Of a stretch of 64,000 nucleotides of DNA, positions 1-64,000 are shown piece after piece. Positions within the stretch are counted from its first letter, which is position 1. The number at the start of each line of letters is the position of its first letter. Source of the DNA: a virus; IMG/VR virus record IMGVR_UViG_3300049846_000430, positions 49,401 through 113,400 of that record. One strand, written 5' to 3'. The position numbers and the translations under genes were made by a program. The notes beneath the pieces are model-generated. The model was given only the letters and a program-made list of their open reading frames with translations, did no database searches and was not told the origin of the DNA.

Positions 1-3000
1 AACTTTGATAGATACTATGCTCACCCAAAGTTTGAAGAACTTGGTTGGCAACCATATGCCAATAATGAGGAATACTATAATGCCAACTCATCTACATGGG
101 ATGATTCTGTTAGAATGTGGGGTCAGTTTAGTGGATTATTTGGTACTGGTTTTGTAAGTGGTTACCGTTCTATTGCTGATCTTTTTGATGGTGATGACTA
201 TTTATCAACTGCTGACTTAGATAGTGCTACAGAATTCTCAGATGCAATGAGAATAGGTATGTCATCAAGAGAAGGTTTTATGGCAGGAATTAATAATTTT
301 GCACTTAACTCTGCTTATACCTTCGGTATTATTGGCAGCATAGCAGCAGAAGAACTTGCTTTAGCTCTTATGGCTTCAACAGGTGTTGGTGCAATTCCGG
401 CAGCTGCAAGAACAGGTGCAAATGTGACAAGAGCTGGAAGAGCTATAGTAAATTTCTTTGATGTAGGTAAAGCATTAAATGCCACAAGACAAATGCTTAA
501 AGGTCTTAATCAAGCTGATAGAGCAAGAGACTTTTATAACACAATGAGATCTGGTGGTAAGTTTGTTGGTGATTTCTTTTTACCTGAAACTATGGCCGCA
601 ATCAGATCTATGAACACAACACAAAATGGTGTTCAAAATCTTTCAAATTTATCTAAAGCTGCAAGAGGATTTGGTGGTTTCTATAGAGATTTAAGAGGTA
701 TTAATCTTGCCATGTCTGAATCTAAGCTTGAGGCAGGTATGGTGTATAATGATAAGTTTGCTGATATATCCGCAAATCTTAATGAAAAGAATGGTGGTAC
801 AGGATTAACTCCCACTGATGTTGCTAAAGCACATGATGTTGCAGCTAAATCATCATTTGCCACTCTATGGTGGAATGCTCCATTAATTTACCTGAGTAAT
901 AAGATTGTTCTTGGTACTGCACTTGGCGGTATGAATAAAACTCTGGGAAGAGTATTTGATGAAAAACTTACAGGCTTTGGTAAAAGACTAATTAGAACTA
1001 AACCATTAACTGATGCTAGTGGTAAGATATCAAGAGATGTTTTTGAAGATGCTGGTGAAGGAATGTTTGGTGGTCTTTTACCATCAATGAAAAGAATTAA
1101 AGGATACACTGTTGGTGGATCTCTTAAAGCAGCAGGACATGGTGCCGCAAGATACTTTGCTGCAAACTTAACTGAAGGTGCTCAAGAACTTGCACAAGAA
1201 GCTATTGCTGTTGGTACTAAAGATTACTATACTCAATTGTTTGAAGATCCTGCAGCTGCCGGTTATGATGTATTTAAAACAGCATTGAGTTCTGCAATAA
1301 GTAGTCAAATGAATGCTCAAGGTTTTGAAACATTCATGTCTGGATTTATGATGGGTGGTGTAGTACAAGGTCCTCAGAAACTATTGTTTCAGGGACTGCC
1401 TAATGCTATGCAGTATACCTTTAATAGAGAGGCATATGATAAATACAAAACTGCTAAGAATGATTACATTCAGAACCTTGTAAAGACTCATAATGAAGCA
1501 TGGAATACTATGGCTGATGATCCAACAGCAATGTTTGATCCTACTAAACTAAACTTCCTGGTTCAGAAACAAGTGGCTTCAGAGATGAAGCAGTCTGCAT
1601 ATGTAGATGATGTTTTTGGTTTTATTGATGCAAAAGACTTTGGTAAGTTTAATCAGATGTATACCATTTTTAGCAATGGTACAGCAAATCAATTTAAAGA
1701 TCAACTTCAAGGATTTCAATCATTAACTGATGAAGAACTTAACCAAGCATTTCCTGGATTTAAAGCTGACATCAAGAGTGGAAAGTTTAGAGAAAGAATA
1801 GACACTACTCTTAATCAAATTGATGAAACTGAAAAAGCTTATAATGATGCTCAAAATAAATTTCAAAATCCTTTTGATAGTAGAAAATTCAAAAAGGGTA
1901 CAAAAGAGTTTATAGATGAAGCATTGAAAGAAAGAGCTTTTGAACATGCCAAGTATCTTTACATGTTTACACAGGATGGCTTTAAAAGAGCTGTTGAAAG
2001 AGCAGAAAGTATTTACAGTGAAATGGCATCTGAACCGGTAATTTCAAAGATTGCCGCTAATGATCTATCTGTTCTTATGGATATAGATAGTATTAATAAT
2101 GAGTTAGCTGTACTTTTAAAAGAAGCATCAATTGAAGCAACAACTCCAGAAGAAGAAAAAATTGCTGCTGATAAGACTGAAAGGATGATGCATTTAACTG
2201 AAATCAAAAAAGTTCTTACAGATCCCGGCAACCTAAACTCTAATGGTATTCTTGATAGAAGAAAGATTAATAAGCTTTACAAACCATTTCAGAATTATGT
2301 AAACTTCTTGGCTAAGAGTAAGAATGACTTTGTGAATAAGGATGCTGTTGTAAATGCCCTTAAGAAAATCTCTGATTATAACGCACTTAAAGAGAGAGCT
2401 AAAGTTTATGATAAAGCTATTGAGTATCTGAATAATCCAGAAAGACTTACTGAAATGGTTAATAGAACCAGAGCCATTTTTGAAGACTTATTCCGGAACA
2501 ATAAAACAATGTTTGAAAAGAACATTAAGAAGCATGTTAAAAATCTTGAAGCAAATGAATTCTTAAACAAGCTTGTTAAGATTGGTGTATATCCAAATGC
2601 TGATCAAGTTGTTGAGTTCTTAAAAACAGGTGATGTAAATGTGTTAAAAGAATTCTTTTCTGAAGACGGGGTTGTAGATGTCATGAATGATCCCAAAAGA
2701 TTTCTTCAAATTGCAGGTCTTGTCAGAAGTTATAATGAAATAACTGGTAAAGAAGAGGTAAAAGAAGAGACAGAAGAAGAACCTGAAGAAGAAGCAGCTG
2801 AACCAGGAGCTAAACAAAAAAGCTTTGAAGATACATTAGATGATCTAGATATAGATACTAGCAGCATGCCTGGTGTTAAACCAAAACCAGCAAAAGAAAC
2901 AGTAGTTGAAACCAATGATCCAAGTCAATCTCCTTATGGTAAAAAGATTCTTGAGGAGGTATACAATAAATATAGAGCTGAGCAGCTTGCTATTGGTAAT

Positions 3001-6000
3001 ACATACTTGCCATATAATGAATGGGCCAAGACTGAAAAAACTCAAACTGTAATTGCAGCACTTCAAGCACTTAAGGTAGCATGGGCAAAGACTGTTACTA
3101 AAGAATCTCTAGCTAAACGTGGTACTGATGTTTCAACTCCTCAACTTGCAGAAGCTGCAATTAAGTTTGTAATAAAGCAGGATGTTGGATTTTCTCAATG
3201 GCTGCAGTCAAAGAAAGATGAACCATCAGTTAGAAAAGTTCTTGATGAAGCAGGTCTAACATTTGATGCGTTGGCACCAGTTGCACCGGGTAAAAATGAA
3301 GGTAAAGATTCTGTTGTTAAAGATAAGAAGAATACCAAGTGGCACAAGAAAGGTCCGGGTGTAAATATTCTTAAAATTACTAGTAGTGATAATGAGGGTA
3401 ATAAAACTACTTATTATCAGTTGGTAGATAATAATGGTGATGGTCTTTCAGAAGCAATACTAAAAGCTGCCGGTGTATCAATAAACGGTACTTATAGTAA
3501 AGCTAAAGCTGCAGAAGAAGCTCAGAAAAAGATTCTTGATGCTATGCCTGATACTACACCATTTCAATTTGATGGTGTAATGGTAAGATTTGGTGCCACT
3601 GTTACAGATAATAAAGGTAAAGAGTTTATTGTTCTTGGCACACCATCTAAAGTTGCAAAAGGTGGCAAGTTGTTTCTTTTACCAAAAGAGAAACAAACTT
3701 TAAAAGGAGTTAAAGAAAGAGAAAAAGCCTCAATAAAAGTTTCAGAAGGTGAGTTTAATGGATTCTATACTGTAGAAGATCTTAAGTTTAGTGAGCCAGT
3801 TGACAAAAATGTAAGTAAGCTCACTGTTGTTGATCTTCTTAAAAGCTATCCCCGTAACAATAGAGGTGAAGAAAGGGCTGAAGCTCAAAAAAGATTTGAT
3901 ATCATTATGAATGCTGTTACAGCAGAAGAATTTGAAAATGATATTGAATTTGTTGTTAGAAGAAATGAGGGTGCTGGTTCAGAAACAGGTCCATATAGAG
4001 CTGGTAGTAAAGAGCCTAACCCACAAATAATAAAGACAACTGAGACATACAACATTGGAATAAGAATTGGTAATCCAGCATTACAACAAAGACTGGATGC
4101 AATGCTTGAAGAAAAAGGATTTGTTCCTAGTGATTCTGCTGATGGTATCATTGGTTTCATGCCTAATAACTCATATAAACTTCTTGATAAAAATGGCAAG
4201 CAAATCAGTATTTTATCTCTTGATCCAGAAAACTTTGATCAATACTTTGGTGGAAGAGGTACTCTTCAAGACATAAAGACTGCCTATGCTACACAGCAAC
4301 TTCTTGTGAATGCTATCTCAGAACTAATAGGTGAGGCTAGTTTTGCAGTTGTAAAACCTTCTGAGTTAAAAGACAAGGTAACTTTTAGTTTCCAAAGTTT
4401 ATACAAGCAAGATGCATTACCAATATCACTAGATCAGCTTAATGATTATTACGGTACTGAAGATGGCAAAGGTTACACTGTTGATGGTAAGAATGTAATC
4501 ATATATGATAACAAAAGAGTTAGAACAGAAAAAGGATATAGTTATAGCACAACAGTTGTAAGTAATTTAAAACCTGGTAAAAGACTCAGTGATCTATCTG
4601 ACAAGATTGAAGATGAACTAAAAGCTTCAGGTAAATGGGAAAAAGCAACTGACCCAGTGGCAGGTCTTGGCCGTTATGTTATTGTAATAAGACAACCCAA
4701 TGGTGAACTTACTCTTGCTCAGCTTAAACAAAACAAGATAGATAAAGAAGAAGTATATGGATTTATTAAAGAACTTGTGCAAAGAGCTCAGGATACAGTT
4801 GACAATAACATTGAAAATATTGATGATCTTCCAAGAAATGCTTTAGGGGTTATAACAAATACCAAAGATGCTAGAGCTAAGAATCTGGATTATAATTATA
4901 AATGGAATGAAGAATTTAACAACAAGTTTTATCTGGCTGAGATGCCCGGTATAGATGTTGAAATGAAAGTAACAGCTTGGGGAAGAATTGAAATTTCATT
5001 TTATGACAAAAAAAATAAAGAATCATTAACTGCCGCTCCTCTGAAAATATTCCCAGAGCTATTTGCAAAAGCACTTGCAGATCCTCAAGAACTTTTAGAT
5101 AAGATTCAGAGTCTTTTAGATTCGGATCCAACCCTTAAGAAACAAAAAATTTCTGTTCAACCTCAAAACTTTAGAGCATCATTTCCTGAAAGCAGAGATG
5201 CTCAAGTAATTATTGATAATACAAAAACTCAACTTGATCCTAGAGTAAGATTTGATTATAAGATTATTGTTACAGGTGATTCAAGTCAAGTTCAAGCATT
5301 GGCTAACATCTCTACTCCAATTACTCCAGAAGATATTACTGCTGCTCAAGGACCAGTTTCTGAAGATACATTAGAACATATTGCTAAAAAGCTTAATACT
5401 CCTGGTTCTACACTTTCTAAGTATGAACAAGAGATCTATAACATCAATCAATCTAGAATTGAAAAGATAAGAAAAGATCTTGCCGGTAAATCAAGTCTTG
5501 ATACAAGTGAGGATACATATGATGGTATTAATCAGATGTCTGATGATGAATTCAACAGCTATGCTGATGATGAGTTTATGATGCTTCCTCTTGACATTAA
5601 GAATCAAATTGCTGCTAAAATTCTAAAGACTGGTGTAGCAAGTCTCTCAGCTAGAGAGAGGCAAGTAATGAACAGTGATGCCGGCTCCATGATCAATGGA
5701 TTAGTATCTAAACTTGTAAGTGAAGCTGTAAACACACCTTCAGAAGTTGCACCTGTAACTGAAGAAACTTTTACTCAAGGTAATGAAATAGAACAGATCA
5801 AAGCTGAAATTGCATCATTGAAGTTACAAATTGATGCAAGAGAAGAGTTACTTATGAAAGAGTCTTCTAATCCTAAAGAAAGCTTTACTAAAATAAATAA
5901 TGATTCAGAACTTAAAGCTTTAAAGAAACGAAGAAATGATCTAAACAATAAACTTATAGCAAATAAAATCCTTCCAGCAGCACCTCTTACCCCGTATGAT

Positions 6001-9000
6001 GGTGAGACAATTCAGCAGTTTGTAGATTGGGCAACAAATAATCTTCCTGACTTTATTAGCATTGCTGATATAAACACACTTAGAGGTAACCTCATGGGTA
6101 AAGGTGTTAGAGTTGGTGCTTTTGTTTTGAGTCTTGCTGATATTGCTGGTGGTATAAATGTACAGGGTACTCTCTATACCGGGGCATCATCACCTTTTAG
6201 ATACCACGAAGCATTCCATGCTGTGTTTAGAATGCTGCTTACTGATGAGCAGATAAAAAAATACTTGGCTCTTGGTAAGAAAGAACTGCTTGCTAAATAC
6301 AAAGCTGAGGGTAAGAGCTACCAGGCTGAGATGGAGAAGTTTAGAAACACTGCTCCCATGTATAGAGAGATGACTCCTGAAAGACTTGAGCAAGAATTCA
6401 TTGAAGAATACTTGGCTGATAAGTTTGAAGAGTTCAAAAAGTCTCCCGCAAAAACTCAAACAGCTCCGGAAATAAAATCTCTTTTCCAAAGAATCATTGA
6501 GTGGATTAAATCAATCTTTAAAAGATTTACAAAGAATGAACTGAATAGCCTGTATGAAAACATTGATTCTGGTAAGTACAGAACTACTGCTGTCCAGGAT
6601 AATATGTTTACCAACTCTCTAGTTAAAGGAATAACAGTAGAAGCAAACAAACTTATTCCAATTGAAACATATGAAGATGAAAGAGGTAATATAGGTTATA
6701 AGTATATGGATCCAGCTGCAGCAGATGGTTTAATTGCAAACATTGCTGCAATGTATATTTCAAGAGAAGACAAAGCTATTGCTGCAAGTAAGAATGGTCT
6801 TATAAACCGTGGTGAGATTCTTGATGAAACAATAATTGACTTCATGGTAATGTATAACCCAGAAGCCGAACATAATTCAACACTTGATAGAAGTTTATGG
6901 GCACCTTTATTTGAAAAATTCAATGCATTAAAGGATTATACTGAGTTTGTAAAACAAGGTGTTATTGAAAGACTTGCATTACTTGATGTATCAGCAGAAG
7001 AAGGAGCATATGATTTTGAACAGTTTGAACAAGAGGCTGGTCTGAGAAATGTATCTGACTATAAAAGAGGTGTTGAACAAATAGGTGGTTTTGAATCTAT
7101 CTCAAAAGAATTAAGAAGATACATAGGTTCTACAACCATCACCAATGCTGATGAGTTTGGTAATACAGAACTTACTCCTGGTGAATCATTAATTGTTCCT
7201 GTTGATTTTAATGAAGCTTATAATGGTATTCTCAAAGCTGTAAAGAACACAACAAATCCGTTAGATTTCTTTACCAAAATGTATTTCTTTGGGCAAACTA
7301 ATAGGCAAACTGAAGCAGTTGTTAGAAGATTGTTTCAAGATATTGGGGTTACTGATGAACAAATTCTTAATGATGATCTTCCAGCAAGTGTAAAAAATCC
7401 TTTGTTATTTCAGAGAGTTCTTAAAGGTTTTGAAAGCTTTAGACTTGACTATATTTTTATACACACCAATCCTAAAGATGGTAAGACCTATATATATAGT
7501 GCAGCAAACAGAGATGATACAAGTGCTCAGATAGATAGATGGTCTGCTGCTTATGATATTAAATTCCAAAACATGGTAAATAATATCAAGACATGGAGAG
7601 AAACAAAAAGAATACTTGCTAGAGTTGAAAAATATTTTAACCCTGCTGAAGCTTTTGAAACCTTGTCTGATAGGAGACTACAGATCATATCTAGATACTT
7701 ATCAAGAAATCTTTATGAACTCACTGGTATTAAACTAAGTGCTGGTTATATTGAATTTAGTATTGCTTCCGGAATTATAAACAAAACCAGATATCAGAAT
7801 GCTCTGTTAAGAGCAAATCAAAAATCTGAAGCATTAAATTATGATGATATCAAACAGTTTGCAATTCAGATAGAAGCTGCTTACAATGATGCAATCAAAA
7901 ACAGAGGTTACACCTCAATATTCTCTGATACTGCGGGTGTAGGTATGCCGGCCAGATTAAGAAGAATGGCTTTTGGTAATGCACCTTTTGATGAGACAAT
8001 AGGTAATAGTGTATTCAAAAACCCTAATGGTGATCTTGTATATGCTCACCAGGCTGCTACATATCATCTTAAAGCAATTACAGATCTTAATGACGTTGAG
8101 ACTCTTGAAAGACTTCAAGAATCAGATCCTTTCTTATTCAATAACATTCTTCTTAATAGTCCAGCATTTAAAGCTCTTGCTGCAGAAGATAGGCTTAGAG
8201 TGCTAAGGGTAGCAGGTTCTAAGAAGAGTGCTCTTGATAAAACAGATGAAGGTAATTATGCTGAAACAGGAGGTATAAACGTAAATGATGAAGCTACAAC
8301 TTATGGTGATTCTTCACCAAGACAGTTTATACTTAATTTGATAAACTCCTACACCTACAACTACAATCATACAACCGGTAAGAATGATACTATAATTGCT
8401 ATTGATCCTATCACTGGGGAAGAAAAAGAAACTGCTATTGCTCCATCTTTGATCCGTGTAATTGAAGCATCAAATACGGGTGATATGACAGGGTTACCTG
8501 TTATTCAAACTATTACAACAGATGATAACGGGGAAACTGTTCTTAAAGATGAGACTATTGACATGTTCTATGATGAAGTGAAAAGAGAATATGAAAGAAT
8601 AAGAAGAGAAGGTAAAGAAGAAACTAGAACAAAAGATCTTCTTGAAGGATACAATGCTAAAGATGGAGTGAGGGTTGATAAGAATGCTGATTCTAAAGAT
8701 GATCAATCTAGAGCATATAAGTTTACTAAGACTGGTACACTTCTAAAAGAATTTGAAGGAACTGCGGGTGATAAATCTAAGATCAAAGATCCAACAATGC
8801 CTGAAGAAACTGCTCAAAGATTAGTAGAGGGTACTCAAAGTATTATTGTAAGAAGAGCAAAAGCTGCTAGTACCATTGGTCTTACAAGAAAAGGAGCTTC
8901 AGGTTCAGCTACTGTTACAACTAAAGATAAAAAAGGCAATGATGTAAATACCGGGTTTACTATTATAAACCGTGGCCAGGTGATAGTTACTGAAAAGAAC

Positions 9001-12000
9001 TTCAAAAAAATCTTAGATTCTCTTGGAGATGCTGTTTCTGTAGATAAAACAGATACCCATAAGTATAAGTTTGAATATAAAAATAAAGTTGGTTATGTAG
9101 AAACTCCTGACTTAGCAAGCTTCTTGAATGGGTATGAGCCATTCTATGTATATGACATGTACAAGGAAGGAACTGAAATACCCAAGAATGTTCTTAAGGA
9201 TATTGAAAAATCTGACTCACAACCAATTGATTATAAATCAAGACTTGAAGCATATGCTAGAAATTCTGATGTAGAAGATTTGTCTTTTGAAGAGGCTATA
9301 GTTAAAATGAATACTACTGTAGCTGATTTCAAACAATTCTTAAATACTAGATTGATGGATGAATTCAAAGAATTCAGTAAGACACTTGATGAAATTAAAG
9401 CAAAAAAAGGATTAAGTAAGTTTGTAACATTTGGTTTAACCAATGAAGATGGCAGAACAAATTCTGAAACTGCAAGGGCCGCTGCTCAGTTGAATCTTAC
9501 AACTGATGTTGAATACAATCTTATGCAGATATTCTTCAATGATTGGTTGAATACTAAAGCTTTAAATCAAATTCTTCTTGGTGATTCAGCAATGAGTTTG
9601 AAAGATGCTGTTGATGAGATTAAAAGAGCTAAGATGCAGAATGCCGCTGGTAAAAGTGCAGCTGCAACTATCATAGCTCCGGAGTATGGTATCAATCACA
9701 TCTTCCAACAGATGAGTTTGTTTACATTTACTGACACTGAGTTTGAAAAAATCTACAGTGGTGCCAATGCAAAAGGTGAAAGAGGTGATGCTCAGATGTA
9801 TCTTACACCTAAAGGACTTAGATATATTCTCTTTGGTCTTGGCAACTTAAATGAAGCTCAAGTAAAACTTCTTGATAAAATTGAAAGAGGTGATAAGATA
9901 ACAGCTGATGAATTCTTTGGTACAGTTGGAGAAGATGGTTTTAAAGATCAAGGTGCTGTATTTAACTCACTCAAGCTTGTATATGGTGATGGTAAAACAT
10001 ATCTGAAGATGTCTGCGGTAATTCTTACCAAAGAACTTACATCCAGAAAAGTGAATGGTCAGTGGGTAGCAAAAGAAACCAGAAAAGAACTTCATAATAT
10101 GCGTGTGAAGTTAGAGCAGTTTGAAGAAGAAAATCAGACTGTAACAATTGCTGGTGGAAGATCTGCTGTAAAAATGTTAAAGCAGAATGTACTTAGAGAT
10201 ACGGATATGTTCTCTGAAGGATTGCTATCTAAAGACAATGCAACTATTCTAGATACAAACTTTATGAGATTACAGCTGGTCAATCCTTCCAACAAAATTG
10301 TAATTACAGATCCAACTCAGATGAAAACTTTGATTACATCTGAACAAAGTGATAATGTTGAAGTACTTCTTCCTGGATCTGATAAAGTAACCACACTTGG
10401 TGCTATTCGTGAGAAATATAATGAAGCTATATCAAATAGATCTAAACTCAAGTTCATTAACAGAAGAAACTTGATATTTAACTTTGATATTGATGTTGCA
10501 ATGGATGAATTGCATAAGAGTGTTAAATCTGGTCAGATTACTGCTAACTTGTTCAGCTTTCTACAATATGCAACAGAGAGTTTAAAAGCATCACAGTCTT
10601 CATCTAACATTCTTGAATTCTTTAATCCAGAGAACCAAGACAGATATAATCTCAATAATCCTCTTACCATTACAAAGTTTGAACAGTTGTTTCTCAGATA
10701 CTTTAATAATGGTGTATTTAGTGAAAAGATTCCTGGTCATTCAGTTGCTTTGATGTCTGATGTTGGAGTTAAGATTTATAGAAGAGTCTTCTCTGTAGAA
10801 ACACTTGAGGATGGTACCATTGTTCCAGATAGGTTTGAAGTAATTAGGGAAAAGGTTTGGGAAGCCATGCCGGATAAACCTCCAGTTGTTTTTGATGTAA
10901 CTGATAATCCAACTCTGCAGGGTCTTGAAGAAGCTATTAAAGCTAGTGGTAAAAAAGGTGTTGTTATCATTGATAATCTAAGACATAATCTCAAAGAGTA
11001 CAATGAGAAAGGTAAATATACAAAAACAAGATATTCTGAAGCATTAATACCAGCTCACTTCAAAGATGTAATGACACATGTTGAGGATTCTGTTGATGAT
11101 CCTAAGAGTGCTGAAGAAATTACACAAGAATGGAAAGCATGGATTAATGAAGAAAGATGGTCACCAAAAGCAAAAGCTTACATTATCAGACAAAACATTG
11201 AAGACTTTGACCGTAATAGATCAAAGAAAGAATTTGCTAAAGCATTTGGTTATACTTATGAAGAGAATGAAAAAGGTAATGTTAAGTTTACTGCTAGAGA
11301 AAAGAGTAAGTATATGAATGAGATTCCGGATGCTGTAGCTAAAATGTTTGGTATCCGTATTCCTTCACAGGATAAACACTCTGCTGTAAATATTAAAGTA
11401 GTTGACTTCTTACCAGTATTCTATGGATCAACCGGTATATTCCCTCCACAACTCATTGAGATATCTGGAGCTGACTTTGACATTGATAAACTCTATATAC
11501 ACATCAAACAGTGGTTTATGGAGAATGGAGATTTTGTTGAGTACGGTACTGCAAAAAATGACAAAGATGGATATCAGCAATACATTAACTATGTAAACCA
11601 GGAAGTTTATAAAGGTGGTTCCGCATTTGCCGAGGCATTTGAGAAGTATATGAGTGATCAAGGTGTAACTGAAAGAAATCAATTAAGTATTGAGGATATC
11701 CTTGATGCAAGAGATGCTGGCTTTAATGCTGATGCAGTAGATGCTCTTATGATGCTTGGTCTTCCTGTAACACTTAAACAGTACAAAGCTTATAAGAAAA
11801 AGAATCAATCAGAGCCATATGAAGCTCCTTATAACAACCAAGTTTTAGATTATAAGTTTGCTCTACTTGGTAATGAGCATGTAACAAATACTCCTGGACG
11901 TAATGTTCCAATATCATATGAACCTGCTGATCTAGAACCTTTAAAAGAGGTTTGGGATTTTATTAAGGATGAACTTCCTGAACTTGCTGAATTGGTAAAA

Positions 12001-15000
12001 GAAGAAGGGGTTGATATTGATAATCTCTTTGGTAAACTTAAAGCTTGGACCAATAACAAAGAAGGTGCAAACTCAATTGGTGCTGTGGTACTTCCAAACA
12101 TTTACTTGAGTTTGATGAAAGAGTATGATATTTCAATTAGACGTGAGAAAGTAGGTAAGCTTGGTGAGACAATTCCTCAGATTACTCTTAATGGTTACAC
12201 ATTCAGACACTTTGGTAAAGATCCAGAAGATCCTCAAATAACTGGTAACTATGAAATTGTTGATGGTAAAGAAAATAAAAATGGTGCAAGAAGACAGTAT
12301 GTAATATCTGCTTTGATTACAGCAATGACAGATAACGCCAAAGAAAGACTTGCTGCTAAACTTGGTCTGAACAAAGACGCACTTGCTGTTGTTGCAAACC
12401 TTACTGCTTTGGGTGTTCCAATTAAAACTTCCATTCTTTTGATTAACAATCCAATCATTAAGGAAGAATATTTTAATGCTGTAAACAAAGAAGATCCTTA
12501 TGATCCAGGTATTAAATCTCTTATCAGAAGAAGACTTAAAAACTTAGATGAGGTATTTGGCCCAGATATTCCTTTGGTTCCTGTTACAGATGATCTTTTA
12601 AAAGAATCTATTATTAATGCTAGAGTTTTTAATGACTTTAGTCAATCAAAATCATTTAATGTTAATATACTTAAAGAGCTGAAAAAGGAAAATCTTTACA
12701 CACTTACTGATGCATCAATTGATAAATCAATACTTACTCAGTTCTATAATGCTCATAAACTTAAAACCTTTACCGGCAACATTGGAAATATTGTAAACTT
12801 AGTTTCTGATATTGGATCTTCTTTTGAAGATATTATAGGCAGAGAAGAGTCAATTAGAAAACTTGGTCTTGAGTTAAATGATGAAGATTTTGAAAATCTT
12901 GTTGATGATGATGATGCACCTGTACCTATAGATGTAAGAAAGTTGTTTAAGGGAGATACTTGGCAGGCTACTTATTACAAAATGTATAAGGAACTGACAG
13001 AGCAATTGCTTCCTACAGTATTCTTAAGTCAGACCAAAGCCTTTAAAAATATTTATGAAAAACTTAAGGCTGCTTTCTTGGGCGGTGATGATAGTAATTT
13101 CTTCATGACTCCAGAAAGACTTAATAAAATGAGTAAGGACTTCTTGTCTTATCTGACTATTAAGTCATATATGCAGGAACTTGGCAGATCAAATGGTATC
13201 AGAAAACAATCATTGGCTTCTCTTACTAATGAGCTTATATACCCACAAGCAAACTCAGATATTAACATCAACAAGATCATAAGTAATCTTAAAGCTAAGT
13301 ATGAAGCTGAGGGTAGAACTAATTATTTCTTGCAGGCTTTTGCTTACAATGACCCGGCTAGTAGTCCTAAAAACAATACAGGTCTTGATACAGTTATTGC
13401 ATCTACGTTTGCTAAACTTAGTGAAGCTCAGAAAATTAAAGTGCAAGATGGGTTTATTGATCTGTATGGTCCGGCTGAAACAAGGCTGGATGCATTGCAC
13501 ATCCTTCACTACATAATGGTAAAAGATGGTCTTCAGTTTGCTTATGGTACACTCCTAGATGCTATTACACCTTTTATACTTGACAAATACTTAAGTACAA
13601 TTAACAATACGCATAAGGCTTTTGAAACTGGTGTTGACACCAAAGCTTTTGAAACTGTATTTGGCATGGACTATGAAGATTTGATAAATGATTTCATCAT
13701 GAACTATATGGAATCAAACAAAAACAATTACCTGCTGAAGACAATAAAAAGTGTAGTTAATAAAAAGAACATACCAGTTTATAATCCTATTGTTAGTGAT
13801 GCTCAAATAACAGGTACTCTTACTTTAGGAGAAGTTGTATCTAACCCACAAAACTTTTATGTCTTTGGAGAAAACCAAAATGAAGAAGGTTATGTTGATC
13901 AGTTAGCTGTTAGGGGTCAGAGTAATACTTTTGGTCTTATTTTTAAAAAGGGTTTTGCTAGAAATAAAGAAAACTATTTTAAAGATAAAGAACTGGATGA
14001 ATTTGTTAAAATTTTTAGTGCTGGTATAGCATTTCTTAAAACTGTTGAAAAACCAATTCTATTTCCGGCAAGAATTATTGGTGCAAATGACAGAGAGTAT
14101 ATGCAGAAAAATACTCCTGAAATTTACAAGCATATCAAAAATACACTGATAGACAACTTTGATTACGATATTGATGGAGTTGAAAAAGTTGCAGGCACTG
14201 TTAGCAAAGCTGAGGCAGCAAAATCTCCTATAAGAATTGACAAGAGTGGTGCCGCAGAGAAATTATATATAGATTTGTATAATGGTATCTACCAAATTAA
14301 TATAGATGCTGAAGGTACCAAAATTCAAAGAAATGCTGTAGCAGGTCCTAAACAAAAAGAAATGAGAGAGGCAAATCAAAAGTATATACAAGATGCTGGT
14401 TTCAAAACAAGAACATTCATTAAAAAGGAAGGGGATAAAAAAGAATTTACCACAGAAATAATTTTACCTCCATACTTTAGAATTGAACATAAGAATCAGC
14501 TTGATGAAAGAACTTATGATTTTTATAAATTGGTTAAAGTCTATACATCAACAGGAATTGATACACAAAACTTGATATCAAAAGATCCAAACCGATTGCA
14601 CATTTTTGGAAATGCAGCTATGTATGTCAAAGTAAAAATGAAAGGTTCTAATCAACAGAATCCAATAGGGTTTATGTTTGATACTGTAAACTTTAGCAGA
14701 CCTGATTACTTTGACGTAAGAGAAAATGTTAAGAAAAAGAATCAAGAAGAAGGTGATGAAGATATTACGATTCCAGGAGATGGAGAAATAGATGAGGGTA
14801 ATGTAGATTTTAGCAGCATGCCTGGAGCAAGAGTTGATGAGAATGGAATAACTGTAAATGGTAAATCTGTTACAGTTAATGAAATGATTGCAGCAACTGC
14901 CGCAGTAATTACTTCTACAGAAGATGTTACTGAATCTGATTCCAATGTAGAATCAGAAGTTGCGGGTCCACCTGTTAAAGCTGGAACTCTTACTAGTTTG

Positions 15001-15213
15001 CTTGATGATGATGATGAAGCATCTGATTTGTTTGATTTCTGGACAGAGAATATTGAAGATAATAAAGAAGCAATAGCAAAACTGAAAGCTAATGGGATTA
15101 AAGGAAAGAATGATGCGGATCCAGAAATTCAAGACTTCTTTAATGCAAGACGTAATAATAACTATAAGAGTGATCAAGATTTTCTAGATTACATTAAAAG
15201 TTGTATCTTATAA
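1..15213 (+). CDS. Giant virion protein containing crAss-like virion RNA polymerase and zincin protease domain (5'-truncated, >5070 aa)
   Basis: Frame is open from base 1 (NFDRYYAHPKF...) so the true start is upstream. GADFDIDKL (DFDID at 11473-11487) preceded by RIPSQ matches crAss-like/phi14:2 gp66-type vRNAP. HEAFH zincin motif at 6205-6219 with downstream EEYLAD. Confidence 0.9.
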   Translation, partial: NFDRYYAHPKFEELGWQPYANNEEYYNANSSTWDDSVRMWGQFSGLFGTGFVSGYRSIADLFDGDDYLSTADLDSATEFSDAMRIGMSSREGFMAGINNFALNSAYTFGIIGSIAAEELALALMASTGVGAIPAAARTGANVTRAGRAIVNFFDVGKALNATRQMLKGLNQADRARDFYNTMRSGGKFVGDFFLPETMAAIRSMNTTQNGVQNLSNLSKAARGFGGFYRDLRGINLAMSESKLEAGMVYNDKFADISANLNEKNGGTGLTPTDVAKAHDVAAKSSFATLWWNAPLIYLSNKIVLGTALGGMNKTLGRVFDEKLTGFGKRLIRTKPLTDASGKISRDVFEDAGEGMFGGLLPSMKRIKGYTVGGSLKAAGHGAARYFAANLTEGAQELAQEAIAVGTKDYYTQLFEDPAAAGYDVFKTALSSAISSQMNAQGFETFMSGFMMGGVVQGPQKLLFQGLPNAMQYTFNREAYDKYKTAKNDYIQNLVKTHNEAWNTMADDPTAMFDPTKLNFLVQKQVASEMKQSAYVDDVFGFIDAKDFGKFNQMYTIFSNGTANQFKDQLQGFQSLTDEELNQAFPGFKADIKSGKFRERIDTTLNQIDETEKAYNDAQNKFQNPFDSRKFKKGTKEFIDEALKERAFEHAKYLYMFTQDGFKRAVERAESIYSEMASEPVISKIAANDLSVLMDIDSINNELAVLLKEASIEATTPEEEKIAADKTERMMHLTEIKKVLTDPGNLNSNGILDRRKINKLYKPFQNYVNFLAKSKNDFVNKDAVVNALKKISDYNALKERAKVYDKAIEYLNNPERLTEMVNRTRAIFEDLFRNNKTMFEKNIKKHVKNLEANEFLNKLVKIGVYPNADQVVEFLKTGDVNVLKEFFSEDGVVDVMNDPKRFLQIAGLVRSYNEITGKEEVKEETEEEPEEEAAEPGAKQKSFEDTLDDLDIDTSSMPGVKPKPAKETVVETNDPSQSPYGKKILEEVYNKYRAEQLAIGNTYLPYNEWAKTEKTQTVIAALQALKVAWAKTVTKESLAKRGTDVSTPQLAEAAIKFVIKQDVGFSQWLQSKKDEPSVRKVLDEAGLTFDALAPVAPGKNEGKDSVVKDKKNTKWHKKGPGVNILKITSSDNEGNKTTYYQLVDNNGDGLSEAILKAAGVSINGTYSKAKAAEEAQKKILDAMPDTTPFQFDGVMVRFGATVTDNKGKEFIVLGTPSKVAKGGKLFLLPKEKQTLKGVKEREKASIKVSEGEFNGFYTVEDLKFSEPVDKNVSKLTVVDLLKSYPRNNRGEERAEAQKRFDIIMNAVTAEEFENDIEFVVRRNEGAGSETGPYRAGSKEPNPQIIKTTETYNIGIRIGNPALQQRLDAMLEEKGFVPSDSADGIIGFMPNNSYKLLDKNGKQISILSLDPENFDQYFGGRGTLQDIKTAYATQQLLVNAISELIGEASFAVVKPSELKDKVTFSFQSLYKQDALPISLDQLNDYYGTEDGKGYTVDGKNVIIYDNKRVRTEKGYSYSTTVVSNLKPGKRLSDLSDKIEDELKASGKWEKATDPVAGLGRYVIVIRQPNGELTLAQLKQNKIDKEEVYGFIKELVQRAQDTVDNNIENIDDLPRNALGVITNTKDARAKNLDYNYKWNEEFNNKFYLAEMPGIDVEMKVTAWGRIEISFYDKKNKESLTAAPLKIFPELFAKALADPQELLDKIQSLLDSDPTLKKQKISVQPQNFRASFPESRDAQVIIDNTKTQLDPRVRFDYKIIVTGDSSQVQALANISTPITPEDITAAQGPVSEDTLEHIAKKLNTPGSTLSKYEQEIYNINQSRIEKIRKDLAGKSSLDTSEDTYDGINQMSDDEFNSYADDEFMMLPLDIKNQIAAKILKTGVASLSARERQVMNSDAGSMINGLVSKLVSEAVNTPSEVAPVTEETFTQGNEIEQIKAEIASLKLQIDAREELLMKESSNPKESFTKINNDSELKALKKRRNDLNNKLIANKILPAAPLTPYDGETIQQFVDWATNNLPDFISIADINTLRGNLMGKGVRVGAFVLSLADIAGGINVQGTLYTGASSPFRYHEAFHAVFRMLLTDEQIKKYLALGKKELLAKYKAEGKSYQAEMEKFRNTAPMYREMTPERLEQEFIEEYLADKFEEFKKSPAKTQTAPEIKSLFQRIIEWIKSIFKRFTKNELNSLYENIDSGKYRTTAVQDNMFTNSLVKGITVEANKLIPIETYEDERGNIGYKYMDPAAADGLIANIAAMYISREDKAIAASKNGLINRGEILDETIIDFMVMYNPEAEHNSTLDRSLWAPLFEKFNALKDYTEFVKQGVIERLALLDVSAEEGAYDFEQFEQEAGLRNVSDYKRGVEQIGGFESISKELRRYIGSTTITNADEFGNTELTPGESLIVPVDFNEAYNGILKAVKNTTNPLDFFTKMYFFGQTNRQTEAVVRRLFQDIGVTDEQILNDDLPASVKNPLLFQRVLKGFESFRLDYIFIHTNPKDGKTYIYSAANRDDTSAQIDRWSAAYDIKFQNMVNNIKTWRETKRILARVEKYFNPAEAFETLSDRRLQIISRYLSRNLYELTGIKLSAGYIEFSIASGIINKTRYQNALLRANQKSEALNYDDIKQFAIQIEAAYNDAIKNRGYTSIFSDTAGVGMPARLRRMAFGNAPFDETIGNSVFKNPNGDLVYAHQAATYHLKAITDLNDVETLERLQESDPFLFNNILLNSPAFKALAAEDRLRVLRVAGSKKSALDKTDEGNYAETGGINVNDEATTYGDSSPRQFILNLINSYTYNYNHTTGKNDTIIAIDPITGEEKETAIAPSLIRVIEASNTGDMTGLPVIQTITTDDNGETVLKDETIDMFYDEVKREYERIRREGKEETRTKDLLEGYNAKDGVRVDKNADSKDDQSRAYKFTKTGTLLKEFEGTAGDKSKIKDPTMPEETAQRLVEGTQSIIVRRAKAASTIGLTRKGASGSATVTTKDKKGNDVNTGFTIINRGQVIVTEKNFKKILDSLGDAVSVDKTDTHKYKFEYKNKVGYVETPDLASFLNGYEPFYVYDMYKEGTEIPKNVLKDIEKSDSQPIDYKSRLEAYARNSDVEDLSFEEAIVKMNTTVADFKQFLNTRLMDEFKEFSKTLDEIKAKKGLSKFVTFGLTNEDGRTNSETARAAAQLNLTTDVEYNLMQIFFNDWLNTKALNQILLGDSAMSLKDAVDEIKRAKMQNAAGKSAAATIIAPEYGINHIFQQMSLFTFTDTEFEKIYSGANAKGERGDAQMYLTPKGLRYILFGLGNLNEAQVKLLDKIERGDKITADEFFGTVGEDGFKDQGAVFNSLKLVYGDGKTYLKMSAVILTKELTSRKVNGQWVAKETRKELHNMRVKLEQFEEENQTVTIAGGRSAVKMLKQNVLRDTDMFSEGLLSKDNATILDTNFMRLQLVNPSNKIVITDPTQMKTLITSEQSDNVEVLLPGSDKVTTLGAIREKYNEAISNRSKLKFINRRNLIFNFDIDVAMDELHKSVKSGQITANLFSFLQYATESLKASQSSSNILEFFNPENQDRYNLNNPLTITKFEQLFLRYFNNGVFSEKIPGHSVALMSDVGVKIYRRVFSVETLEDGTIVPDRFEVIREKVWEAMPDKPPVVFDVTDNPTLQGLEEAIKASGKKGVVIIDNLRHNLKEYNEKGKYTKTRYSEALIPAHFKDVMTHVEDSVDDPKSAEEITQEWKAWINEERWSPKAKAYIIRQNIEDFDRNRSKKEFAKAFGYTYEENEKGNVKFTAREKSKYMNEIPDAVAKMFGIRIPSQDKHSAVNIKVVDFLPVFYGSTGIFPPQLIEISGADFDIDKLYIHIKQWFMENGDFVEYGTAKNDKDGYQQYINYVNQEVYKGGSAFAEAFEKYMSDQGVTERNQLSIEDILDARDAGFNADAVDALMMLGLPVTLKQYKAYKKKNQSEPYEAPYNNQVLDYKFALLGNEHVTNTPGRNVPISYEPADLEPLKEVWDFIKDELPELAELVKEEGVDIDNLFGKLKAWTNNKEGANSIGAVVLPNIYLSLMKEYDISIRREKVGKLGETIPQITLNGYTFRHFGKDPEDPQITGNYEIVDGKENKNGARRQYVISALITAMTDNAKERLAAKLGLNKDALAVVANLTALGVPIKTSILLINNPIIKEEYFNAVNKEDPYDPGIKSLIRRRLKNLDEVFGPDIPLVPVTDDLLKESIINARVFNDFSQSKSFNVNILKELKKENLYTLTDASIDKSILTQFYNAHKLKTFTGNIGNIVNLVSDIGSSFEDIIGREESIRKLGLELNDEDFENLVDDDDAPVPIDVRKLFKGDTWQATYYKMYKELTEQLLPTVFLSQTKAFKNIYEKLKAAFLGGDDSNFFMTPERLNKMSKDFLSYLTIKSYMQELGRSNGIRKQSLASLTNELIYPQANSDININKIISNLKAKYEAEGRTNYFLQAFAYNDPASSPKNNTGLDTVIASTFAKLSEAQKIKVQDGFIDLYGPAETRLDALHILHYIMVKDGLQFAYGTLLDAITPFILDKYLSTINNTHKAFETGVDTKAFETVFGMDYEDLINDFIMNYMESNKNNYLLKTIKSVVNKKNIPVYNPIVSDAQITGTLTLGEVVSNPQNFYVFGENQNEEGYVDQLAVRGQSNTFGLIFKKGFARNKENYFKDKELDEFVKIFSAGIAFLKTVEKPILFPARIIGANDREYMQKNTPEIYKHIKNTLIDNFDYDIDGVEKVAGTVSKAEAAKSPIRIDKSGAAEKLYIDLYNGIYQINIDAEGTKIQRNAVAGPKQKEMREANQKYIQDAGFKTRTFIKKEGDKKEFTTEIILPPYFRIEHKNQLDERTYDFYKLVKVYTSTGIDTQNLISKDPNRLHIFGNAAMYVKVKMKGSNQQNPIGFMFDTVNFSRPDYFDVRENVKKKNQEEGDEDITIPGDGEIDEGNVDFSSMPGARVDENGITVNGKSVTVNEMIAATAAVITSTEDVTESDSNVESEVAGPPVKAGTLTSLLDDDDEASDLFDFWTENIEDNKEAIAKLKANGIKGKNDADPEIQDFFNARRNNNYKSDQDFLDYIKSCIL

Positions 15214-15216
15214 TAT

Positions 15217-18200
15217 ATGGCGGCAAGATGTCACAATAGAGCAACCCCTGAGTATAAAGCTTTACTTCAGGAGTTTAAAACAAACATTGCAACAGACAAT
15301 GTTATAACCAGTTGGCAAGATCTTAATAATACAAATGAGTTTCCTACTGTATCACAAGCACAAGAGTTTTTAAAGCAGTATAAAACAAGTGAGTCTTTAA
15401 GAAAAAGAGAGTTTGCTGAAGCACTTCTTTCTAACTTATCAAGATTGGGATATGCTAAAGCTGGTAAAAATGGATATTATGTTACAAACAGCAATCAACC
15501 AGGCGGCATATTTGATGAGAATGTTTTAAACTCTAATAGAAACAAAATCATCAACTACTTGATGATGAATAATATTCCTGTTGACTCAGTAAGCTTTTCT
15601 GACACAACCAAAGGAGAAACATACTTCATATCTATTGATGATGCAAGTCTTTCACAAAGAGATATATTACCTAAAAGAAGAGGGTTTGATGAACCAAAGA
15701 CAGTTAAGATTTTAAATCATCTCAATAATCTTTTTCCAGAACTTAATATTCAAATTGCTACAATCCAAGAAGCAAGAAACTATTATGATTCTTTGGATCC
15801 TGCAATGAAGGCTAATGTAAAGTTTGAAGATGTCAAATCTTTTTATGTAAGAGGTAAGGTTTATTTGGTAAGAGGAAGAGTAACAGATAACACAGCCATA
15901 GAAGAAGTACTTCACCCATTTGTTGATGCACTCTTTATTCAGAACAGAGCCTTGTTTGATAACTTACTTAAAGAAGCAAGAACAAACTTTCCAGAATTAA
16001 ACAGAGAGATTAACAGAGTTTATTCTGAGATGAATGGTTTTACTCAAGAAGAAAGAGATCTGGAACTTGTAACTCAATCTCTTACTAGACATTTTGCAGA
16101 TGAGTATGAGAAGGCACCTACAAAAACATTCATGGATAGAATCCGTGAGTTTCTTGAATGGTTTAAAACTGTTATTAATGATTTTCATAAGTATCTGACT
16201 GGTGTAACAATCCGTAGAGCAGATCAAATAGTATCAGCCACCACTCCAATTAAACCAGGTGTTGCAGAACTATTTGAATCTAATCCTAAATTAGCTACTT
16301 CTGTATATGAAGCTTTAGGATTTACTGAAAAAAAATATGCAGATAAACTAAAAGGAATTGCACAAAGAAGAAGTTTAGCTACTAAAGAGGATCTTGAAAA
16401 GTCTCAGCTTATTAAAGATCTGGTAGTAAATGAGTCTCAACCTAATGAATTAAAACCAAATAAATCTGATAAAAATCTAGCTGCTATAATGCTTTATGGT
16501 GAGAGATATGATGATTTATCAGATACAAGAACATCTGAAGAAGATTTTGAAAATTCTTCAGATTATAAAAAGTCTCAGTCTGAGTTATTAGCTTACAGAA
16601 TATTAAACAATTTAATGTTTGATGTTGAAGAATTAGCTTATTATGAAGACATCATCAAACAATATCCGGAATATGCTTCAACATTATCTACCAATGAAAA
16701 TCCTGTAAAAGATTTTTTTGAAAATGATATATTTGAACAAGCCGAAAAAGAAAAGTTTGAAATAACTTCAAAGCAAAAACAACAAGCTCAACAACTATAT
16801 TCCCAATATCTTGATACTATATTTCCTGATAGTAAAGTAAAGGATATTGTTTATCATGGTACAAATTCTAAATTTGATAAATTTGTAATACCTGAAAGAA
16901 CTTTTTCAGAATATGATGATGAATTAAAAAAAATGGTTCAGCTAAAAGGTAAAGGGGCTGCTTATTTTACAGATAAAAAATCTTTAGCAGAACAATCTGG
17001 AAAGAGTAAAAAAGCAGAAAATGTTTTATCTGCTGTTATAAATTTAAAAAATCCAAAAGAAACAACTAGTCAAGTTGGAGTAGATGATAATATTATAAAT
17101 CTAAGAAAGAGTTTTGATGGGTATGTTTATACTAATATAAAAGCAAACTATATAGTGCAAGCTGTATTTGAACCAGAACAAATCCACATACTAGGTAATC
17201 AAGAAGACATAGAAGGATTTAAAGAGTTTGCATCTAAGGAAATACAGGTTACTCCTACATTAGCAGTTGGAGAAATTAAACCGATAGCTAAACTTACTGA
17301 TATTGCAAAGCTTCTGAATACCAGCATGTTTAAGTTTGATCTTCAAACTGAAGATAGTTTAAGAGTTAGATATGCTTTGAGTGATAGAAAACAAAAGCTG
17401 GTTGACAAAGCATTAGACTCATCTAACGAGGTTCAGAAGAATGTAATTAATAGATTGTTTGGTATAGCCAGGACAAGGGATGAAAGTATTGATTCTCTCT
17501 CTGCAAACATATACAGCCCTTATGAAGATTCAAGTATTGTTGTTCTAAACAAAGCTGATCACACATATATTGATATAACTACAGGTGATATATATACCTC
17601 TGTAACTACAGCAATCAAAGGAAAGTTAAAGAATGAAGAGGATGTGCAATTAAATGTTACACTTGGTAATGACTTTGATTTTATCATGGATGGTATTGTG
17701 TCAAACATGACACTGAAAGATATCCTTGAGTCTGGAGAGATAAAGATTCTAAATGAAGAGCAGGTTGAAAGAGCTTTTAATGATCTTCAAGAAAAAATTC
17801 AAGACCTTAGATCTGATGGTTCAGTTGCAATATCTCAAGTAGTATTGTTTGATCAAGCCACTAAGATAGCTGGTACTGCTGACCTTGTACTCATTACTCC
17901 TCAAGGTAAACTTAAAATTCTTGACTTAAAAACAAGTAAGAGTTGGTATGCCACCATGAGAGAAGAATATGATAAGGAATGGAATCTAGATGATGATAGT
18001 GTTTTAAAATCCAGAGGTATTGCTGATAAACTTTCTACAAGACAGCAACACAACCTGCAGGTTAATCTCTATAGGAGAATGGCTGAGAACATGGGTTATG
18101 ATGTAGCTACAGATGAATATGCAACATCAACCTATCATATCCATGTAGACATTACCGGTAAAGGTAAAGAACAGAAGTTTGAGGGAACATTTGAAGTTGA

Positions 18201-21200
18201 TGGTTGGGTGCCGCATCCCCCTAGTCAGAACTCTGTTTATGTAGATAAACTAATTCCAGTTGATTACATGAATAGAGATCCAGAAATGACTGCTGCAAGA
18301 CTTGGTTTAGATTCTCCAGAAGATTTTGATCCTGATAACTTTTTAGATCCTGAAGAACAGTTGCCTGAAGATCTTACAGATGAAAATGACTATACTGAAT
18401 TCAACACTATCTTTAATGCTCTAAATCAATACAAGACCGGTCTTTTAAATAGAAGACAAGCAATTGAAAGAATAAAGAGTGGTATCTTTATGGATAGAAG
18501 AACTGAACAGATTATTGAAAATATAGATAATACTGTTGGTGCTATTATGGTTGCAATGAGTGAGGGTGGTGCATTAGTATCTTCCACATATACTGATCTT
18601 CTCAGAGATGCAATCAAAGAAGTAGATCAGTTTACAGAGTACATGCTAGACCCGTTAAACTTTGACAAGAATGAGTATATCAACTATGCACTCAACTTTG
18701 ACAGGTTCTTGGTAACATTCAACGGCCTTACTGAGATACAAAAATCAGATGCTGTAAATGCCACACAAGCAAAACTTCTTCTTACTCTTGAGACAAAACT
18801 AAGAAGTCTTGGCGGAACAAAAACAAAGACTGGTATCATTGATGCAGCTATTATGAACTATGTAAAGGAGACTGTTAGAAATACAAGTAGCAGAAACTTT
18901 ACAGAAGCTGAGCTTGATGAGTTAATGAGAACAGCAAAAGATATAGGCATCTTAGATCTTGGAACCAGAGATTTAGCTACATCTACAGATACACTTCTTG
19001 CTATAATGGATAAGATCTATAAGGCCAAGAAACAAGAGCTTTATGATAAGATTGATGCTAGAAATGAAGAGATAATCAATGCTGCAAATAAACTTTTAAA
19101 ACTTTCACCAACATCAAATAGAAATGAGATTTATGATTTTATGTTGGAGTTTGATGATCAAGGAGGATTCACTGGCAGATATGTAAAAGCTTTAGGTAAG
19201 CAGTATTATGATAAGATTGATAAACTAAGAGCTGAACTTTTTGATGAAGAAGGTAACTGGAAAGAATACAGAGAGATTGATGATTTAAGAACAGCCAAGA
19301 AAGAAGACATTGATTATAATAAAGCTTTATATAAAGCTAAGCAAGCTTATACAGATTTCTGGAGAGCAGAAACAATTGGGACAAACGATAACCCAATTGA
19401 TGGGGAATATCATGGATATACTTCTGAATTTAAAGAAGCTAGGGCAAAGCATGAGGTTTTTGTTGCTGAAGGAAAACATGGTTACTGGGTTAGAAAGAGA
19501 GGTATTTCAGACAAAGCATATCTCAACTATAAACTTAAATACTTTGATACATTTGAAACAAAGTTTGCTGTTAAAAAAGATGGTGTCTTTACTGGTAAGG
19601 TTACAGATGGTACTATCCAAGTTCCTAAAGTAAAATACAGATTTGCCAGAGAGATTAGCTCTAAGGGTGAAGATATGCGTAATGCAAAGTATACAGCAAT
19701 CATGAATCCTACTGATGCTTTAGGTGAAGCAAGAAAGGAATTCTATGAAGTGTATGTTAAAAACTTTGAGAATGATCTTCTTAATAAACTTCCAACTGGT
19801 GTAAGAGATCAGATGCTTGGGAGAGTTCCTCTTGTGCAGTCTAATTTGGTTAACAGTCTTAAGGAAAAAGGAAACCTGTTTACAAAACTCTGGAGTAAAA
19901 CAACTAGATCTGTAAGAAACTTAACAACAGAAACTTCTCATATGAGAAGAGTTGTTGTTGATGAGACAGGTCAGTTTGTTGATACGCTTCCCATATTCTA
20001 TGTAGGTAATACTAGAGATGATCAGGCACTTGAAATTCTTGAAGCAAAGCTGGACCAGCTTAACAAAGAAAGAAAGATGGGTGCTGTCAATGCCATTGAG
20101 TATAAGAAGCAAAGCATGGAGTTAAATGGGAAGATTACTGATATCAAAAATAAACCTGCAACTAATGAGATAAGCAGAGATATGGGAGATAGTCTTCTTA
20201 AGTTTAGTGCTATGGCTGAGCATTATGAAACCATGGGTGCAATTGAAGACACCATGAATGCTTTTCTATATGTCATTGAAAATAGACAGTATGAATCTGC
20301 AGAAGATAATGTTACCAGAATAGCTAGATACGGAAAAGAAAACATAAAGGTATTTCAAAAGAAAGGTAGTACTGAGGCCAATGTCATAACAAGAGCTAAG
20401 AAATTTATGAGTATGGTCTATTATGATAGTGATGAAATAACAAAAGGTAAGTGGGATAAAATATCTGATTTCATTATCAATACATCATCCATGACATATG
20501 TAGCCTTTAACCCTTTTGGTAATATAAATAACTATGTGATGGGTAGACTTAACAATAACATTGAATTGTTAGGTCAAAGATTTTTTACAGCTAAGTCCGG
20601 ATTAAGAGCAACACAAGAGTTTAATAAAAGAGCTTTACCTGATGTAGCTAAAAGATTTGGAATGCATGGTTACAAGCTTGGTATGGGAGGTCAATATGAC
20701 CCAACTAAACCAATGAGTAAATATGAAGGTTTTGTTGACATGTTTAGAATGATGGATACAAAGTCTGATATCCGTGAGACAAGAGGAAGTACTGCTCAGA
20801 AAAGTTGGTTTGAAAGTTTCTTTATTGAAAAACTTGGTTATGGTCTTCAGGATGCTGCAGAATACAACGTGCAGACAAAGGTTGGTATGGCCATGGTTAT
20901 GGATACCATTTTAAAGAACAAGACAACTGGTGAAACACTTAGTCTTTATGATGCTGCTGAATTTGATTCAGTAACACATAAACTTAAATTCAAAGATGGA
21001 TTTGATACTATAGTTAAGAAAAACGGTGTTGAAGTAGCTTTTGATGACAAGTTTAGATATGATCTTAGAAACAGAATCCGTGAGGTAAACAAACAGATTC
21101 ATGGTAACTATGCAAGAGAAGACAGGATGGTTATTCAAGCTAACGCACTTGGTAGACTTGCTGCACAATTTCACAAATGGGTGGCACCAGCTATTAGAGC

Positions 21201-21891
21201 AAGGTTTGGAAGAGAATACTTTGACGAAAACTTAGGATGGATGGAAGGAAGATACAAGTCCTTCTGGCAGTTCATGGGTTACTTCTTTAGAAATCTTGAT
21301 AAAGTAGAAATGACCGGTAAAATCATTGGTCCTAAAATGAAGGAAGGTTTTCTTAAAGATTATGGTTATAAAGGAGACGGTTCTCAGGATGATGCAAAAG
21401 CTGAGAACAAACTTTATAATATGTACAGAACTCTTGGTGAATTAGGTATTATCATTTCAATTATGGTGGTAAGAGAAATACTTGGAGGAATGTTATCAGG
21501 TGATGATGATGATAATGAAACTATAAAAAGACTTGAAAATGCTATTCTATTCCAGGCAGACAGATCTGTAAAAGAAATGAAGACTTTTATACCTGTTATT
21601 GGATTTACAGATATGTATCAAATGGCAAAAAGTCCTGTTGCTTCAACAAGAACTCTTGCGGAATGGGGACAAGCACTTGGTAGTACTATGCTTACCGGAT
21701 ATAATGGTGTAAAGTATATGGCAACAGATAATCCAGAGTACTGGGAAGGTAATAAAGATATTGTTTACCAAAGAAAACCAGATAAAGGAAATCTTAAGAT
21801 GGCAAAAGAATGGAAAGATGCTATTCCAATTTTGTATACCTTTCAGAGATGGGCTAGCTATGATACTGTATCAGACTTCTACATCAAATAA
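15217..21891 (+). CDS. Large polyvalent virion (ejected) protein: degenerate zincin, ART-like domain, PD-(D/E)xK nuclease, helical C-terminal region
   Basis: IEEVLHPFV; IVYHGT...AYFT...INLKNP...FDG...VFEPEQI; IAGTADLV...ILDLKTS...QVNLY; directly follows the vRNAP gene. Confidence 0.8.
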   Translation: MAARCHNRATPEYKALLQEFKTNIATDNVITSWQDLNNTNEFPTVSQAQEFLKQYKTSESLRKREFAEALLSNLSRLGYAKAGKNGYYVTNSNQPGGIFDENVLNSNRNKIINYLMMNNIPVDSVSFSDTTKGETYFISIDDASLSQRDILPKRRGFDEPKTVKILNHLNNLFPELNIQIATIQEARNYYDSLDPAMKANVKFEDVKSFYVRGKVYLVRGRVTDNTAIEEVLHPFVDALFIQNRALFDNLLKEARTNFPELNREINRVYSEMNGFTQEERDLELVTQSLTRHFADEYEKAPTKTFMDRIREFLEWFKTVINDFHKYLTGVTIRRADQIVSATTPIKPGVAELFESNPKLATSVYEALGFTEKKYADKLKGIAQRRSLATKEDLEKSQLIKDLVVNESQPNELKPNKSDKNLAAIMLYGERYDDLSDTRTSEEDFENSSDYKKSQSELLAYRILNNLMFDVEELAYYEDIIKQYPEYASTLSTNENPVKDFFENDIFEQAEKEKFEITSKQKQQAQQLYSQYLDTIFPDSKVKDIVYHGTNSKFDKFVIPERTFSEYDDELKKMVQLKGKGAAYFTDKKSLAEQSGKSKKAENVLSAVINLKNPKETTSQVGVDDNIINLRKSFDGYVYTNIKANYIVQAVFEPEQIHILGNQEDIEGFKEFASKEIQVTPTLAVGEIKPIAKLTDIAKLLNTSMFKFDLQTEDSLRVRYALSDRKQKLVDKALDSSNEVQKNVINRLFGIARTRDESIDSLSANIYSPYEDSSIVVLNKADHTYIDITTGDIYTSVTTAIKGKLKNEEDVQLNVTLGNDFDFIMDGIVSNMTLKDILESGEIKILNEEQVERAFNDLQEKIQDLRSDGSVAISQVVLFDQATKIAGTADLVLITPQGKLKILDLKTSKSWYATMREEYDKEWNLDDDSVLKSRGIADKLSTRQQHNLQVNLYRRMAENMGYDVATDEYATSTYHIHVDITGKGKEQKFEGTFEVDGWVPHPPSQNSVYVDKLIPVDYMNRDPEMTAARLGLDSPEDFDPDNFLDPEEQLPEDLTDENDYTEFNTIFNALNQYKTGLLNRRQAIERIKSGIFMDRRTEQIIENIDNTVGAIMVAMSEGGALVSSTYTDLLRDAIKEVDQFTEYMLDPLNFDKNEYINYALNFDRFLVTFNGLTEIQKSDAVNATQAKLLLTLETKLRSLGGTKTKTGIIDAAIMNYVKETVRNTSSRNFTEAELDELMRTAKDIGILDLGTRDLATSTDTLLAIMDKIYKAKKQELYDKIDARNEEIINAANKLLKLSPTSNRNEIYDFMLEFDDQGGFTGRYVKALGKQYYDKIDKLRAELFDEEGNWKEYREIDDLRTAKKEDIDYNKALYKAKQAYTDFWRAETIGTNDNPIDGEYHGYTSEFKEARAKHEVFVAEGKHGYWVRKRGISDKAYLNYKLKYFDTFETKFAVKKDGVFTGKVTDGTIQVPKVKYRFAREISSKGEDMRNAKYTAIMNPTDALGEARKEFYEVYVKNFENDLLNKLPTGVRDQMLGRVPLVQSNLVNSLKEKGNLFTKLWSKTTRSVRNLTTETSHMRRVVVDETGQFVDTLPIFYVGNTRDDQALEILEAKLDQLNKERKMGAVNAIEYKKQSMELNGKITDIKNKPATNEISRDMGDSLLKFSAMAEHYETMGAIEDTMNAFLYVIENRQYESAEDNVTRIARYGKENIKVFQKKGSTEANVITRAKKFMSMVYYDSDEITKGKWDKISDFIINTSSMTYVAFNPFGNINNYVMGRLNNNIELLGQRFFTAKSGLRATQEFNKRALPDVAKRFGMHGYKLGMGGQYDPTKPMSKYEGFVDMFRMMDTKSDIRETRGSTAQKSWFESFFIEKLGYGLQDAAEYNVQTKVGMAMVMDTILKNKTTGETLSLYDAAEFDSVTHKLKFKDGFDTIVKKNGVEVAFDDKFRYDLRNRIREVNKQIHGNYAREDRMVIQANALGRLAAQFHKWVAPAIRARFGREYFDENLGWMEGRYKSFWQFMGYFFRNLDKVEMTGKIIGPKMKEGFLKDYGYKGDGSQDDAKAENKLYNMYRTLGELGIIISIMVVREILGGMLSGDDDDNETIKRLENAILFQADRSVKEMKTFIPVIGFTDMYQMAKSPVASTRTLAEWGQALGSTMLTGYNGVKYMATDNPEYWEGNKDIVYQRKPDKGNLKMAKEWKDAIPILYTFQRWASYDTVSDFYIK

Positions 21892-21927
21892 TTTGTATTT
21901 TTAAAAAACACTTTGTATATTAATACT

Positions 21928-22239
21928 ATGACCATACTAAAAAAAATAATCAACTGGCTTCTTGGTAAAACCAACATTGATGAAAAAGTCCTTGAAGCAA
22001 AAGAAACAGTAACTGGAAAAGTTGCTGATGCAAAAGTGTACATCAAGAATGTAGAGAAAGAAGTTGTTGATGTAGTAGATGCTGTAGCAGGTAAGAAACA
22101 AAAGCCGGAGGTAGTTCCTGCCAAACCTGTTGTTGAAGAAACAAAAGCATTTGAAACACCTATTGCTAAACCAAAACCCAAGAAGAAGTATTACAAAAAA
22201 AAGAATGCTTCTAAGACCACCAAGACTACTAAAAAATAA
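21928..22239 (+). CDS. Hypothetical protein with Lys-rich C-terminus
   Basis: ORF; ATG at 21928 preferred over TTG at 21913. Confidence 0.7.
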   Translation: MTILKKIINWLLGKTNIDEKVLEAKETVTGKVADAKVYIKNVEKEVVDVVDAVAGKKQKPEVVPAKPVVEETKAFETPIAKPKPKKKYYKKKNASKTTKTTKK

Positions 22240-22244
22240 AAATA

Positions 22245-22442
22245 ATGGCTGAGAAAAAATGGATTCAGAAGGCTATTAAGAAGCCTGGTTCATTGACAGC
22301 TACCGCAAAAAAAGCTGGTGCTGTTACTAAAAGTGGCACAATCAAAAAAGATTGGCTTGAGTCAAAGGCTAAAGAAGGTGGTAAGACTGGTCAAAGAGCC
22401 AGACTTGCTATCACTCTTGGTAAAATGAGTAAGAAAAAGTAA
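22245..22442 (+). CDS. Small basic protein (KKWIQKAIKKPG...RARLAITL type)
   Basis: ORF tightly packed with neighbours; Lys-rich. Confidence 0.75.
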   Translation: MAEKKWIQKAIKKPGSLTATAKKAGAVTKSGTIKKDWLESKAKEGGKTGQRARLAITLGKMSKKK

Positions 22443-22585
22443 TGGCAAAGGCAAAAGCATCTAAAGAAGTCACTAAGTGGAAACCTAAAGCAAAGGTTAA
22501 GAGACCTGGTGTTGTTTCTAAAAAGAAAAATAGTAGTCTCAAGACTAGTAAGAATTATGTAAAACCTTATAGAGGACAAGGATAA
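22442..22585 (+). CDS. Small basic protein, 47 aa, ending YRGQG (not in ORF track)
   Basis: MAKAKASKEVTKWKPKAKVKRPGVVSKKKNSSLKTSKNYVKPYRGQG; TAATG stop/start overlaps at both ends. Confidence 0.7.
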   Translation: MAKAKASKEVTKWKPKAKVKRPGVVSKKKNSSLKTSKNYVKPYRGQG

Positions 22586-23028
22586 TGAAAAAGCCTGTAA
22601 AAAAACTCACCAAAAAACAAGGTGGTGGACCACAGGATAACACAAGAGAATACTATCCTGCTGGATCAATGCCTATAAGTACGGCTGATAATATTTCTAG
22701 AAGAGACAGATTTAGAAATCAGGTTAGTGCTGGTGCATATGATTTTATAAGCCAAACACCAGGACGTGAAGGAACCAGGAATGAAAGAAATACTGCCATA
22801 GATATTGTTAATGCTGGCCGTAAAGAAAGTGGTATGGGACGTGCTGGAAGAATAAAAACAGCTGCAAATTATCTTGAGCTTGATAAACCAGCAGTTAGAA
22901 CCATGCTTAAAACTGCTCCTGCTAAATCAAGAATACCTTCAAATCAAAGTCCTTTTTGGGGAGGAAAATGCCCAATGCCAGAACAGAAAAAAGGCGGAGA
23001 AACTAAAACTTCAAAAAAGAAAAAATAA
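22585..23028 (+). CDS. Basic protein with xxGG motifs
   Basis: KKQGGG near N-terminus, QKKGG near C-terminus. Confidence 0.7.
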   Translation: MKKPVKKLTKKQGGGPQDNTREYYPAGSMPISTADNISRRDRFRNQVSAGAYDFISQTPGREGTRNERNTAIDIVNAGRKESGMGRAGRIKTAANYLELDKPAVRTMLKTAPAKSRIPSNQSPFWGGKCPMPEQKKGGETKTSKKKK

Positions 23029-23029
23029 T

Positions 23030-23659
23030 ATGAAAAGTCTTAAGAAAAAAACACTTGTAAAGAAGGCAAGTGGTGGTCCAATGGGTGAAAAAAAACCTGC
23101 TCTTAACAAAGTAACTCCTGCTCAAAGTAAAGTTACAGGAGCAAAAGTTGGTGAGTCTTATAGAACAGCACCAATTAAAGGTGATGCTATTAATGCTCCA
23201 ATCCGTCAGAAATTATCTGATTATGCTACACGTGGTCCTGAACCTAAAGAGTATACCAAATATCAAGAGCTTACAAGAGCTGCATCTAAACCCGCTATGA
23301 AAAGAGGTGGTTCTATACCTAAGAAACAAGATGGTGGTTCTATTGGTAAAACTACAGAATCTCAAGTATTTAGACCAAATATGCAACCTCCAGGTGGATT
23401 TAAACCCACACCTGTTCCTAGAAAAGTAAGAAAACAGATGGAAAGATATGAAGATGCTGTGTCTAAAGAAAGAATAAACCCCAGCCCTCTATTAAAAGAA
23501 CCTTCTCCAAAAATAAAACCCAGCCCTCTTAAAGAAGACAAAAAACTTTATCAGGATTTAAAAGTTACACCCATGAAGAAAGGTGGTTCAATGTCTAAAA
23601 TGACAATGATGAAAAAGGGTGGTGCTATGAAAGTTTCAACTATCAAAAAAAAGAAATAA
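23030..23659 (+). CDS. Basic protein with five [KM]xxGG motifs
   Basis: ATG at 23030 follows the upstream stop; KASGG, MKRGG, KQDGG, MKKGG x2. Confidence 0.7.
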   Translation: MKSLKKKTLVKKASGGPMGEKKPALNKVTPAQSKVTGAKVGESYRTAPIKGDAINAPIRQKLSDYATRGPEPKEYTKYQELTRAASKPAMKRGGSIPKKQDGGSIGKTTESQVFRPNMQPPGGFKPTPVPRKVRKQMERYEDAVSKERINPSPLLKEPSPKIKPSPLKEDKKLYQDLKVTPMKKGGSMSKMTMMKKGGAMKVSTIKKKK

Positions 23660-23660
23660 T

Positions 23661-24278
23661 ATGAAAAAGTACAAAAAAGGAAGTGAACTGAAACCAGTTC
23701 CTTCAGACAGACCCGGACTTGGTAAACTTCCAAGCAAAGTACGTAATGCCATGGGTTACATGAAATCTGGTGGCTCCATGATTAAGAAACAGGATGGTGG
23801 CCCTATACCATCAAAAATAGATGTTACTAAAAAAGATATAAGGCGGATGGAGAGAGCAATTAACAGACAAAATCCTGATATGTACAATAAAACAAGTAAA
23901 CCTACAGGTATGATTTATGATTCTAATGAGAAGCCGACTTTCCCAAAGATTGAGGAATTAAGAAAAACTACTCCAAAAGATTCAACAGTAAAGACAACAC
24001 CTATTTATAATAAAAAAAGAGGTGGTTCTATAGGAAATGCAATGTCAGCTGTAAAGAAAGGCTTTGATCAAGCAGGAGCAATGATAACCTCTAAGAAAGC
24101 ATATGGTGGTTCTATGGTTAATAAACCCGCAAATAAAATGCTTATCAAAGCAATGCAAGCTGGTGGACCCATGGATATGGTTGATGTAGTTGCCATGAAA
24201 AAAGGTGGTTGCATGAAGTGTGGCGGATCCATGAAGAAGATGGGTGGAGCTGTCATCAACACAAAAATGAAGAAGTAA
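23661..24278 (+). CDS. Basic protein with eight [KM]xxGG motifs
   Basis: MKSGG, KQDGG, KKRGG, KAYGG, MQAGG, MKKGG, MKCGG, KKMGG. Confidence 0.7.
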   Translation: MKKYKKGSELKPVPSDRPGLGKLPSKVRNAMGYMKSGGSMIKKQDGGPIPSKIDVTKKDIRRMERAINRQNPDMYNKTSKPTGMIYDSNEKPTFPKIEELRKTTPKDSTVKTTPIYNKKRGGSIGNAMSAVKKGFDQAGAMITSKKAYGGSMVNKPANKMLIKAMQAGGPMDMVDVVAMKKGGCMKCGGSMKKMGGAVINTKMKK

Positions 24279-24284
24279 GTAACT

Positions 24285-24320
24285 AGCAGGTAGGTATAAA
24301 AGCCTACCTGCTTTTTATTT
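24285..24320 (+). terminator. Rho-independent terminator
   Basis: AGCAGGTAGG/CCTACCTGCT 10-bp stem followed by TTTTATTT. Confidence 0.85.
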
Positions 24321-24353
24321 ATAAAAGTTATGAGGACTTATCAATAAAAAATC

Positions 24354-24539
24354 ATGGCAACTAAATCAAAAGTAAACCAAGCGGGTGTTTATACTAAACC
24401 CGGAATGAGAAAGACTTTGTTCAATAAGATCAAAGCAGGTAGTAAAGGTGGTGACCCAGGTGAGTGGTCAGCCCGCAAGGCACAAATGCTTGCAAGAGAA
24501 TACAAAGCCAAAGGTGGTGGCTATAAAACTAAAAAATGA
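24354..24539 (+). CDS. Small basic protein, N-terminal half of a DUF5872-like protein
   Basis: YTKPGMRK...KAGSKGGDPGEWSARKAQMLAREYKAKGGGY. Confidence 0.7.
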   Translation: MATKSKVNQAGVYTKPGMRKTLFNKIKAGSKGGDPGEWSARKAQMLAREYKAKGGGYKTKK

Positions 24540-24540
24540 T

Positions 24541-24840
24541 ATGGCAATCAAGAAAAAAATTACTAAAAAACCTTTAGTTAAAGCACAAAAAGGAAAAGAA
24601 ATAAAACCTGATTATAGTAATATAAAAGGTAAAGGTTGGGATTATTTTAAAACTCCTACAGCAAAAGATAGTGCAGATTATAGACAAGGTTTCTATAAAA
24701 AAGTTAAAGGTGAACAGCTTAAACAATTTCCAAGTCCATCAGGAGCTGAAATAAGAGGATACAATGAAGCAACAAAAAGAAAGTTAAAGACTGGCGGAGC
24801 TATTAAAACTAAAGCTCTTGTTTACAAAACTAAAAAGTAA
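24541..24840 (+). CDS. Basic hypothetical protein
   Basis: ATG at 24541; LKTGG motif; same C-terminal YKTKK as the preceding gene. Confidence 0.65.
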   Translation: MAIKKKITKKPLVKAQKGKEIKPDYSNIKGKGWDYFKTPTAKDSADYRQGFYKKVKGEQLKQFPSPSGAEIRGYNEATKRKLKTGGAIKTKALVYKTKK

Positions 24841-24983
24841 TGGCAAAGAATAAAAAACAACAAGCTGCAATTGCTGTCTCTATGAAAGAGAAAGGCAAAG
24901 TTCCTAAGGGTTATCACAGAATGCCTGATGGAAAGATCATGAAAGATTCTGCACACAAAACCCCAGCCAAGAAAAAGAAATAA
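24840..24983 (+). CDS. Small basic protein, 47 aa (not in ORF track)
   Basis: MAKNKKQQAAIAVSMKEKGKVPKGYHRMPDGKIMKDSAHKTPAKKKK; TAATG overlaps at both ends. Confidence 0.7.
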   Translation: MAKNKKQQAAIAVSMKEKGKVPKGYHRMPDGKIMKDSAHKTPAKKKK

Positions 24984-25252
24984 TGGTTAAGAAAGATCCA
25001 CAACAAAGTCTTAGAGACTGGACAGCACAGAAGTGGATGACCTCTGGTACCCATGCTAATAAGAAAAAGGGTAGCAGTAAAGAGGTAAAGTCAGAAGGTA
25101 AGAAGAGATACTTACCTGAAGCTGCATGGGGGGCTCTCTCTAAAGGAGAAAAAGCTGCAACCAATAAAGCAAAGGCTTCTGGCAATGCTAAAGGTAAGCA
25201 GTTTGTGAAGCAACCTAAGACAATTGCTAAGAAAGCAAGTAAATACAGATAA
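24983..25252 (+). CDS. Small basic protein, C-terminal half of a DUF5872-like protein
   Basis: QQSLRDWTAQKW...RYLPEAAWGALS...KGKQFVKQP. Confidence 0.7.
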   Translation: MVKKDPQQSLRDWTAQKWMTSGTHANKKKGSSKEVKSEGKKRYLPEAAWGALSKGEKAATNKAKASGNAKGKQFVKQPKTIAKKASKYR

Positions 25253-25270
25253 AATCTATAAATTTGTACT

Positions 25271-25504
25271 ATGGCAAAACTAAAAATAAATAAAGAAATG
25301 GCTAAGCAGGAACGCCAGTGGCAAGTTGAGGATGCAATGAGAACCCTCAAACGTGCTGAAGAAATCCGCCAAGATGGTAAATTAATGGGTGAAGTTAAGA
25401 AGTCTATGGAGAGTCTTAACAAGATGCTTATGGGTGGTGCTATGAAACCAGCAGCTCCTAAAGTAATGAAACCTGTTGCAAAGAAAATCATGAAGAAGAA
25501 GTAA
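25271..25504 (+). CDS. Small basic hypothetical protein
   Basis: ORF; preceded by TAAATTTG (TAnnTTTG) at 25259-25266. Confidence 0.7.
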   Translation: MAKLKINKEMAKQERQWQVEDAMRTLKRAEEIRQDGKLMGEVKKSMESLNKMLMGGAMKPAAPKVMKPVAKKIMKKK

Positions 25505-25505
25505 G

Positions 25506-26834
25506 ATGTCACTAGATCCAAAAAGAAGATTTTACCTGGATGGTTATGGTCAACATCCGGAATGGTACACTTGGCATTATCAAATGCTAGGTAGACTTAT
25601 TGATATTAATAACAGTATCACAGGTCAATCAGGACCATCTTCAACTGCCCAGGATTCTTTTGGAAGGCTTAGAGTTTCTGAGCCTTTCACTCTTTTTGAT
25701 TCTAGTCACAGATATTCTGATAATGGTTTATGGGCTACAGCTACTGCTACTGGCGGTACTGCTGTATTTAACGCTAACCAAGGACTGGTAGATTTAAATG
25801 TAACAGCAGCTTCTGGTTCTTCTGTTAAAAGAGAAACATATAAAGTATTCTCTTACCAGCCTGGCAAGTCTTTACTTGTCATGTCCACTTTTGTTATGAG
25901 TCCTGCAAAAACAGGTCTTACTCAAAAAGTTGGTTATTATGGAGACAGTAATGGCTTTTATCTGCAACAAGAAAATAGCACAATATCTTTTGTTAAAAGA
26001 AGTTTTGTTACAGGTTCAATTGTTGAGACTCCCATTGAACAAGCTAACTGGAACTATGATAAGTTAAATGGTACTGGTCCATCCCGAATTACTCTTGACT
26101 TAACCAAAGCTCAAATCTTATGGATGGATATGGAATGGTTAGGTGTAGGTTCTGTAAGAATGGGATTTGTAATTAATGGACAATTTATTGTTTGTCACAT
26201 CTTTGAACATGCCAATCTAATTACCTCCACTTATATCACCAGTGCGTCTCTTCCATTACGTTATGAGATTGAGAACACCGCTGGTACATCTGGAGCTAGC
26301 ACATTAAAACAGATTTGTTCTACCATACTTTCAGAAGGTGGATATGAACTAAGAGGAGAAGCACATACTGCAGCAACAGCTATTGGAACTCCTTACAACA
26401 TGACAGTTGCTTCAACTTATTATCCAATAGTATCTATAAGATTGAAATCAACTAATTTAGATGGTATAGTTATACCTACAGCAATGTCATGTCTTCCAAT
26501 TAGTACAGGAACTTACGAATGGAGATTAGTTGAAAAGGGAACAACAAGTGGAGGTACTTGGGTATCTGCAGGTATAGATTCAGTAGTTGAATATAACATA
26601 ACTGGTACATCATTTACCGGAGGTAATATAGTGCACACAGGATTTTTTAATGCTTCTAACCAAGGAACAACAACGTCTGGATTAGATAAATCAGGTCTAT
26701 TTGACCATCAATTGCAAAGAGATTCTTTTACATCCACTCGTTATGAGTTTACACTTGTTGTAGCTGCCAACACTATAGGTGGAGGCGGCAGTAATGTTTT
26801 GGGTCATATAGATTGGGATGAAATAAGCCGATGA
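25506..26834 (+). CDS. Putative virion structural/tail protein (beta-rich, lectin-like)
   Basis: DSFGRLRVSEPFTLFDS motif, Thr/Ser/Gly-rich beta pattern, late-gene context. Confidence 0.6.
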   Translation: MSLDPKRRFYLDGYGQHPEWYTWHYQMLGRLIDINNSITGQSGPSSTAQDSFGRLRVSEPFTLFDSSHRYSDNGLWATATATGGTAVFNANQGLVDLNVTAASGSSVKRETYKVFSYQPGKSLLVMSTFVMSPAKTGLTQKVGYYGDSNGFYLQQENSTISFVKRSFVTGSIVETPIEQANWNYDKLNGTGPSRITLDLTKAQILWMDMEWLGVGSVRMGFVINGQFIVCHIFEHANLITSTYITSASLPLRYEIENTAGTSGASTLKQICSTILSEGGYELRGEAHTAATAIGTPYNMTVASTYYPIVSIRLKSTNLDGIVIPTAMSCLPISTGTYEWRLVEKGTTSGGTWVSAGIDSVVEYNITGTSFTGGNIVHTGFFNASNQGTTTSGLDKSGLFDHQLQRDSFTSTRYEFTLVVAANTIGGGGSNVLGHIDWDEISR

Positions 26835-27277
26835 AAAAACTAATAGCCATACTAGCTTTATCTATTCTTTTTACTTCTTGTATTGTAACCAAGAAGCAAA
26901 GACAAAAGATATGTAATGAATGCCATGTCATTGAACATGATAGTATTTATATAAAGGATACCATTGTCAAAGTTGACAGTGATACAGCCTTTATTGAAAC
27001 TAAACTTGATTGTGATAGTTTAGGAAATGTCAGGATGGTTGAGATCAATCAGCTCAATGGAAAACTGATTTCCATGCAAGCTAAACTCAAAGATAACAGG
27101 CTCAGAATTATCTCCAGAACTGATACCATAAAGGTTTATGTAAAGGGAAATACTCAAATTAAAGTAAGAACCCTGGTAAGAGAGAAGGAAGTTTATAAAG
27201 ACTACTGGTGGAAATGGCCTTTGATTATTTGGGCTTTGATTGCCACAGTGCTTTATTTATTGAAAAAAATTTTGTAA
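26831..27277 (+). CDS. Lipoprotein with C-terminal transmembrane helix (unimolecular-spanin-like topology)
   Basis: Signal peptide with lipobox LFTSC; C-terminal WWKWPLIIWALIATVLYLL. Confidence 0.6.
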   Translation: MKKLIAILALSILFTSCIVTKKQRQKICNECHVIEHDSIYIKDTIVKVDSDTAFIETKLDCDSLGNVRMVEINQLNGKLISMQAKLKDNRLRIISRTDTIKVYVKGNTQIKVRTLVREKEVYKDYWWKWPLIIWALIATVLYLLKKIL

Positions 27278-27286
27278 ATTATAATT

Positions 27287-27688
27287 ATGAAAACTCTAAC
27301 TGAACAAGAGCAAACCAATCTTAATATTATTGCCCAGTCATCCACACCTTATCTTCCTTTTACATTAGTATCTGCAGCAACTGATAATTCAACAGTTGTA
27401 AAAGGAACAATGGGGACTATTGGAAATATAACAGCAATAAATGTTAGTGGTACTATACACTACTTAAAATTTTATAATAAAGATACTGCTCCTAATCCAG
27501 CTTTAGATACTCCAATTGCTGTATATCCAATACCGGCTAGCACAAGCGGTGCAGGATTAACAGTAAACTTTCCTTCAGGACTTAGATTTTCCAAAGGAAT
27601 AAGTTTTGTTATTGTAAAAGGTATAGCCTCAAATAATAACACACCAGCAAATTCTAATGCGGTTGTTGTAACAATAGCTTATAAGTAA
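27287..27688 (+). CDS. Putative structural protein (small beta-sandwich)
   Basis: Beta-rich ORF in late block. Confidence 0.55.
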   Translation: MKTLTEQEQTNLNIIAQSSTPYLPFTLVSAATDNSTVVKGTMGTIGNITAINVSGTIHYLKFYNKDTAPNPALDTPIAVYPIPASTSGAGLTVNFPSGLRFSKGISFVIVKGIASNNNTPANSNAVVVTIAYK

Positions 27689-28551
27689 TGAGTTTAACAC
27701 TACTTGGTGCAGGTGCAGTTATCTCTGCTGGTCCTAGTTATACTGGGGTACTTGATCTGTATCCAGGGGCCGGTGTTGCTTATTCTGTAAGGAGACTAAG
27801 TGGTAGTTATTTAGGTGATGCTATAAGAGTACGTAGATCATCAGATAATAATGAGCAAGATATTGGGTTTCTTTCAAATGGTAATTTAAATGAAGCTCAG
27901 TTAACTTCTTTTGTAGGTGTTGGTGATGGTTTCATAACTAGTTGGTATGATCAATCTGGTAATGGTAACAATGCCAACCAAACCAATGGATTAAATCAAC
28001 CTAAAATTGTAAGTGCTGGTGTTGTTAATAAATTAAATTCTAAGCCTGTAATAACTTTTGATGGTATAAATGACTTCATACCCATTAGTTCAGCTCCGTC
28101 AGTTAGTAATCCAACTTTGTTTTTTGTTGTTAAGCCATTAGGAGATTCACCAGGCTTTGGAAGAAATGGTGGTGTAATTACTATGCATGGTTCTAGCATT
28201 ATTGTTAACAACCATTTTGGTATTACAGGTCCAGATTGGTATGATTCATTTTGTAGTACAAATAGACCCTATATAACTAGTGGTATAACTACACAACAAT
28301 ACCTTGGAACTATGTATCATAGTGGAACAAGTATTGTAGCATCATTGAACGCAGGTGCAGATATAACTGTTAGTGCTACAATAGATACAAATCTTACTAG
28401 GTATGGTATAGGAAACTTCTTAACTGGATACTATAATGTGTTTCCATCTAACAATCAATATCAAGAAGTAATATTATATCCCGATAATCAAACCTCTAAC
28501 ATGTCTGCAATAAAAGCAAACATAAATAGTTATTATACCATTTATCCATGA
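27688..28551 (+). CDS. Concanavalin A/LamG-like tail fibre or receptor-binding protein
   Basis: AYSVRRL...IRVRRSSDN.EQDIGF...WYDQSGNGN.A.Q signature. Confidence 0.65.
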   Translation: MSLTLLGAGAVISAGPSYTGVLDLYPGAGVAYSVRRLSGSYLGDAIRVRRSSDNNEQDIGFLSNGNLNEAQLTSFVGVGDGFITSWYDQSGNGNNANQTNGLNQPKIVSAGVVNKLNSKPVITFDGINDFIPISSAPSVSNPTLFFVVKPLGDSPGFGRNGGVITMHGSSIIVNNHFGITGPDWYDSFCSTNRPYITSGITTQQYLGTMYHSGTSIVASLNAGADITVSATIDTNLTRYGIGNFLTGYYNVFPSNNQYQEVILYPDNQTSNMSAIKANINSYYTIYP

Positions 28552-28787
28552 TAATAAAAGGCTATAAATTTTTGACAGAGCAAGAAGCAATTGATGCAAG
28601 AGAGTCTTGTGATAAGTATTATGGTATACCAGTAACTCCACAAGATGTTACTCAGAATTGGGTAGAATATTACTCTACATACTTTGATGATCCGGTATTT
28701 TGGTATATGATGGGAGATGATTCCCTTATACCAATATTAGGTGAGCCATATGAGTTTGAAGTTACGTTTCCAATTGATCCTATATAA
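28548..28787 (+). CDS. Small acidic protein, possible tail-fibre partner
   Basis: ATGA overlap with the fibre gene. Confidence 0.55.
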   Translation: MIIKGYKFLTEQEAIDARESCDKYYGIPVTPQDVTQNWVEYYSTYFDDPVFWYMMGDDSLIPILGEPYEFEVTFPIDPI

Positions 28788-28788
28788 T

Positions 28789-29097
28789 ATGAAAAAGAAA
28801 GATTCAAGATTAGAAAAGGCTGGAGTATCTGGCTATAATCAACCCAAGCGTACACCATCACATCCTACTAAGTCACATATTGTTGTGGCCAAGTCAGGTG
28901 AGCAAGTTAAGACAATCCGCTTTGGTCAGCAGGGTGTAAAGACCAATCAAACTGCAGGTCAAAGAGAAGCTTTTAAGTCTAGGCATGCTAAGAATATTTC
29001 CAAAGGAAAAATGTCTGCTGCCTATTGGGCTGATAAAGTTAAGTGGAGTCCTAGCAAGACTGCTTCTCCAAGTAAGAAGTGGAAAAAAGGATCATGA
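28789..29097 (+). CDS. Small basic protein (KSHIVVAK...IRFGQQG...SAAYWADKVKW type)
   Basis: ATG at 28789; motif typical of aquatic phage basic proteins. Confidence 0.7.
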   Translation: MKKKDSRLEKAGVSGYNQPKRTPSHPTKSHIVVAKSGEQVKTIRFGQQGVKTNQTAGQREAFKSRHAKNISKGKMSAAYWADKVKWSPSKTASPSKKWKKGS

Positions 29098-29327
29098 AAA
29101 AAGTAACAGCTGGTAACGAAAAGCACATTGTCTATAAAAAGAAAAACAATATAGGCAAAGGCAAGAAGGGAGATATTATTGTAAACCATCCTACCATGGA
29201 TAAAGGTAAATGGGATACAATCAATCTCACTAAGAAAGCTGGTGCTAAAACAGTTGCTGAAGGGGTAAAAGCTACAAAGAAGTGGCATAAGGAAAATCCT
29301 TACCCGAAGAAAATGAAGAAAAAGTAA
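29094..29327 (+). CDS. Small basic hypothetical protein
   Basis: ATGA overlap with the previous stop. Confidence 0.65.
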   Translation: MKKVTAGNEKHIVYKKKNNIGKGKKGDIIVNHPTMDKGKWDTINLTKKAGAKTVAEGVKATKKWHKENPYPKKMKKK

Positions 29328-29400
29328 TTTTTCTCTTTGAATCTTCATGCTGAATGATTAACTTATATCATACAGTTTAACTAAGAATCTATTAATTGAA

Positions 29401-29661
29401 ATGAAACTCCCAATCAACTTTGATCAGTTCTCTAAAGACCCAGTAAAAGGCTTATTATTTATCACTATCTTGACCATTGGTTATCTTTATGTAGATAACA
29501 AAATGAATTATCAGGATCAAATTGAAAGTTGTAGTGTCAAGGTTGAAAAGCTTACACTTAAAATAGAAATACTAGAAGACAAACTTAGAAAAAGTGATAG
29601 CACATTAGCGAGAGCTGCTGCTAGATTAGAAATTCTCAATGAAACAGGAAGAATAAAATGA
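29401..29661 (+). CDS. Membrane protein with coiled coil (i-spanin-like)
   Basis: N-terminal TM GLLFITILTIGYLYV then heptad-rich segment; lysis context. Confidence 0.5.
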   Translation: MKLPINFDQFSKDPVKGLLFITILTIGYLYVDNKMNYQDQIESCSVKVEKLTLKIEILEDKLRKSDSTLARAAARLEILNETGRIK

Positions 29662-30041
29662 AAACAATAGCATTAATCATTCTTGTACTGATAATTCCTT
29701 CATGTATGGAACAGTCAGCCAAGACAACTAATCCTAAAAGATATCTTGAATCAGCTAGTAATGAAGACACTGCATACTCTCCTTTAGAAAGAGCTGAAGA
29801 TGCTCTTGAGATGACGGAAGGAATAGAAGAAGAAGTAGCATTAGCTTTTCATGATGTTGATTCATTGGCAAATCAAAACAAAAAGTTGAAGAAAGAATTG
29901 AAAGAGACTATAGATTCTTTGAAAGAAGCAAAGAAGCAACTTGAGATCATCAGAATGGTGCCCAAGAAAAGAAACTTTATTCAAAAAGTTTTTAATATAA
30001 CTCCAGATTCAATTCAAGTAAAAGACACAATAACTAATTAA
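29658..30041 (+). CDS. Lipoprotein with coiled coil (o-spanin-like)
   Basis: Signal peptide ending IIPSC; overlaps the previous gene. Confidence 0.5.
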   Translation: MKTIALIILVLIIPSCMEQSAKTTNPKRYLESASNEDTAYSPLERAEDALEMTEGIEEEVALAFHDVDSLANQNKKLKKELKETIDSLKEAKKQLEIIRMVPKKRNFIQKVFNITPDSIQVKDTITN

Positions 30042-30042
30042 T

Positions 30043-30306
30043 ATGAAATTCCTAAGAGACTTATTTGATGATGCCAACACTGTAAATGAAAAAGCAGTGG
30101 TTGGTTTTATTGCATTTATCATGCTGGTGATTGCTTTGGTTGTTGACCTTGTTACCGGCTATGATGGTAAACCCCTTGTAATAAATGAATTCATCTTTGA
30201 CGGCTTCATGGTCATTGTGCTTGGAGCATTTGGTATTGCTTCAGTAGATAAGTGGCTGAATAAGAAAAACAATAATCAAGATAACCAAGATAATACAACT
30301 GTATGA
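30043..30306 (+). CDS. Putative holin
   Basis: Two TM helices, polar C-terminal tail, overlaps the endolysin start. Confidence 0.65.
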   Translation: MKFLRDLFDDANTVNEKAVVGFIAFIMLVIALVVDLVTGYDGKPLVINEFIFDGFMVIVLGAFGIASVDKWLNKKNNNQDNQDNTTV

Positions 30307-31118
30307 TAAAAATAGGTTCAACCGGTGATGCTGTAAAAAAAATCCAACTTAAAGTTGGTGCTAAAGATGATGGAGACTTTGGTCCAGGCACTGAAGCCAA
30401 AGTAAAAGCTTGGCAAAAAGCTAATGGTTTACTTGATGATGGAATCATTGGTCCAAATACATGGGATAAAATGTTTCCTGGTGAAACATTTCCTAAACAA
30501 CCTATTGTATCCACAGAATTTAAGCTAAGTGCACTACAGGGACATCTTCCTGCTGCAGTTATTGATCAGATTCCAGAAACATCACAGAAGTTCAATATCA
30601 CAAATGTTCTGAGACTAGCTCATTTCCTTGCTCAATGTTCTCATGAGTCTGGTGGATTTAAACTTGTAAGGGAGAATCTTAATTATGCTGCTGGACAACT
30701 TACTAAGTCATGGCCTGCTTTGTTTCCTCCTGCAGTTGCTGCACAATACGGAGGTAATGCTCAAGCAATTGGTAACCGGGCTTATGGAAACAGAATGGGG
30801 AATGGTCCTGAGTCTTCCGGTGAAGGATTCTTATTCCGTGGTAGAGGATATATTCAACTCACTGGTAAAGACAATTACAGAATATTCTCACAGTTCATTG
30901 GTGAAGACTGTGTGGCTAATCCGGATTTGGTAGCTACTAAATACCCAATGGCATCTGCTGCTTTCTTCTTTAATAAAAATGGACTCTGGTCTATATGTGA
31001 TCAGGGTTCTTCAGATTCCGTAGTCACTGCAGTAACTAAAAGAGTTAACGGTGGCACCAACGGATTATCTCATAGACTTGCTGAGTTCAAGAAGTTCTAC
31101 CAGCTTCTCTCGGTTTGA
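30303..31118 (+). CDS. Endolysin: peptidoglycan-binding domain plus GH19 chitinase-like lysozyme
   Basis: DGDFGPGT...WQKANGL.DDGIIGPNTW; FLAQCSHESGGF...ENLNY; FRGRGYIQLTGKDNY; VTKRVNGG. Confidence 0.92.
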   Translation: MIKIGSTGDAVKKIQLKVGAKDDGDFGPGTEAKVKAWQKANGLLDDGIIGPNTWDKMFPGETFPKQPIVSTEFKLSALQGHLPAAVIDQIPETSQKFNITNVLRLAHFLAQCSHESGGFKLVRENLNYAAGQLTKSWPALFPPAVAAQYGGNAQAIGNRAYGNRMGNGPESSGEGFLFRGRGYIQLTGKDNYRIFSQFIGEDCVANPDLVATKYPMASAAFFFNKNGLWSICDQGSSDSVVTAVTKRVNGGTNGLSHRLAEFKKFYQLLSV

Positions 31119-31142
31119 TTTGTTAGTGTTTCATAGGTTTGT

Positions 31143-31174
31143 AAAGGGGAGCTGATTACTCCCCTTTATTTTTT
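31143..31174. terminator. Bidirectional terminator at the convergence of the two gene blocks
   Basis: AAAGGGGAG/CTCCCCTTT stem with T-tract on + and A-run on the other side. Confidence 0.8.
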
Positions 31175-31804
31175 ATATTGATTCATAATCAAATCAACTT
31201 CTTCCTTTGATAAGTATTTATCAATTGCATGATAGCCAAGTGTTCCAAGTTGGAATACTGATTCAACAGAAAATTTTTGATTGATATCTTTAGATAGTTT
31301 AGCTTTTAATTTTTTGAGAGCTGTATAGAAATAAACATCCTCATTTATTTTACCACTCCACTTGTATCTTCTCAAACACTCAATCATTTTGGATACAGTT
31401 CTTAATGATAATCCACCATTAGAACCATCTCTCCAGTATTCTCCTTTTGACCATTCTGAGTCTGGCCATGGTGCTCCTACCCAATCATATTCTTCAAATT
31501 CTTCAATACCTTCTCTTAATAATCCTGAGTCAGATTGAAATGTTAAAACTTTGTCACAGTTAAGTGATTCCCAAAAATTTAAAGATGTAAGCAGGACGTT
31601 GTAATCATGCTGAGATGTGATGTTGTTTTTTAGAACTGTAATTTCAGTATCTCTTCCAAAGTCAATATCTTCTACCAGATGTTTGTTTACATCTGATACA
31701 AAAATGTGTAGCTTATACTTAGAAGGAAGATACTTTAAGTGATCTTTAATGACTTCTACTAGATTTATAATTCTTGTCTCAACTATTACAGCTTTGAATT
31801 TCAT
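31166..31804 (-). CDS. DUF5672-like putative glycosyltransferase
   Basis: LTFQSDS...YDWVGAPW...NGGLSLR...NEDVYF...FSVE...GYH. Confidence 0.7.
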   Translation of the reverse strand: MKFKAVIVETRIINLVEVIKDHLKYLPSKYKLHIFVSDVNKHLVEDIDFGRDTEITVLKNNITSQHDYNVLLTSLNFWESLNCDKVLTFQSDSGLLREGIEEFEEYDWVGAPWPDSEWSKGEYWRDGSNGGLSLRTVSKMIECLRRYKWSGKINEDVYFYTALKKLKAKLSKDINQKFSVESVFQLGTLGYHAIDKYLSKEEVDLIMNQYKK

Positions 31805-32361
31805 AAACCAAGTTTACTTACTTTCTTTCTGAGCTCATATAGATCACCATTGTTTTCAATCACATAATCAAAGTCATGGCCATCTAAAGCTGTTTCACTT
31901 GGATGAGCATTTGCTAAAGCAACCATTGAGGTACCAAAGCCTGGACGGTTAACTCTAATGATAATACCACCTTTTGATTTAACTGCGTCATACTCATTTG
32001 GAAATCTAACATCTGTGATAATCCAGTTATTATGAGGAACATACTCACAGAGTAATGCATTTACCCAGGTGTTTGTATGCAAACCATTTCTCATGGCCTC
32101 CGTACCTAACTTTTGCAAAAGCTCTCTCACTGTCATTTGTCTCCGGGATATACCATATGTATCCCATTCAGGACCAAGAAATGTATTTTTAAAATCTTGG
32201 TCCTCAAACTTATCTACAGAAATGCCAGTAAGCATAGAAGCAATCTGCTTTAACTTGCCAGCAAACTTCTTTACTTCCCATTGTTTCTCAGATATTTCAG
32301 AAATAATCTGAGCAATAGTATCCTTTCCGGATCCTATCTTACCACTTATTCCTATTATCAT
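31801..32361 (-). CDS. Deoxynucleoside monophosphate kinase
   Basis: GISGKIGSGKDT P-loop; RELLQKLGTE; IITDVRFPNE; HPSE. Confidence 0.9.
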   Translation of the reverse strand: MIIGISGKIGSGKDTIAQIISEISEKQWEVKKFAGKLKQIASMLTGISVDKFEDQDFKNTFLGPEWDTYGISRRQMTVRELLQKLGTEAMRNGLHTNTWVNALLCEYVPHNNWIITDVRFPNEYDAVKSKGGIIIRVNRPGFGTSMVALANAHPSETALDGHDFDYVIENNGDLYELRKKVSKLGL

Positions 32362-32367
32362 TACTTT

Positions 32368-32658
32368 TTATTTATTACCTTCGTATGTTTTGTTATAGTA
32401 TTGCTCTCCATCTTCTTTTGTCATATAATCATAACAACCACATCCAGTTAAACTTCCTGCAATATATGCTTCTATTGTCTGCTCTTTTTCCACCTCTAAC
32501 AACTCCTTACACTTAACTACTAAATGAAATGGAATTTTATAGCCATGAGATAATAATTCATCAAGCATAATTTGCATTGCTGTCTGCTGTTTATACAATC
32601 CATCTTTTGCATCTTCATTCATGATGTCTATTATTAGTTGTTTTTGTTTTTGTTTCAT
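32368..32658 (-). CDS. Hypothetical protein
   Basis: ORF; TGATG overlap with upstream gene. Confidence 0.6.
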   Translation of the reverse strand: MKQKQKQLIIDIMNEDAKDGLYKQQTAMQIMLDELLSHGYKIPFHLVVKCKELLEVEKEQTIEAYIAGSLTGCGCYDYMTKEDGEQYYNKTYEGNK

Positions 32659-32873
32659 CACATCCATCCTTCTTTTATTACTTTAGGTTTACCATTTACT
32701 AACTGCCAATGTTCAAACCATTCCCCCCATTCACCTCTTCTGCGTCTGTAAACTCTTACTGTTCCGTCAACTGCATCATTGATCATTGTTTTGATTGTTG
32801 CTTTGACATCTGTATAGCGTGGCACTATAAATGACACATCTTTTTTACCGTTGTTGTAATACACTGAAGGCAT
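32658..32873 (-). CDS. Hypothetical protein
   Basis: ORF in operon. Confidence 0.6.
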   Translation of the reverse strand: MPSVYYNNGKKDVSFIVPRYTDVKATIKTMINDAVDGTVRVYRRRRGEWGEWFEHWQLVNGKPKVIKEGWM

Positions 32874-32879
32874 ACTGTT

Positions 32880-33068
32880 TTAAATTTTTGGTTTCCCGCA
32901 ATCACTGCAGGTTTTGATTATTATAAAGTAATCACCCTGGTTCCAAAGTTCATCGTAGTCCTCAAACTTTTCAGGCTTTATGTACTTACTTGGTTTTAAG
33001 TAAGTTCTTTCAACTGGTTTTGATTCATGACAAAAGTCACAAATATCTTTTTCTATATCACCACTCAT
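32880..33068 (-). CDS. Small Zn-finger protein
   Basis: CDFC...CSDC; ATG at 33068. Confidence 0.6.
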   Translation of the reverse strand: MSGDIEKDICDFCHESKPVERTYLKPSKYIKPEKFEDYDELWNQGDYFIIIKTCSDCGKPKI

Positions 33069-33073
33069 ATGTT

Positions 33074-33334
33074 TTATATAAAGAAAGGTCTTATTGTTAA
33101 TACACCTAAACCAAAGCCACATGCAAAAGCTAAAGCAATCAATGCTCTCTGCTTAAATGATTTGGCTTCAATGTTATAATGATTCATAGGTAGACAAAGA
33201 AAAGGATTCATAAATACCATAAGGAACATACCCATCCAGTTCTTATCCATCAGGAATCTAAAACCTGCAATACTGTTTACTTCAAGAAGTATTGCTGTAA
33301 TAAATACTATTAATAGTCTGTATCTAAATCTCAT
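33074..33334 (-). CDS. Small membrane protein (about 3 TM)
   Basis: Hydrophobic helices; ATG at 33334. Confidence 0.6.
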   Translation of the reverse strand: MRFRYRLLIVFITAILLEVNSIAGFRFLMDKNWMGMFLMVFMNPFLCLPMNHYNIEAKSFKQRALIALAFACGFGLGVLTIRPFFI

Positions 33335-33480
33335 TGTTTTAAATTTGAGAGGTGGCCGGTAATGCCATAACCCGGCCATTGCTCTCTACCTTTTAACTAA
33401 ACATGAAAACCATGCGGCATTAATATCTGTATCCCTCTTTACCAAGAAGGAGTTTAATCAGTCCTATAGCAACCAATATT

Positions 33481-33840
33481 TTAACGGCCAACCAAATCAT
33501 CAAAACTCACAGGCTCACCATTAGCTGTTAAACTGAATGCTACTGAAGCAGGCCAAACTCTATCATCCTCAACATCTTCATTCATGATGCTTAAGAGCTC
33601 AGCCTTATATTCTATTTCCCCTATATCTATGACCATGGGAAACATATTTGCTATTTTAGTATAGTCACCAACTGTTAAGAAGGTGAATGTTTCAAATACT
33701 AGATAAGAATCCTTTATGTTGTAACCTCTTAACTCTGGTATGGTTGGATCCTCATAAGAAGGCTCCAACCTAAAACCAGCGTCAGTAAAGTTTTGAAACA
33801 ACTCCTGTAAGAATTCTTTATGCAAGAGATTCTCAGTCAT
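33481..33840 (-). CDS. Hypothetical acidic protein
   Basis: ORF in operon. Confidence 0.6.
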   Translation of the reverse strand: MTENLLHKEFLQELFQNFTDAGFRLEPSYEDPTIPELRGYNIKDSYLVFETFTFLTVGDYTKIANMFPMVIDIGEIEYKAELLSIMNEDVEDDRVWPASVAFSLTANGEPVSFDDLVGR

Positions 33841-34738
33841 TTATTTCAAAAGTAAAAGGGTCTTCAAAATCTGGAATTTCAGACTGAATTTCATGAAGCT
33901 CCATGTCAACAGTCATATCTACAGGAACAGTAGCTGTTATTTCTGCAGGCATAATGGGATCTGGAGTCACAACATCCTTGGCAGTATTGGCCATGGTAGA
34001 GAGAAGATTTGCAACAATAAACTCATGGAACTTCTGAGTATCACTCAACCATGTCTTTGGGTGAGATGTCTTTAGAGCATGAGTTACATGATTATAGAAT
34101 GTCCATGCGTTGTCCATGTCACACTGATAATCATAACTTGGATTCTTCATCTGTGCTTTTACAGTGCTCAGCTGAGTTACATCCAGGATCTCCTCATCAT
34201 AGTACAATCTACCAAGAAGCTCAGCTTGTTCTTTGATATTCAGCTGAACTGTCTTCAGATTGTCCTTATCATCAATCATTCTTCTGTAATACTTCTCAGC
34301 ATGCAGAACTTGATTTGAGATTTGATTCTTCATGTCCTGGTCTGCAGAACCGGTGTGCTTTCTACGGAAGTTCATCATGTCTCCTGATACCATACCGTTG
34401 TTACACACCATTACATAACCACCAATTGCACATTGGAACCGTGTGCTCTTGTCATAAGAGTTGGTCCAGGCAAACATCATTCCCAGTTCGTTCTCCAGTT
34501 GAATCATAGGGTCAACAGGATTCTGAGGAACAATATGATAGATGCCCTGTGCAATGTTAGCTTCATGGTTTGCTCTGTAAAGTTCTTTTACAATTCTGAA
34601 GCCACTGTTTTGAAGAATAGAATACGTGTTAGATATCACATCTCTGTGTGATATAACTGTGTAGGTTTTACCATGGTTAGGTAAAACTGCATTTTCCAGA
34701 TAATTTCTGGTAGTCTCTGATGGTTTTTTATAGCCCAT
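33833..34738 (-). CDS. DUF932-like protein
   Basis: YTVISH...NSYDKS...VCNNGM...RKHTG...AWTFYNHVT. Confidence 0.75.
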   Translation of the reverse strand: MGYKKPSETTRNYLENAVLPNHGKTYTVISHRDVISNTYSILQNSGFRIVKELYRANHEANIAQGIYHIVPQNPVDPMIQLENELGMMFAWTNSYDKSTRFQCAIGGYVMVCNNGMVSGDMMNFRRKHTGSADQDMKNQISNQVLHAEKYYRRMIDDKDNLKTVQLNIKEQAELLGRLYYDEEILDVTQLSTVKAQMKNPSYDYQCDMDNAWTFYNHVTHALKTSHPKTWLSDTQKFHEFIVANLLSTMANTAKDVVTPDPIMPAEITATVPVDMTVDMELHEIQSEIPDFEDPFTFEIND

Positions 34739-34760
34739 ATTTAAAGTTTTAAAGTTTAAA

Positions 34761-34768
34761 CAAATATA
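34761..34768 (-). promoter_or_regulatory. Bacteroidota-type -7 promoter element TATATTTG
   Basis: TAnnTTTG about 22 nt upstream of ATG 34738. Confidence 0.6.
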
Positions 34769-34805
34769 CAAAACATAAACTTAAAAAGTTTACATTCAGT
34801 AAAAT

Positions 34806-35018
34806 TTATTTTGATGTATCAAAAGTTTGCTCTTTGAAGAACAAACAACGGGAGGCTCTTGGTGTAAGCCCCCCGGTTGTTGTATAAGTTGCAACATAAT
34901 TGCTATCAAACTTGACTCTGATGCAACAGAGTACCTGTGGTTCAATGATGTCAACAACAGTGCCCCATCCATATAGGACACACCATACACGGTCATTTAG
35001 ATTGAAGATTTGACTCAT
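34806..35018 (-). CDS. Small SH3/KOW-like hypothetical protein
   Basis: FNLNDRVW...YGWGTVV...VKFD. Confidence 0.55.
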   Translation of the reverse strand: MSQIFNLNDRVWCVLYGWGTVVDIIEPQVLCCIRVKFDSNYVATYTTTGGLTPRASRCLFFKEQTFDTSK

Positions 35019-37006
35019 AACAATTTGAGTTGATTAGAAGGAACTGAAAGGATGTTATTTATCTCTGATTCAATTTCTTCCAGATAATAACCGGTGTTGA
35101 TATCATAGTCTTCCCATTTAGGTTTGACAACCATCTTGTTGTACAATGTCTGAAGCCATTTGCCGGATTCAAGTTGTATCTCTCTTCCGTCTACCTCATT
35201 TACTTTGGTCATCTTAACACCCTTCTTGGAAATATAATATCTGTTTACCTTCTGTAGGTTGTCTTCTGTAAAGGCTCCGTCTTTAATGTACCTGGCTACC
35301 TGCTTCCAATCACCTTTTGATTTGACACCAATACAATAATCAAGAATGTTCTTGTTGGTTTGGATATAATCATGTGGCAGGATACCGTTAATGAAGTAAG
35401 CATACACGCCTTTGGCAACAACAAGTTTAGATTTGTTTTTATGAAGCTGAAGTTCATGATAATCAAACCTACCTTTCATCTTGACTGGAGCATACATAAA
35501 CTTATCACCAGTTACCTTGAATAGATAATGGGGATTCTGATCTCTAATCTCTCTCCATGTAGTAATATCAACCTCTTTAAAATTATTCACGGCAATGTAG
35601 TTGTTTACATCCGCCAGGATAAGTTGCTGATAAGAATCATGTTCAAGTTCTAGATTAGTGATCTGTTCCCATTCTTTACAGATGCTCATATACTCATCAT
35701 AATACTGCCTAGGAATTCTTGTTTCTAGACCATCTGTGTTTTGCATAATGGCAACTGCACCAGGTATCCGGGTCATTATCATTTCATACAACATCATAAG
35801 GCTAAGCTGACCGTTAACAGTAATGCTCATACAGAATTCCGGATCATAGAAGAAACTATCTGCGTCATTACTCAAGCCATATGTAGAGTTCAGAATGATC
35901 TTGTACACATAGTTCATTGGGTCCTTCTTGGGAATCTTCTTCCTTTCATTAAAAAACCATTCATACTGATCACAAAACTCCTGTTTAGGGAAGTGAGCTG
36001 GTGCCCACTTGTTTCTGATGGCCAGGTTAGGATAGAAGCTTACTACATCTGAAGTAATAATTATGTGCTCATCATCAGATTTGTAAACACCGGATGTCCT
36101 TGCACCATGCACACCACCCAAACCAAAGTCTGTCTTTACATCCTTATAGACAAGTGTATGTTTAAATGAACCTTTCAGGTTATCACCTTTCAGTTTAACT
36201 TTTCTGAATGTATCAAGTAAATGGTTAAACTCTGGAGATGTAAATTTTATATAGGGCAAGATTATATCTTCAAGTTTAATCACGTCCCTGTGGGTCCTCA
36301 TGTTTTTGATTTCCCTTTTTTCCATGTTGAGCTTCTGGGAGAGATAATAAGCAAATAGCTCCTTACTTATCCTTGGCTCAGAGGCACTATACAGATTGAT
36401 GTCATATCTATCAGTCAATGCTTTTCTTAGTTTGATTTGAGATGCAGATTTTTTAAAGATCTCCTTGGTAGACCGTACATCATTAAGACAATACTCAATG
36501 ATCAGATCTATTTCCTCCATGGTTTTAATCTCTGTGCTATGATGGATTGGCATTTCAAGAATGTTCTCCCAATCCATACTGTACTGAATCCATTTCAAAC
36601 TGGATCTCTTGGCAGGATTGTCCCAGTGGTTCATCTTGAATATGTCAATCTGACCTATATCAAGCTTCCATTGAGGATACTGCTGCCATTCTTTTTTATC
36701 CTGCTTTCTGATGCAGTCCTGTGCGTACTTGTAAATCTGCACAGCCTTACCACAAGCATCATACTCAGACCACTTGGTGTGGTTATTGAGTATGTGTTGG
36801 GTTATTTGAGAATCAAAAGTTAGACCGTTAAAAGATATATGCCATTCTCTTTTTTGCTTGTTCTGTTGCAAGAACATTATAAACTCATTGAAGTCATCTC
36901 TGAGGTTGTGCACCACAAAGACTTTCTTCTCATTGGTTTTATAATGCTCAAAGCATGCAACAAAGCAATTGCTAAGAGTCTCATAATCCATTATCCAATG
37001 TGTCAT
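35015..37006 (-). CDS. DNA polymerase family B (crAss-like) with 3'-5' exonuclease
   Basis: DYET, FNGLTFD, YCLNDV exonuclease motifs; SDVVSFYPN, KIILNSTYG, QNTDG polymerase motifs. Confidence 0.93.
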   Translation of the reverse strand: MTHWIMDYETLSNCFVACFEHYKTNEKKVFVVHNLRDDFNEFIMFLQQNKQKREWHISFNGLTFDSQITQHILNNHTKWSEYDACGKAVQIYKYAQDCIRKQDKKEWQQYPQWKLDIGQIDIFKMNHWDNPAKRSSLKWIQYSMDWENILEMPIHHSTEIKTMEEIDLIIEYCLNDVRSTKEIFKKSASQIKLRKALTDRYDINLYSASEPRISKELFAYYLSQKLNMEKREIKNMRTHRDVIKLEDIILPYIKFTSPEFNHLLDTFRKVKLKGDNLKGSFKHTLVYKDVKTDFGLGGVHGARTSGVYKSDDEHIIITSDVVSFYPNLAIRNKWAPAHFPKQEFCDQYEWFFNERKKIPKKDPMNYVYKIILNSTYGLSNDADSFFYDPEFCMSITVNGQLSLMMLYEMIMTRIPGAVAIMQNTDGLETRIPRQYYDEYMSICKEWEQITNLELEHDSYQQLILADVNNYIAVNNFKEVDITTWREIRDQNPHYLFKVTGDKFMYAPVKMKGRFDYHELQLHKNKSKLVVAKGVYAYFINGILPHDYIQTNKNILDYCIGVKSKGDWKQVARYIKDGAFTEDNLQKVNRYYISKKGVKMTKVNEVDGREIQLESGKWLQTLYNKMVVKPKWEDYDINTGYYLEEIESEINNILSVPSNQLKLL

Positions 37007-37013
37007 ACTTGAT

Positions 37014-37046
37014 TGAAAAAAATAGGGCAGTATTACCCACCCTATT
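37014..37046 (-). terminator. Rho-independent terminator
   Basis: AATAGGGTGG...CTGCCCTATT followed by a T-tract on the - strand. Confidence 0.7.
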
Positions 37047-37067
37047 AAAATAAAACGTAACCTATGC

Positions 37068-37481
37068 TTATGAAGGCATAATTATTTTAGGAGTCTCAAC
37101 TTGATTCACATCCACCATGTATTGTTTGAAATCAAAGCTAGAAGCATTGATAGCAAACAAATGGATGAAAGCTTCTATGTCAGACTTATCTGAAATATAG
37201 TGCTCTCCAAATGTTTCAACCAGGACTCTTTGTTCTTTTACAACCTTGCCGGTTGTAGGATTGGGTGCCTTAAGTCTTACAGGCTCACCATTCTCATCAA
37301 GTTTGGGAAGCATATGAAAGGATTCTTTTTTAACCTTTGATATGACAGCCAGGATACCTGAACTAGGGTCATACATTGCCTCTACATAGGGGCAATCATT
37401 GCTTGCTGGGATAATGCCAAATGATTTAGCATTTCTAAAAGCTGAATGAATCAGCATCATGTTGGATCCGATAGTACTCAT
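37068..37481 (-). CDS. Hypothetical protein
   Basis: ORF; TATCTTTG element at 37502-37509. Confidence 0.7.
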   Translation of the reverse strand: MSTIGSNMMLIHSAFRNAKSFGIIPASNDCPYVEAMYDPSSGILAVISKVKKESFHMLPKLDENGEPVRLKAPNPTTGKVVKEQRVLVETFGEHYISDKSDIEAFIHLFAINASSFDFKQYMVDVNQVETPKIIMPS

Positions 37482-38071
37482 GTTGGTTTTGTGTTTTGGT
37501 TCAAAGATATACCAACTTCATTTAATAAATCAACCACTTCAGAAAGTTTTTCATAGAGTGTTTCTTTATCTAGATCTGGTTTATTACAAAGCTCATACAC
37601 TGATTCAATTACATTCATTGGGACATTCAGAGCTTTTGCATACTCTGCATGATAGATATCAGGAAACAAGAAGGCTGTTACAAAACTTGCAATCTTACCA
37701 TTGTTTCCAAAGAATTCTTCAATAACATCCTTTGAAATCTTAGTGAACTTAGAATACTTACCTTGTACAAATGAATCAAAATCACGTTTAAAAGGTGTGA
37801 AATCAAAAATGTATAAGTGGGTGTCATCACTGAGTTTGTGATATTCTTCAAAGAGCACATTACCTCTAAGATTAGATTCAAATGCTTTAAACTTATCATT
37901 CATCTCCGTGTTGTACACACAAAGGAATTTAAAGTCACTTGCATCATATACCCCGTCCCAGCAGATGTAAGTCTCTGCTGGGGTAAAGGGTACATTCTTT
38001 TTTATTCTCAACAGCGGGTATAAGAATACCTTGCTCTTTTGGAAATAGTCTGTGTAGACACCGTTACTCAT
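37478..38071 (-). CDS. Hypothetical protein
   Basis: ORF with ATGA overlaps. Confidence 0.7.
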   Translation of the reverse strand: MSNGVYTDYFQKSKVFLYPLLRIKKNVPFTPAETYICWDGVYDASDFKFLCVYNTEMNDKFKAFESNLRGNVLFEEYHKLSDDTHLYIFDFTPFKRDFDSFVQGKYSKFTKISKDVIEEFFGNNGKIASFVTAFLFPDIYHAEYAKALNVPMNVIESVYELCNKPDLDKETLYEKLSEVVDLLNEVGISLNQNTKPT

Positions 38072-39069
38072 AGCTGAATTTTTTGGTTTAGAAACAAATA
38101 AGGTAGGCTATAATTTCTCTGTTCATAGTGATACTGAGCCATCTGGAGTGTGTCTATAAGACCTGTACCCCATTCTAACAAAGTATTCTCACTCACATCA
38201 AATACATAAACCTGATTGTACTTGTCAATCACCACAAATTTGCACATAATATCATAATCTTTTTCCTCTTCAGAAAGATTTTCATAGACAAGTCTTCCAT
38301 AGATAGCCATCTGGAGCCAGTAGTTGTAGAAATCTACGGTCTCTTTGAAATCCATAATGGTCTTGGAGGTTGTCTTCAAATCACAGATTATAACCTGCTT
38401 CTTCTGGTCATCCACCTTATAAAAATCCACAATACCTTTCAGGCCAAAGGGATAATCATTCAGTTTCTGAACCATTAAAGGCTGCTCAACATATGTCTTT
38501 ACAGGATCCAACTCAAAGTCTGTTTGATTGGATTCAAACAAAGCCATTACATCTTTGTTACTCTTAATTATATCAACCTGCTCTTGGCATCTTGCTAATG
38601 TATCAGGATCAATAATATCAAGAACACTAGAGTTCAAGAACTGCCAGTAAACATCATTCTCTGGTGTCTGAATTTTCTCAAGTCTTTTAAAATCTTCCTT
38701 CAGAGTCTGATAAAGATTCTCTGATTCTAATGCTTTAAGAATCAAATCAAGATGAGATGCCTCAGTAGATAACAATGATTCCGGCTTAAAAGGATTATCT
38801 TTCATTACCTGAAGAACTTTCTTAATAGAATCAGTGGGGACTTTAGATGGAGCCACATTGAATTTCTTATTCAAGTTCTGAGGTTCAAACAAAAGACAAT
38901 GGATGAGTTTACCTTCTACAAGGTGCTTGTCTGTTCTCTCTTCCTTTTCACCAAGGATATAATCCCGGTAAAATAGGGTAGGGGAAAACAAAAGCTTGTT
39001 TAATGATGAGTAACTAAACTGGAATTCTTTTGAATAGAATTCTTCTTCTTTCACAAAATCTCTTTTCAT
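38068..39069 (-). CDS. PD-(D/E)xK exonuclease (RecE/ExoVIII-like)
   Basis: SYSSL; GKLIHCLL; LKGIVD...ICDLKTT; YWLQMAIY. Confidence 0.85.
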   Translation of the reverse strand: MKRDFVKEEEFYSKEFQFSYSSLNKLLFSPTLFYRDYILGEKEERTDKHLVEGKLIHCLLFEPQNLNKKFNVAPSKVPTDSIKKVLQVMKDNPFKPESLLSTEASHLDLILKALESENLYQTLKEDFKRLEKIQTPENDVYWQFLNSSVLDIIDPDTLARCQEQVDIIKSNKDVMALFESNQTDFELDPVKTYVEQPLMVQKLNDYPFGLKGIVDFYKVDDQKKQVIICDLKTTSKTIMDFKETVDFYNYWLQMAIYGRLVYENLSEEEKDYDIMCKFVVIDKYNQVYVFDVSENTLLEWGTGLIDTLQMAQYHYEQRNYSLPYLFLNQKIQL

Positions 39070-39266
39070 TTCATTACGGGTAAACCCAATTGTTTTGCTG
39101 CATAGTTAATATGCTTTGTTGTTGTCATGGACCAGTAGCCAAGAGGTCTTACATAGTTATTAGTAACTACTGCTACTTTGGTTCCATACGAAAATATAAA
39201 CTTATCACCACGGTCTTCAACCATTTTTAAGTTTTCTTTGTACTTAGGGAATGTTTTAATAGTCAT
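39066..39266 (-). CDS. Small hypothetical protein (SYGTKVA...WSMTTTKHIN type)
   Basis: ORF. Confidence 0.65.
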   Translation of the reverse strand: MTIKTFPKYKENLKMVEDRGDKFIFSYGTKVAVVTNNYVRPLGYWSMTTTKHINYAAKQLGLPVMK

Positions 39267-39272
39267 AATTTA

Positions 39273-39317
39273 AAGGAGTGGGTGAGCCGAAGCCCACCCA
39301 ATACTATGGCACTCCTT
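39273..39317 (-). terminator. Strong cUUCGg hairpin at the end of the MoxR module (terminator or stabiliser)
   Basis: TGGGTGGGC-TTCG-GCTCACCCA extended by AAGGAGTG/CACTCCTT. Confidence 0.6.
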
Positions 39318-40452
39318 AGAATGGAACAAGAGATTTAACCAATCTGTCCTGATACTTTGGATTGAGTTTGATTGCATCTAAAGAAATTGAGAATGCTCTT
39401 TCTTTTTCATTCGTACCAAGTGTGGTACATATGACATTTTCAAAGAACAATCTTGCTGATTCTTTAAAAGCAAACTCAGTCAAAGCTTTATCTCTTGATA
39501 AGTTATAAATCAAAGCATTATAAGAATGGCTGTTAGAGAAATAACTTCCGCCCATATAGTTTGAGAATTTGGTTCTCAAGACTTTAAAGGCCACACTATT
39601 ATAATTCTTTGATGACTTTAACTTTTCAGTGTTGAAATAAAGAAGCAATGCAAGCTTGTCAAATGATGTCTCAATGTTAGTATTACTCATAATACTGATT
39701 GCCAGACTTCTGTCTTCATCACTTGCATAGATCATCTTCTTGATATTTTCATATCCTTCTTCATCCAATGTATGCAATTGCTTATCAGCAAACTTATACA
39801 CATGAGTATCAGCAACAAGTTTACTGCTACCAAGCATTGCTTGTATAGCAATATTTGAAGAATGAGAAATATAACCAACAGATTTCCAATCAAAAGAATG
39901 TTCAAAAGATCTGAGTGCAGGTTTTGATGCATGGCTGGAGTTCCAATGACCTCTGAAAGTAAAATCAACAAGATCTTTTTTATCAAACATACTCAATGTA
40001 TGCACCATGTTGTGAAATGCGGTATCTTCAAAATACTGTTTTGTTTTTATAATACCTTTTAAAAATTCACCAACATTTGCACTCCTACAGTGTCTTGTCC
40101 ATTCAACCATGTTAGAAAAAGTTTTCAATGAAACAATCTCATAATCTGCAGTACTTGCTGTTTTTACAAGTTTGCAATCATATGTTTCTTTGATCATGTT
40201 AAACTTCTCTCTAGGAAGATTCACGTCTGAATGCCTATAAAAGCTTTTACCTTTTATATCATCTTCAGATGGAGTCATAAGCTTGTTAACAAGGTTTATG
40301 TAAAATGGTGTATTCACAATATCAAAACCGTATCTTCCACCACCATATACAACATAACCTAAATCTTTTATAAGAATGTTTCCATCACCAATAAGTTGAT
40401 GGTCACCCAAACCATTAGTATTAATTTCTAAATCAATTATTTTTTGCTGCAT
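39316..40452 (-). CDS. Hypothetical protein, BRCT-like segment plus shared helical module; paralog of the next gene
   Basis: LPREKF...CKLVKTASTADYEIV; LDEEGYENIKKMIYASDEDRSLA. Confidence 0.7.
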   Translation of the reverse strand: MQQKIIDLEINTNGLGDHQLIGDGNILIKDLGYVVYGGGRYGFDIVNTPFYINLVNKLMTPSEDDIKGKSFYRHSDVNLPREKFNMIKETYDCKLVKTASTADYEIVSLKTFSNMVEWTRHCRSANVGEFLKGIIKTKQYFEDTAFHNMVHTLSMFDKKDLVDFTFRGHWNSSHASKPALRSFEHSFDWKSVGYISHSSNIAIQAMLGSSKLVADTHVYKFADKQLHTLDEEGYENIKKMIYASDEDRSLAISIMSNTNIETSFDKLALLLYFNTEKLKSSKNYNSVAFKVLRTKFSNYMGGSYFSNSHSYNALIYNLSRDKALTEFAFKESARLFFENVICTTLGTNEKERAFSISLDAIKLNPKYQDRLVKSLVPF

Positions 40453-41488
40453 AATACTTTCTGTATTGAGGTTTTAACTCTACTTTAAAAATGTACAGGT
40501 CCCTGTTTTCAATCCTGATATCTTTCCGTACAATATGTTCCAAGAACTTAAATGAAACTGAATCAAGCTTGTTATTTTCTTCAAGCCATTGAATCATTTC
40601 CAAAGCATCCTTATACCTGAAATCACTGTACCCTGATACATCCATCCAGTACTGCACATCTTTGTTTTTATTAAAGACATACATTCTTGAGTGAGTATCC
40701 TTAGCAAAATCCCAGAGTATATGATAGTTCTTTGTGTAATCAATTGTTGGAATAATCTTACCAGCAATATCTCTATCATCACTGTTAGAGGAGTTGATGT
40801 ATCTCATGAGATCTATCTTAAGTTCTTCTGTTAGAACAATCTTATTTGCAGAAGCATTCACAATAGACTCAGCATCATACACATCATACTTACCAGATTC
40901 AATTAGATAAGCAAGATTTAAAGCAAGACCGGTAATCATGTACCTATCATGAACTGTATAATCTGTATCTACATACCAGGATCTAACACCAAAGGGTATA
41001 TACTTATCATCAAGCAACACACTGGTGTTGTTAAGACTAAGCCAACGGTCTGTAAATGGATGCTTGCCTCTTGTACTTGTCATTACGTCATAGTTCCAGA
41101 GACTACCCATCATTGCTGTAGTAAGAATAGGATCACCATTTCTAAAAGTCTTGTAGAAATCATCATGTGTGATAATAAAATCAGCTGCTTCATAATCATT
41201 TGTAACAGTGATCTTATGTTCTTTAAGAGCGGCTTTGATTCTATCCTGAGACACAGGACATAAGGGAAGAATGAATGCTTTCTTTTTACTTCTGAATGTT
41301 GTATCATCCAGAGTATTTGTACTCAAAATATCCCTGATTTTCATATAAACACCATCATTTGATGTAACTAGCACTTTCTCAATTGCATCACCAGCATTGG
41401 ATAGTACCCCCAAATAGGAGGCACCATCCAATCCATAGTGAGTTAATGCAGTGCTATCATAAGTCTGATAAACTGATTTACTTGCCAT
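40433..41488 (-). CDS. Hypothetical protein, BRCT-like segment plus shared helical module
   Basis: VSQDRIK...ITVTNDYEAADFII; LTEELKIDLMRYINSSNSDDRDIA. Confidence 0.7.
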   Translation of the reverse strand: MASKSVYQTYDSTALTHYGLDGASYLGVLSNAGDAIEKVLVTSNDGVYMKIRDILSTNTLDDTTFRSKKKAFILPLCPVSQDRIKAALKEHKITVTNDYEAADFIITHDDFYKTFRNGDPILTTAMMGSLWNYDVMTSTRGKHPFTDRWLSLNNTSVLLDDKYIPFGVRSWYVDTDYTVHDRYMITGLALNLAYLIESGKYDVYDAESIVNASANKIVLTEELKIDLMRYINSSNSDDRDIAGKIIPTIDYTKNYHILWDFAKDTHSRMYVFNKNKDVQYWMDVSGYSDFRYKDALEMIQWLEENNKLDSVSFKFLEHIVRKDIRIENRDLYIFKVELKPQYRKYYAAKNN

Positions 41489-42765
41489 TACTTAATTGTC
41501 ATTCTGATGATGTTTGGATCCATCATCATCTTGTTAAATTTCTGTTTGTTACCGTTAAAGATTGTTCTCACAACGAGATATTTCAAATCATTTGTGAAAT
41601 AATCCTTAGTGCACAAAGCAATCAACCTGTTGGTGATCTTGTCACTGATGGTGTTATCTTTAGAATACACCACAGCAAAGTTTGCCAACCTGGTTGCCAG
41701 AGTAGATGCAATATCTGCACGATAGCTGTCACCCTTACCTATGCAAGACTCAAGCTGATTGAGAATGTTTTGCTCATTCTCAGCCAACATCAAATCTTTA
41801 GGTGTTACCAGTTTGTCAAGCTTGTTGTTGATAAACGTGGTGAACATACTTGCAAATGTGTCACCAACAGAACCTTCACCAATCATTTGAATCATGCTCA
41901 AGTTAGATTCAAAATCTGCAAAGCTTGAGATAGAGTTAAAGAATGTGGTGATAGATCTTGAGTTTGTTTCTTGAGTAACAAGCTCAGGATGCAACAACAG
42001 GAAGTTGATACAACGGGTATCAATGCCGGCTTCTTCTGCCCATCTAGCCCATACATTAACATCATACTTCAGATTAGCAGTGATGTATCTGGTCTTTTGA
42101 GCAGCATCAATACTGTTAACCATATAGTCACCATTGTCTGGGTTTGCTGTCAGGATGATGTGCCAATCTTTAGGAAGAGACCAAGAGATGTAAGTCTGAC
42201 GGTCAATCAATTCCATCACGGCCTGAATGAATCTGGTATCTGCACGGTTCCAGTCATCAAGCAAAAGAATGCCACCTTCTTTCTTATCTGCAATCCATTC
42301 CGGAGCACAGTATGACATCCTGTTCTTACCAGTCATCTTATATCCATTCTTCAGATACTCAGCAACAGCAAGTTCATCTACCCACAAACCAATCTTCTTA
42401 ACCTGACCTTCACCAAGTTTAGCCATATCACTAGAAGCAGCTTGCCTCTGTGCAGCAGTAAAGTTTACTTGCTGAGCCTCTTCTGCAGAAGGAGTTACTC
42501 TTGTTTCCTTGTACATCTGAAACTGACGGACAGGAAAACCAACCAGGTCACCAAGCTCCTCAATCTGAGCCAAGTTTAACTTAACAAAGTTGAGGTTGTT
42601 TTCTTTAGCAATCTCAATTACAGTTGAGGTTTTACCAATACCAGATTCTCCAAGTACCTCAATGGATACGGGATTTTTACCTTGTGCTTGCAGGAAGCGG
42701 TTGTTCTTAATGATGTGATTTACAAAGCCCTTGAGCTCATCAATGTTTAAATTTACGTTTGCCAT
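41488..42765 (-). CDS. MoxR-like AAA+ ATPase
   Basis: GESGIGKT, GDLVGFP, ILLLDDWNRA, IILTANP. Confidence 0.9.
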   Translation of the reverse strand: MANVNLNIDELKGFVNHIIKNNRFLQAQGKNPVSIEVLGESGIGKTSTVIEIAKENNLNFVKLNLAQIEELGDLVGFPVRQFQMYKETRVTPSAEEAQQVNFTAAQRQAASSDMAKLGEGQVKKIGLWVDELAVAEYLKNGYKMTGKNRMSYCAPEWIADKKEGGILLLDDWNRADTRFIQAVMELIDRQTYISWSLPKDWHIILTANPDNGDYMVNSIDAAQKTRYITANLKYDVNVWARWAEEAGIDTRCINFLLLHPELVTQETNSRSITTFFNSISSFADFESNLSMIQMIGEGSVGDTFASMFTTFINNKLDKLVTPKDLMLAENEQNILNQLESCIGKGDSYRADIASTLATRLANFAVVYSKDNTISDKITNRLIALCTKDYFTNDLKYLVVRTIFNGNKQKFNKMMMDPNIIRMTIK

Positions 42766-42768
42766 AGT

Positions 42769-43929
42769 TTAGTTTAATTTGATTGTTTTTCCAGGTAAAT
42801 GATCTGTCTCAGGAGATACACTGCTAAGAACCCAAAGGGTATTCTTAGGACAGTTATCAGGTGCAGAACATTCACCATCAGTTAAATATATGAGGGCAGT
42901 ATAACGCCCGTGTTGATTAAAATGGTCAATAACAGGTTGGAAATCAGTCCCACCTCTACCTTTGACTTCAAATTCCTTTTTAGGATTGAAATCTTCTACT
43001 GAGTTTAGTCTTGAATCACACTGAGCTACGGTAATCTTGTGACCGGTTTTATGCATGTGATGCAATTCACTCAAGAATTCTTTCAGCTCATCATTGTTTA
43101 CAGATCCTGAAGTATCTATACCCACAAGGATATGATTCTTAAACTTGATCTTCAAACCAGGATTCTCAATATATCTCTTATTGAATTTCCTTCTGAGCTT
43201 TTTAGTGTACGTGATAGTTGAATTACCTACAAACCTTCTAAGATATCCTTTCCAGTCAAACTTTGGAGGTTCAACATGGAACAATCTTTCTAGAATGCCA
43301 GCCAACTCACCAGGAACAGTCCCTCTTCTTTTCTCAGTTTGTTCTGCAACTTCTTTCAGTTGGTGTTCAATTTGCTTTTGAACCAACTTCTTATCTGCTT
43401 CAGACAACTGATCAAAATCTTCCCAACCGGGATGACAATAAGGACTGTTACCATCCATTTGATCCAATAAAGAATCCAAAGACGGGGATGTACCATCTTG
43501 TTGTGCTTGTTGTAGTAAGTCATAATAAGTATCAGTACCTGCTTTTGCAGGAAGATTCAACTCAGGAAATCTGTCCAAAGTCAAACCACCTTCTGGAAGA
43601 AAGTCAGCATCTATGTACTGATTGATTTCCAAATCTGCGGCAATGTTGAACAGTTTCTTATCAGGATACAAATCACCAGTCATAAGATGCCCAAAAGAAA
43701 TATGAAGAAGCTCATGCTTAATCAAACCAATTCTGTGTTTTTCACCAAGACCCATAAAGAAGTCAGGGTTAATTACAAGCTGGGCACCAATGCCGTGTTT
43801 CTTAACACCGGCTGTTGGGATTGTTTTTAGATAAGACTTATTCAGCCCTATAAGGAAGAGACCATAGAATGGCTCATCCAGAATTAAAATTTTAGAGGTT
43901 CTTGAAACCTCATCTATAACATGTTGCAT
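42769..43929 (-). CDS. HExxH metallopeptidase plus VWA domain protein (DUF2201-like)
   Basis: HELLH...NIAADLEIN; IDTSGS MIDAS; GRGGTDF; YLTDG. Confidence 0.9.
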   Translation of the reverse strand: MQHVIDEVSRTSKILILDEPFYGLFLIGLNKSYLKTIPTAGVKKHGIGAQLVINPDFFMGLGEKHRIGLIKHELLHISFGHLMTGDLYPDKKLFNIAADLEINQYIDADFLPEGGLTLDRFPELNLPAKAGTDTYYDLLQQAQQDGTSPSLDSLLDQMDGNSPYCHPGWEDFDQLSEADKKLVQKQIEHQLKEVAEQTEKRRGTVPGELAGILERLFHVEPPKFDWKGYLRRFVGNSTITYTKKLRRKFNKRYIENPGLKIKFKNHILVGIDTSGSVNNDELKEFLSELHHMHKTGHKITVAQCDSRLNSVEDFNPKKEFEVKGRGGTDFQPVIDHFNQHGRYTALIYLTDGECSAPDNCPKNTLWVLSSVSPETDHLPGKTIKLN

Positions 43930-43932
43930 ATG

Positions 43933-44319
43933 TTACCATCTTAGTTTTATTTCAATGCTTTTAATAAACTCATTATCTGGATTCAGAAACGGAGAATGCA
44001 TTCTCATTACATCATTTGCAATGTAGTATTCAAAGCAATCCTTAAAATTCTTAGGAGGATTCTTTTCTGCAAGTGCACGGTAATAATCAGTTATTCTTGT
44101 ATGTACTCCAGCAAATGACATTTGTTCTGCTTTCTGTTTCACACGGTTTATAAACTCCAATCTTCTATCTAATACCAATTGTCTGATAAAAATTATAAGA
44201 TAGGGCTCATAAAGATCCATGTTTATTATAGTCTCAACTGCCAAATTAAAATCCTCTTCTGAGGCATTCAGCATTTTGAGAAGGTTTTTGTATTCTTCTA
44301 GGGTAAGTTCATTATTCAT
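43933..44319 (-). CDS. Small helical protein starting with the shared module
   Basis: LTLEEYKNLLKMLNASEEDFNLA. Confidence 0.7.
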   Translation of the reverse strand: MNNELTLEEYKNLLKMLNASEEDFNLAVETIINMDLYEPYLIIFIRQLVLDRRLEFINRVKQKAEQMSFAGVHTRITDYYRALAEKNPPKNFKDCFEYYIANDVMRMHSPFLNPDNEFIKSIEIKLRW

Positions 44320-44713
44320 CTAATGAAAAGTATTCAATATTGTCACAGTTAAGCAACTCTATGTAAACACCGGGGTTGGTTTTATCATACACATACTCAA
44401 TAAAGACAGGGATGATTACATCTGCATTGTCATCAGTAATCCAATCATAGTTAACCATATCATCCTGAACAGTTTGTGCAGGATTAATGTAGTCAAACTT
44501 GTGTTTACTGTTTCTTACAAATGTGAATCCCACTCTTACTGGTTGTTTGCACTTTGCAAAAGCATCTCTGAATTCTTGAGCATACTGCTCATAGAAAGCT
44601 TTTGAATTCTTTCTGTAATTCATTACACTTTTACTTGCAATAAAGTATTGACCGGTCCACCGTCTTCCATTCTTACTACTTGGAACATTACCAGGTATAA
44701 ACCATTTTGCCAT
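44312..44713 (-). CDS. RusA-like Holliday junction resolvase
   Basis: IPGNVPSSKN...DYINPAQTVQD...ITDDN. Confidence 0.7.
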   Translation of the reverse strand: MAKWFIPGNVPSSKNGRRWTGQYFIASKSVMNYRKNSKAFYEQYAQEFRDAFAKCKQPVRVGFTFVRNSKHKFDYINPAQTVQDDMVNYDWITDDNADVIIPVFIEYVYDKTNPGVYIELLNCDNIEYFSLDE

Positions 44714-44716
44714 TTC

Positions 44717-45682
44717 TTAGGGATTTAAAATTGATTTTAACAAAGGCTTCAACTCTTCATGAGTTCTCTGCACACCAAACTTTTTTACAGCATCTGACAC
44801 ATCTTTATCAAGACTAAGAGCACAACCATTGATACTATACAATTCTTTGTATCTCTCAATTGCTTTTGTACCTGCTTCATCATTGTCAAAGAGAGTCATC
44901 ACTTTCTTATATCTATCACGAAGATACTCAATAAGAAAGGGTTTTATGATACTATTCTCACTATCTGGTGCAATCACTTCTATGTTATAACCAAAACTCT
45001 TCAGGCACATGGCATCTTTTAAAGATGAACATATTACCAGATAAGGTTGGTTATACTTCAATTGGTCTAGACCTTGTACATAAGAAGATACTTTTATGAA
45101 TTTCTTATTCTTGTTGTACGGCTGATAGACCTTGTATATTTCATCATGCTTGTTGAAATAACCATAGATATAAGAACCTTTGATTGTGATTCTCTCAGTG
45201 TCTTTTTCCATCTCATAATACTCTATGGGACGGACATTGTACTCTTTTAGAATCTTGGAACCAATGTTAAAATCTAACCAATACTTTGCATCATGCTCAA
45301 ACCACGGGCGTTCTTGCACAAAGCCTACACCCCAGGACTCTTCAATCTTTATCTCTGATTTAACAGAACCATTCTTTTTGACATACTTGTTGTAGTCATC
45401 AATAAGTTTGGTTACTGCCTCACCATAAGACATGTTGAACAATATCATTACAATATCAATCTTGCTGCCCTGTTTACCAGTTGAAAAGTCTTTAAACTTG
45501 TACTGCATAACAGACTTGTCAACATAGATACACATGCTGGGTGTTTTCTCACTAGGATTGAATATTGACCTGATCTTTTCTGTTTGACCTGTGAGTGGTC
45601 TATCTAAGTTTAGATAATAATGGAACACCCAATAACTTGGAACCTGTGATTCATGAATAATGAGATTCTTTGTGCTCAGCAT
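44717..45682 (-). CDS. DNA primase (TOPRIM, crAss-like)
   Basis: EKTPSM...FKDFSTG; ICSSLKDAM; LFDNDEAG; KDVSD. Confidence 0.8.
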   Translation of the reverse strand: MLSTKNLIIHESQVPSYWVFHYYLNLDRPLTGQTEKIRSIFNPSEKTPSMCIYVDKSVMQYKFKDFSTGKQGSKIDIVMILFNMSYGEAVTKLIDDYNKYVKKNGSVKSEIKIEESWGVGFVQERPWFEHDAKYWLDFNIGSKILKEYNVRPIEYYEMEKDTERITIKGSYIYGYFNKHDEIYKVYQPYNKNKKFIKVSSYVQGLDQLKYNQPYLVICSSLKDAMCLKSFGYNIEVIAPDSENSIIKPFLIEYLRDRYKKVMTLFDNDEAGTKAIERYKELYSINGCALSLDKDVSDAVKKFGVQRTHEELKPLLKSILNP

Positions 45683-45685
45683 AAT

Positions 45686-45715
45686 TAAAAGAAAGGGGGA
45701 TATTACTCCCCCCTT
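45686..45715 (-). terminator. Rho-independent terminator
   Basis: GGGGGA-GTAATA-TCCCCC followed by TTTCTTTT. Confidence 0.75.
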
Positions 45716-45723
45716 CTATAAAA

Positions 45724-46398
45724 TTATAAATCAAAATCAGAACCAGGTGCCTCTGTAGTAAAAGGATTAAAGTCATCAACAGGTGCTGATGCTTTCTTCT
45801 GAAGAGGTTTGATGTGTTCTTCTTTGTTGAACTTAAGAAGTCTTGAGTTTTCAACATCAAGAGCTTCCATTGGAGTTCCTTCTTTGGATGGTCTTGGCAG
45901 GAACAGGTCATAGTTTACATAACCTTCTTTGTTTTCCCACTCACGACCACCAACACATGCATTAAAGAACTTGCTATTACCAAGAATCTTACTGCAAGCA
46001 GCAATGAATTCTTCTATAGTCTGTGCCTGGATGGTGTCCAGTTCTTCTCTCTTGCCAGTTGTCTCAGCTATGAGAACCATTGCTTTCAGAATCTCAGTAT
46101 CCCTACTGATAGTTCTACCGGTAGGAAGAGTTGTATCCTTAAAAGGATAAGGACTCATCCTTACTCTACCAACCTGACCTTCATAACGGGGGCCTGTTGG
46201 GTTGTTCTGTTCTTTCAGAAAACCTTCAAAGTCTCCGCCAACAGGCTGACTTTCTACATGCAGCATTACATTGAATGCTTCCTTGTCATAAGGAGTTTGT
46301 TCTAAAGTAACAGAGTTGATTCTGATTACCTGATTGCCAGGACTGATCACTGGTTTTGCTTTACCACTACCCGTGGTGATGTCTTTTGTGTTAAACAT
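45724..46398 (-). CDS. Putative single-stranded DNA-binding protein
   Basis: Follows the Sak4-like ATPase; beta-rich; acidic tail ending SDFDL. Confidence 0.5.
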   Translation of the reverse strand: MFNTKDITTGSGKAKPVISPGNQVIRINSVTLEQTPYDKEAFNVMLHVESQPVGGDFEGFLKEQNNPTGPRYEGQVGRVRMSPYPFKDTTLPTGRTISRDTEILKAMVLIAETTGKREELDTIQAQTIEEFIAACSKILGNSKFFNACVGGREWENKEGYVNYDLFLPRPSKEGTPMEALDVENSRLLKFNKEEHIKPLQKKASAPVDDFNPFTTEAPGSDFDL

Positions 46399-46411
46399 AA
46401 ACTTTAATTAA

Positions 46412-47098
46412 TTATTCATTTTCGTACTTCAAGATAGCCTGTCTCACATATTCCAAATCATTTCCAATCATTGGCTGTTCAAACATTCCCATAGGGGACT
46501 TACATGTATTCTCACCATTATTTTGGGTTTCAAATACATAAGCAAGAGTACCATCTTCTTTCTTTATAATGCGGGCAAACAGAACAATTGAGAACAAACC
46601 TTCCAAAGTCAGGGAGTTGTCAATCATTTTACCCACGGTCTTTGCCTTAACTCTTCTGTGGCCATGCACATCAGTTGATTCTTCTGCATGAGTGAGAAAG
46701 AATACTGTGAGATCTTCACGGAAGTCTTTAGGCATCTTGGCAACTTGTGCCAGGTTGGTTGCTATCTGAGTAAATTTATCATAGCCCTTCTCAAGAGCTT
46801 TATCAAAATACTCAAAGCTTGACATGTACTGCCAGTCATCAACAACAATAGTTTTGATGTGAGGCATGTTGTCATTTACATGTTTCATTGCTTTCATAAT
46901 ACCAGGAGCTGTTGAAGCATTGGTTATGTTACCATTTGGATTCTCCTTAGAGATCAAGGTGTACATGCTTTTCCAACCCTTGAACGGCAATGGTTTGTTT
47001 GCAATGTTGATAATAAATGTTTCTGTTGGATTTAGAGTTCTGATGGAAGTTGATTTCCCAGAACCAGATTCTGCAATTACTAAAGCTGACTGTGCCAT
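46412..47098 (-). CDS. AAA_24/Sak4-like ATPase (recombinase)
   Basis: AESGSGKSTS, IVVDD, LTH, KTVGKMID, EGLFSIVL, CKSPMGMF. Confidence 0.85.
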   Translation of the reverse strand: MAQSALVIAESGSGKSTSIRTLNPTETFIINIANKPLPFKGWKSMYTLISKENPNGNITNASTAPGIMKAMKHVNDNMPHIKTIVVDDWQYMSSFEYFDKALEKGYDKFTQIATNLAQVAKMPKDFREDLTVFFLTHAEESTDVHGHRRVKAKTVGKMIDNSLTLEGLFSIVLFARIIKKEDGTLAYVFETQNNGENTCKSPMGMFEQPMIGNDLEYVRQAILKYENE

Positions 47099-47634
47099 TA
47101 TTTTATTTTCTGTTCAATTTTCTTAAGTGTTTCTGCTATACTGATTAATGCTTCAATTGCAGACCTATGAGACAATACCTCATCCGGGTTAGGTAACACC
47201 ATTTGCTCAGGATTAGGTAAATCAGGGATATCAAAGATACTACTTTTTCCCCGTCTGGTATTAATATCATTGATGATTTTTAACTCAGAAACTGGGATAA
47301 TGTGTCTTTGAAATCCACTGTTGCTCTCAACAAGTTCATACTCTTCACGCCAGTGAGGATTGTACTTATGGAGATACAAAGTTCTCTTAGGATCTTCCGT
47401 TTCATAATCAATGCTGACAAACTCTGTATAGATGTCAACACCTTTCTCAAGCTCACTTGGAAAGAAACTTACATGTAACTCATCCTTGCCAGATGGTCTA
47501 TAAGCCATCTTAGGAATGTATGTAGCATCCGGGATTTCATTGTTTATGAAATATTCTTGATGCTCTTCTCTTAATTTTTCAATTCTCTCTTTTCTTAATT
47601 GTGGTGTTAGAGATTCTTTTTTTGTACTTATCAT
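47098..47634 (-). CDS. Hypothetical protein
   Basis: ORF between helicase and Sak4-like gene. Confidence 0.7.
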   Translation of the reverse strand: MISTKKESLTPQLRKERIEKLREEHQEYFINNEIPDATYIPKMAYRPSGKDELHVSFFPSELEKGVDIYTEFVSIDYETEDPKRTLYLHKYNPHWREEYELVESNSGFQRHIIPVSELKIINDINTRRGKSSIFDIPDLPNPEQMVLPNPDEVLSHRSAIEALISIAETLKKIEQKIK

Positions 47635-48581
47635 CTTGTAGCTGTTTGAGGAGTTTGCATTTCTGATATCTCCATTCTCTCAAAGTTTGCTTTGAAAAAG
47701 CTCATTCTGGTATCACCATTACGGGCTTTTAGAAAATGAAGAACCAATGTTTTGTCATCATCTATTATGTACCTGTCTGGTCCATAGTATTTGATTCTTT
47801 GTTTTGCGGGTCTGTTAATACCAACAAGTGTATCTGCATGCTGTAACATAGCATCTGAGCCAAATATATCTGACTCAAGAATATAGTTACCATACTTACC
47901 ATCCATTGCTCTCTCAGGATTATCAATATTCCTATTAAGCTGAGATAGTACAACAAACATGCATGGATACTGTCTTTTGGTTTGAGTAAAGAACTCACCA
48001 AGCTCAAACAACATATCTAATGAGCTTGTCTGATAGGGTGCTCTCTTTACAAGCATTGTGTGATCCAAGGTAATTATTGTTTTCTTACCATTGTTTTCTT
48101 CCATGTACATGTCAATCTGCTCCCGCATTTGATTAACCGTCATTGGTGTACTTATCACATCTACTGGATACTTAACTCTGAGTTTGGCATATTCATGACA
48201 TTTGATTAGGACATCAGAACTTATCTGTGAACCGGCACTGCACAATTCCTTGTATGTTTTACCGGTGATAGAAGAAAATTCTCTCAGTGCTGAAGTTCTG
48301 CCAACCATCTCAAATTGAAATTCCAAAACTCTAAAATCATCATGAGGATTAAGAGTAAAAGATTCTCTTACAATCTGATCCTTCAATAATGTTTTACCTG
48401 AGCCCGGTCTTCCGCCAACTACAGTTAAAGTGTTCCACTCTAAACCATCTGTGGTAGCATCATTAAATTTAGGCCAAGGGGTATAGATTGATTTCTCTTC
48501 CCCCTTGGCTCTACTGTGCATGTACTTCAGGGCCTCATTAAAAGACCTATACTGACCATCCCATGCTTTTGTTGGCTTCAT
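47631..48581 (-). CDS. dnaB: DnaB-like replicative helicase (motor domain only)
   Basis: GGRPGSGKT, FEM, LDH, LSQLNR, DIFGSDAMLQHAD, KARNG. Confidence 0.88.
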   Translation of the reverse strand: MKPTKAWDGQYRSFNEALKYMHSRAKGEEKSIYTPWPKFNDATTDGLEWNTLTVVGGRPGSGKTLLKDQIVRESFTLNPHDDFRVLEFQFEMVGRTSALREFSSITGKTYKELCSAGSQISSDVLIKCHEYAKLRVKYPVDVISTPMTVNQMREQIDMYMEENNGKKTIITLDHTMLVKRAPYQTSSLDMLFELGEFFTQTKRQYPCMFVVLSQLNRNIDNPERAMDGKYGNYILESDIFGSDAMLQHADTLVGINRPAKQRIKYYGPDRYIIDDDKTLVLHFLKARNGDTRMSFFKANFERMEISEMQTPQTATR

Positions 48582-49036
48582 TAGTTAGGACTTCTTCTTA
48601 CCCAATTGATAGCAGTAGTGCTTCCAGTCATATCAAACTGGTAAACTTTCTTACCACAGTGGTCATCATCCACTCTAATTTTAAGAAGACTACTCTTCCT
48701 GAATTCATCATACATGTTCTTATCAATATCTACTGATATGATGATCTTCTTTTGATCAGTGGTTCTCATGATAGCATTACCATTAAACCTGGACCATTCT
48801 TCTCCCATTTTGTATGCTAACTCTACATAAGGTTCTTCTGTACAGAAGTAACCATCATAAAGAATCATTGCTACTTTACCATCTCCAAAGTTTTCCAACT
48901 TAAGAAAGTAATTGCCGTCATGACAAAATGCTAAGTGATATACTGGATCAAATCCATTATCAATTGATTCTGTTTTCCATTGTGCTGATAACTTACCAGC
49001 AATTAGTGTTAGTGTAATTAATATTAATTTTTTCAT
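48581..49036 (-). CDS. Secreted/periplasmic protein
   Basis: Bacteroidota-style signal peptide MKKLILITLTLIAGKLSA-QW. Confidence 0.65.
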   Translation of the reverse strand: MKKLILITLTLIAGKLSAQWKTESIDNGFDPVYHLAFCHDGNYFLKLENFGDGKVAMILYDGYFCTEEPYVELAYKMGEEWSRFNGNAIMRTTDQKKIIISVDIDKNMYDEFRKSSLLKIRVDDDHCGKKVYQFDMTGSTTAINWVRRSPN

Positions 49037-49434
49037 ATTTCTTCTGTTATTTCTCCTGCTTCTAGTTTACTGTAGGCTAAATTCACCTTTAATCTCATTC
49101 CAGCAATTGCTTTAACTGTAAAGTAAAGTCCACATTGTGTACAACTTGCATCACAGTTATTAATATCACTTCCTTCAGCTTCCCACTCTGTTGCTTCATC
49201 ATCATACTCCACTTTGTTTTTAGTTTTGCATTTGGGACAAGTGAATTCCAGAACTGGATAGTAAGTTACTATCTCTTCTGAATATATGGTACCTTGAACA
49301 AAGTTTTCAAGTTCCTTTCTTTCTTCTTCTTTAATGGCAGCTTGTAATAGAGCTATCTGTTCAGGATCACCAACTTTAAGTGGTTCTTCTTGACCATCTC
49401 TGTAAAACTTACCGTTTAATAATATGAGATTCAT
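49033..49434 (-). CDS. Zn-ribbon protein
   Basis: CPKC...CTQC. Confidence 0.65.
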   Translation of the reverse strand: MNLILLNGKFYRDGQEEPLKVGDPEQIALLQAAIKEEERKELENFVQGTIYSEEIVTYYPVLEFTCPKCKTKNKVEYDDEATEWEAEGSDINNCDASCTQCGLYFTVKAIAGMRLKVNLAYSKLEAGEITEEI

Positions 49435-49634
49435 TTGTTCTTCCTTTCATCTATGTATGATATGACAAAGCCCACAGCTACAATAAGATTCATTCCTATT
49501 GAAGCCAGGAGCTCTGTCACATCTTCATAAACATTCATGGTTAAATGAACATGACCCACTACCCAGAATGGTATTGATAAGTTCTGGCTAACCCAGACAA
49601 TCAAATACTTTAGGAAGTGGATTATGTTTTTCAC
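49431..49634 (-). CDS. Small membrane protein
   Basis: Two hydrophobic segments. Confidence 0.6.
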   Translation of the reverse strand: MKNIIHFLKYLIVWVSQNLSIPFWVVGHVHLTMNVYEDVTELLASIGMNLIVAVGFVISYIDERKNK

Positions 49635-49984
49635 ATTGTTGGTCTCCTTCTAGGTACATAATAATTTACCTCCAGCCATTGTTCAAATGACTGGAAGTGG
49701 TTTCTGTATGTATCATGATACCTCTTAAAGATGTCAGACCAAGTAAAGTCACCTTCAACACTGATAATGTGAATATCAAAGATTTGATTGGCTTCAATCT
49801 CATTGTATTCAAATTCAACTCCAAGAGGAACACCATTCTTAAGTTTGTACTTACTCTTAATTTCAGGTGTGATATCATCTGGGTTCAGTGTATGCTCAAC
49901 GATCATCTTCACATCATTGATGGTTGTGTTGTATTTCAATACCCACTGTTGGGTATAATCATTATAAACTATACTTCCTTTCAT
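49631..49984 (-). CDS. Hypothetical protein
   Basis: ORF with overlaps. Confidence 0.6.
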   Translation of the reverse strand: MKGSIVYNDYTQQWVLKYNTTINDVKMIVEHTLNPDDITPEIKSKYKLKNGVPLGVEFEYNEIEANQIFDIHIISVEGDFTWSDIFKRYHDTYRNHFQSFEQWLEVNYYVPRRRPTM

Positions 49985-50244
49985 ACAATCTTAGCATAAA
50001 CTGGCCCTTGCCATAGTGGATGATCACGGTAAAGATCAGGATGACTATACTCATCTATTACAGTAAAGTTTACAAAATCTTCAGTGCACTTTTTATAATC
50101 ATCAGGATGTACAGGAAGACTTGTTAGCTTACCAGTGTTTGGTGCTTCTAACAAATCTACAAACAATTCATCTTCAACTATGATAAGTGCACCTCTCTTT
50201 GGTACATCAGGGTTTTCAAAATATTCACGTTTAGGTATTATCAT
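49981..50244 (-). CDS. Hypothetical protein
   Basis: ORF with overlaps. Confidence 0.6.
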   Translation of the reverse strand: MIIPKREYFENPDVPKRGALIIVEDELFVDLLEAPNTGKLTSLPVHPDDYKKCTEDFVNFTVIDEYSHPDLYRDHPLWQGPVYAKIV

Positions 50245-50834
50245 ACTACTTTCTCATTAAATGTTTTTACTTCTTCTTTAACTCCATCTGCAATCATATC
50301 ACAATAATCAGCAAGAGCAGAGTGCTTCACTTTGTTCTTATCTTGTTTGGATATGAAATACTGACTAGTCATCATATAGAGATAATCCTTGTCTGCATAC
50401 TCACGGACATACATCCTGGTAGCATCAATGACCTGATCCCATGTGAAATCATATGTTTCAAAGAACCACTTAAATGATTCTGTCAGAGCCTTTACATTCT
50501 GCCTTGCTGGTTTACCTGATGGTAACTTCATAGCAGGAAACAAAGCTCTGTACTCTTCTATCTTTTGAGCAAAGTCCTTACCCATAACATCAATATGAGT
50601 TTTCTTCTTCACTTTAGATATGTAAGATTCCAAGGTGTTGATTATCTCATCACCTTTTTCCATTATTGTAGCACCATCATGGTCTACAGCTATAAATCCT
50701 TTTCTTGTTAGAGTGAGTATATCATTTGTATACTCATCTAGTTTGAGGGATATCTTATTCTTCAGACAGAACAGTATCAAACACTGATTCGGGGTTATTC
50801 CCTGACTCAAAATTCTCTGAAATAATTGAAACAT
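50241..50834 (-). CDS. Hypothetical protein with N-terminal winged-HTH-like segment (possible replication initiator/loader)
   Basis: ITPNQCLIL...LTRKGFI...IMEKG pattern; replication context. Confidence 0.5.
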   Translation of the reverse strand: MFQLFQRILSQGITPNQCLILFCLKNKISLKLDEYTNDILTLTRKGFIAVDHDGATIMEKGDEIINTLESYISKVKKKTHIDVMGKDFAQKIEEYRALFPAMKLPSGKPARQNVKALTESFKWFFETYDFTWDQVIDATRMYVREYADKDYLYMMTSQYFISKQDKNKVKHSALADYCDMIADGVKEEVKTFNEKVV

Positions 50835-51249
50835 ATTGCTTTACTTTTCTTTTGTACTGGGCTAGGATAGTATTGAATTCTCTGTCTTTGGTGTCAATGT
50901 AATCATGTGCACACTTAATCAGATTGATTGTGCTTGAATGATCATTATCCAAGAACTTACCAATTGCACTCTTACTGTAACCATGTTCAAATGCAACAAG
51001 AGAGAAGACTGTCTTATGCATTATGAATTCTTTCTTCCTGGTTTTAACTTTTAGATTGTTATAAGACCACATCCTGGGATGATTAGTCTGTAATAACTGT
51101 ATCATAAGTTTTTCCAAATCTTCAAGACTTAATCTTATTAGATTGGGATTAGCCAGATAAACATTGAATTCAATGCCGTACTTTTCCATTAGTACATCAC
51201 GCATTACTTCAATAACTTTTGTTGCCTGTTCAAATGTTGCACTGTCCAT
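50755..51249 (-). CDS. DnaA domain IV-like HTH protein
   Basis: KTRKKEFI...GYSKSAIGKFLDNDHSSTI; TAAATTTG at 51274-51281 supports ATG 51249. Confidence 0.7.
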   Translation of the reverse strand: MDSATFEQATKVIEVMRDVLMEKYGIEFNVYLANPNLIRLSLEDLEKLMIQLLQTNHPRMWSYNNLKVKTRKKEFIMHKTVFSLVAFEHGYSKSAIGKFLDNDHSSTINLIKCAHDYIDTKDREFNTILAQYKRKVKQYVSIISENFESGNNPESVFDTVLSEE

Positions 51250-51278
51250 TACATAAATGTTTTTACGGGATGTCAAAT

Positions 51279-51989
51279 TTACCATATAATTGTTGATTTT
51301 CCTTGAGATAAAAGGTGATTATTTACTTTATTGAATACATCATCACAGTCCCATACACCACCACTATAAGCTGCAGAAGCCGGGTGATAAACAAAGAATA
51401 TTTTTTGTTGATCAAGATCATCTTTCCATTCTTGTGCTTTTCTACCAAGACATACAACAGCCAGATCTTTATGTTGGTTGTTTATATGATTAAAGACATG
51501 TGTGATAAAGTTTTTCCAAATACCATAATGAGAACCAATCTCATCTATTCTTACAGTAAGAGCAGTATTAAGCATAAGCACACCTTGTTTGGACCATCTG
51601 GACAGATCACAATCTTTATTTTCATATGTACCATACAAAGCATTAAAGATATGCTGCAAAGATTTCTCAGGTTTACCTTTCTTACTGCATGAGAATGATA
51701 TCCCATCTGCCACACCAAACTGCGGGTATGGATCCTGACCTATCATGATTGCTTTCATTTCCTTATAAGGACAGAATATAAAAGCATTGAATATGTCCTT
51801 AAGAACTGGAGTGAATCTATCACCGGCATTTGCTTCCTTTAAAAGAAACTTAACCACATTATCAAAGTCTTCACTTTCTAACCATGGGACCAATACAGGA
51901 CCCCAGTCAGATGATGACTCAATTTTTTCTATGAACCTGTCTCTTTTATCATTAATCAGGTCTTGTTCATTTGAATAATTATTTTTCAT
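51279..51989 (-). CDS. ung: Uracil-DNA glycosylase family 1
   Basis: GQDPYP, GVLMLNTALTV, HPAS. Confidence 0.93.
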   Translation of the reverse strand: MKNNYSNEQDLINDKRDRFIEKIESSSDWGPVLVPWLESEDFDNVVKFLLKEANAGDRFTPVLKDIFNAFIFCPYKEMKAIMIGQDPYPQFGVADGISFSCSKKGKPEKSLQHIFNALYGTYENKDCDLSRWSKQGVLMLNTALTVRIDEIGSHYGIWKNFITHVFNHINNQHKDLAVVCLGRKAQEWKDDLDQQKIFFVYHPASAAYSGGVWDCDDVFNKVNNHLLSQGKSTIIW

Positions 51990-52006
51990 ATCTTTGTTTA
52001 AAAATT

Positions 52007-52441
52007 ATGTCAGAGTTTTTAAAAGCTGTAGATTCTTGGGATTATACCAAGAACATTACCGGACTTGAAGTTAATACCGGTTTCATCACTGGACTTGAAA
52101 ACATTCTCATGTTCTATGTTGTGAATATAGTTGAGGATCCAGCAACATTAGCTGAGACTTTCAAGAAATTTGAACTGATCATTACCAATCAGCAACCAAA
52201 AGAGAACCCAATTGAACTTTCTGATATAGAAAGACAAATGTATGTTCTCTTTTCATTGCTGCAGTTGTTCAAGGCTCATGCCTATGAACAGAAATTAAAT
52301 ATCAAACTTGATTCAAATGTAACAAAAGAACAACTCAGTGAGTATCTCAATGAGGTTGTTAGTGGTGATAAAGATAAAGCCAAGGAGAAACTTGAAAAGA
52401 TAATGAGCTTGATTAAGCCATCATCTGAGGTTCATCCCTGA
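52007..52441 (+). CDS. Hypothetical helical protein, only + strand gene in the - strand block
   Basis: Fills the gap between - strand genes; TATCTTTG at 51989-51996, A-rich leader, ATG 52007. Confidence 0.75.
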   Translation: MSEFLKAVDSWDYTKNITGLEVNTGFITGLENILMFYVVNIVEDPATLAETFKKFELIITNQQPKENPIELSDIERQMYVLFSLLQLFKAHAYEQKLNIKLDSNVTKEQLSEYLNEVVSGDKDKAKEKLEKIMSLIKPSSEVHP

Positions 52442-52804
52442 AAAATCACCAATCTCAATACAAGCTTGGATTGCCAAGCTTAATTCTGCTTTGTCACATT
52501 TAGCTAGAGATTTACAATACTCTAGTCCATCTTTGATAAAACAAAGACCGGCCTTTCTCTTGACCTGTAGTTTCATTTCATCAAAGGTATAACCAATTTC
52601 ATTTGCCAATTCTCTAATCATGGCATGAACTCTGGCAAGTTGAGCATGAGATCCTTTGTCCGTTGAGACAGAAATAAACAACTCTACATGTGCTCCATCT
52701 GGCACATTCTTAAGGAAGTTTTTTACTCTTGTCTCTTGGGCTTTTATAGGATAACTCAGCTCACCGTCTTTAACAGTAAGATTTACAAATATATTTTCCT
52801 TCAT
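52421..52804 (-). CDS. NinB/YbcN-like protein
   Basis: SHAQLARVHAMIRELANEIG...KSLAKCDKAELS. Confidence 0.55.
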   Translation of the reverse strand: MKENIFVNLTVKDGELSYPIKAQETRVKNFLKNVPDGAHVELFISVSTDKGSHAQLARVHAMIRELANEIGYTFDEMKLQVKRKAGLCFIKDGLEYCKSLAKCDKAELSLAIQACIEIGDFSGMNLR

Positions 52805-52986
52805 TCCCAAAGATGTGAGTCAGGATGTTCATCATCCGGATCAGAGATTATAGTGTTAAACTTGATAGGTTTTCTTTTAATCTCTTTCTTTACAGATGGT
52901 TCAATCCTAACGGAACAGCTTAAACTAAAGCTGTCTTCTTTTTTTTCTTTTAGTTTGTCTTTTTCAGTGAGTTCTTTATTTTCCAT
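52801..52986 (-). CDS. Small hypothetical protein
   Basis: ORF; TATCTTTG at 53006-53013. Confidence 0.5.
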   Translation of the reverse strand: MENKELTEKDKLKEKKEDSFSLSCSVRIEPSVKKEIKRKPIKFNTIISDPDDEHPDSHLWE

Positions 52987-53013
52987 TGTCTGATTGATTC
53001 CACTTCAAAGATA

Positions 53014-53220
53014 CTATTTAAACCTTAATGCACTTCCCACTTGAACAAATTCTTGGCCGCAAGATGTGCAGTAATAATCTACTGCACTATCTTGGACAAG
53101 TGTTGGTTTAAAACAGTTTGGACATCTGATATCACTTGGATAATACTCACGTCTTGGTTCAGTGTCAGGATTGTATTCCTGTTCCTGGATTTCTAATGCT
53201 AAGTCTTTTGATTTTTCCAT
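53014..53220 (-). CDS. Small Zn-ribbon protein
   Basis: CPNC...CTSC. Confidence 0.65.
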   Translation of the reverse strand: MEKSKDLALEIQEQEYNPDTEPRREYYPSDIRCPNCFKPTLVQDSAVDYYCTSCGQEFVQVGSALRFK

Positions 53221-53221
53221 G

Positions 53222-54322
53222 TTAGTCTATTAAAGGATTGTAATATCTAATTTTCTCTGCGTCAAGATCTTTAAGAGCATCTTCCACCCATTTCTCATCA
53301 ACAGTGTTTTTATAACACAGGATATGACAAGTTGCTTTCTCATCTGGATTCAATCTGAGCAATCTACCTATTCTCTGAGAAGTTTTTCTCTCATTACCAT
53401 AAGCATGCATGATTATACCTGCTTTTAGATTTGGAATAGTTATACCCTCATTTAACTGAAGTACACAAGAAAGCTTGCTGATTCTGCCATCACTGAATAA
53501 TTCCAGGTTATGAGCAGACATTGGGTTTGCTGAATGATAACTATGTTGACAGATCTTATCAGCTTGCTTCTGTGTATTTGCAAATACAATACACTTGGTT
53601 GATACATTCTGTAAGAGTGTCTTCACATAATCCTCTTTGGTTTTGTAATCCATGAGAGCTTTCATTCTCATGATGGAACTGAATTGTTTATCCTTGGGAC
53701 TTCTTGCATTTATAACCCTACCACTTAGATAAAGATAATCAGCAACCTCAGATGTATACCATTTGTTCCCGGTCTTTGCTTGTTTCATCATGGTATTAAC
53801 CTTGGAAAGCTCAAGCATATGAACAACAATCTGATAATCATTCAGGATAGATTGTTCTGTTGCTTCATCAACTGAGAATTTAAATACAATGGGACAGTAT
53901 TTCTGCACCATTCTATATTTCTCTGTTGTCTTCCTTATAGGTGGAGTACCGGTGAGACCAAGGATCTTTCCTTTGAACATGGAAAGAAATGGTTCATGTG
54001 ATTCAAGTAGGCTGTGACATTCATCCAGATAAACTATATCATAGTCATCCGGGTTGTGCTTTGTTATAGAGATGTAAGTGCTAAAAGTAATATGAGCACT
54101 TAATCCAGTAAGATTCATTTTCTCTAGTTCATCTGTCCATGACTTCTGAACTGCAATTGTGGGAGTAACAACAAGAACTCTAATTAAGGGATTGTAGTTT
54201 TTCTGCAGATGCTGAATAGCAATTCTGGTTTTACCTACACCCATAGAGATTCCTAACCCACACCGTTTGTAATTTTCTGTTTTCTTTAAAGCTTGTGATT
54301 GAATTATTTCTCTGCTAGTCAT
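53222..54322 (-). CDS. Superfamily 2 helicase
   Basis: MGVGKT, LDECH, LGLTGTP, QRIGR; ATG 54322 avoids overlap with the tRNA. Confidence 0.9.
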   Translation of the reverse strand: MTSREIIQSQALKKTENYKRCGLGISMGVGKTRIAIQHLQKNYNPLIRVLVVTPTIAVQKSWTDELEKMNLTGLSAHITFSTYISITKHNPDDYDIVYLDECHSLLESHEPFLSMFKGKILGLTGTPPIRKTTEKYRMVQKYCPIVFKFSVDEATEQSILNDYQIVVHMLELSKVNTMMKQAKTGNKWYTSEVADYLYLSGRVINARSPKDKQFSSIMRMKALMDYKTKEDYVKTLLQNVSTKCIVFANTQKQADKICQHSYHSANPMSAHNLELFSDGRISKLSCVLQLNEGITIPNLKAGIIMHAYGNERKTSQRIGRLLRLNPDEKATCHILCYKNTVDEKWVEDALKDLDAEKIRYYNPLID

Positions 54323-54334
54323 TTTAAAAGTTAG

Positions 54335-54408
54335 TGTTCCCAACAGGACTCGAACCTGTGGCCTACTGCTTAGAAGGCAGTTGCTCTATCCAGCTGAGCT
54401 ATGAGAAC
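54335..54408 (-). tRNA. tRNA-Arg(UCU)
   Basis: Canonical cloverleaf GTTCTCATAGCTCAGCTGGATAGAGCA-ACTGC-CTTCTAA-GCAGT-AGGCC-ACAGG-TTCGAGT-CCTGT-TGGGAAC-A; no encoded CCA. Confidence 0.95.
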
Positions 54409-54568
54409 AATGATGTACCGTTCCTATCTACTTTATGAACATACGGTACCAGATGCTTCCTCATAACCTTCGGATAGGTAAGTTTTGAGGATGAGAAGTC
54501 CTCTGTGTTGTAGTGGTTTATTAACACTCTTGACACATACATTCCTTTCTCAAGGGAACAACACTTTG

Positions 54569-54655
54569 TGACCAGTAAGGGATTTGAACCCTCATCCTCC
54601 ATACAATGGAGATGCTACCCTAGGTGGTATTTATTCCCACTTACACCAACTGGTC
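54569..54655 (-). ncRNA. tRNA-like RNA with D-loop insertion and abnormal anticodon loop
   Basis: 7-bp acceptor GACCAGT/ACTGGTC; T arm GAGGG-TTCAAAT-CCCTT. Confidence 0.6.
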
Positions 54656-54670
54656 TCTTTAACTACAAAG

Positions 54671-55027
54671 TTAAAGGTTCATAAGAAGTTCAATTGCTTT
54701 CTTCTTATAAGTTCTGTTCATCTTAACAAGATTGGCCATAGTTATTTCAAATATGTCATCTTCAGATAAATTGCTTTTGAGATCCCTTCTTGCATTCTTT
54801 TGGTTGTGTAATGTGGCAACGCCAGTATTACTAACCACAGAAATAGCAAGGTTGTTATCTTTAATGTTCTTGTAATACCTAACAGAGATTGACATTGGAC
54901 TTCTGTCAATTTCTTTTGAGGCTTCTTCAAAGGCAGCTCTAAGGTTGTTAGGATAACTCTTTACATAGGACAAAACAATGTTGTCCTCTTTTTTAGTCCA
55001 TTTAGTTTTCTGTGTCTTGGTTGTCAT
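54671..55027 (-). CDS. Myb/SANT-like HTH protein
   Basis: KWTKKEDNIVL...IDRSPMSISVRYY. Confidence 0.6.
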   Translation of the reverse strand: MTTKTQKTKWTKKEDNIVLSYVKSYPNNLRAAFEEASKEIDRSPMSISVRYYKNIKDNNLAISVVSNTGVATLHNQKNARRDLKSNLSEDDIFEITMANLVKMNRTYKKKAIELLMNL

Positions 55028-55316
55028 TTGATTCCTCCTTCATTTGTCTTGCTATGCCTTTGAGAATTGCTAATGGATTATCTGCAATCCATTGTTCTGT
55101 TTTTTCAACCAATGATACGGTTGCAAGTAACAGTAACTCCTTGTAAGAGAGTTCATTTGCAATTTCTTCAGCTAGTAAACTTTGCTTGTGATGTTTGTGT
55201 AATAGGTTATTGCACATGGTGCTAACCTTCTCACTTAATTCTTCAATTTGAGAGTCAGACAAATCTAAGGCTTTTGTAAGTTTGTCTTCTTGATGGTTAA
55301 ATGTTATTTTGCTCAT
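55002..55316 (-). CDS. Hypothetical protein
   Basis: ORF. Confidence 0.6.
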   Translation of the reverse strand: MSKITFNHQEDKLTKALDLSDSQIEELSEKVSTMCNNLLHKHHKQSLLAEEIANELSYKELLLLATVSLVEKTEQWIADNPLAILKGIARQMKEESNDNQDTEN

Positions 55317-55319
55317 TAT

Positions 55320-55583
55320 TTAAATTCTTGTTTCTGAAAATCCTAATTCCTTTGCATCTTCTGGATGTGTTTCAATCCAGTCATGACAGTTTCTGCACAC
55401 AGGAAGCCAGGTAGAAGTATCCAAATGATACTTCCCCCGACCTTTCTTGTGATGCACGTCAGTTGCTCTTTGTGTACACTTGTAAATCTTAGCATGACAC
55501 ATAGGGTTATTTGACAGATACTTCTTTCTCTCTTGAGAATAAGCACTGTTAACCTTGGACATTTTAGATGATACCTTTTTCAA
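55320..55583 (-). CDS. Small HNH endonuclease-like protein
   Basis: C...C...DVHHKKGRG...LPVCRNCH. Confidence 0.75.
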   Translation of the reverse strand: MKKVSSKMSKVNSAYSQERKKYLSNNPMCHAKIYKCTQRATDVHHKKGRGKYHLDTSTWLPVCRNCHDWIETHPEDAKELGFSETRI

Positions 55584-56100
55584 GTTTAGGTTTTAAATCT
55601 AAAAAGTTTTTGGGTAATAAACCTTTGGCCATGAAGAACAAGATTAAATCTTCATAGTTTATGTTTAGATCTTTGAATGTAAGTTTGTTTACATACTCAG
55701 GATCTATCTCATCAACTGGTATCTCAAGAATCTCTTTACCAAGAGGACTCTTTTCAAATACCTTGAAGATCTGATTGAATTTCTTTGCACAGATAACCTG
55801 CTTCCATCTGTTCACTTCATCTTGGGCTCTCTGCCACACTTTCTTAATTCTTCTTTTCTTGTCCCAGTGAAGCTGTTCAATTTCTGCAGGTGTGTAGACA
55901 TTCAATCCATGAAGGACTCTCTTAAAGAGAAAGTGCTGATAAGGATTAAGCTTTGTGTAATCAAGCTTGTGACTTTCCTTTTCAGCGTACAATTGATACT
56001 CTGATAGAATACCTAAGTATTCATATCTTTCTTTTCTTTCAGAGAGTTTTTGAATTTGAAGTTGTTTCTGGATTTGTTGTTTTTGACTTTCATTAAGCAT
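55564..56100 (-). CDS. Hypothetical protein
   Basis: ATG 56100 after an AACCTAA...CATATG leader. Confidence 0.7.
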   Translation of the reverse strand: MLNESQKQQIQKQLQIQKLSERKERYEYLGILSEYQLYAEKESHKLDYTKLNPYQHFLFKRVLHGLNVYTPAEIEQLHWDKKRRIKKVWQRAQDEVNRWKQVICAKKFNQIFKVFEKSPLGKEILEIPVDEIDPEYVNKLTFKDLNINYEDLILFFMAKGLLPKNFLDLKPKLEKGII

Positions 56101-56127
56101 ATGTGTAAATTGATTAGGTTGAATTAT

Positions 56128-56154
56128 AAAGAGGGCAGAGTTTCCCCTGCCCTC
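56128..56154 (-). terminator. Terminator-like hairpin
   Basis: GAGGGCAGGG-GAAA-CTCTGCCCTC-TTT. Confidence 0.7.
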
Positions 56155-56168
56155 CATTGTTTCAGTTC

Positions 56169-56699
56169 TTAGCTGAGCTCAAAGGTGGTGTTATCATCTT
56201 CAATAACATCTTCCTCTGTGCTATCAATCTCATTTGCTATTTCTCTAAACACATCTTTACCGATGGCATTAGGAGCAAAGTTAGAGTTGGCTTCACGGAT
56301 GGCATCACCATTGGTATGAGCAATAGTCTCATCCTCAGCATTAGGATCATATGTAAAGAAAGTTTTCCTATAAATAGGTTGACCGTGGTAGCAACAGATA
56401 ATGCCAGTTTCACCGGCTATCTTCAGATCACGGTCTGGATCATTCTTACTGAATGGTTCAAGACTTTCTTTAACTACAATCTTACCGTTGAGCTCAGATA
56501 TCTTATCATAACCAGCTTCTTGAAGATCTTCAATGGTGCCGTGGATAAGAGTGCTAAGCTCAGATTTTTTTACCCAGTTGTTTGTTCCCATGGTAATTCT
56601 CTTTTGAACTACTCTAACATGTCCGAACTCAGGGTTAGTTTTAGACATACGGATGTTGTTCCCCATTTCATCAGGGATGATTTGAACTTTAGTTTGCAT
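56169..56699 (-). CDS. Hypothetical protein, possible OB-fold ssDNA-binding protein
   Basis: Beta-rich core, acidic C-terminal tail ending FELS. Confidence 0.55.
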   Translation of the reverse strand: MQTKVQIIPDEMGNNIRMSKTNPEFGHVRVVQKRITMGTNNWVKKSELSTLIHGTIEDLQEAGYDKISELNGKIVVKESLEPFSKNDPDRDLKIAGETGIICCYHGQPIYRKTFFTYDPNAEDETIAHTNGDAIREANSNFAPNAIGKDVFREIANEIDSTEEDVIEDDNTTFELS

Positions 56700-56734
56700 T
56701 TTGTTGGTTTTATTAAAGGGTTAATTGTTTCTGT

Positions 56735-57028
56735 TTACTCATCCATCCTATAAAAGTCCTCATCAGCAAGCTTTTCAGTTTCACTAATCTCAAATAGTTC
56801 TGGTGTGAAGTCTTCCTCAGCAAGAAGTATCTCATATACTTCATCAGAGAAATCATCATCATCCAGGCATGCTTTAGATGAACTGTAAAGATTTTGAAAA
56901 GGATTATTATAGTCAGATGTAAATGCAGAAGCAATACCATTTAACTCTTGTATTTCATGATCATTGAGAATCAGAAAATGCTCAAGGGAAAGTTCAATTG
57001 TCCGGCCAGATGGCAACTGAAATAACAT
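56735..57028 (-). CDS. Acidic hypothetical protein
   Basis: MLFQLPSGRTIELS...; D/E-rich. Confidence 0.65.
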   Translation of the reverse strand: MLFQLPSGRTIELSLEHFLILNDHEIQELNGIASAFTSDYNNPFQNLYSSSKACLDDDDFSDEVYEILLAEEDFTPELFEISETEKLADEDFYRMDE

Positions 57029-57139
57029 TTTATCTAACAAATATTGATGTAAAATTAGATAAAACAGTTGCTCTTCCTAAACAATTAACTTTTAAATGGT
57101 ATAACTTCTATAAAATATAGTGCAGCTTTATAGCTACAA

Positions 57140-57670
57140 TTAAATTAAAGGCTCTAATTTGGCTAATTGAGACACATGATCTTTATAGCCTTCATATTTT
57201 GTACTAAATTTTGGTATATCAGTGGCCTGTATCTTTATCACATCACCGGTAGACAAGCTTTCATTATAATAAGAAACTTGTTTTTGGTCATCATGAAAGA
57301 AAGCACTGACTTTGATTTTACCATAGTACGGGTTATAACCTGAATTCCAGGACTCATCCCCTAATACGACAGCATAGACATAGTAAAAATCTTTCTCTAT
57401 AGATAAGAAACCCATTTCATTAAGAATGTCTGGGTTAAATCTCTTATCTACATAAGACTTTGGGGCTTTGAACTTAATAAAATCACCAGGATAGACAAGA
57501 TCTACATCTCCGTCTATATCTGATAACACATCAGTTATGTATCTGATGGTGTTAGAATTGACAGTATTAAGAAAAGCATCCAAAATGAAATCTACTTTTG
57601 TCCCTGATGCTATTGCATCTTTAAGGATTCTTCTTATTAAACTTTTTTTTACTACTACTTCTTCTTCCAT
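57140..57670 (-). CDS. Hypothetical protein
   Basis: ORF. Confidence 0.65.
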   Translation of the reverse strand: MEEEVVVKKSLIRRILKDAIASGTKVDFILDAFLNTVNSNTIRYITDVLSDIDGDVDLVYPGDFIKFKAPKSYVDKRFNPDILNEMGFLSIEKDFYYVYAVVLGDESWNSGYNPYYGKIKVSAFFHDDQKQVSYYNESLSTGDVIKIQATDIPKFSTKYEGYKDHVSQLAKLEPLI

Positions 57671-57756
57671 AAAATAAAAGATCTCTGCTTGTTAAACAAC
57701 TTGCGTCCCTACTGGGAACAGAGATACTTTAACACCTAAATCAACACATATGTGGG

Positions 57757-58401
57757 TTACCCCAATATATTTTTGATGAATTCTCCTTGAATGTTAAGGA
57801 TACCATGATCTATGTAATAGTAGTGTTTAGATATATCACCATATTTACCAGATAATACATCAACCATCTTGTCACTATTCTCTTTAATCTTGTTTCTTAC
57901 ATTAGAGAACATACCAGATAAGTCTCTTATGACCCTAATAGAATCATAAGAATCAAGAAATGCTAAACCTTCAGTCTCCAAAGTAGTTTCAATCTGATAG
58001 CATTCATTATTTATCTTGATACTACAGTTTTCATACTTAAAGTGTATATCATAGATATACATAAAGTTGTTACAATTCTTCATATCAGACATGAGCTTTT
58101 GCATCCATTTTGGTGATTTGGTTGATACAAGAACATTTGTAGTTGTTATATCATTAGCAATCTCATATCTCTGGTTGATAATCTTATCATAGAACTTCTG
58201 CCATTTGTAAATAACTTTCTGGTTATCATATAAGCCTTTGGATATACAAGAAGCTCTGTATTTCCTATAACCCTTTTTACGTTCATCATCAATTTCCTGT
58301 CTATGAAACACATAATGACTACCATTACCTATACTGTTAAGAATAAGTTCGGATGATTTACTTTGAATTGCTTCTGCTGTAATTATCTCTTGGACATCCA
58401 T
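57757..58401 (-). CDS. Hypothetical protein
   Basis: ORF. Confidence 0.65.
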   Translation of the reverse strand: MDVQEIITAEAIQSKSSELILNSIGNGSHYVFHRQEIDDERKKGYRKYRASCISKGLYDNQKVIYKWQKFYDKIINQRYEIANDITTTNVLVSTKSPKWMQKLMSDMKNCNNFMYIYDIHFKYENCSIKINNECYQIETTLETEGLAFLDSYDSIRVIRDLSGMFSNVRNKIKENSDKMVDVLSGKYGDISKHYYYIDHGILNIQGEFIKNILG

Positions 58402-58565
58402 TCTGCTAATTGATAAATGAGTAAGACCATAGTAACTACACCAGATAGAACAGCACCGTATAAAAATCCGGCTTCTTGTTCTTCAGATAAAATGTACAAT
58501 TGATTGCACATTCCCATGATTGCTGCAAATAATACAGCAAAGATGGAGATAAATAGATTTTTCAT
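58383..58565 (-). CDS. Small 2-TM membrane protein
   Basis: Two hydrophobic helices. Confidence 0.6.
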   Translation of the reverse strand: MKNLFISIFAVLFAAIMGMCNQLYILSEEQEAGFLYGAVLSGVVTMVLLIYQLAEWMSKR

Positions 58566-58768
58566 GTTGTAAAAGGTTTATTGATTTGTTTGAAAGATTC
58601 TTTTAATTGTGCTAATGCTTCAGGATCATCAATCTTATACTTCTCATATAGAGAAATAATATGTTTAAGGCATATAGCCGTGCAATGTTTAGACAATGAT
58701 GGTAACATCACTGCATTGTGGATCTCATTATAGAGATCATTTGCGGTTTTACTTTTAATATCATTCAT
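58562..58768 (-). CDS. Hypothetical protein
   Basis: ORF with ATGA overlaps. Confidence 0.6.
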   Translation of the reverse strand: MNDIKSKTANDLYNEIHNAVMLPSLSKHCTAICLKHIISLYEKYKIDDPEALAQLKESFKQINKPFTT

Positions 58769-59007
58769 CCTGTATAACTTCTTCCTGTTAGTTCATCATC
58801 CCAGATTCTAAATCTGAACCAGTCTTCTTGTGATGGTATATCATCTGCCATGCTAGCATAGTCAAATGATTCAACACCTTCTTCAACTGGAAATGATTGG
58901 GCAACTTCTACTGTAGATTCTTGAGTGACTGTAGGTTTGGGGTCTGGATTCAACCTGGCAAACCAATCTTCAAATCTCTCGGCTTCAGGTAATTCTAGAT
59001 TGTTCAT
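58765..59007 (-). CDS. Acidic hypothetical protein
   Basis: ATG 59007 directly after TATATTTG (59011-59018). Confidence 0.6.
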   Translation of the reverse strand: MNNLELPEAERFEDWFARLNPDPKPTVTQESTVEVAQSFPVEEGVESFDYASMADDIPSQEDWFRFRIWDDELTGRSYTG

Positions 59008-59036
59008 ATACAAATATATTTGTTTTTGGTTTAGTT

Positions 59037-59069
59037 CAAAAGAAAAGTGCCACCTTGTGAGTGGCACTT
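59037..59069 (-). terminator. Rho-independent terminator
   Basis: AAGTGCCAC-TCACAAG-GTGGCACTT followed by TTCTTTT. Confidence 0.8.
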
Positions 59070-59088
59070 GTCAGATGGAAAGTTTGAG

Positions 59089-59229
59089 TTAACTAATGGT
59101 GATTTTGTTTCTCTCACCATCTATTTCCTCATAGATGTAACCCACGTCTGTGAGTTTGGCAGCCAAGTTGATACTTGGTGTAGCCAGTTCTTTACCATCC
59201 CGGATGTAAATGTAAATTGGTTCTGTCAT
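59089..59229 (-). CDS. 46-aa hypothetical protein (not in ORF track)
   Basis: MTEPIYIYIRDGKELATPSINLAAKLTDVGYIYEEIDGERNKITIS, between TAGATTTG (59234-59241) and a terminator. Confidence 0.65.
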   Translation of the reverse strand: MTEPIYIYIRDGKELATPSINLAAKLTDVGYIYEEIDGERNKITIS

Positions 59230-59250
59230 GTAGCAAATCTAAGAAAAATT

Positions 59251-59370
59251 TTAGAATATTCCTCTGAAGGAGTCTTTTAATACTTTTTTCTTAGGAGTCT
59301 TAACTTCAGATCTGTTTACAATCTTTGCCTGAGTAACAGGCTTTTGGGTTTGGAATACGACTTGTCTCAT
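59251..59370 (-). CDS. 39-aa basic hypothetical protein (not in ORF track)
   Basis: ATGA overlap with upstream stop; fills the gap. Confidence 0.4.
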   Translation of the reverse strand: MRQVVFQTQKPVTQAKIVNRSEVKTPKKKVLKDSFRGIF

Positions 59371-59552
59371 ATGTATTTTTTTAAAGGTTTGTTTACACGT
59401 ATTTGAATAAGGATTACAATAATGGCAAGCAACATGAAGTAACTTGCAAGAGCCAGGTTAAACCATTTGGATTGATCCTGGATAAAGAAGGCAAATCCAC
59501 CCCCACATAAAAACATGAGGGTGGATATGAGATAGTTTACGATTGCTTTCAT
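59367..59552 (-). CDS. Small 2-TM membrane protein
   Basis: Hydrophobic helices. Confidence 0.6.
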   Translation of the reverse strand: MKAIVNYLISTLMFLCGGGFAFFIQDQSKWFNLALASYFMLLAIIVILIQIRVNKPLKKYI

Positions 59553-59800
59553 GACTCATTAATAGCAAAGAAGTGAGCCAGCAATCCTGCACAAAGCAAG
59601 ATAGTGAGCACTATACTTACACCAATGTTACCATCAGCTGTATAGTTACTTATGAAAGAAACTGCAAAGCTGCTACCTGCAACAGAGTTGAAGATACCAG
59701 CACATACAGCTATCAATAAGTGAATGCCCATGAAGAAGATAAAAGGTAACATCATGAAACCAATTATCTTAATACCTGTGAATGTGATACTCTTGTACAT
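59549..59800 (-). CDS. Small membrane protein
   Basis: ATG 59800; two long hydrophobic segments. Confidence 0.6.
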   Translation of the reverse strand: MYKSITFTGIKIIGFMMLPFIFFMGIHLLIAVCAGIFNSVAGSSFAVSFISNYTADGNIGVSIVLTILLCAGLLAHFFAINES

Positions 59801-59810
59801 AACTTGATAA

Positions 59811-59957
59811 TTAATAACTGTTCCAACCTCTGGTGAAGTTGTTATTCCAGTGTTTCTTGTTGTACTTAGAGCACCTGGGTCCATGATTCTTTGCAGAACC
59901 ACATGAGAATATAGCTATCATGACAGCTATACCTAATAGAATGAGAATCTTTTTCAT
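59811..59957 (-). CDS. 48-aa lipoprotein (not in ORF track)
   Basis: MKKILILLGIAVMIAIFSC lipoprotein signal; AAACCTTAA...CATATG leader. Confidence 0.65.
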   Translation of the reverse strand: MKKILILLGIAVMIAIFSCGSAKNHGPRCSKYNKKHWNNNFTRGWNSY

Positions 59958-59974
59958 ATGTTTGTTATTAAGGT

Positions 59975-60160
59975 TTATTCTGAATGAGAGGCATCACCGT
60001 CCCAAAAGTCACATTCAGTTAGAGACTCATGGCACTGTTGACACATGTGATAATCATCACAGGTACAAGTAAGATCAGGAGAAATACTGTAAAGCATAAA
60101 CTTATCAGCATCTTCCTGTGCAAACTCACCGTTTACTTTGAAAAATTTCATAGATTCCAT
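59975..60160 (-). CDS. Small Cys-rich protein
   Basis: CTCDDYHMCQQCH. Confidence 0.5.
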   Translation of the reverse strand: MESMKFFKVNGEFAQEDADKFMLYSISPDLTCTCDDYHMCQQCHESLTECDFWDGDASHSE

Positions 60161-60311
60161 TTGCAAGATAGATTAAGGTGGTGAGAAATGTAATGAGAAC
60201 CATAAAGAGATGCACATATGCAGGTCCTGGTCCATCATTAATTAACAGATGAGTGGATACAATAAAGCACACAAGTGATAATGTACCCATGATGAATGAA
60301 AGTGTTTTCAT
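60126..60311 (-). CDS. Small 2-TM membrane protein
   Basis: ATG 60311 after an AAACCTAATC leader. Confidence 0.6.
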   Translation of the reverse strand: MKTLSFIMGTLSLVCFIVSTHLLINDGPGPAYVHLFMVLITFLTTLIYLANGIYEIFQSKR

Positions 60312-60763
60312 ATATTTAGTTTGATTAGGTTTCAGAATTAAAAGGGCTACCTTGATCATCTTAGGTTCCTCCCTTTTGTAGATTTGACGTACACATAGCA
60401 CTGCATACACTGACCTTTTAAATAAATAATACCATTGTTACTTTATTGCTCTGTTCACAATGATAGAAGACTTACCATTTCCCTTACTTTGTCAAATCAA
60501 GTTTTTCAGGAATACTCTATTCTTCTGCTTTTGTCTTACCCCTCTGCACTCAGTTGTTATGACGTAACAGGTTCGTCTAAATGGTCTCCGAAGTCCAAAT
60601 AACAACTGCTCACCCTTGGGAGCTGATTAATCAGTGTTCTCTACACTCAATGATGAAAAGAGTGATGGGAATTGAACCCATATTAATCAGGTGGTTTCAC
60701 ATCTTACATTTGCATTACCACATGCTTATTCTAGCGGTTTATTTCACCCGCCAAAATCTTCAA

Positions 60764-61768
60764 TGTAAAAAGTCTTTATATCCACGTGAGAATGGTGCAT
60801 TAATAATGGGAGAGATTTGTGTTGTAGGTACTCTCCCGGTGACCTGCTGACTAGGCTTTCCTTTTGGCTCTTACATCCCAAAGTCATAAGGGAACGGCAC
60901 ATCTTAGTTTGTTTCCATAAATTTTGGTGGCTAACCGGATTCAAGGGATTTACATTTCCAAAGCCATAAGGAAAACACCACTGTGAAAAAAAACTGGTGT
61001 AGGTGGACGTTTTCATCTCCTAATTGACCAGATAGAGAAATAAAGGCTGAGTGTTGACCTTCATTCTGATAATTTTGTAACCTTTCGGTCACTTACACAC
61101 ACTCTGGATTACTCCAAAGTATATCAGATAGCGAGTAGACTAACTACCATGTACTTTCCTGCTTATATATGCTTCCTTTTCAACCAAGTGTCTTGCGGAC
61201 CAAAGAGGATGCCTCCTCACCTTAGATTTACTCATTCTACATCACATTCTCATCCTTGCGGGACTTACTGTGCCCTCATATTACAGAGGGATAACGCTAT
61301 TTTCAGCTGGAAAGATGGTTGGCTTTTGCTCAATTTTTTAATTGTTTAAGTAAACAATGCCAAGATCCAGGATGTGCAACCATGCATCTATCATGCTTCC
61401 TTTTGAGAAGTTTAGATAGTACACCCCAGTGTAGATTACCAGTCTACGTTGCTTTGTGATACTGTTACCGCACCACTTGCAATGGTCTCAACCCTTGAGT
61501 TTTTGGTAAAACTCTTGAGTCAGTACCTACAGATTCCCTTATTGTGCTTTCACACTCAAATCCCTTGGCAGGGATTCAACACTCAGATGATAATCCTCTG
61601 TGTTGATTGTCTGCATGCTTACATGGATTAGGTTTCCCTAACGCAAACTCACCTTGTTCAAGTGGTTCACTTTAATCACCATTACTGGTTTTATCCTAAC
61701 GACCATAAACAGCCGTGTCTGTTAGTTCAGAGCAAGCTCCTTAACGCATACACCGTGGATATTTTACA
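60764..61768 (-). ncRNA. Putative large structured non-coding RNA (GOLLD/ROOL-like class, family unassigned)
   Basis: No credible ORF; end-to-end pairing; many GNRA-capped hairpins on the - strand; 11-bp long-range loop pairing. Confidence 0.65.
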
Positions 61769-61922
61769 ATCCTGTAGGTAGACAAGTATGCTTAATGGTC
61801 TTTAAGGGTAATAGACCAAACCCTGTTCATTATGTACTCAGTTGAACTCTGGCCAGTAACTTACTGGATAGGATGCATTCACTAGATTAGAGTGAGAACA
61901 ATGCCCAAACAAACTCACTTGG

Positions 61923-61955
61923 AAAGTGTACCCTGATTTCTCAGGGATACACTTT
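61923..61955 (-). terminator. 14-bp GAAA-capped hairpin (terminator or processing site)
   Basis: AAAGTGTA-T-CCCTGA-GAAA-TCAGGG-TACACTTT just after stop 61967. Confidence 0.6.
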
Positions 61956-61966
61956 AGAAGATATCC

Positions 61967-62350
61967 TCAGTAGAATATCTTATATCTTTTGGGATCTTCA
62001 TCCACTGGACCTGTAGCATCCTCAAGTGGAGGAATAGGAGTGATATCTAGATACCAGGTATCCAGACTACGTTCATGAGAGCACTCAAGCCACATACCAT
62101 TCTCTAAGAGAACTTTGTCAGCAATGAGGTCATGCTTGATTACCTTGAGGGCAACAGAAGCATAACTTTCAGGTCTAGTGAATTCATAACCAGCAGGTGG
62201 TTTAGGAAAGAAAGGACTTTCCTTACCAACTCTGGTAACAAATGATTCACGCTCTGTGATCATGCCTTTAGCAAGCTTAGACACGTACACAAACAACTCT
62301 GGTCTCTGAGCAAGTACCACCTGCTCAAGAAGGTTTTGAAAATTTTCCAT
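61967..62350 (-). CDS. Hypothetical early protein, paralog of 62415-62783
   Basis: Shared LEQVVLAQ.PELF.Y..KL.K.MI...FP..P.GY.F..PESYA.....VIKHD.I. Confidence 0.8.
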   Translation of the reverse strand: MENFQNLLEQVVLAQRPELFVYVSKLAKGMITERESFVTRVGKESPFFPKPPAGYEFTRPESYASVALKVIKHDLIADKVLLENGMWLECSHERSLDTWYLDITPIPPLEDATGPVDEDPKRYKIFY

Positions 62351-62380
62351 ATGATTTTATTTAATTTAGGTTTCAAAAGG

Positions 62381-63081
62381 AAAGCAGTTTAAACACATGG
62401 CTTAGGTGTTAGGATTAGAAGATGTCTTCTTCTACAAGAACCTTTTTGGGTTCTTCAATAGGTTCAAGCTCATGAATCCATGAAGACTCACGATCACTGT
62501 AGTTCTTAGCTTCACGCCAAACACCATCAATAACCAAGACTTGATTTGTGATCTTGTCATGTTTGATAACGGCAGCTTTGATAGTAGCATAAGACTCAGG
62601 GTTCTTGAACTTGTAACCATCTGGAGCTTGAGGAAACAAAGAAGAGTCTTTGAATACTCTAATGAAAACATGGTCCATGTCTTGGATCATGTTCTTGCTA
62701 AGCTTCTGAGCATAGATGAATAGTTCAGGATTCTGTGCGAGCACAACTTGCTCAAGCACAGATTGAAATGTTGTGTTTTCCATATGTGTTTTTAGATTAG
62801 GTTCAAATTGAAAGCAGTTTAGACACTTGCTTAGGTGTAGGACTTCATCCCATAGAGAGTTGTTTTTTCTTTACGTACCATGGCTCACAAGCGGTACAAC
62901 CTTTCCAGGAATTAAAAGTTGGATTTCATAAGACAGTCTCAATTTATTACACGCAAGTCACTAGCGTGGAATCAAGAACCTTCTAGTAAGGATTACCAAC
63001 ATATCAGTGTCAGTTTTACCTAAGTTAAGTAACTAGAATTTTAGAAGTGAAAGCAGTTTATAACCACATGCTTAGGTGGTT
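62381..63081 (-). repeat. Three copies of a ~30-nt H-type pseudoknot motif (62381-62410, 62811-62838, 63050-63081)
   Basis: CAC-CTAAGC-N2-3-GTG...TAAACTGCTTT with covarying stem 1. Confidence 0.85.
62415..62783 (-). CDS. Hypothetical early protein, paralog of 61967-62350
   Basis: See paralog. Confidence 0.8.
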   Translation of the reverse strand: MENTTFQSVLEQVVLAQNPELFIYAQKLSKNMIQDMDHVFIRVFKDSSLFPQAPDGYKFKNPESYATIKAAVIKHDKITNQVLVIDGVWREAKNYSDRESSWIHELEPIEEPKKVLVEEDIF

Positions 63082-63154
63082 TGGTACAAGAAGGCACATA
63101 TATCAATATATAAAATAATGATACACCTTACCTTTATGCTTCATAGAGAACAGC

Positions 63155-63199
63155 TGGTTCCCTATGCTGGAATTGAACCAGCTTTAACCATTTAGGGAA
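63155..63199 (-). ncRNA. tRNA minihelix-like RNA (acceptor + T arm + encoded CCA)
   Basis: TCCCTAA-ATGGTTAAA-GCTGG-TTCAATT-CCAGC-ATAGGGA-A-CCA. Confidence 0.6.
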
Positions 63200-63410
63200 T
63201 ATTAGCTATATAAAATTATTATAGCTTGTGTAACAAAAGAGAAAAGAGAATATGCTTGAATGTGTGTGAGTATGTATACCCACCCATAAATACATCCTTG
63301 CATATGCCCTTGCAGTACCCCTGCAGTAACTATATACAGCAGTTTGAATAGACAAGTGTGTAGAGACCGCTACACTTTAATCCCTGGACTGTTAGGATCT
63401 TGTTAAAGAG

Positions 63411-63448
63411 AAGGACTGACTACAGCTCAGTGGCTATAATCAGTCCTT
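63411..63448 (-). other. 16-bp RNA hairpin (terminator or RNase III-type site)
   Basis: Continuous only on the - strand, through two G-U pairs. Confidence 0.6.
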
Positions 63449-63464
63449 GAAAGGTTTCTGCAGA

Positions 63465-63854
63465 TTACTCTGCAGATTTGGCCTTCTTGGCCTTGGGCTC
63501 CGGAGGAGTGATGGAGTCTTCAAAGACTTCATCAGCCTCCACCCAGAGCATGCCGGTGGGCTTACCCTCCTTGTCTTTGACAGGAGCGGTAGAGAACCGG
63601 AAGCCTGGGATAGGAGTGCCAGGACCTTTAGCAAGGAGCTTGCTTGCAAGCCTTTTAAAGTCCTGGTGGTCCTCCCGCACAGGTAGACCTGTTTCAGCGT
63701 CTACCAGACACAGGATCCCGAAGGTGACCTGTTTCTGAGTGCGGGTTTTGAAGGCCATGCCTTCAATGGAGCATGCCACTGTTTCCAGTGGTGAGTCAGT
63801 CACAATAATCATAGATTTTGTGATCTTGCGGAAATAAACTTGTTTGTTTTGCAT
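63465..63854 (-). CDS. Hypothetical early protein
   Basis: ATG 63854 after an A-rich leader; visibly more GC-rich than the rest of the window. Confidence 0.65.
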   Translation of the reverse strand: MQNKQVYFRKITKSMIIVTDSPLETVACSIEGMAFKTRTQKQVTFGILCLVDAETGLPVREDHQDFKRLASKLLAKGPGTPIPGFRFSTAPVKDKEGKPTGMLWVEADEVFEDSITPPEPKAKKAKSAE

Positions 63855-64000
63855 GATATATGTAATTAAAGGGTTATTCATGTATGGGGTGCCAACTGGC
63901 TAAAAAGTAGGTGGGGAGCGGAATTTGGGGACCCCTTAAGAACCACACACATAAAATGAAAAATATGGTAGGAAAAATTTTTATCGGTTCCGGGAGTGGA

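Follow-up and report, generated by a model that had tools for sequence, protein, structure and literature searches.

The window analysed here, a stretch of viral DNA of 64,000 nt, makes up the right-hand 64 kb of an IMG/VR virus record of 113.4 kb, whose completeness is estimated at 97%. A large terminase is encoded at the left end of the record, which also contains open reading frames (ORFs) of 5070 and 2224 aa, and a replication module on the minus strand encodes a Sak4-like protein, a DnaB-like helicase and a second helicase. Because the helicase relatives among GenBank phages belong to Crassvirales of Bacteroides, Cellulophaga phages and the Flavobacterium Fipvunavirus, with identities of at most 29%, the assignment of the source to a crAss-like phage with a Bacteroidota-type host, as proposed in the first-pass annotation, appears reasonable, though distant. 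A 12.9-kb contig from a related mosaic phage (L185) joins homologues of the right-end genes to copies of the left-end genes that are 97-99% identical to positions 1332-3156 of the full record, so that the 113.4-kb record probably represents the complete genome in circularly permuted form. Elsewhere in the window, the GC content rises from ~0.35-0.40 to 0.50-0.55 at 63350-63800, over an ORF of 138 aa (63465-63881, minus strand), and this region displays 80% identity in L185.

Near the far upstream end of the replication module, ~1.65 kb (60314-61966) are devoid of a credible ORF, in line with the ~1.5-kb gene-free stretch described before; five candidate ORFs gave zero Pfam hits. Flanking and internal ORFs scanned with PHROG and Pfam gave nothing informative, the neighbouring 127-aa protein used as a synteny probe had zero relatives, and blastn of 60300-62000 against GenBank phages yielded no match. 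A perfect hairpin (61925-61951) likely represents the end of the upstream gene; its sole Rfam match, CRISPR-DR35, is at chance level. The nearest tRNAs of this genome are located 6.4 kb from the RNA described below, with no true tRNA within 6 kb.

Almost certainly, the minus strand of ~61040-61907 encodes a GOLLD RNA, a two-domain phage non-coding RNA of ~870 nt, which belongs to a divergent freshwater subgroup in environmental crAss-like phages. When 60200-62100 was scanned with all Rfam families, the GOLLD model (RF02032) aligned from end to end (model 1-416 of 416) with 61044-61429, at 132 bits and an E-value of 3.8e-36, and the same match was recovered in a whole-genome search, on the minus strand only. 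ROOL (RF03087) gave no match in this interval at E≤10, and other families were absent or at chance level. Both families had been named in the first-pass annotation, which postulated a giant non-coding RNA, perhaps of a new class: the structured minus-strand RNA and the link to GOLLD are confirmed, while the novelty of the class is lost to the full-length RF02032 match. Hence, the RNA is a divergent addition to the known GOLLD class and not a new RNA system. Its score of 132 bits lies below the curated Rfam gathering threshold of 150 bits, which is why a run at the default gathering threshold missed it. This threshold is an annotation cut-off rather than a biological feature, and homology is evident from the E-value together with the chain of homologues. 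With the Rfam model, the members of the freshwater subgroup (the window, L277, L220, L270, L280 and L279) score 116-137 bits and marine contigs that share the 5′-domain signature (L272, L059, L268, L226 and L271) 210-224 bits. As these marine sharers of the signature pass the cut-off, the window copy can be placed in a divergent subgroup that its 5′ domain connects to bona fide GOLLDs.

The anatomy is likewise that of a GOLLD. The window copy harbors the UCAAAAG loop, the CGCAA loops, the CUCAG terminal loop, the AGCAAAAG junction with an 18-nt spacing to GAAA, the conserved A-rich L14 loop and the GNRA contact-element loops; the linker is shortened relative to the consensus and two loops are cut to tetraloops. 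Size and layout correspond to the class, with a homology block of 868 nt whose 5′-most ~170 nt are variable and whose 3′ ~680 nt are common to all, as does the location in a 113-kb virus record with a terminase and crAss-type helicase relatives. The signature of the 5′ domain core reads CAGAGG..UAUC..CUGAGU...CAAUAAG and was not found in the supplements of Kretsch et al.

Homologues were drawn from viral and metagenome contigs by a tight GOLLD core pattern and the 5′-domain signature; an earlier loose GOLLD pattern, whose hits were mostly due to chance and lacked nhmmer similarity, was replaced. Eight close relatives define the extent of the RNA (Table 1), since similarity stops at the terminal CUCAG hairpin in every full-length one and the sequences downstream differ. 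As the Rfam model covers the conserved 3′ domain only, the 5′ domain lies at higher plus-strand coordinates and 60764-61043 is downstream of the 3′ end of the RNA, which moves the boundaries away from the 60764-61768 given previously. In place of the 5′-most ~170 nt, L270, L280 and L283 possess a tRNA and other sequence. Immediately after GOLLD, an imperfect hairpin and a U8 run could plausibly act, as we infer, as a possible terminator of its transcript; a hairpin with a U-run also directly follows GOLLD in L270 and L280. In L283 (OGVZ01000781.1), GOLLD breaks off in its 3′ half and continues into a 23S rRNA sarcin-ricin-like sequence (AGUACGAGAGGACCGGAGUG), a junction that is probably a chimeric metagenome assembly.

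Table 1. Features of the gene-free stretch, listed in the direction of the minus strand (window coordinates).
Position	Strand	Feature	Basis or remark
61925..61951	-	Perfect hairpin with GAAA loop, just past the stop of ORF 61967-62350	Sequence
61040..61907	-	GOLLD by homology, ~868 nt, 5′ end approximate	nhmmer blocks to L220, L185 (query 94-961)
61736..61907	-	Variable 5′ extension, hairpin CCAGU-AAGUU-ACUGG	Close-group alignment
61430..61735	-	5′ domain core, common to freshwater and marine GOLLDs	Alignment A1; helices covary (RNAalifold, pair counts)
61576..61606	-	Local hairpin UCAACAC/GUGUUGA around conserved AGAGG..UAUC..CUGA	Covarying versions
61044..61429	-	Conserved 3′ domain	RF02032 model positions 1-416
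61043..61061	-	Terminal hairpin (L27 equivalent), CUCAG loop, 3′ end of homology	Rfam match and homologues
60986..61031	-	Imperfect hairpin, then U8	Fold -10.3 kcal/mol, z -1.5
60802..61038	-	Insertion of ~237 nt missing from L185 and L220, with a short T(T)ATT repeat on its flanks	
60916..60985	-	Small pseudoknot motif, copy 1: loop UGGCU pairs with downstream AGCCA	
60837..60905	-	Small pseudoknot motif, copy 2: UGACU/AGUCA	
60808..60837	-	GGGAGAG...CUCUCCC hairpin closing motif copy 2	GAGAG hairpin and U-run at this place in other phages
60764..60801	-	Segment directly abutting GOLLD in L185; carries the claimed 3′ closing strand, outside the fold of the RNA	

Both covariation among homologues and folding energy speak for the structured minus-strand RNA predicted from the first inspection. 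In alignment A1 (16 sequences), from which the tested structure was itself derived, 59 of 90 consensus pairs show compensatory changes and 95.3% of the cells are paired, albeit with few independent events, since many of these changes follow a single freshwater/marine split. The covariation score amounts to 0.631 versus 0.262 after shuffling (0 of 500 shuffles reach the observed value), and registers slid by 1-3 columns are 34-41% paired with a score of ~0.1. The minus strand folds with -247.6 kcal/mol (z -2.86), better than the plus strand with -219.7 kcal/mol (z -2.13).

The distribution of the RNA among relatives is uneven. L277 matches the window throughout with 98.9% identity. L220 reaches 96% over 61042-61794, and its GOLLD follows a tRNA-Met (a tRNA also lies directly upstream of GOLLD in L270); nothing in the rest of the 6.9-kb L220 locus resembles any part of the 113-kb genome, be it at the DNA or the translated level. 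A copy this similar in an unrelated locus points to a recent transfer of the GOLLD cassette. In L185 (84% identity), the homologues of the genes at 59974-60311 flank GOLLD on the opposite side, and identities of 63-70% apply to L270, L274, L279, L280 and L283. No GOLLD match at E≤0.01 was obtained in ten related crAss-like records, whose helicases are 31-71% identical and seven of which are at least 87% complete, and a search of 36 helicase-syntenic loci with the region (nhmmer) returned nothing. Yet, L280, with a helicase of 49% identity, carries GOLLD, and helicase, exonuclease, terminase or Sak4-like proteins related to those of this genome (25-49% identity) are encoded on the marine GOLLD contigs L273, L226/L282, L267 and L275. 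GOLLD with this type of 5′ domain therefore recurs patchily in environmental crAss-like phages. The element behaves like a mobile cassette, with a near-identical copy in an unrelated locus, ten relatives devoid of it and another gene order around it in a close relative. Comparison of L185 with this genome also marks the GOLLD neighbourhood as a mosaic hot spot beside highly conserved genes.

Directly downstream of GOLLD, the window differs from L185 and L220. In these two loci, UAUUAAUGCACCAU immediately follows the GOLLD hairpin, while the window resumes the same sequence only at 60801, and 60802-61038 is therefore an insertion. The 3′ extension that had been attached to a core of ~750 nt is thus a separate insertion missing from relatives. 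It begins with the imperfect hairpin and U8 described above, after which come two copies of a small motif, an H-type pseudoknot of ~60 nt (CCUUAU-NN-CUUUGG..AUGUAA..UUAGCNN). This motif is built of a hairpin of 4-5 bp with the loop UUAU-NNC-UUU, followed by a conserved AUGUAA and then by UUAGCNN. By a strict pattern, the motif was detected in 38 viral contigs, with the downstream partner in 27 instances; beside the window, examples are L226:828-897, L289:1419-1488 and some 20 further loci. Loop and downstream pentamers complement each other in 22 distinct instances, with five covarying versions (UGGCU/AGCCA, UGACU/AGUCA, UUGCU/AGCAA, UUACU/AGUAA and UAGCU/AGCUA). In alignment A2 of the motif, 99% of the hairpin cells and 95.5% of the pseudoknot cells are paired, the covariation score is 0.368 versus 0.128 after shuffling (reached in 0 of 500), and slid registers are 29-47% paired; a third helix was dropped with only 67% paired. 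The motif has no match in Rfam, and the strict pattern produced 29 hits, all due to chance, in 185,579 prokaryote species genomes.

Many copies of the motif are followed by a GAGAG hairpin and a U-run, and this arrangement looks like a stand-alone small RNA. A riboswitch was considered and rejected, as there is no consistent downstream gene but just assorted small ORFs. In two crAss-like lineages, the motif directly adjoins GOLLD, on its 3′ side in the window and L277 and on its 5′ side in the marine L226, and in a third (L267) it is found ~1.1 kb upstream. Based on this proximity in three lineages, the motif could be a functional partner of the GOLLD cage, i.e. a cargo or a cofactor of assembly or release, or, more modestly, a new stand-alone class of phage small RNAs; this proposal is speculative and improbable. 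A general link between motif and GOLLD was not found, with the motif at one of 113 GOLLD-pattern loci. It is the only element inside 60764-61768 that is possibly undescribed.

Further RNA-like modules follow on the minus strand. An element at 60527-60634 with a 10-bp stem (CAGUUGUUAU/AUAACAACUG) is flanked by conserved CCCAAGGGUGAG...GAGUGCAGAGGGGUAA and has no match in Rfam; its counterpart at L220:2036-2160 directly follows GOLLD and carries a compensatory change from U-A to A-U in the stem. At ~60650-60750, a tRNA-like T arm (AUGGG-UUCAAUU-CCCAU), which the first-pass annotation had listed as a finding of its own, is accompanied by a 3′ acceptor-like strand. Here, Rfam returned only a tmRNA 3′-end fragment (E 0.013), and neither ARAGORN nor the Rfam tRNA model called a tRNA. 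A full-length tmRNA (RF00023, 64 bits, E 8e-23) is encoded at L268:744-1158 on the minus strand, ~1.5 kb from the GOLLD of this marine phage contig. The word (U)GAUUAAU/UAUUAAU occurs at or near the start of the downstream modules (60634-60640, 60684-60690 and 60799-60806) and may be a junction or recombination signal between them.

How much of this stretch is a single RNA can be judged against several alternatives. The first-pass annotation proposed a new RNA class of ~1 kb (60764-61768), closed by an end pairing and by a pseudoknot linking its 5′ half to the 3′ loop, a reading whose likelihood is now negligible. All sequences quoted for it are present, including the complementary 9-, 8- and 11-mers, the region is poor in ORFs and folds better than shuffled controls, and the local anatomy was read correctly, since the local elements correspond to Rfam consensus helices: the GNRA hairpins at ~61080-89, 61105-16, ~61256, 61544-55 and 61628-41 match the GOLLD consensus structure (Rfam alignment), and the junction stem 61065-71/61122-28 as well as the hairpin at 61043-61061 are helices of this consensus. 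However, besides the full-length GOLLD match, the end of homology at 61040 in all relatives and the insertion at 60802-61038, the pairing partners are not co-conserved. Only the window and its twin L277 can form the 9-bp end pairing (60778-86/61754-62). In L220, the 5′ site (AUAUCCACG) is identical with no complement within 1 kb downstream, while L185 keeps the 3′ strand, 22 nt past its GOLLD, and has three changes in the 5′ site; the UGAGAAUG site reads UGACAAUG in four relatives, in which its partner is absent. Moreover, among 300 dinucleotide shuffles of 60764-61768 (1005 nt), the longest perfect inverted repeat is at least 9 nt in 87% and at least 11 nt in 14%, and the long-range pairings are no better than chance. 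The 11-nt pseudoknot between the loop of 61043-61061 and 61576-61586 finds no support in homologues and turns out to be a by-product of a covarying local hairpin, in which the GUGUUGA half of the complement pairs with UCAACAC (61600-61606 with 61576-61582). Close homologues display the versions UCAACAC/GUGUUGA, UCAUUAC/GUAAUGA and UCGCUAC/GUAGUGA, and marine ones CACAUU/AAUGUG, while the 3′ loop (CAACACUCA) stays constant; only CUGAG/CUCAG, both invariant, remains complementary between the two sites. A pseudoknot from L27 to the 5′ domain also conflicts with the solved env-38 GOLLD, where both pairing partners of L27, P23 and J24/26, belong to the 3′ domain and one A-minor contact is all that connects the two domains (Kretsch et al., PMC12286853).

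If the 61040-61907 RNA is a GOLLD, it might instead be a decaying, non-functional relic, which would explain the sub-threshold score and would fit the shortened elements and the ten related genomes without GOLLD. This is very unlikely, as the freshwater subgroup as a whole scores in the same low range and keeps its pairing via compensatory changes, and a copy with 96% identity at a phage locus of no relation speaks for a unit that is maintained and mobile. Somewhat more room exists for a composite transcript, which is compatible with the GOLLD assignment: GOLLD may be the first part of a non-coding unit of ~1.6 kb (61907 to ~60330), whose 3′ modules, i.e. the two pseudoknot motifs, the tRNA-like element at ~60650-60750 and the long-stem element at 60527-60631, are co-transcribed and processed into small RNAs. 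The whole stretch lacks an ORF, all modules are on one strand, the 60527-60631 element comes right after GOLLD in L220, where its 10-bp stem shows a compensatory change, and the pseudoknot motif is directly 5′ of GOLLD in L226. Nevertheless, a hairpin and U8 come right after GOLLD, the modules occur independently elsewhere, with the pseudoknot motif at a single one of the 113 GOLLD-pattern loci, and their order varies among relatives, so that such a unit is possible but doubtful.

With the assignment to GOLLD, the RNA can be compared with well-studied relatives. GOLLDs measure 700-830+ nt, with conserved 3′ and variable 5′ domains, are found in phages, prophages and tRNA arrays, and are expressed at higher levels during phage-induced lysis; they form protein-free cages of 12 or 14 copies, in which the 5′ domains build the caps and the 3′ domains the rings, and the variable linker points inward (Kretsch et al., PMC12286853; 2026 review, PMC12990946). 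The window copy resembles the env-38 GOLLD (RF02032; 833 nt, 14-mer cage, PDB 9MEE; Kretsch et al. 2025, PMC12286853) in its two-domain layout, the alignment of the full 3′ domain model, its phage-borne nature, its similar length, and the UCAAAAG, AGCAAAAG and CUCAG landmarks. In contrast, it scores below the gathering threshold, has a short linker without tRNA, GNRA tetraloops in place of several loops and a terminal loop UCAACACUCAG instead of GUAAUCUCAG, and is hosted by a crAss-like phage. The GOLLD of Streptococcus agalactiae (700 nt, dodecamer, PDB 9L0R; reviewed in PMC12990946) is missing some helices and still forms a cage, with a different copy number; unlike the window copy, it stems from a Firmicute chromosome or prophage. 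ROOL RNA (RF03087) is similarly large, phage-associated, tRNA-linked and cage-forming, but unrelated in sequence and fold. According to the review (PMC12990946), which cites Morgado et al. 2020, a mycobacterial tRNA-array GOLLD contains an embedded tRNA-Phe. As far as described there, it shares the family and the link to tRNA with the window copy, whose linker lacks a tRNA and which has only the tRNA-like fragment ~300 nt downstream.

From its homology to the solved GOLLDs, the RNA probably has two folded domains, a variable 5′ one that forms the cap and a conserved 3′ one that forms the ring. During infection, several copies of it would then assemble by themselves, with no protein involved, into a closed nanocage via kissing loops and A-minor contacts. 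Judged by analogy, such cage assembly is fairly probable for the window GOLLD, and its transcription as well as any cargo can be presumed on the same grounds. The number of copies per cage is not predictable, as it is set by helices that differ between variants (12-mer and 14-mer cages are known). Leading ideas for the role of the cage in this class are that it may hold or sequester tRNAs or translation components.

Few natural RNAs are known to assemble into cages without protein, and GOLLD, which is one of them, is carried by environmental crAss-like phages of Bacteroidota-type hosts. No paper on GOLLD together with crAss-like phages or Crassvirales was found in the literature searched, which bounds that literature only. 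Since the whole freshwater GOLLD subgroup lies below the Rfam threshold, it is missed by routine annotation. The points added here are modest and leave the existing knowledge of the class unchanged; they provide comparative material for finding which elements of the cage are essential.

Follow-up and report, generated by a model that had tools for sequence, protein, structure and literature searches.

Transcripts other than tRNAs that end in a tRNA-like manner have been documented so far in plant mitochondria and among mammalian long non-coding RNAs. The t-elements of plant mitochondria are defined by the sequence GGTTCRANYCC and direct cuts by RNase P and RNase Z (Forner et al. 2007, PMC1920247); the ends found at t-elements are transcript ends made by these two enzymes, and an excised t-element can be stable (PMC1920247). 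RNase P needs the T-loop of its substrate and not the D-loop, and a CCA end blocks RNase Z (PMC4919913). The mascRNA of MALAT1 and MEN-beta is a tRNA-like module that terminates a long, structured non-coding RNA on its 3' side, and the RNase P cut at the 5' side of this module makes both the mature end of the upstream RNA and a small CCA-ended RNA (cited in PMC4919913). RNase P cuts YrlA RNA that has a 7-bp acceptor stem, CCA is added to this RNA, and the tRNA fold has been proposed to shield it from exonucleases (PMC4201824). Phage T4 encodes RNAC and RNAD, small stable RNAs of unknown role from its tRNA gene region (PMC3014915), and the GOLLD RNAs of phages and prophages are nanocage RNAs found in tRNA islands, sometimes with a covalently linked tRNA (Kretsch et al. 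2025, PMC12286853; PMC12990946). How the RNAs of phage islands of the GOLLD and ROOL kind are cut out, stabilised and related to the adjoining tRNAs is a puzzle.

Here we analyse a 44-nt tRNA top half with an encoded CCA, referred to below as the minihelix, in the phage sequence IMGVR_UViG_3300049846_000430 of IMG/VR; the window is the final 64 kb of this 113.4-kb contig, which is 97% complete. The minihelix resembles t-elements, which are non-decoding, combine the GGTTCRANYCC core with an acceptor-like stem and lie between functional RNAs (PMC1920247). Unlike them it lies in a phage and not an organelle, lacks any remnant of the D or anticodon arm and is known here from sequence alone; moreover t-elements acquire a non-encoded C or CCA, whereas the CCA of the minihelix is encoded (PMC1920247). 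The position of mascRNA at the end of a structured RNA is the one that we propose below for the minihelix, but mascRNA is eukaryotic, has a full cloverleaf-like fold and receives its CCA after transcription, and the two have no sequence relationship; a sensitive Rfam scan gave no match to the mascRNA model. It shares with YrlA's tRNA-like domain, and with the acceptor/T-arm minihelices that RNase P accepts as substrates, a coaxial helix of 7 + 5 bp, a T-loop and a 3' RCCA, which make up the minimal RNase P set (PMC4201824, PMC4919913). YrlA, however, has Ro60/Rsr as its partner and possesses both a stem that binds Ro and a D arm, and identity with a Y RNA was rejected because the TROVE gene (PF05731) is absent from this phage genome and no Rfam Y RNA model matches. 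To our knowledge, the RNase P minihelices are laboratory constructs rather than known genes. RNAC and RNAD of T4 are, like the minihelix, phage-encoded and set in a tRNA cluster (PMC3014915). In a comparison of size and sequence, they were of a different size and showed no sequence relationship to it. The termini of both T4 RNAs are tRNA-like. The association of GOLLD with tRNAs is also found here, the setting being a tRNA island, but the minihelix is separate from the GOLLD RNA. Literature searches returned no description of a phage-encoded tRNA minihelix.

Anatomy and predicted folding of the minihelix

Sequence, predicted fold and descriptor statistics place the minihelix at 63155..63198 on the minus strand. 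Read from 63198 to 63155 it runs TCCCTAA / ATGGTTAAA / GCTGG TTCAATT CCAGC / ATAGGGA / A / CCA, that is, a 5' acceptor strand (63198-63192), a linker of 9 nt (63191-63183), a perfect T arm (63182-63166), a 3' acceptor strand (63165-63159), a discriminator A (63158) and an encoded CCA (63157-63155), all on the minus strand. The core of the T arm, GGTTCAATTCC at 63169-63179, is of the GGTTCRANYCC type. The first-pass annotation of this DNA had described an acceptor with six of seven pairs, a 9-nt linker, a perfect T arm and a discriminator A and CCA in register, and this anatomy is exact on the minus strand; the end coordinate that it gave, 63199, falls on the T at -1. The acceptor has six Watson-Crick pairs out of seven and, at 7:66 beside the T stem, an A.A mismatch. 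The T at -1 is able to pair with A73, which would give seven contiguous Watson-Crick pairs (predicted pair probability ~0.6).

As an isolated 44-mer, the RNA is predicted to fold as described at -12.9 kcal/mol, with 62% of the ensemble in this structure (z = -2.0; 8 of 200 shuffles fold as well). When the RNA ends at the CCA, the predicted probability of the minihelix and its acceptor stem is ~0.7-0.95, both for the window copy and for that of the only relative found, the contig L002 described below. With at least 60 nt of downstream RNA, a different outcome is predicted for the window copy, in which a 9-bp hairpin that this copy alone possesses (63143..63165, minus strand; ATAGGGAAC at 63165-63157, loop CAGCT, GTTCTCTAT at 63151-63143) displaces the acceptor stem. 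Because this hairpin abolishes the acceptor stem, the window copy would need co-transcriptional folding or 3' processing for the minihelix to form. The L002 copy has a predicted minihelix probability of ~0.8 in the context of the full block and of ~0.3 in one intermediate context, with 60 nt on either side. Other possible pairing partners for the 3' acceptor strand exist.

tRNA character of the minihelix

The T arm has the conserved residues G53, T54, T55, C56, R57, A58 and C61, with the acceptor stem directly abutting it and N73 followed by CCA. The GGTTCRANYCC core lies in a non-canonical tRNA-like fold between a structured block and downstream cassettes, and the sequence appears to hold the features of an RNase P minihelix substrate, namely layers of 7 + 5 pairs, a T-loop and a 3' ACCA, with one A.A mismatch. 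Only 9 nt separate the 5' acceptor strand from the T arm, and there is no D or anticodon arm. Neither ARAGORN nor the Rfam tRNA model RF00005 (E<=10) calls a tRNA at the minihelix, and a relaxed ARAGORN run returned solely an implausible 88-nt model. A tmRNA was rejected, as ARAGORN -m finds none and the acceptor strands here are just 26 nt apart, whereas a tmRNA builds its acceptor stem from distant 5' and 3' ends that enclose a tag reading frame and pseudoknots. So was a retroelement 3' tRNA-like tag (e.g. of the Mauriceville type), which calls for a reverse transcriptase starting at the 3' CCA, since reverse transcriptase (PF00078) is absent from the genome.

ARAGORN finds two genuine tRNAs in this phage, a tRNA-Arg(TCT) and an odd tRNA-Leu(TAG). 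They end in ...GGGAAC-A-CTAA and ...CTGGTC-A-CAAA and so have no encoded CCA; the lack of CCA that had been noted for the tRNA-Arg therefore extends to both.

How far the shape of the minihelix departs from chance was judged with a descriptor (acceptor strands of 7 nt with at least 6 pairs, a linker of 4-14 nt, a 5-bp T stem and the loop T[TG]C[AG]ANN) run on 200 dinucleotide-shuffled genomes. When the CCA is left out of the descriptor, there are ~1.9 matches per shuffled genome; with CCA in register 0.045 are expected per shuffled genome, and 3.5% of the 200 shuffles have at least one match. The real genome has exactly one match with CCA in register, which is the minihelix. By this measure alone the shape is modestly beyond chance, which is suggestive and not overwhelming. 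The GGTTCRANYCC core occurs 5 times in the genome against 0.36 expected (14-fold enriched), and four of the five cores fall within a 9-kb stretch of the minus strand, in the two tRNAs, the minihelix and a T arm at 60665-60681. An Rfam model that behaves like an antisense tRNA aligns with the minihelix at its closing stem and its T arm, skipping 41 central model positions, and it also matches the antisense strand of true tRNAs. Because the cores cluster and this model aligns, and yet no tRNA is called by ARAGORN or Rfam, we regard the minihelix, on these sequence features, as tRNA-derived and not as a tRNA.

The conserved block that ends at the CCA

The minihelix forms the end of a non-coding block of ~295 nt (63155..63448, minus strand) that is 97% identical to positions 2244-2536 of L002, a viral contig of 12.9 kb (E 6e-142), and the flanks of which are 70-80% identical to L002 or unrelated. 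Both borders are sharp. On the 3' side homology to L002 stops at the last A of the minihelix CCA, and the adjoining sequence is a variable insert (62839..63154, minus strand; 316 nt here and an unrelated 455 nt in L002) within which lies c3, a degenerate copy of the leader repeat of the cassettes described below. On the 5' side the border is the base of a 16-bp hairpin (63411..63448, minus strand), recognised as an inverted repeat, in the fold and in the alignment, just after a hairpin that is non-homologous between the two phages. The 16-bp hairpin may cap a stable RNA at its 5' end, or it may act for the upstream ORF as a hairpin of the intrinsic-terminator kind. That ORF (63465..63881, minus strand; 138 aa), which the non-homologous hairpin follows, has no family match, and its close homologs are 107 aa only and 77% identical. 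The minihelix lies ~265 nt past it and ~370 nt before the next ORF and adjoins no start or stop codon; the neighbouring ORFs have no Pfam or PHROG family.

The block has a predicted fold of -90.3 kcal/mol (z = -5.25), as good as none of 200 shuffles, in which 61% of bases are paired. All 8 differences between the window and L002, substitutions or indels, lie at unpaired or weakly paired positions, and one of them turns a T.T mismatch into a pair; with two sequences compared, this avoidance of paired bases is only suggestive. The minihelix itself differs at one base, in the linker (63183, A to G), and ~75 nt upstream of it are identical in both phages. Within these lies a hairpin or palindrome, AGCTATA-9-TATAGCT (63204..63226, minus strand), which contains, 19 nt before the minihelix, a perfect TATAAT (63223-63218) that may serve as a -10 element or as an operator. 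Recent exchange, and not selection, could account for how alike the two copies of the block are. A small coding sequence in the block found no support: a 33-aa ATG ORF is broken in L002, and a 49-aa TTG ORF stays open there, which is uninformative at 97% identity.

CTGCAG-type motifs recur at window 63273-63345 and 63440-63461 (minus strand): the hairpin after the upstream ORF has two copies of TCTGCAGA, and in the block there follow ACTGCTGTA, TACTGCAGG, TACTGCAAGG and ATATGCAAGG; one pair of the motifs is a perfect 8-bp palindrome in L002. They could be protein-binding sites.

The block is rare. Searches for related loci returned L002 alone, and an exact 25-mer and two other segments of the block, searched against viral contigs, have a true copy only in L002 (which is the same as L008). 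A pattern of linker, T-loop and ACCA, run over 2.9 million viral and 241 million metagenome records, gave no true copy beyond L002; seven other matches lack the pairing and are not minihelix copies. The block is also absent from the full records behind L011 and L013, two contigs that carry other parts of the island. L002 aligns across the contig ends (window 63155-63997 and genome 98-9342), with 94% identity over 9 kb on the far side. Since it thus bridges the end and the start of the contig, the genome is circular or circularly permuted, despite its "linear" IMG/VR record, and a position near the contig end therefore has no meaning for the minihelix.

The surrounding RNA island

On the minus strand the order is the 138-aa ORF, the hairpin, the block ending in the minihelix, the insert, two small ORFs, GOLLD and a second T arm. 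The GOLLD RNA is unannotated and extends, by homology to L002, over ~830 nt (61039..61871, minus strand). A full-length match to Rfam RF02032 at 61044-61429 scores 132 bits (E 9.9e-36), just under the gathering score of 150, and the region is the one that had been set down as a '~1-kb end-paired RNA' from the sequence. It is 84% identical to L002 over 846 nt and 96% identical over 753 nt to L011 (IMGVR_UViG_3300044620_000987). Because this identity is found despite unrelated flanks in L011, GOLLD behaves as a horizontally exchanged RNA module. A true tRNA-Met lies ~0.4 kb upstream of GOLLD in L011. In the window GOLLD is 1.3 kb downstream of the minihelix on the same strand, and since two small ORFs and the variable insert separate them, the minihelix is no part of the GOLLD RNA.

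The two small ORFs (61967-62350 and 62415-62783, minus strand) are paralogous, both starting MEN. An element of ~60 nt (...CCTAAG-CATGTG-TTTAAACTGCTTTC...) is repeated at 62372-62409, 62802-62838 and 63041-63094 (minus strand), with a weak fourth copy at 63338-63348, and sits ~20-50 nt upstream of both ORFs. No ORF goes with the third copy, which resembles a decayed cassette, and the repeats look like cassette leaders or promoters rather than free-standing pseudoknots.

The second T arm, ATGGG-TTCAATT-CCCAT (60665..60681, minus strand), belongs to a sister element and not to the minihelix. As had been noted for the element at 60657, its T-loop, TTCAATT, is identical to that of the minihelix. 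To take that element for a comparable minihelix is misleading, as its '3' acceptor strand' covaries with downstream sequence. The T arm and the hairpins after it (window 60599-60705, minus strand) are conserved at positions 1780-1954 of L013, where the sole paired change, CACTC...GAGTG to CATTC...GAATG, speaks for a T-arm hairpin and, after it, another hairpin rather than an acceptor stem. Since the sister element thus lies in a conserved structure with a compensatory change, T arms of this island are built into conserved structures and are not merely decaying. Matches to the Rfam tmRNA models are confined to the T arm at 60665-60681. Compared with L011, the window has at 61041-60622 an insert of ~420 nt between GOLLD and a downstream structured element (60528-60621). 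Just upstream of the 60657-type element in L013 lie a Hatchet ribozyme (3088-3239, minus strand; 81.7 bits, above the gathering score) and a twister-P1-like match (2124-2187, minus strand; 49.4 bits, below the gathering score).

Discussion

We propose, tentatively and with a probability of about 0.4, that the minihelix derives from a tRNA and serves a structured phage RNA as its end or as a handle for processing. It would be the 3'-terminal module of a discrete, conserved and structured non-coding unit of ~295 nt. In a transcript of this unit, the host machinery for tRNA ends would recognise the stacked acceptor/T helix together with the T-loop and the 3' ACCA: RNase P would cut on the 5' side of the acceptor stem, and the encoded CCA would act as an anti-determinant of RNase Z, so that 3' trimming would stop at the CCA. 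The outcome would be a defined, exonuclease-resistant end that divides the upstream structured RNA from the downstream variable cassettes and GOLLD. The product may be either a ~295-nt RNA with a tRNA-like 3' end or, as in the cut described for mascRNA, a ~250-nt RNA and a released 44-mer.

Several observations argue for such a handle, namely the anatomy with CCA in register, the conserved block with its sharp edges, the predicted fold of that block (z = -5.25) and the fold of the minihelix, which holds when the RNA ends at the CCA. As GOLLD is 96% identical in L011 amid unrelated flanks, RNA genes in these phages do travel as sharp-edged modules, and the island is rich in RNA-processing devices, related islands having the Hatchet ribozyme and the twister-like match. 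The first-pass annotation had offered three roles, a decoy, an aminoacylatable mini-RNA and a processing tag; the last fits best, the minihelix being the exact 3' terminus of the conserved structured module. Against it, there are only two copies, 97% alike, and hence no covariation in the minihelix stems; no ORF starts or ends next to it; the acceptor has its A.A mismatch and the 3' strand its rival partners; the 9-bp hairpin downstream of the window copy is predicted to abolish the acceptor stem in long transcripts; and the CTGCAG-type repeats and palindromes of the block could be binding sites for protein at the DNA level.

If the minihelix does mark the end of a structured RNA, phages would reuse the host tRNA-end machinery for transcripts that are not tRNAs, and acceptor, T arm and CCA without an anticodon arm would make a simple descriptor for phage RNA ends. 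If it is a relic only, it still documents the erosion of tRNA genes in these islands, and even then RNA genes of the island, the block and GOLLD, move as sharply bounded modules.

The relic is the alternative that survives best, as a possible though doubtful account. A CCA-encoding tRNA gene would have lost its D and anticodon arms in one internal deletion of ~32 nt, leaving an inert remnant, undecayed and without function, and, with the same doubt, the border at the CCA would be an old border of gene or module that has survived as a joint in the mosaic. The linker, A-TGG-TTAAA, corresponds to position 8, the last part of an anticodon stem and a variable loop of 5 nt, as in a true tRNA-Lys (L015) with the segment TTTGG-TTAAT-GTGGG-TTCAATT, that is, anticodon-stem end, variable loop and T arm. 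Of the description as a "purpose-built top-half tRNA mimic", the top half without an anticodon arm and the CCA in register stand, and the purpose does not follow, as the same linker is also the product expected of a deletion of ~32 nt. We estimate that, if 32 nt were deleted at random from a tRNA, the two acceptor strands and the T arm would stay untouched in about one case in four. An identical T arm is found in a genuine phage tRNA-Gln that encodes its CCA, and this arm is all that a blastn search of a phage collection found to be shared with that tRNA; a broader T-arm pattern gave tRNA-like genes that were for the most part unrelated. The island is strongly mosaic: inserts and a degenerate cassette adjoin the minihelix, which occurs in only two contigs among the 2.9 million viral and 241 million metagenome records. 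Set against decay, all 24 stem bases and the T-loop are intact with CCA in register, the minihelix lies inside a block far better conserved than its surroundings in which differences avoid paired bases, and the sister T arm at 60665-60681 is held in a conserved structure with a compensatory change. The only relative, L002, carries the same minihelix and not the full tRNA that a recent deletion might have left there. Descent from the phage's own tRNA-Arg found no support, local alignments being not significant (p ~0.08-0.09), though the acceptor stem of that tRNA, wobble included, is mirrored by GGGAAC in the 3' strand and GTTCTC downstream.

It is unlikely that the block acts as DNA, as a regulatory or replication region, a recombination joint or an att site of ~295 bp in which the tRNA-like shape is incidental or forms the att core. 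Its direct repeats of the CTGCAG type, the 8-bp palindrome (perfect in L002), a long inverted repeat, an AT-rich stretch and the perfect TATAAT would suit such an element, as would its location near the point where transcription diverges; and the break in homology coincides exactly with the tRNA-like 3' end, a pattern also seen at att sites that target tRNAs. However, no tyrosine or serine integrase (PF00589, PF00239) is encoded in the 97%-complete genome, there is no duplicated 3' fragment nearby, and two patterns, T arm with 3' strand and variable loop with T arm, have no exact match in 185,579 species genomes, a set that may not include the true host. Together the missing integrase and matches led us to reject attP or a host-tRNA fragment as the identity of the minihelix. 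An att core would moreover leave the 5' acceptor strand unexplained, with the proviso that by our estimate ~1 in 10 such fragments find a pseudo-partner by chance.

Improbable, too, is a free CCA-ended RNA of ~44 nt with its own promoter that acts in trans, as a decoy for toxins or sensors of the acceptor end or as a chargeable mini-substrate. The perfect TATAAT 19 nt upstream would give a tRNA-like leader of ~12 nt, the ~75 nt upstream are identical in both phages, the CCA is encoded whereas the phage tRNAs rely on its addition by the host, and the predicted fold is stable on its own. Yet the minus strand at the minihelix, when scanned, showed neither a complete sigma-70 site or -35 element nor a terminator, the sequence TATAAT is common in a genome this rich in AT, and nothing similar is in print. 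Nor does the phage have a partner gene: Ro60 is missing, RtcB and RNA ligase were rejected as RNA-repair partners because both are absent from the genome, and so, for the same reason, was a CCA-adding enzyme of the phage.

Decidedly improbable is that the minihelix is the working end of a novel type of phage RNA, whether as the CCA-ended, possibly chargeable 3' tag of a structured RNA of ~295 nt or as a released 44-nt top half acting in trans, for instance as a decoy for toxins or sensors of host defence that read or modify the acceptor ends of tRNAs; it would then exemplify a wider and undescribed use of tRNA top halves near RNAs of the GOLLD type. Chance resemblance without tRNA ancestry is hardly credible: a shuffled genome yields about two minihelix shapes that lack CCA, 3.5% of shuffles contain the full shape with CCA, and the isolated fold has a z of only -2.0, but the GGTTCRANYCC core is 14-fold enriched and clustered with real tRNAs, and the minihelix is conserved in L002 exactly at a module border.

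Other features of the phage

The tRNA-Leu(TAG) called by ARAGORN (54568-54655, minus strand) has a poorly paired anticodon stem and D arm, and the Rfam tRNA gathering score is reached by the tRNA-Arg only and not at this locus; it may be a non-canonical tRNA. Unannotated elements of tRNA size are present in the tRNA islands of three unrelated phages (L018 2422-2497, L020 6149-6218 and L021 8583-8660, all on the minus strand). They have perfect 7-bp acceptor stems, T arms, a common ATATTGGTTAATGTRGG-TTCAATT segment and non-canonical middles, and none of the three is called by ARAGORN or Rfam. Two giant ORFs on the plus strand, of 5032 aa (115-15213) and 2224 aa (15217-21891), were also seen, the latter with a weak match to the polyvalent-protein ADP-ribosyltransferase domain PF18760 (E 2e-4, below the cut-off). 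The phage DNA polymerase is ~35% identical to those of Vibrio phages.
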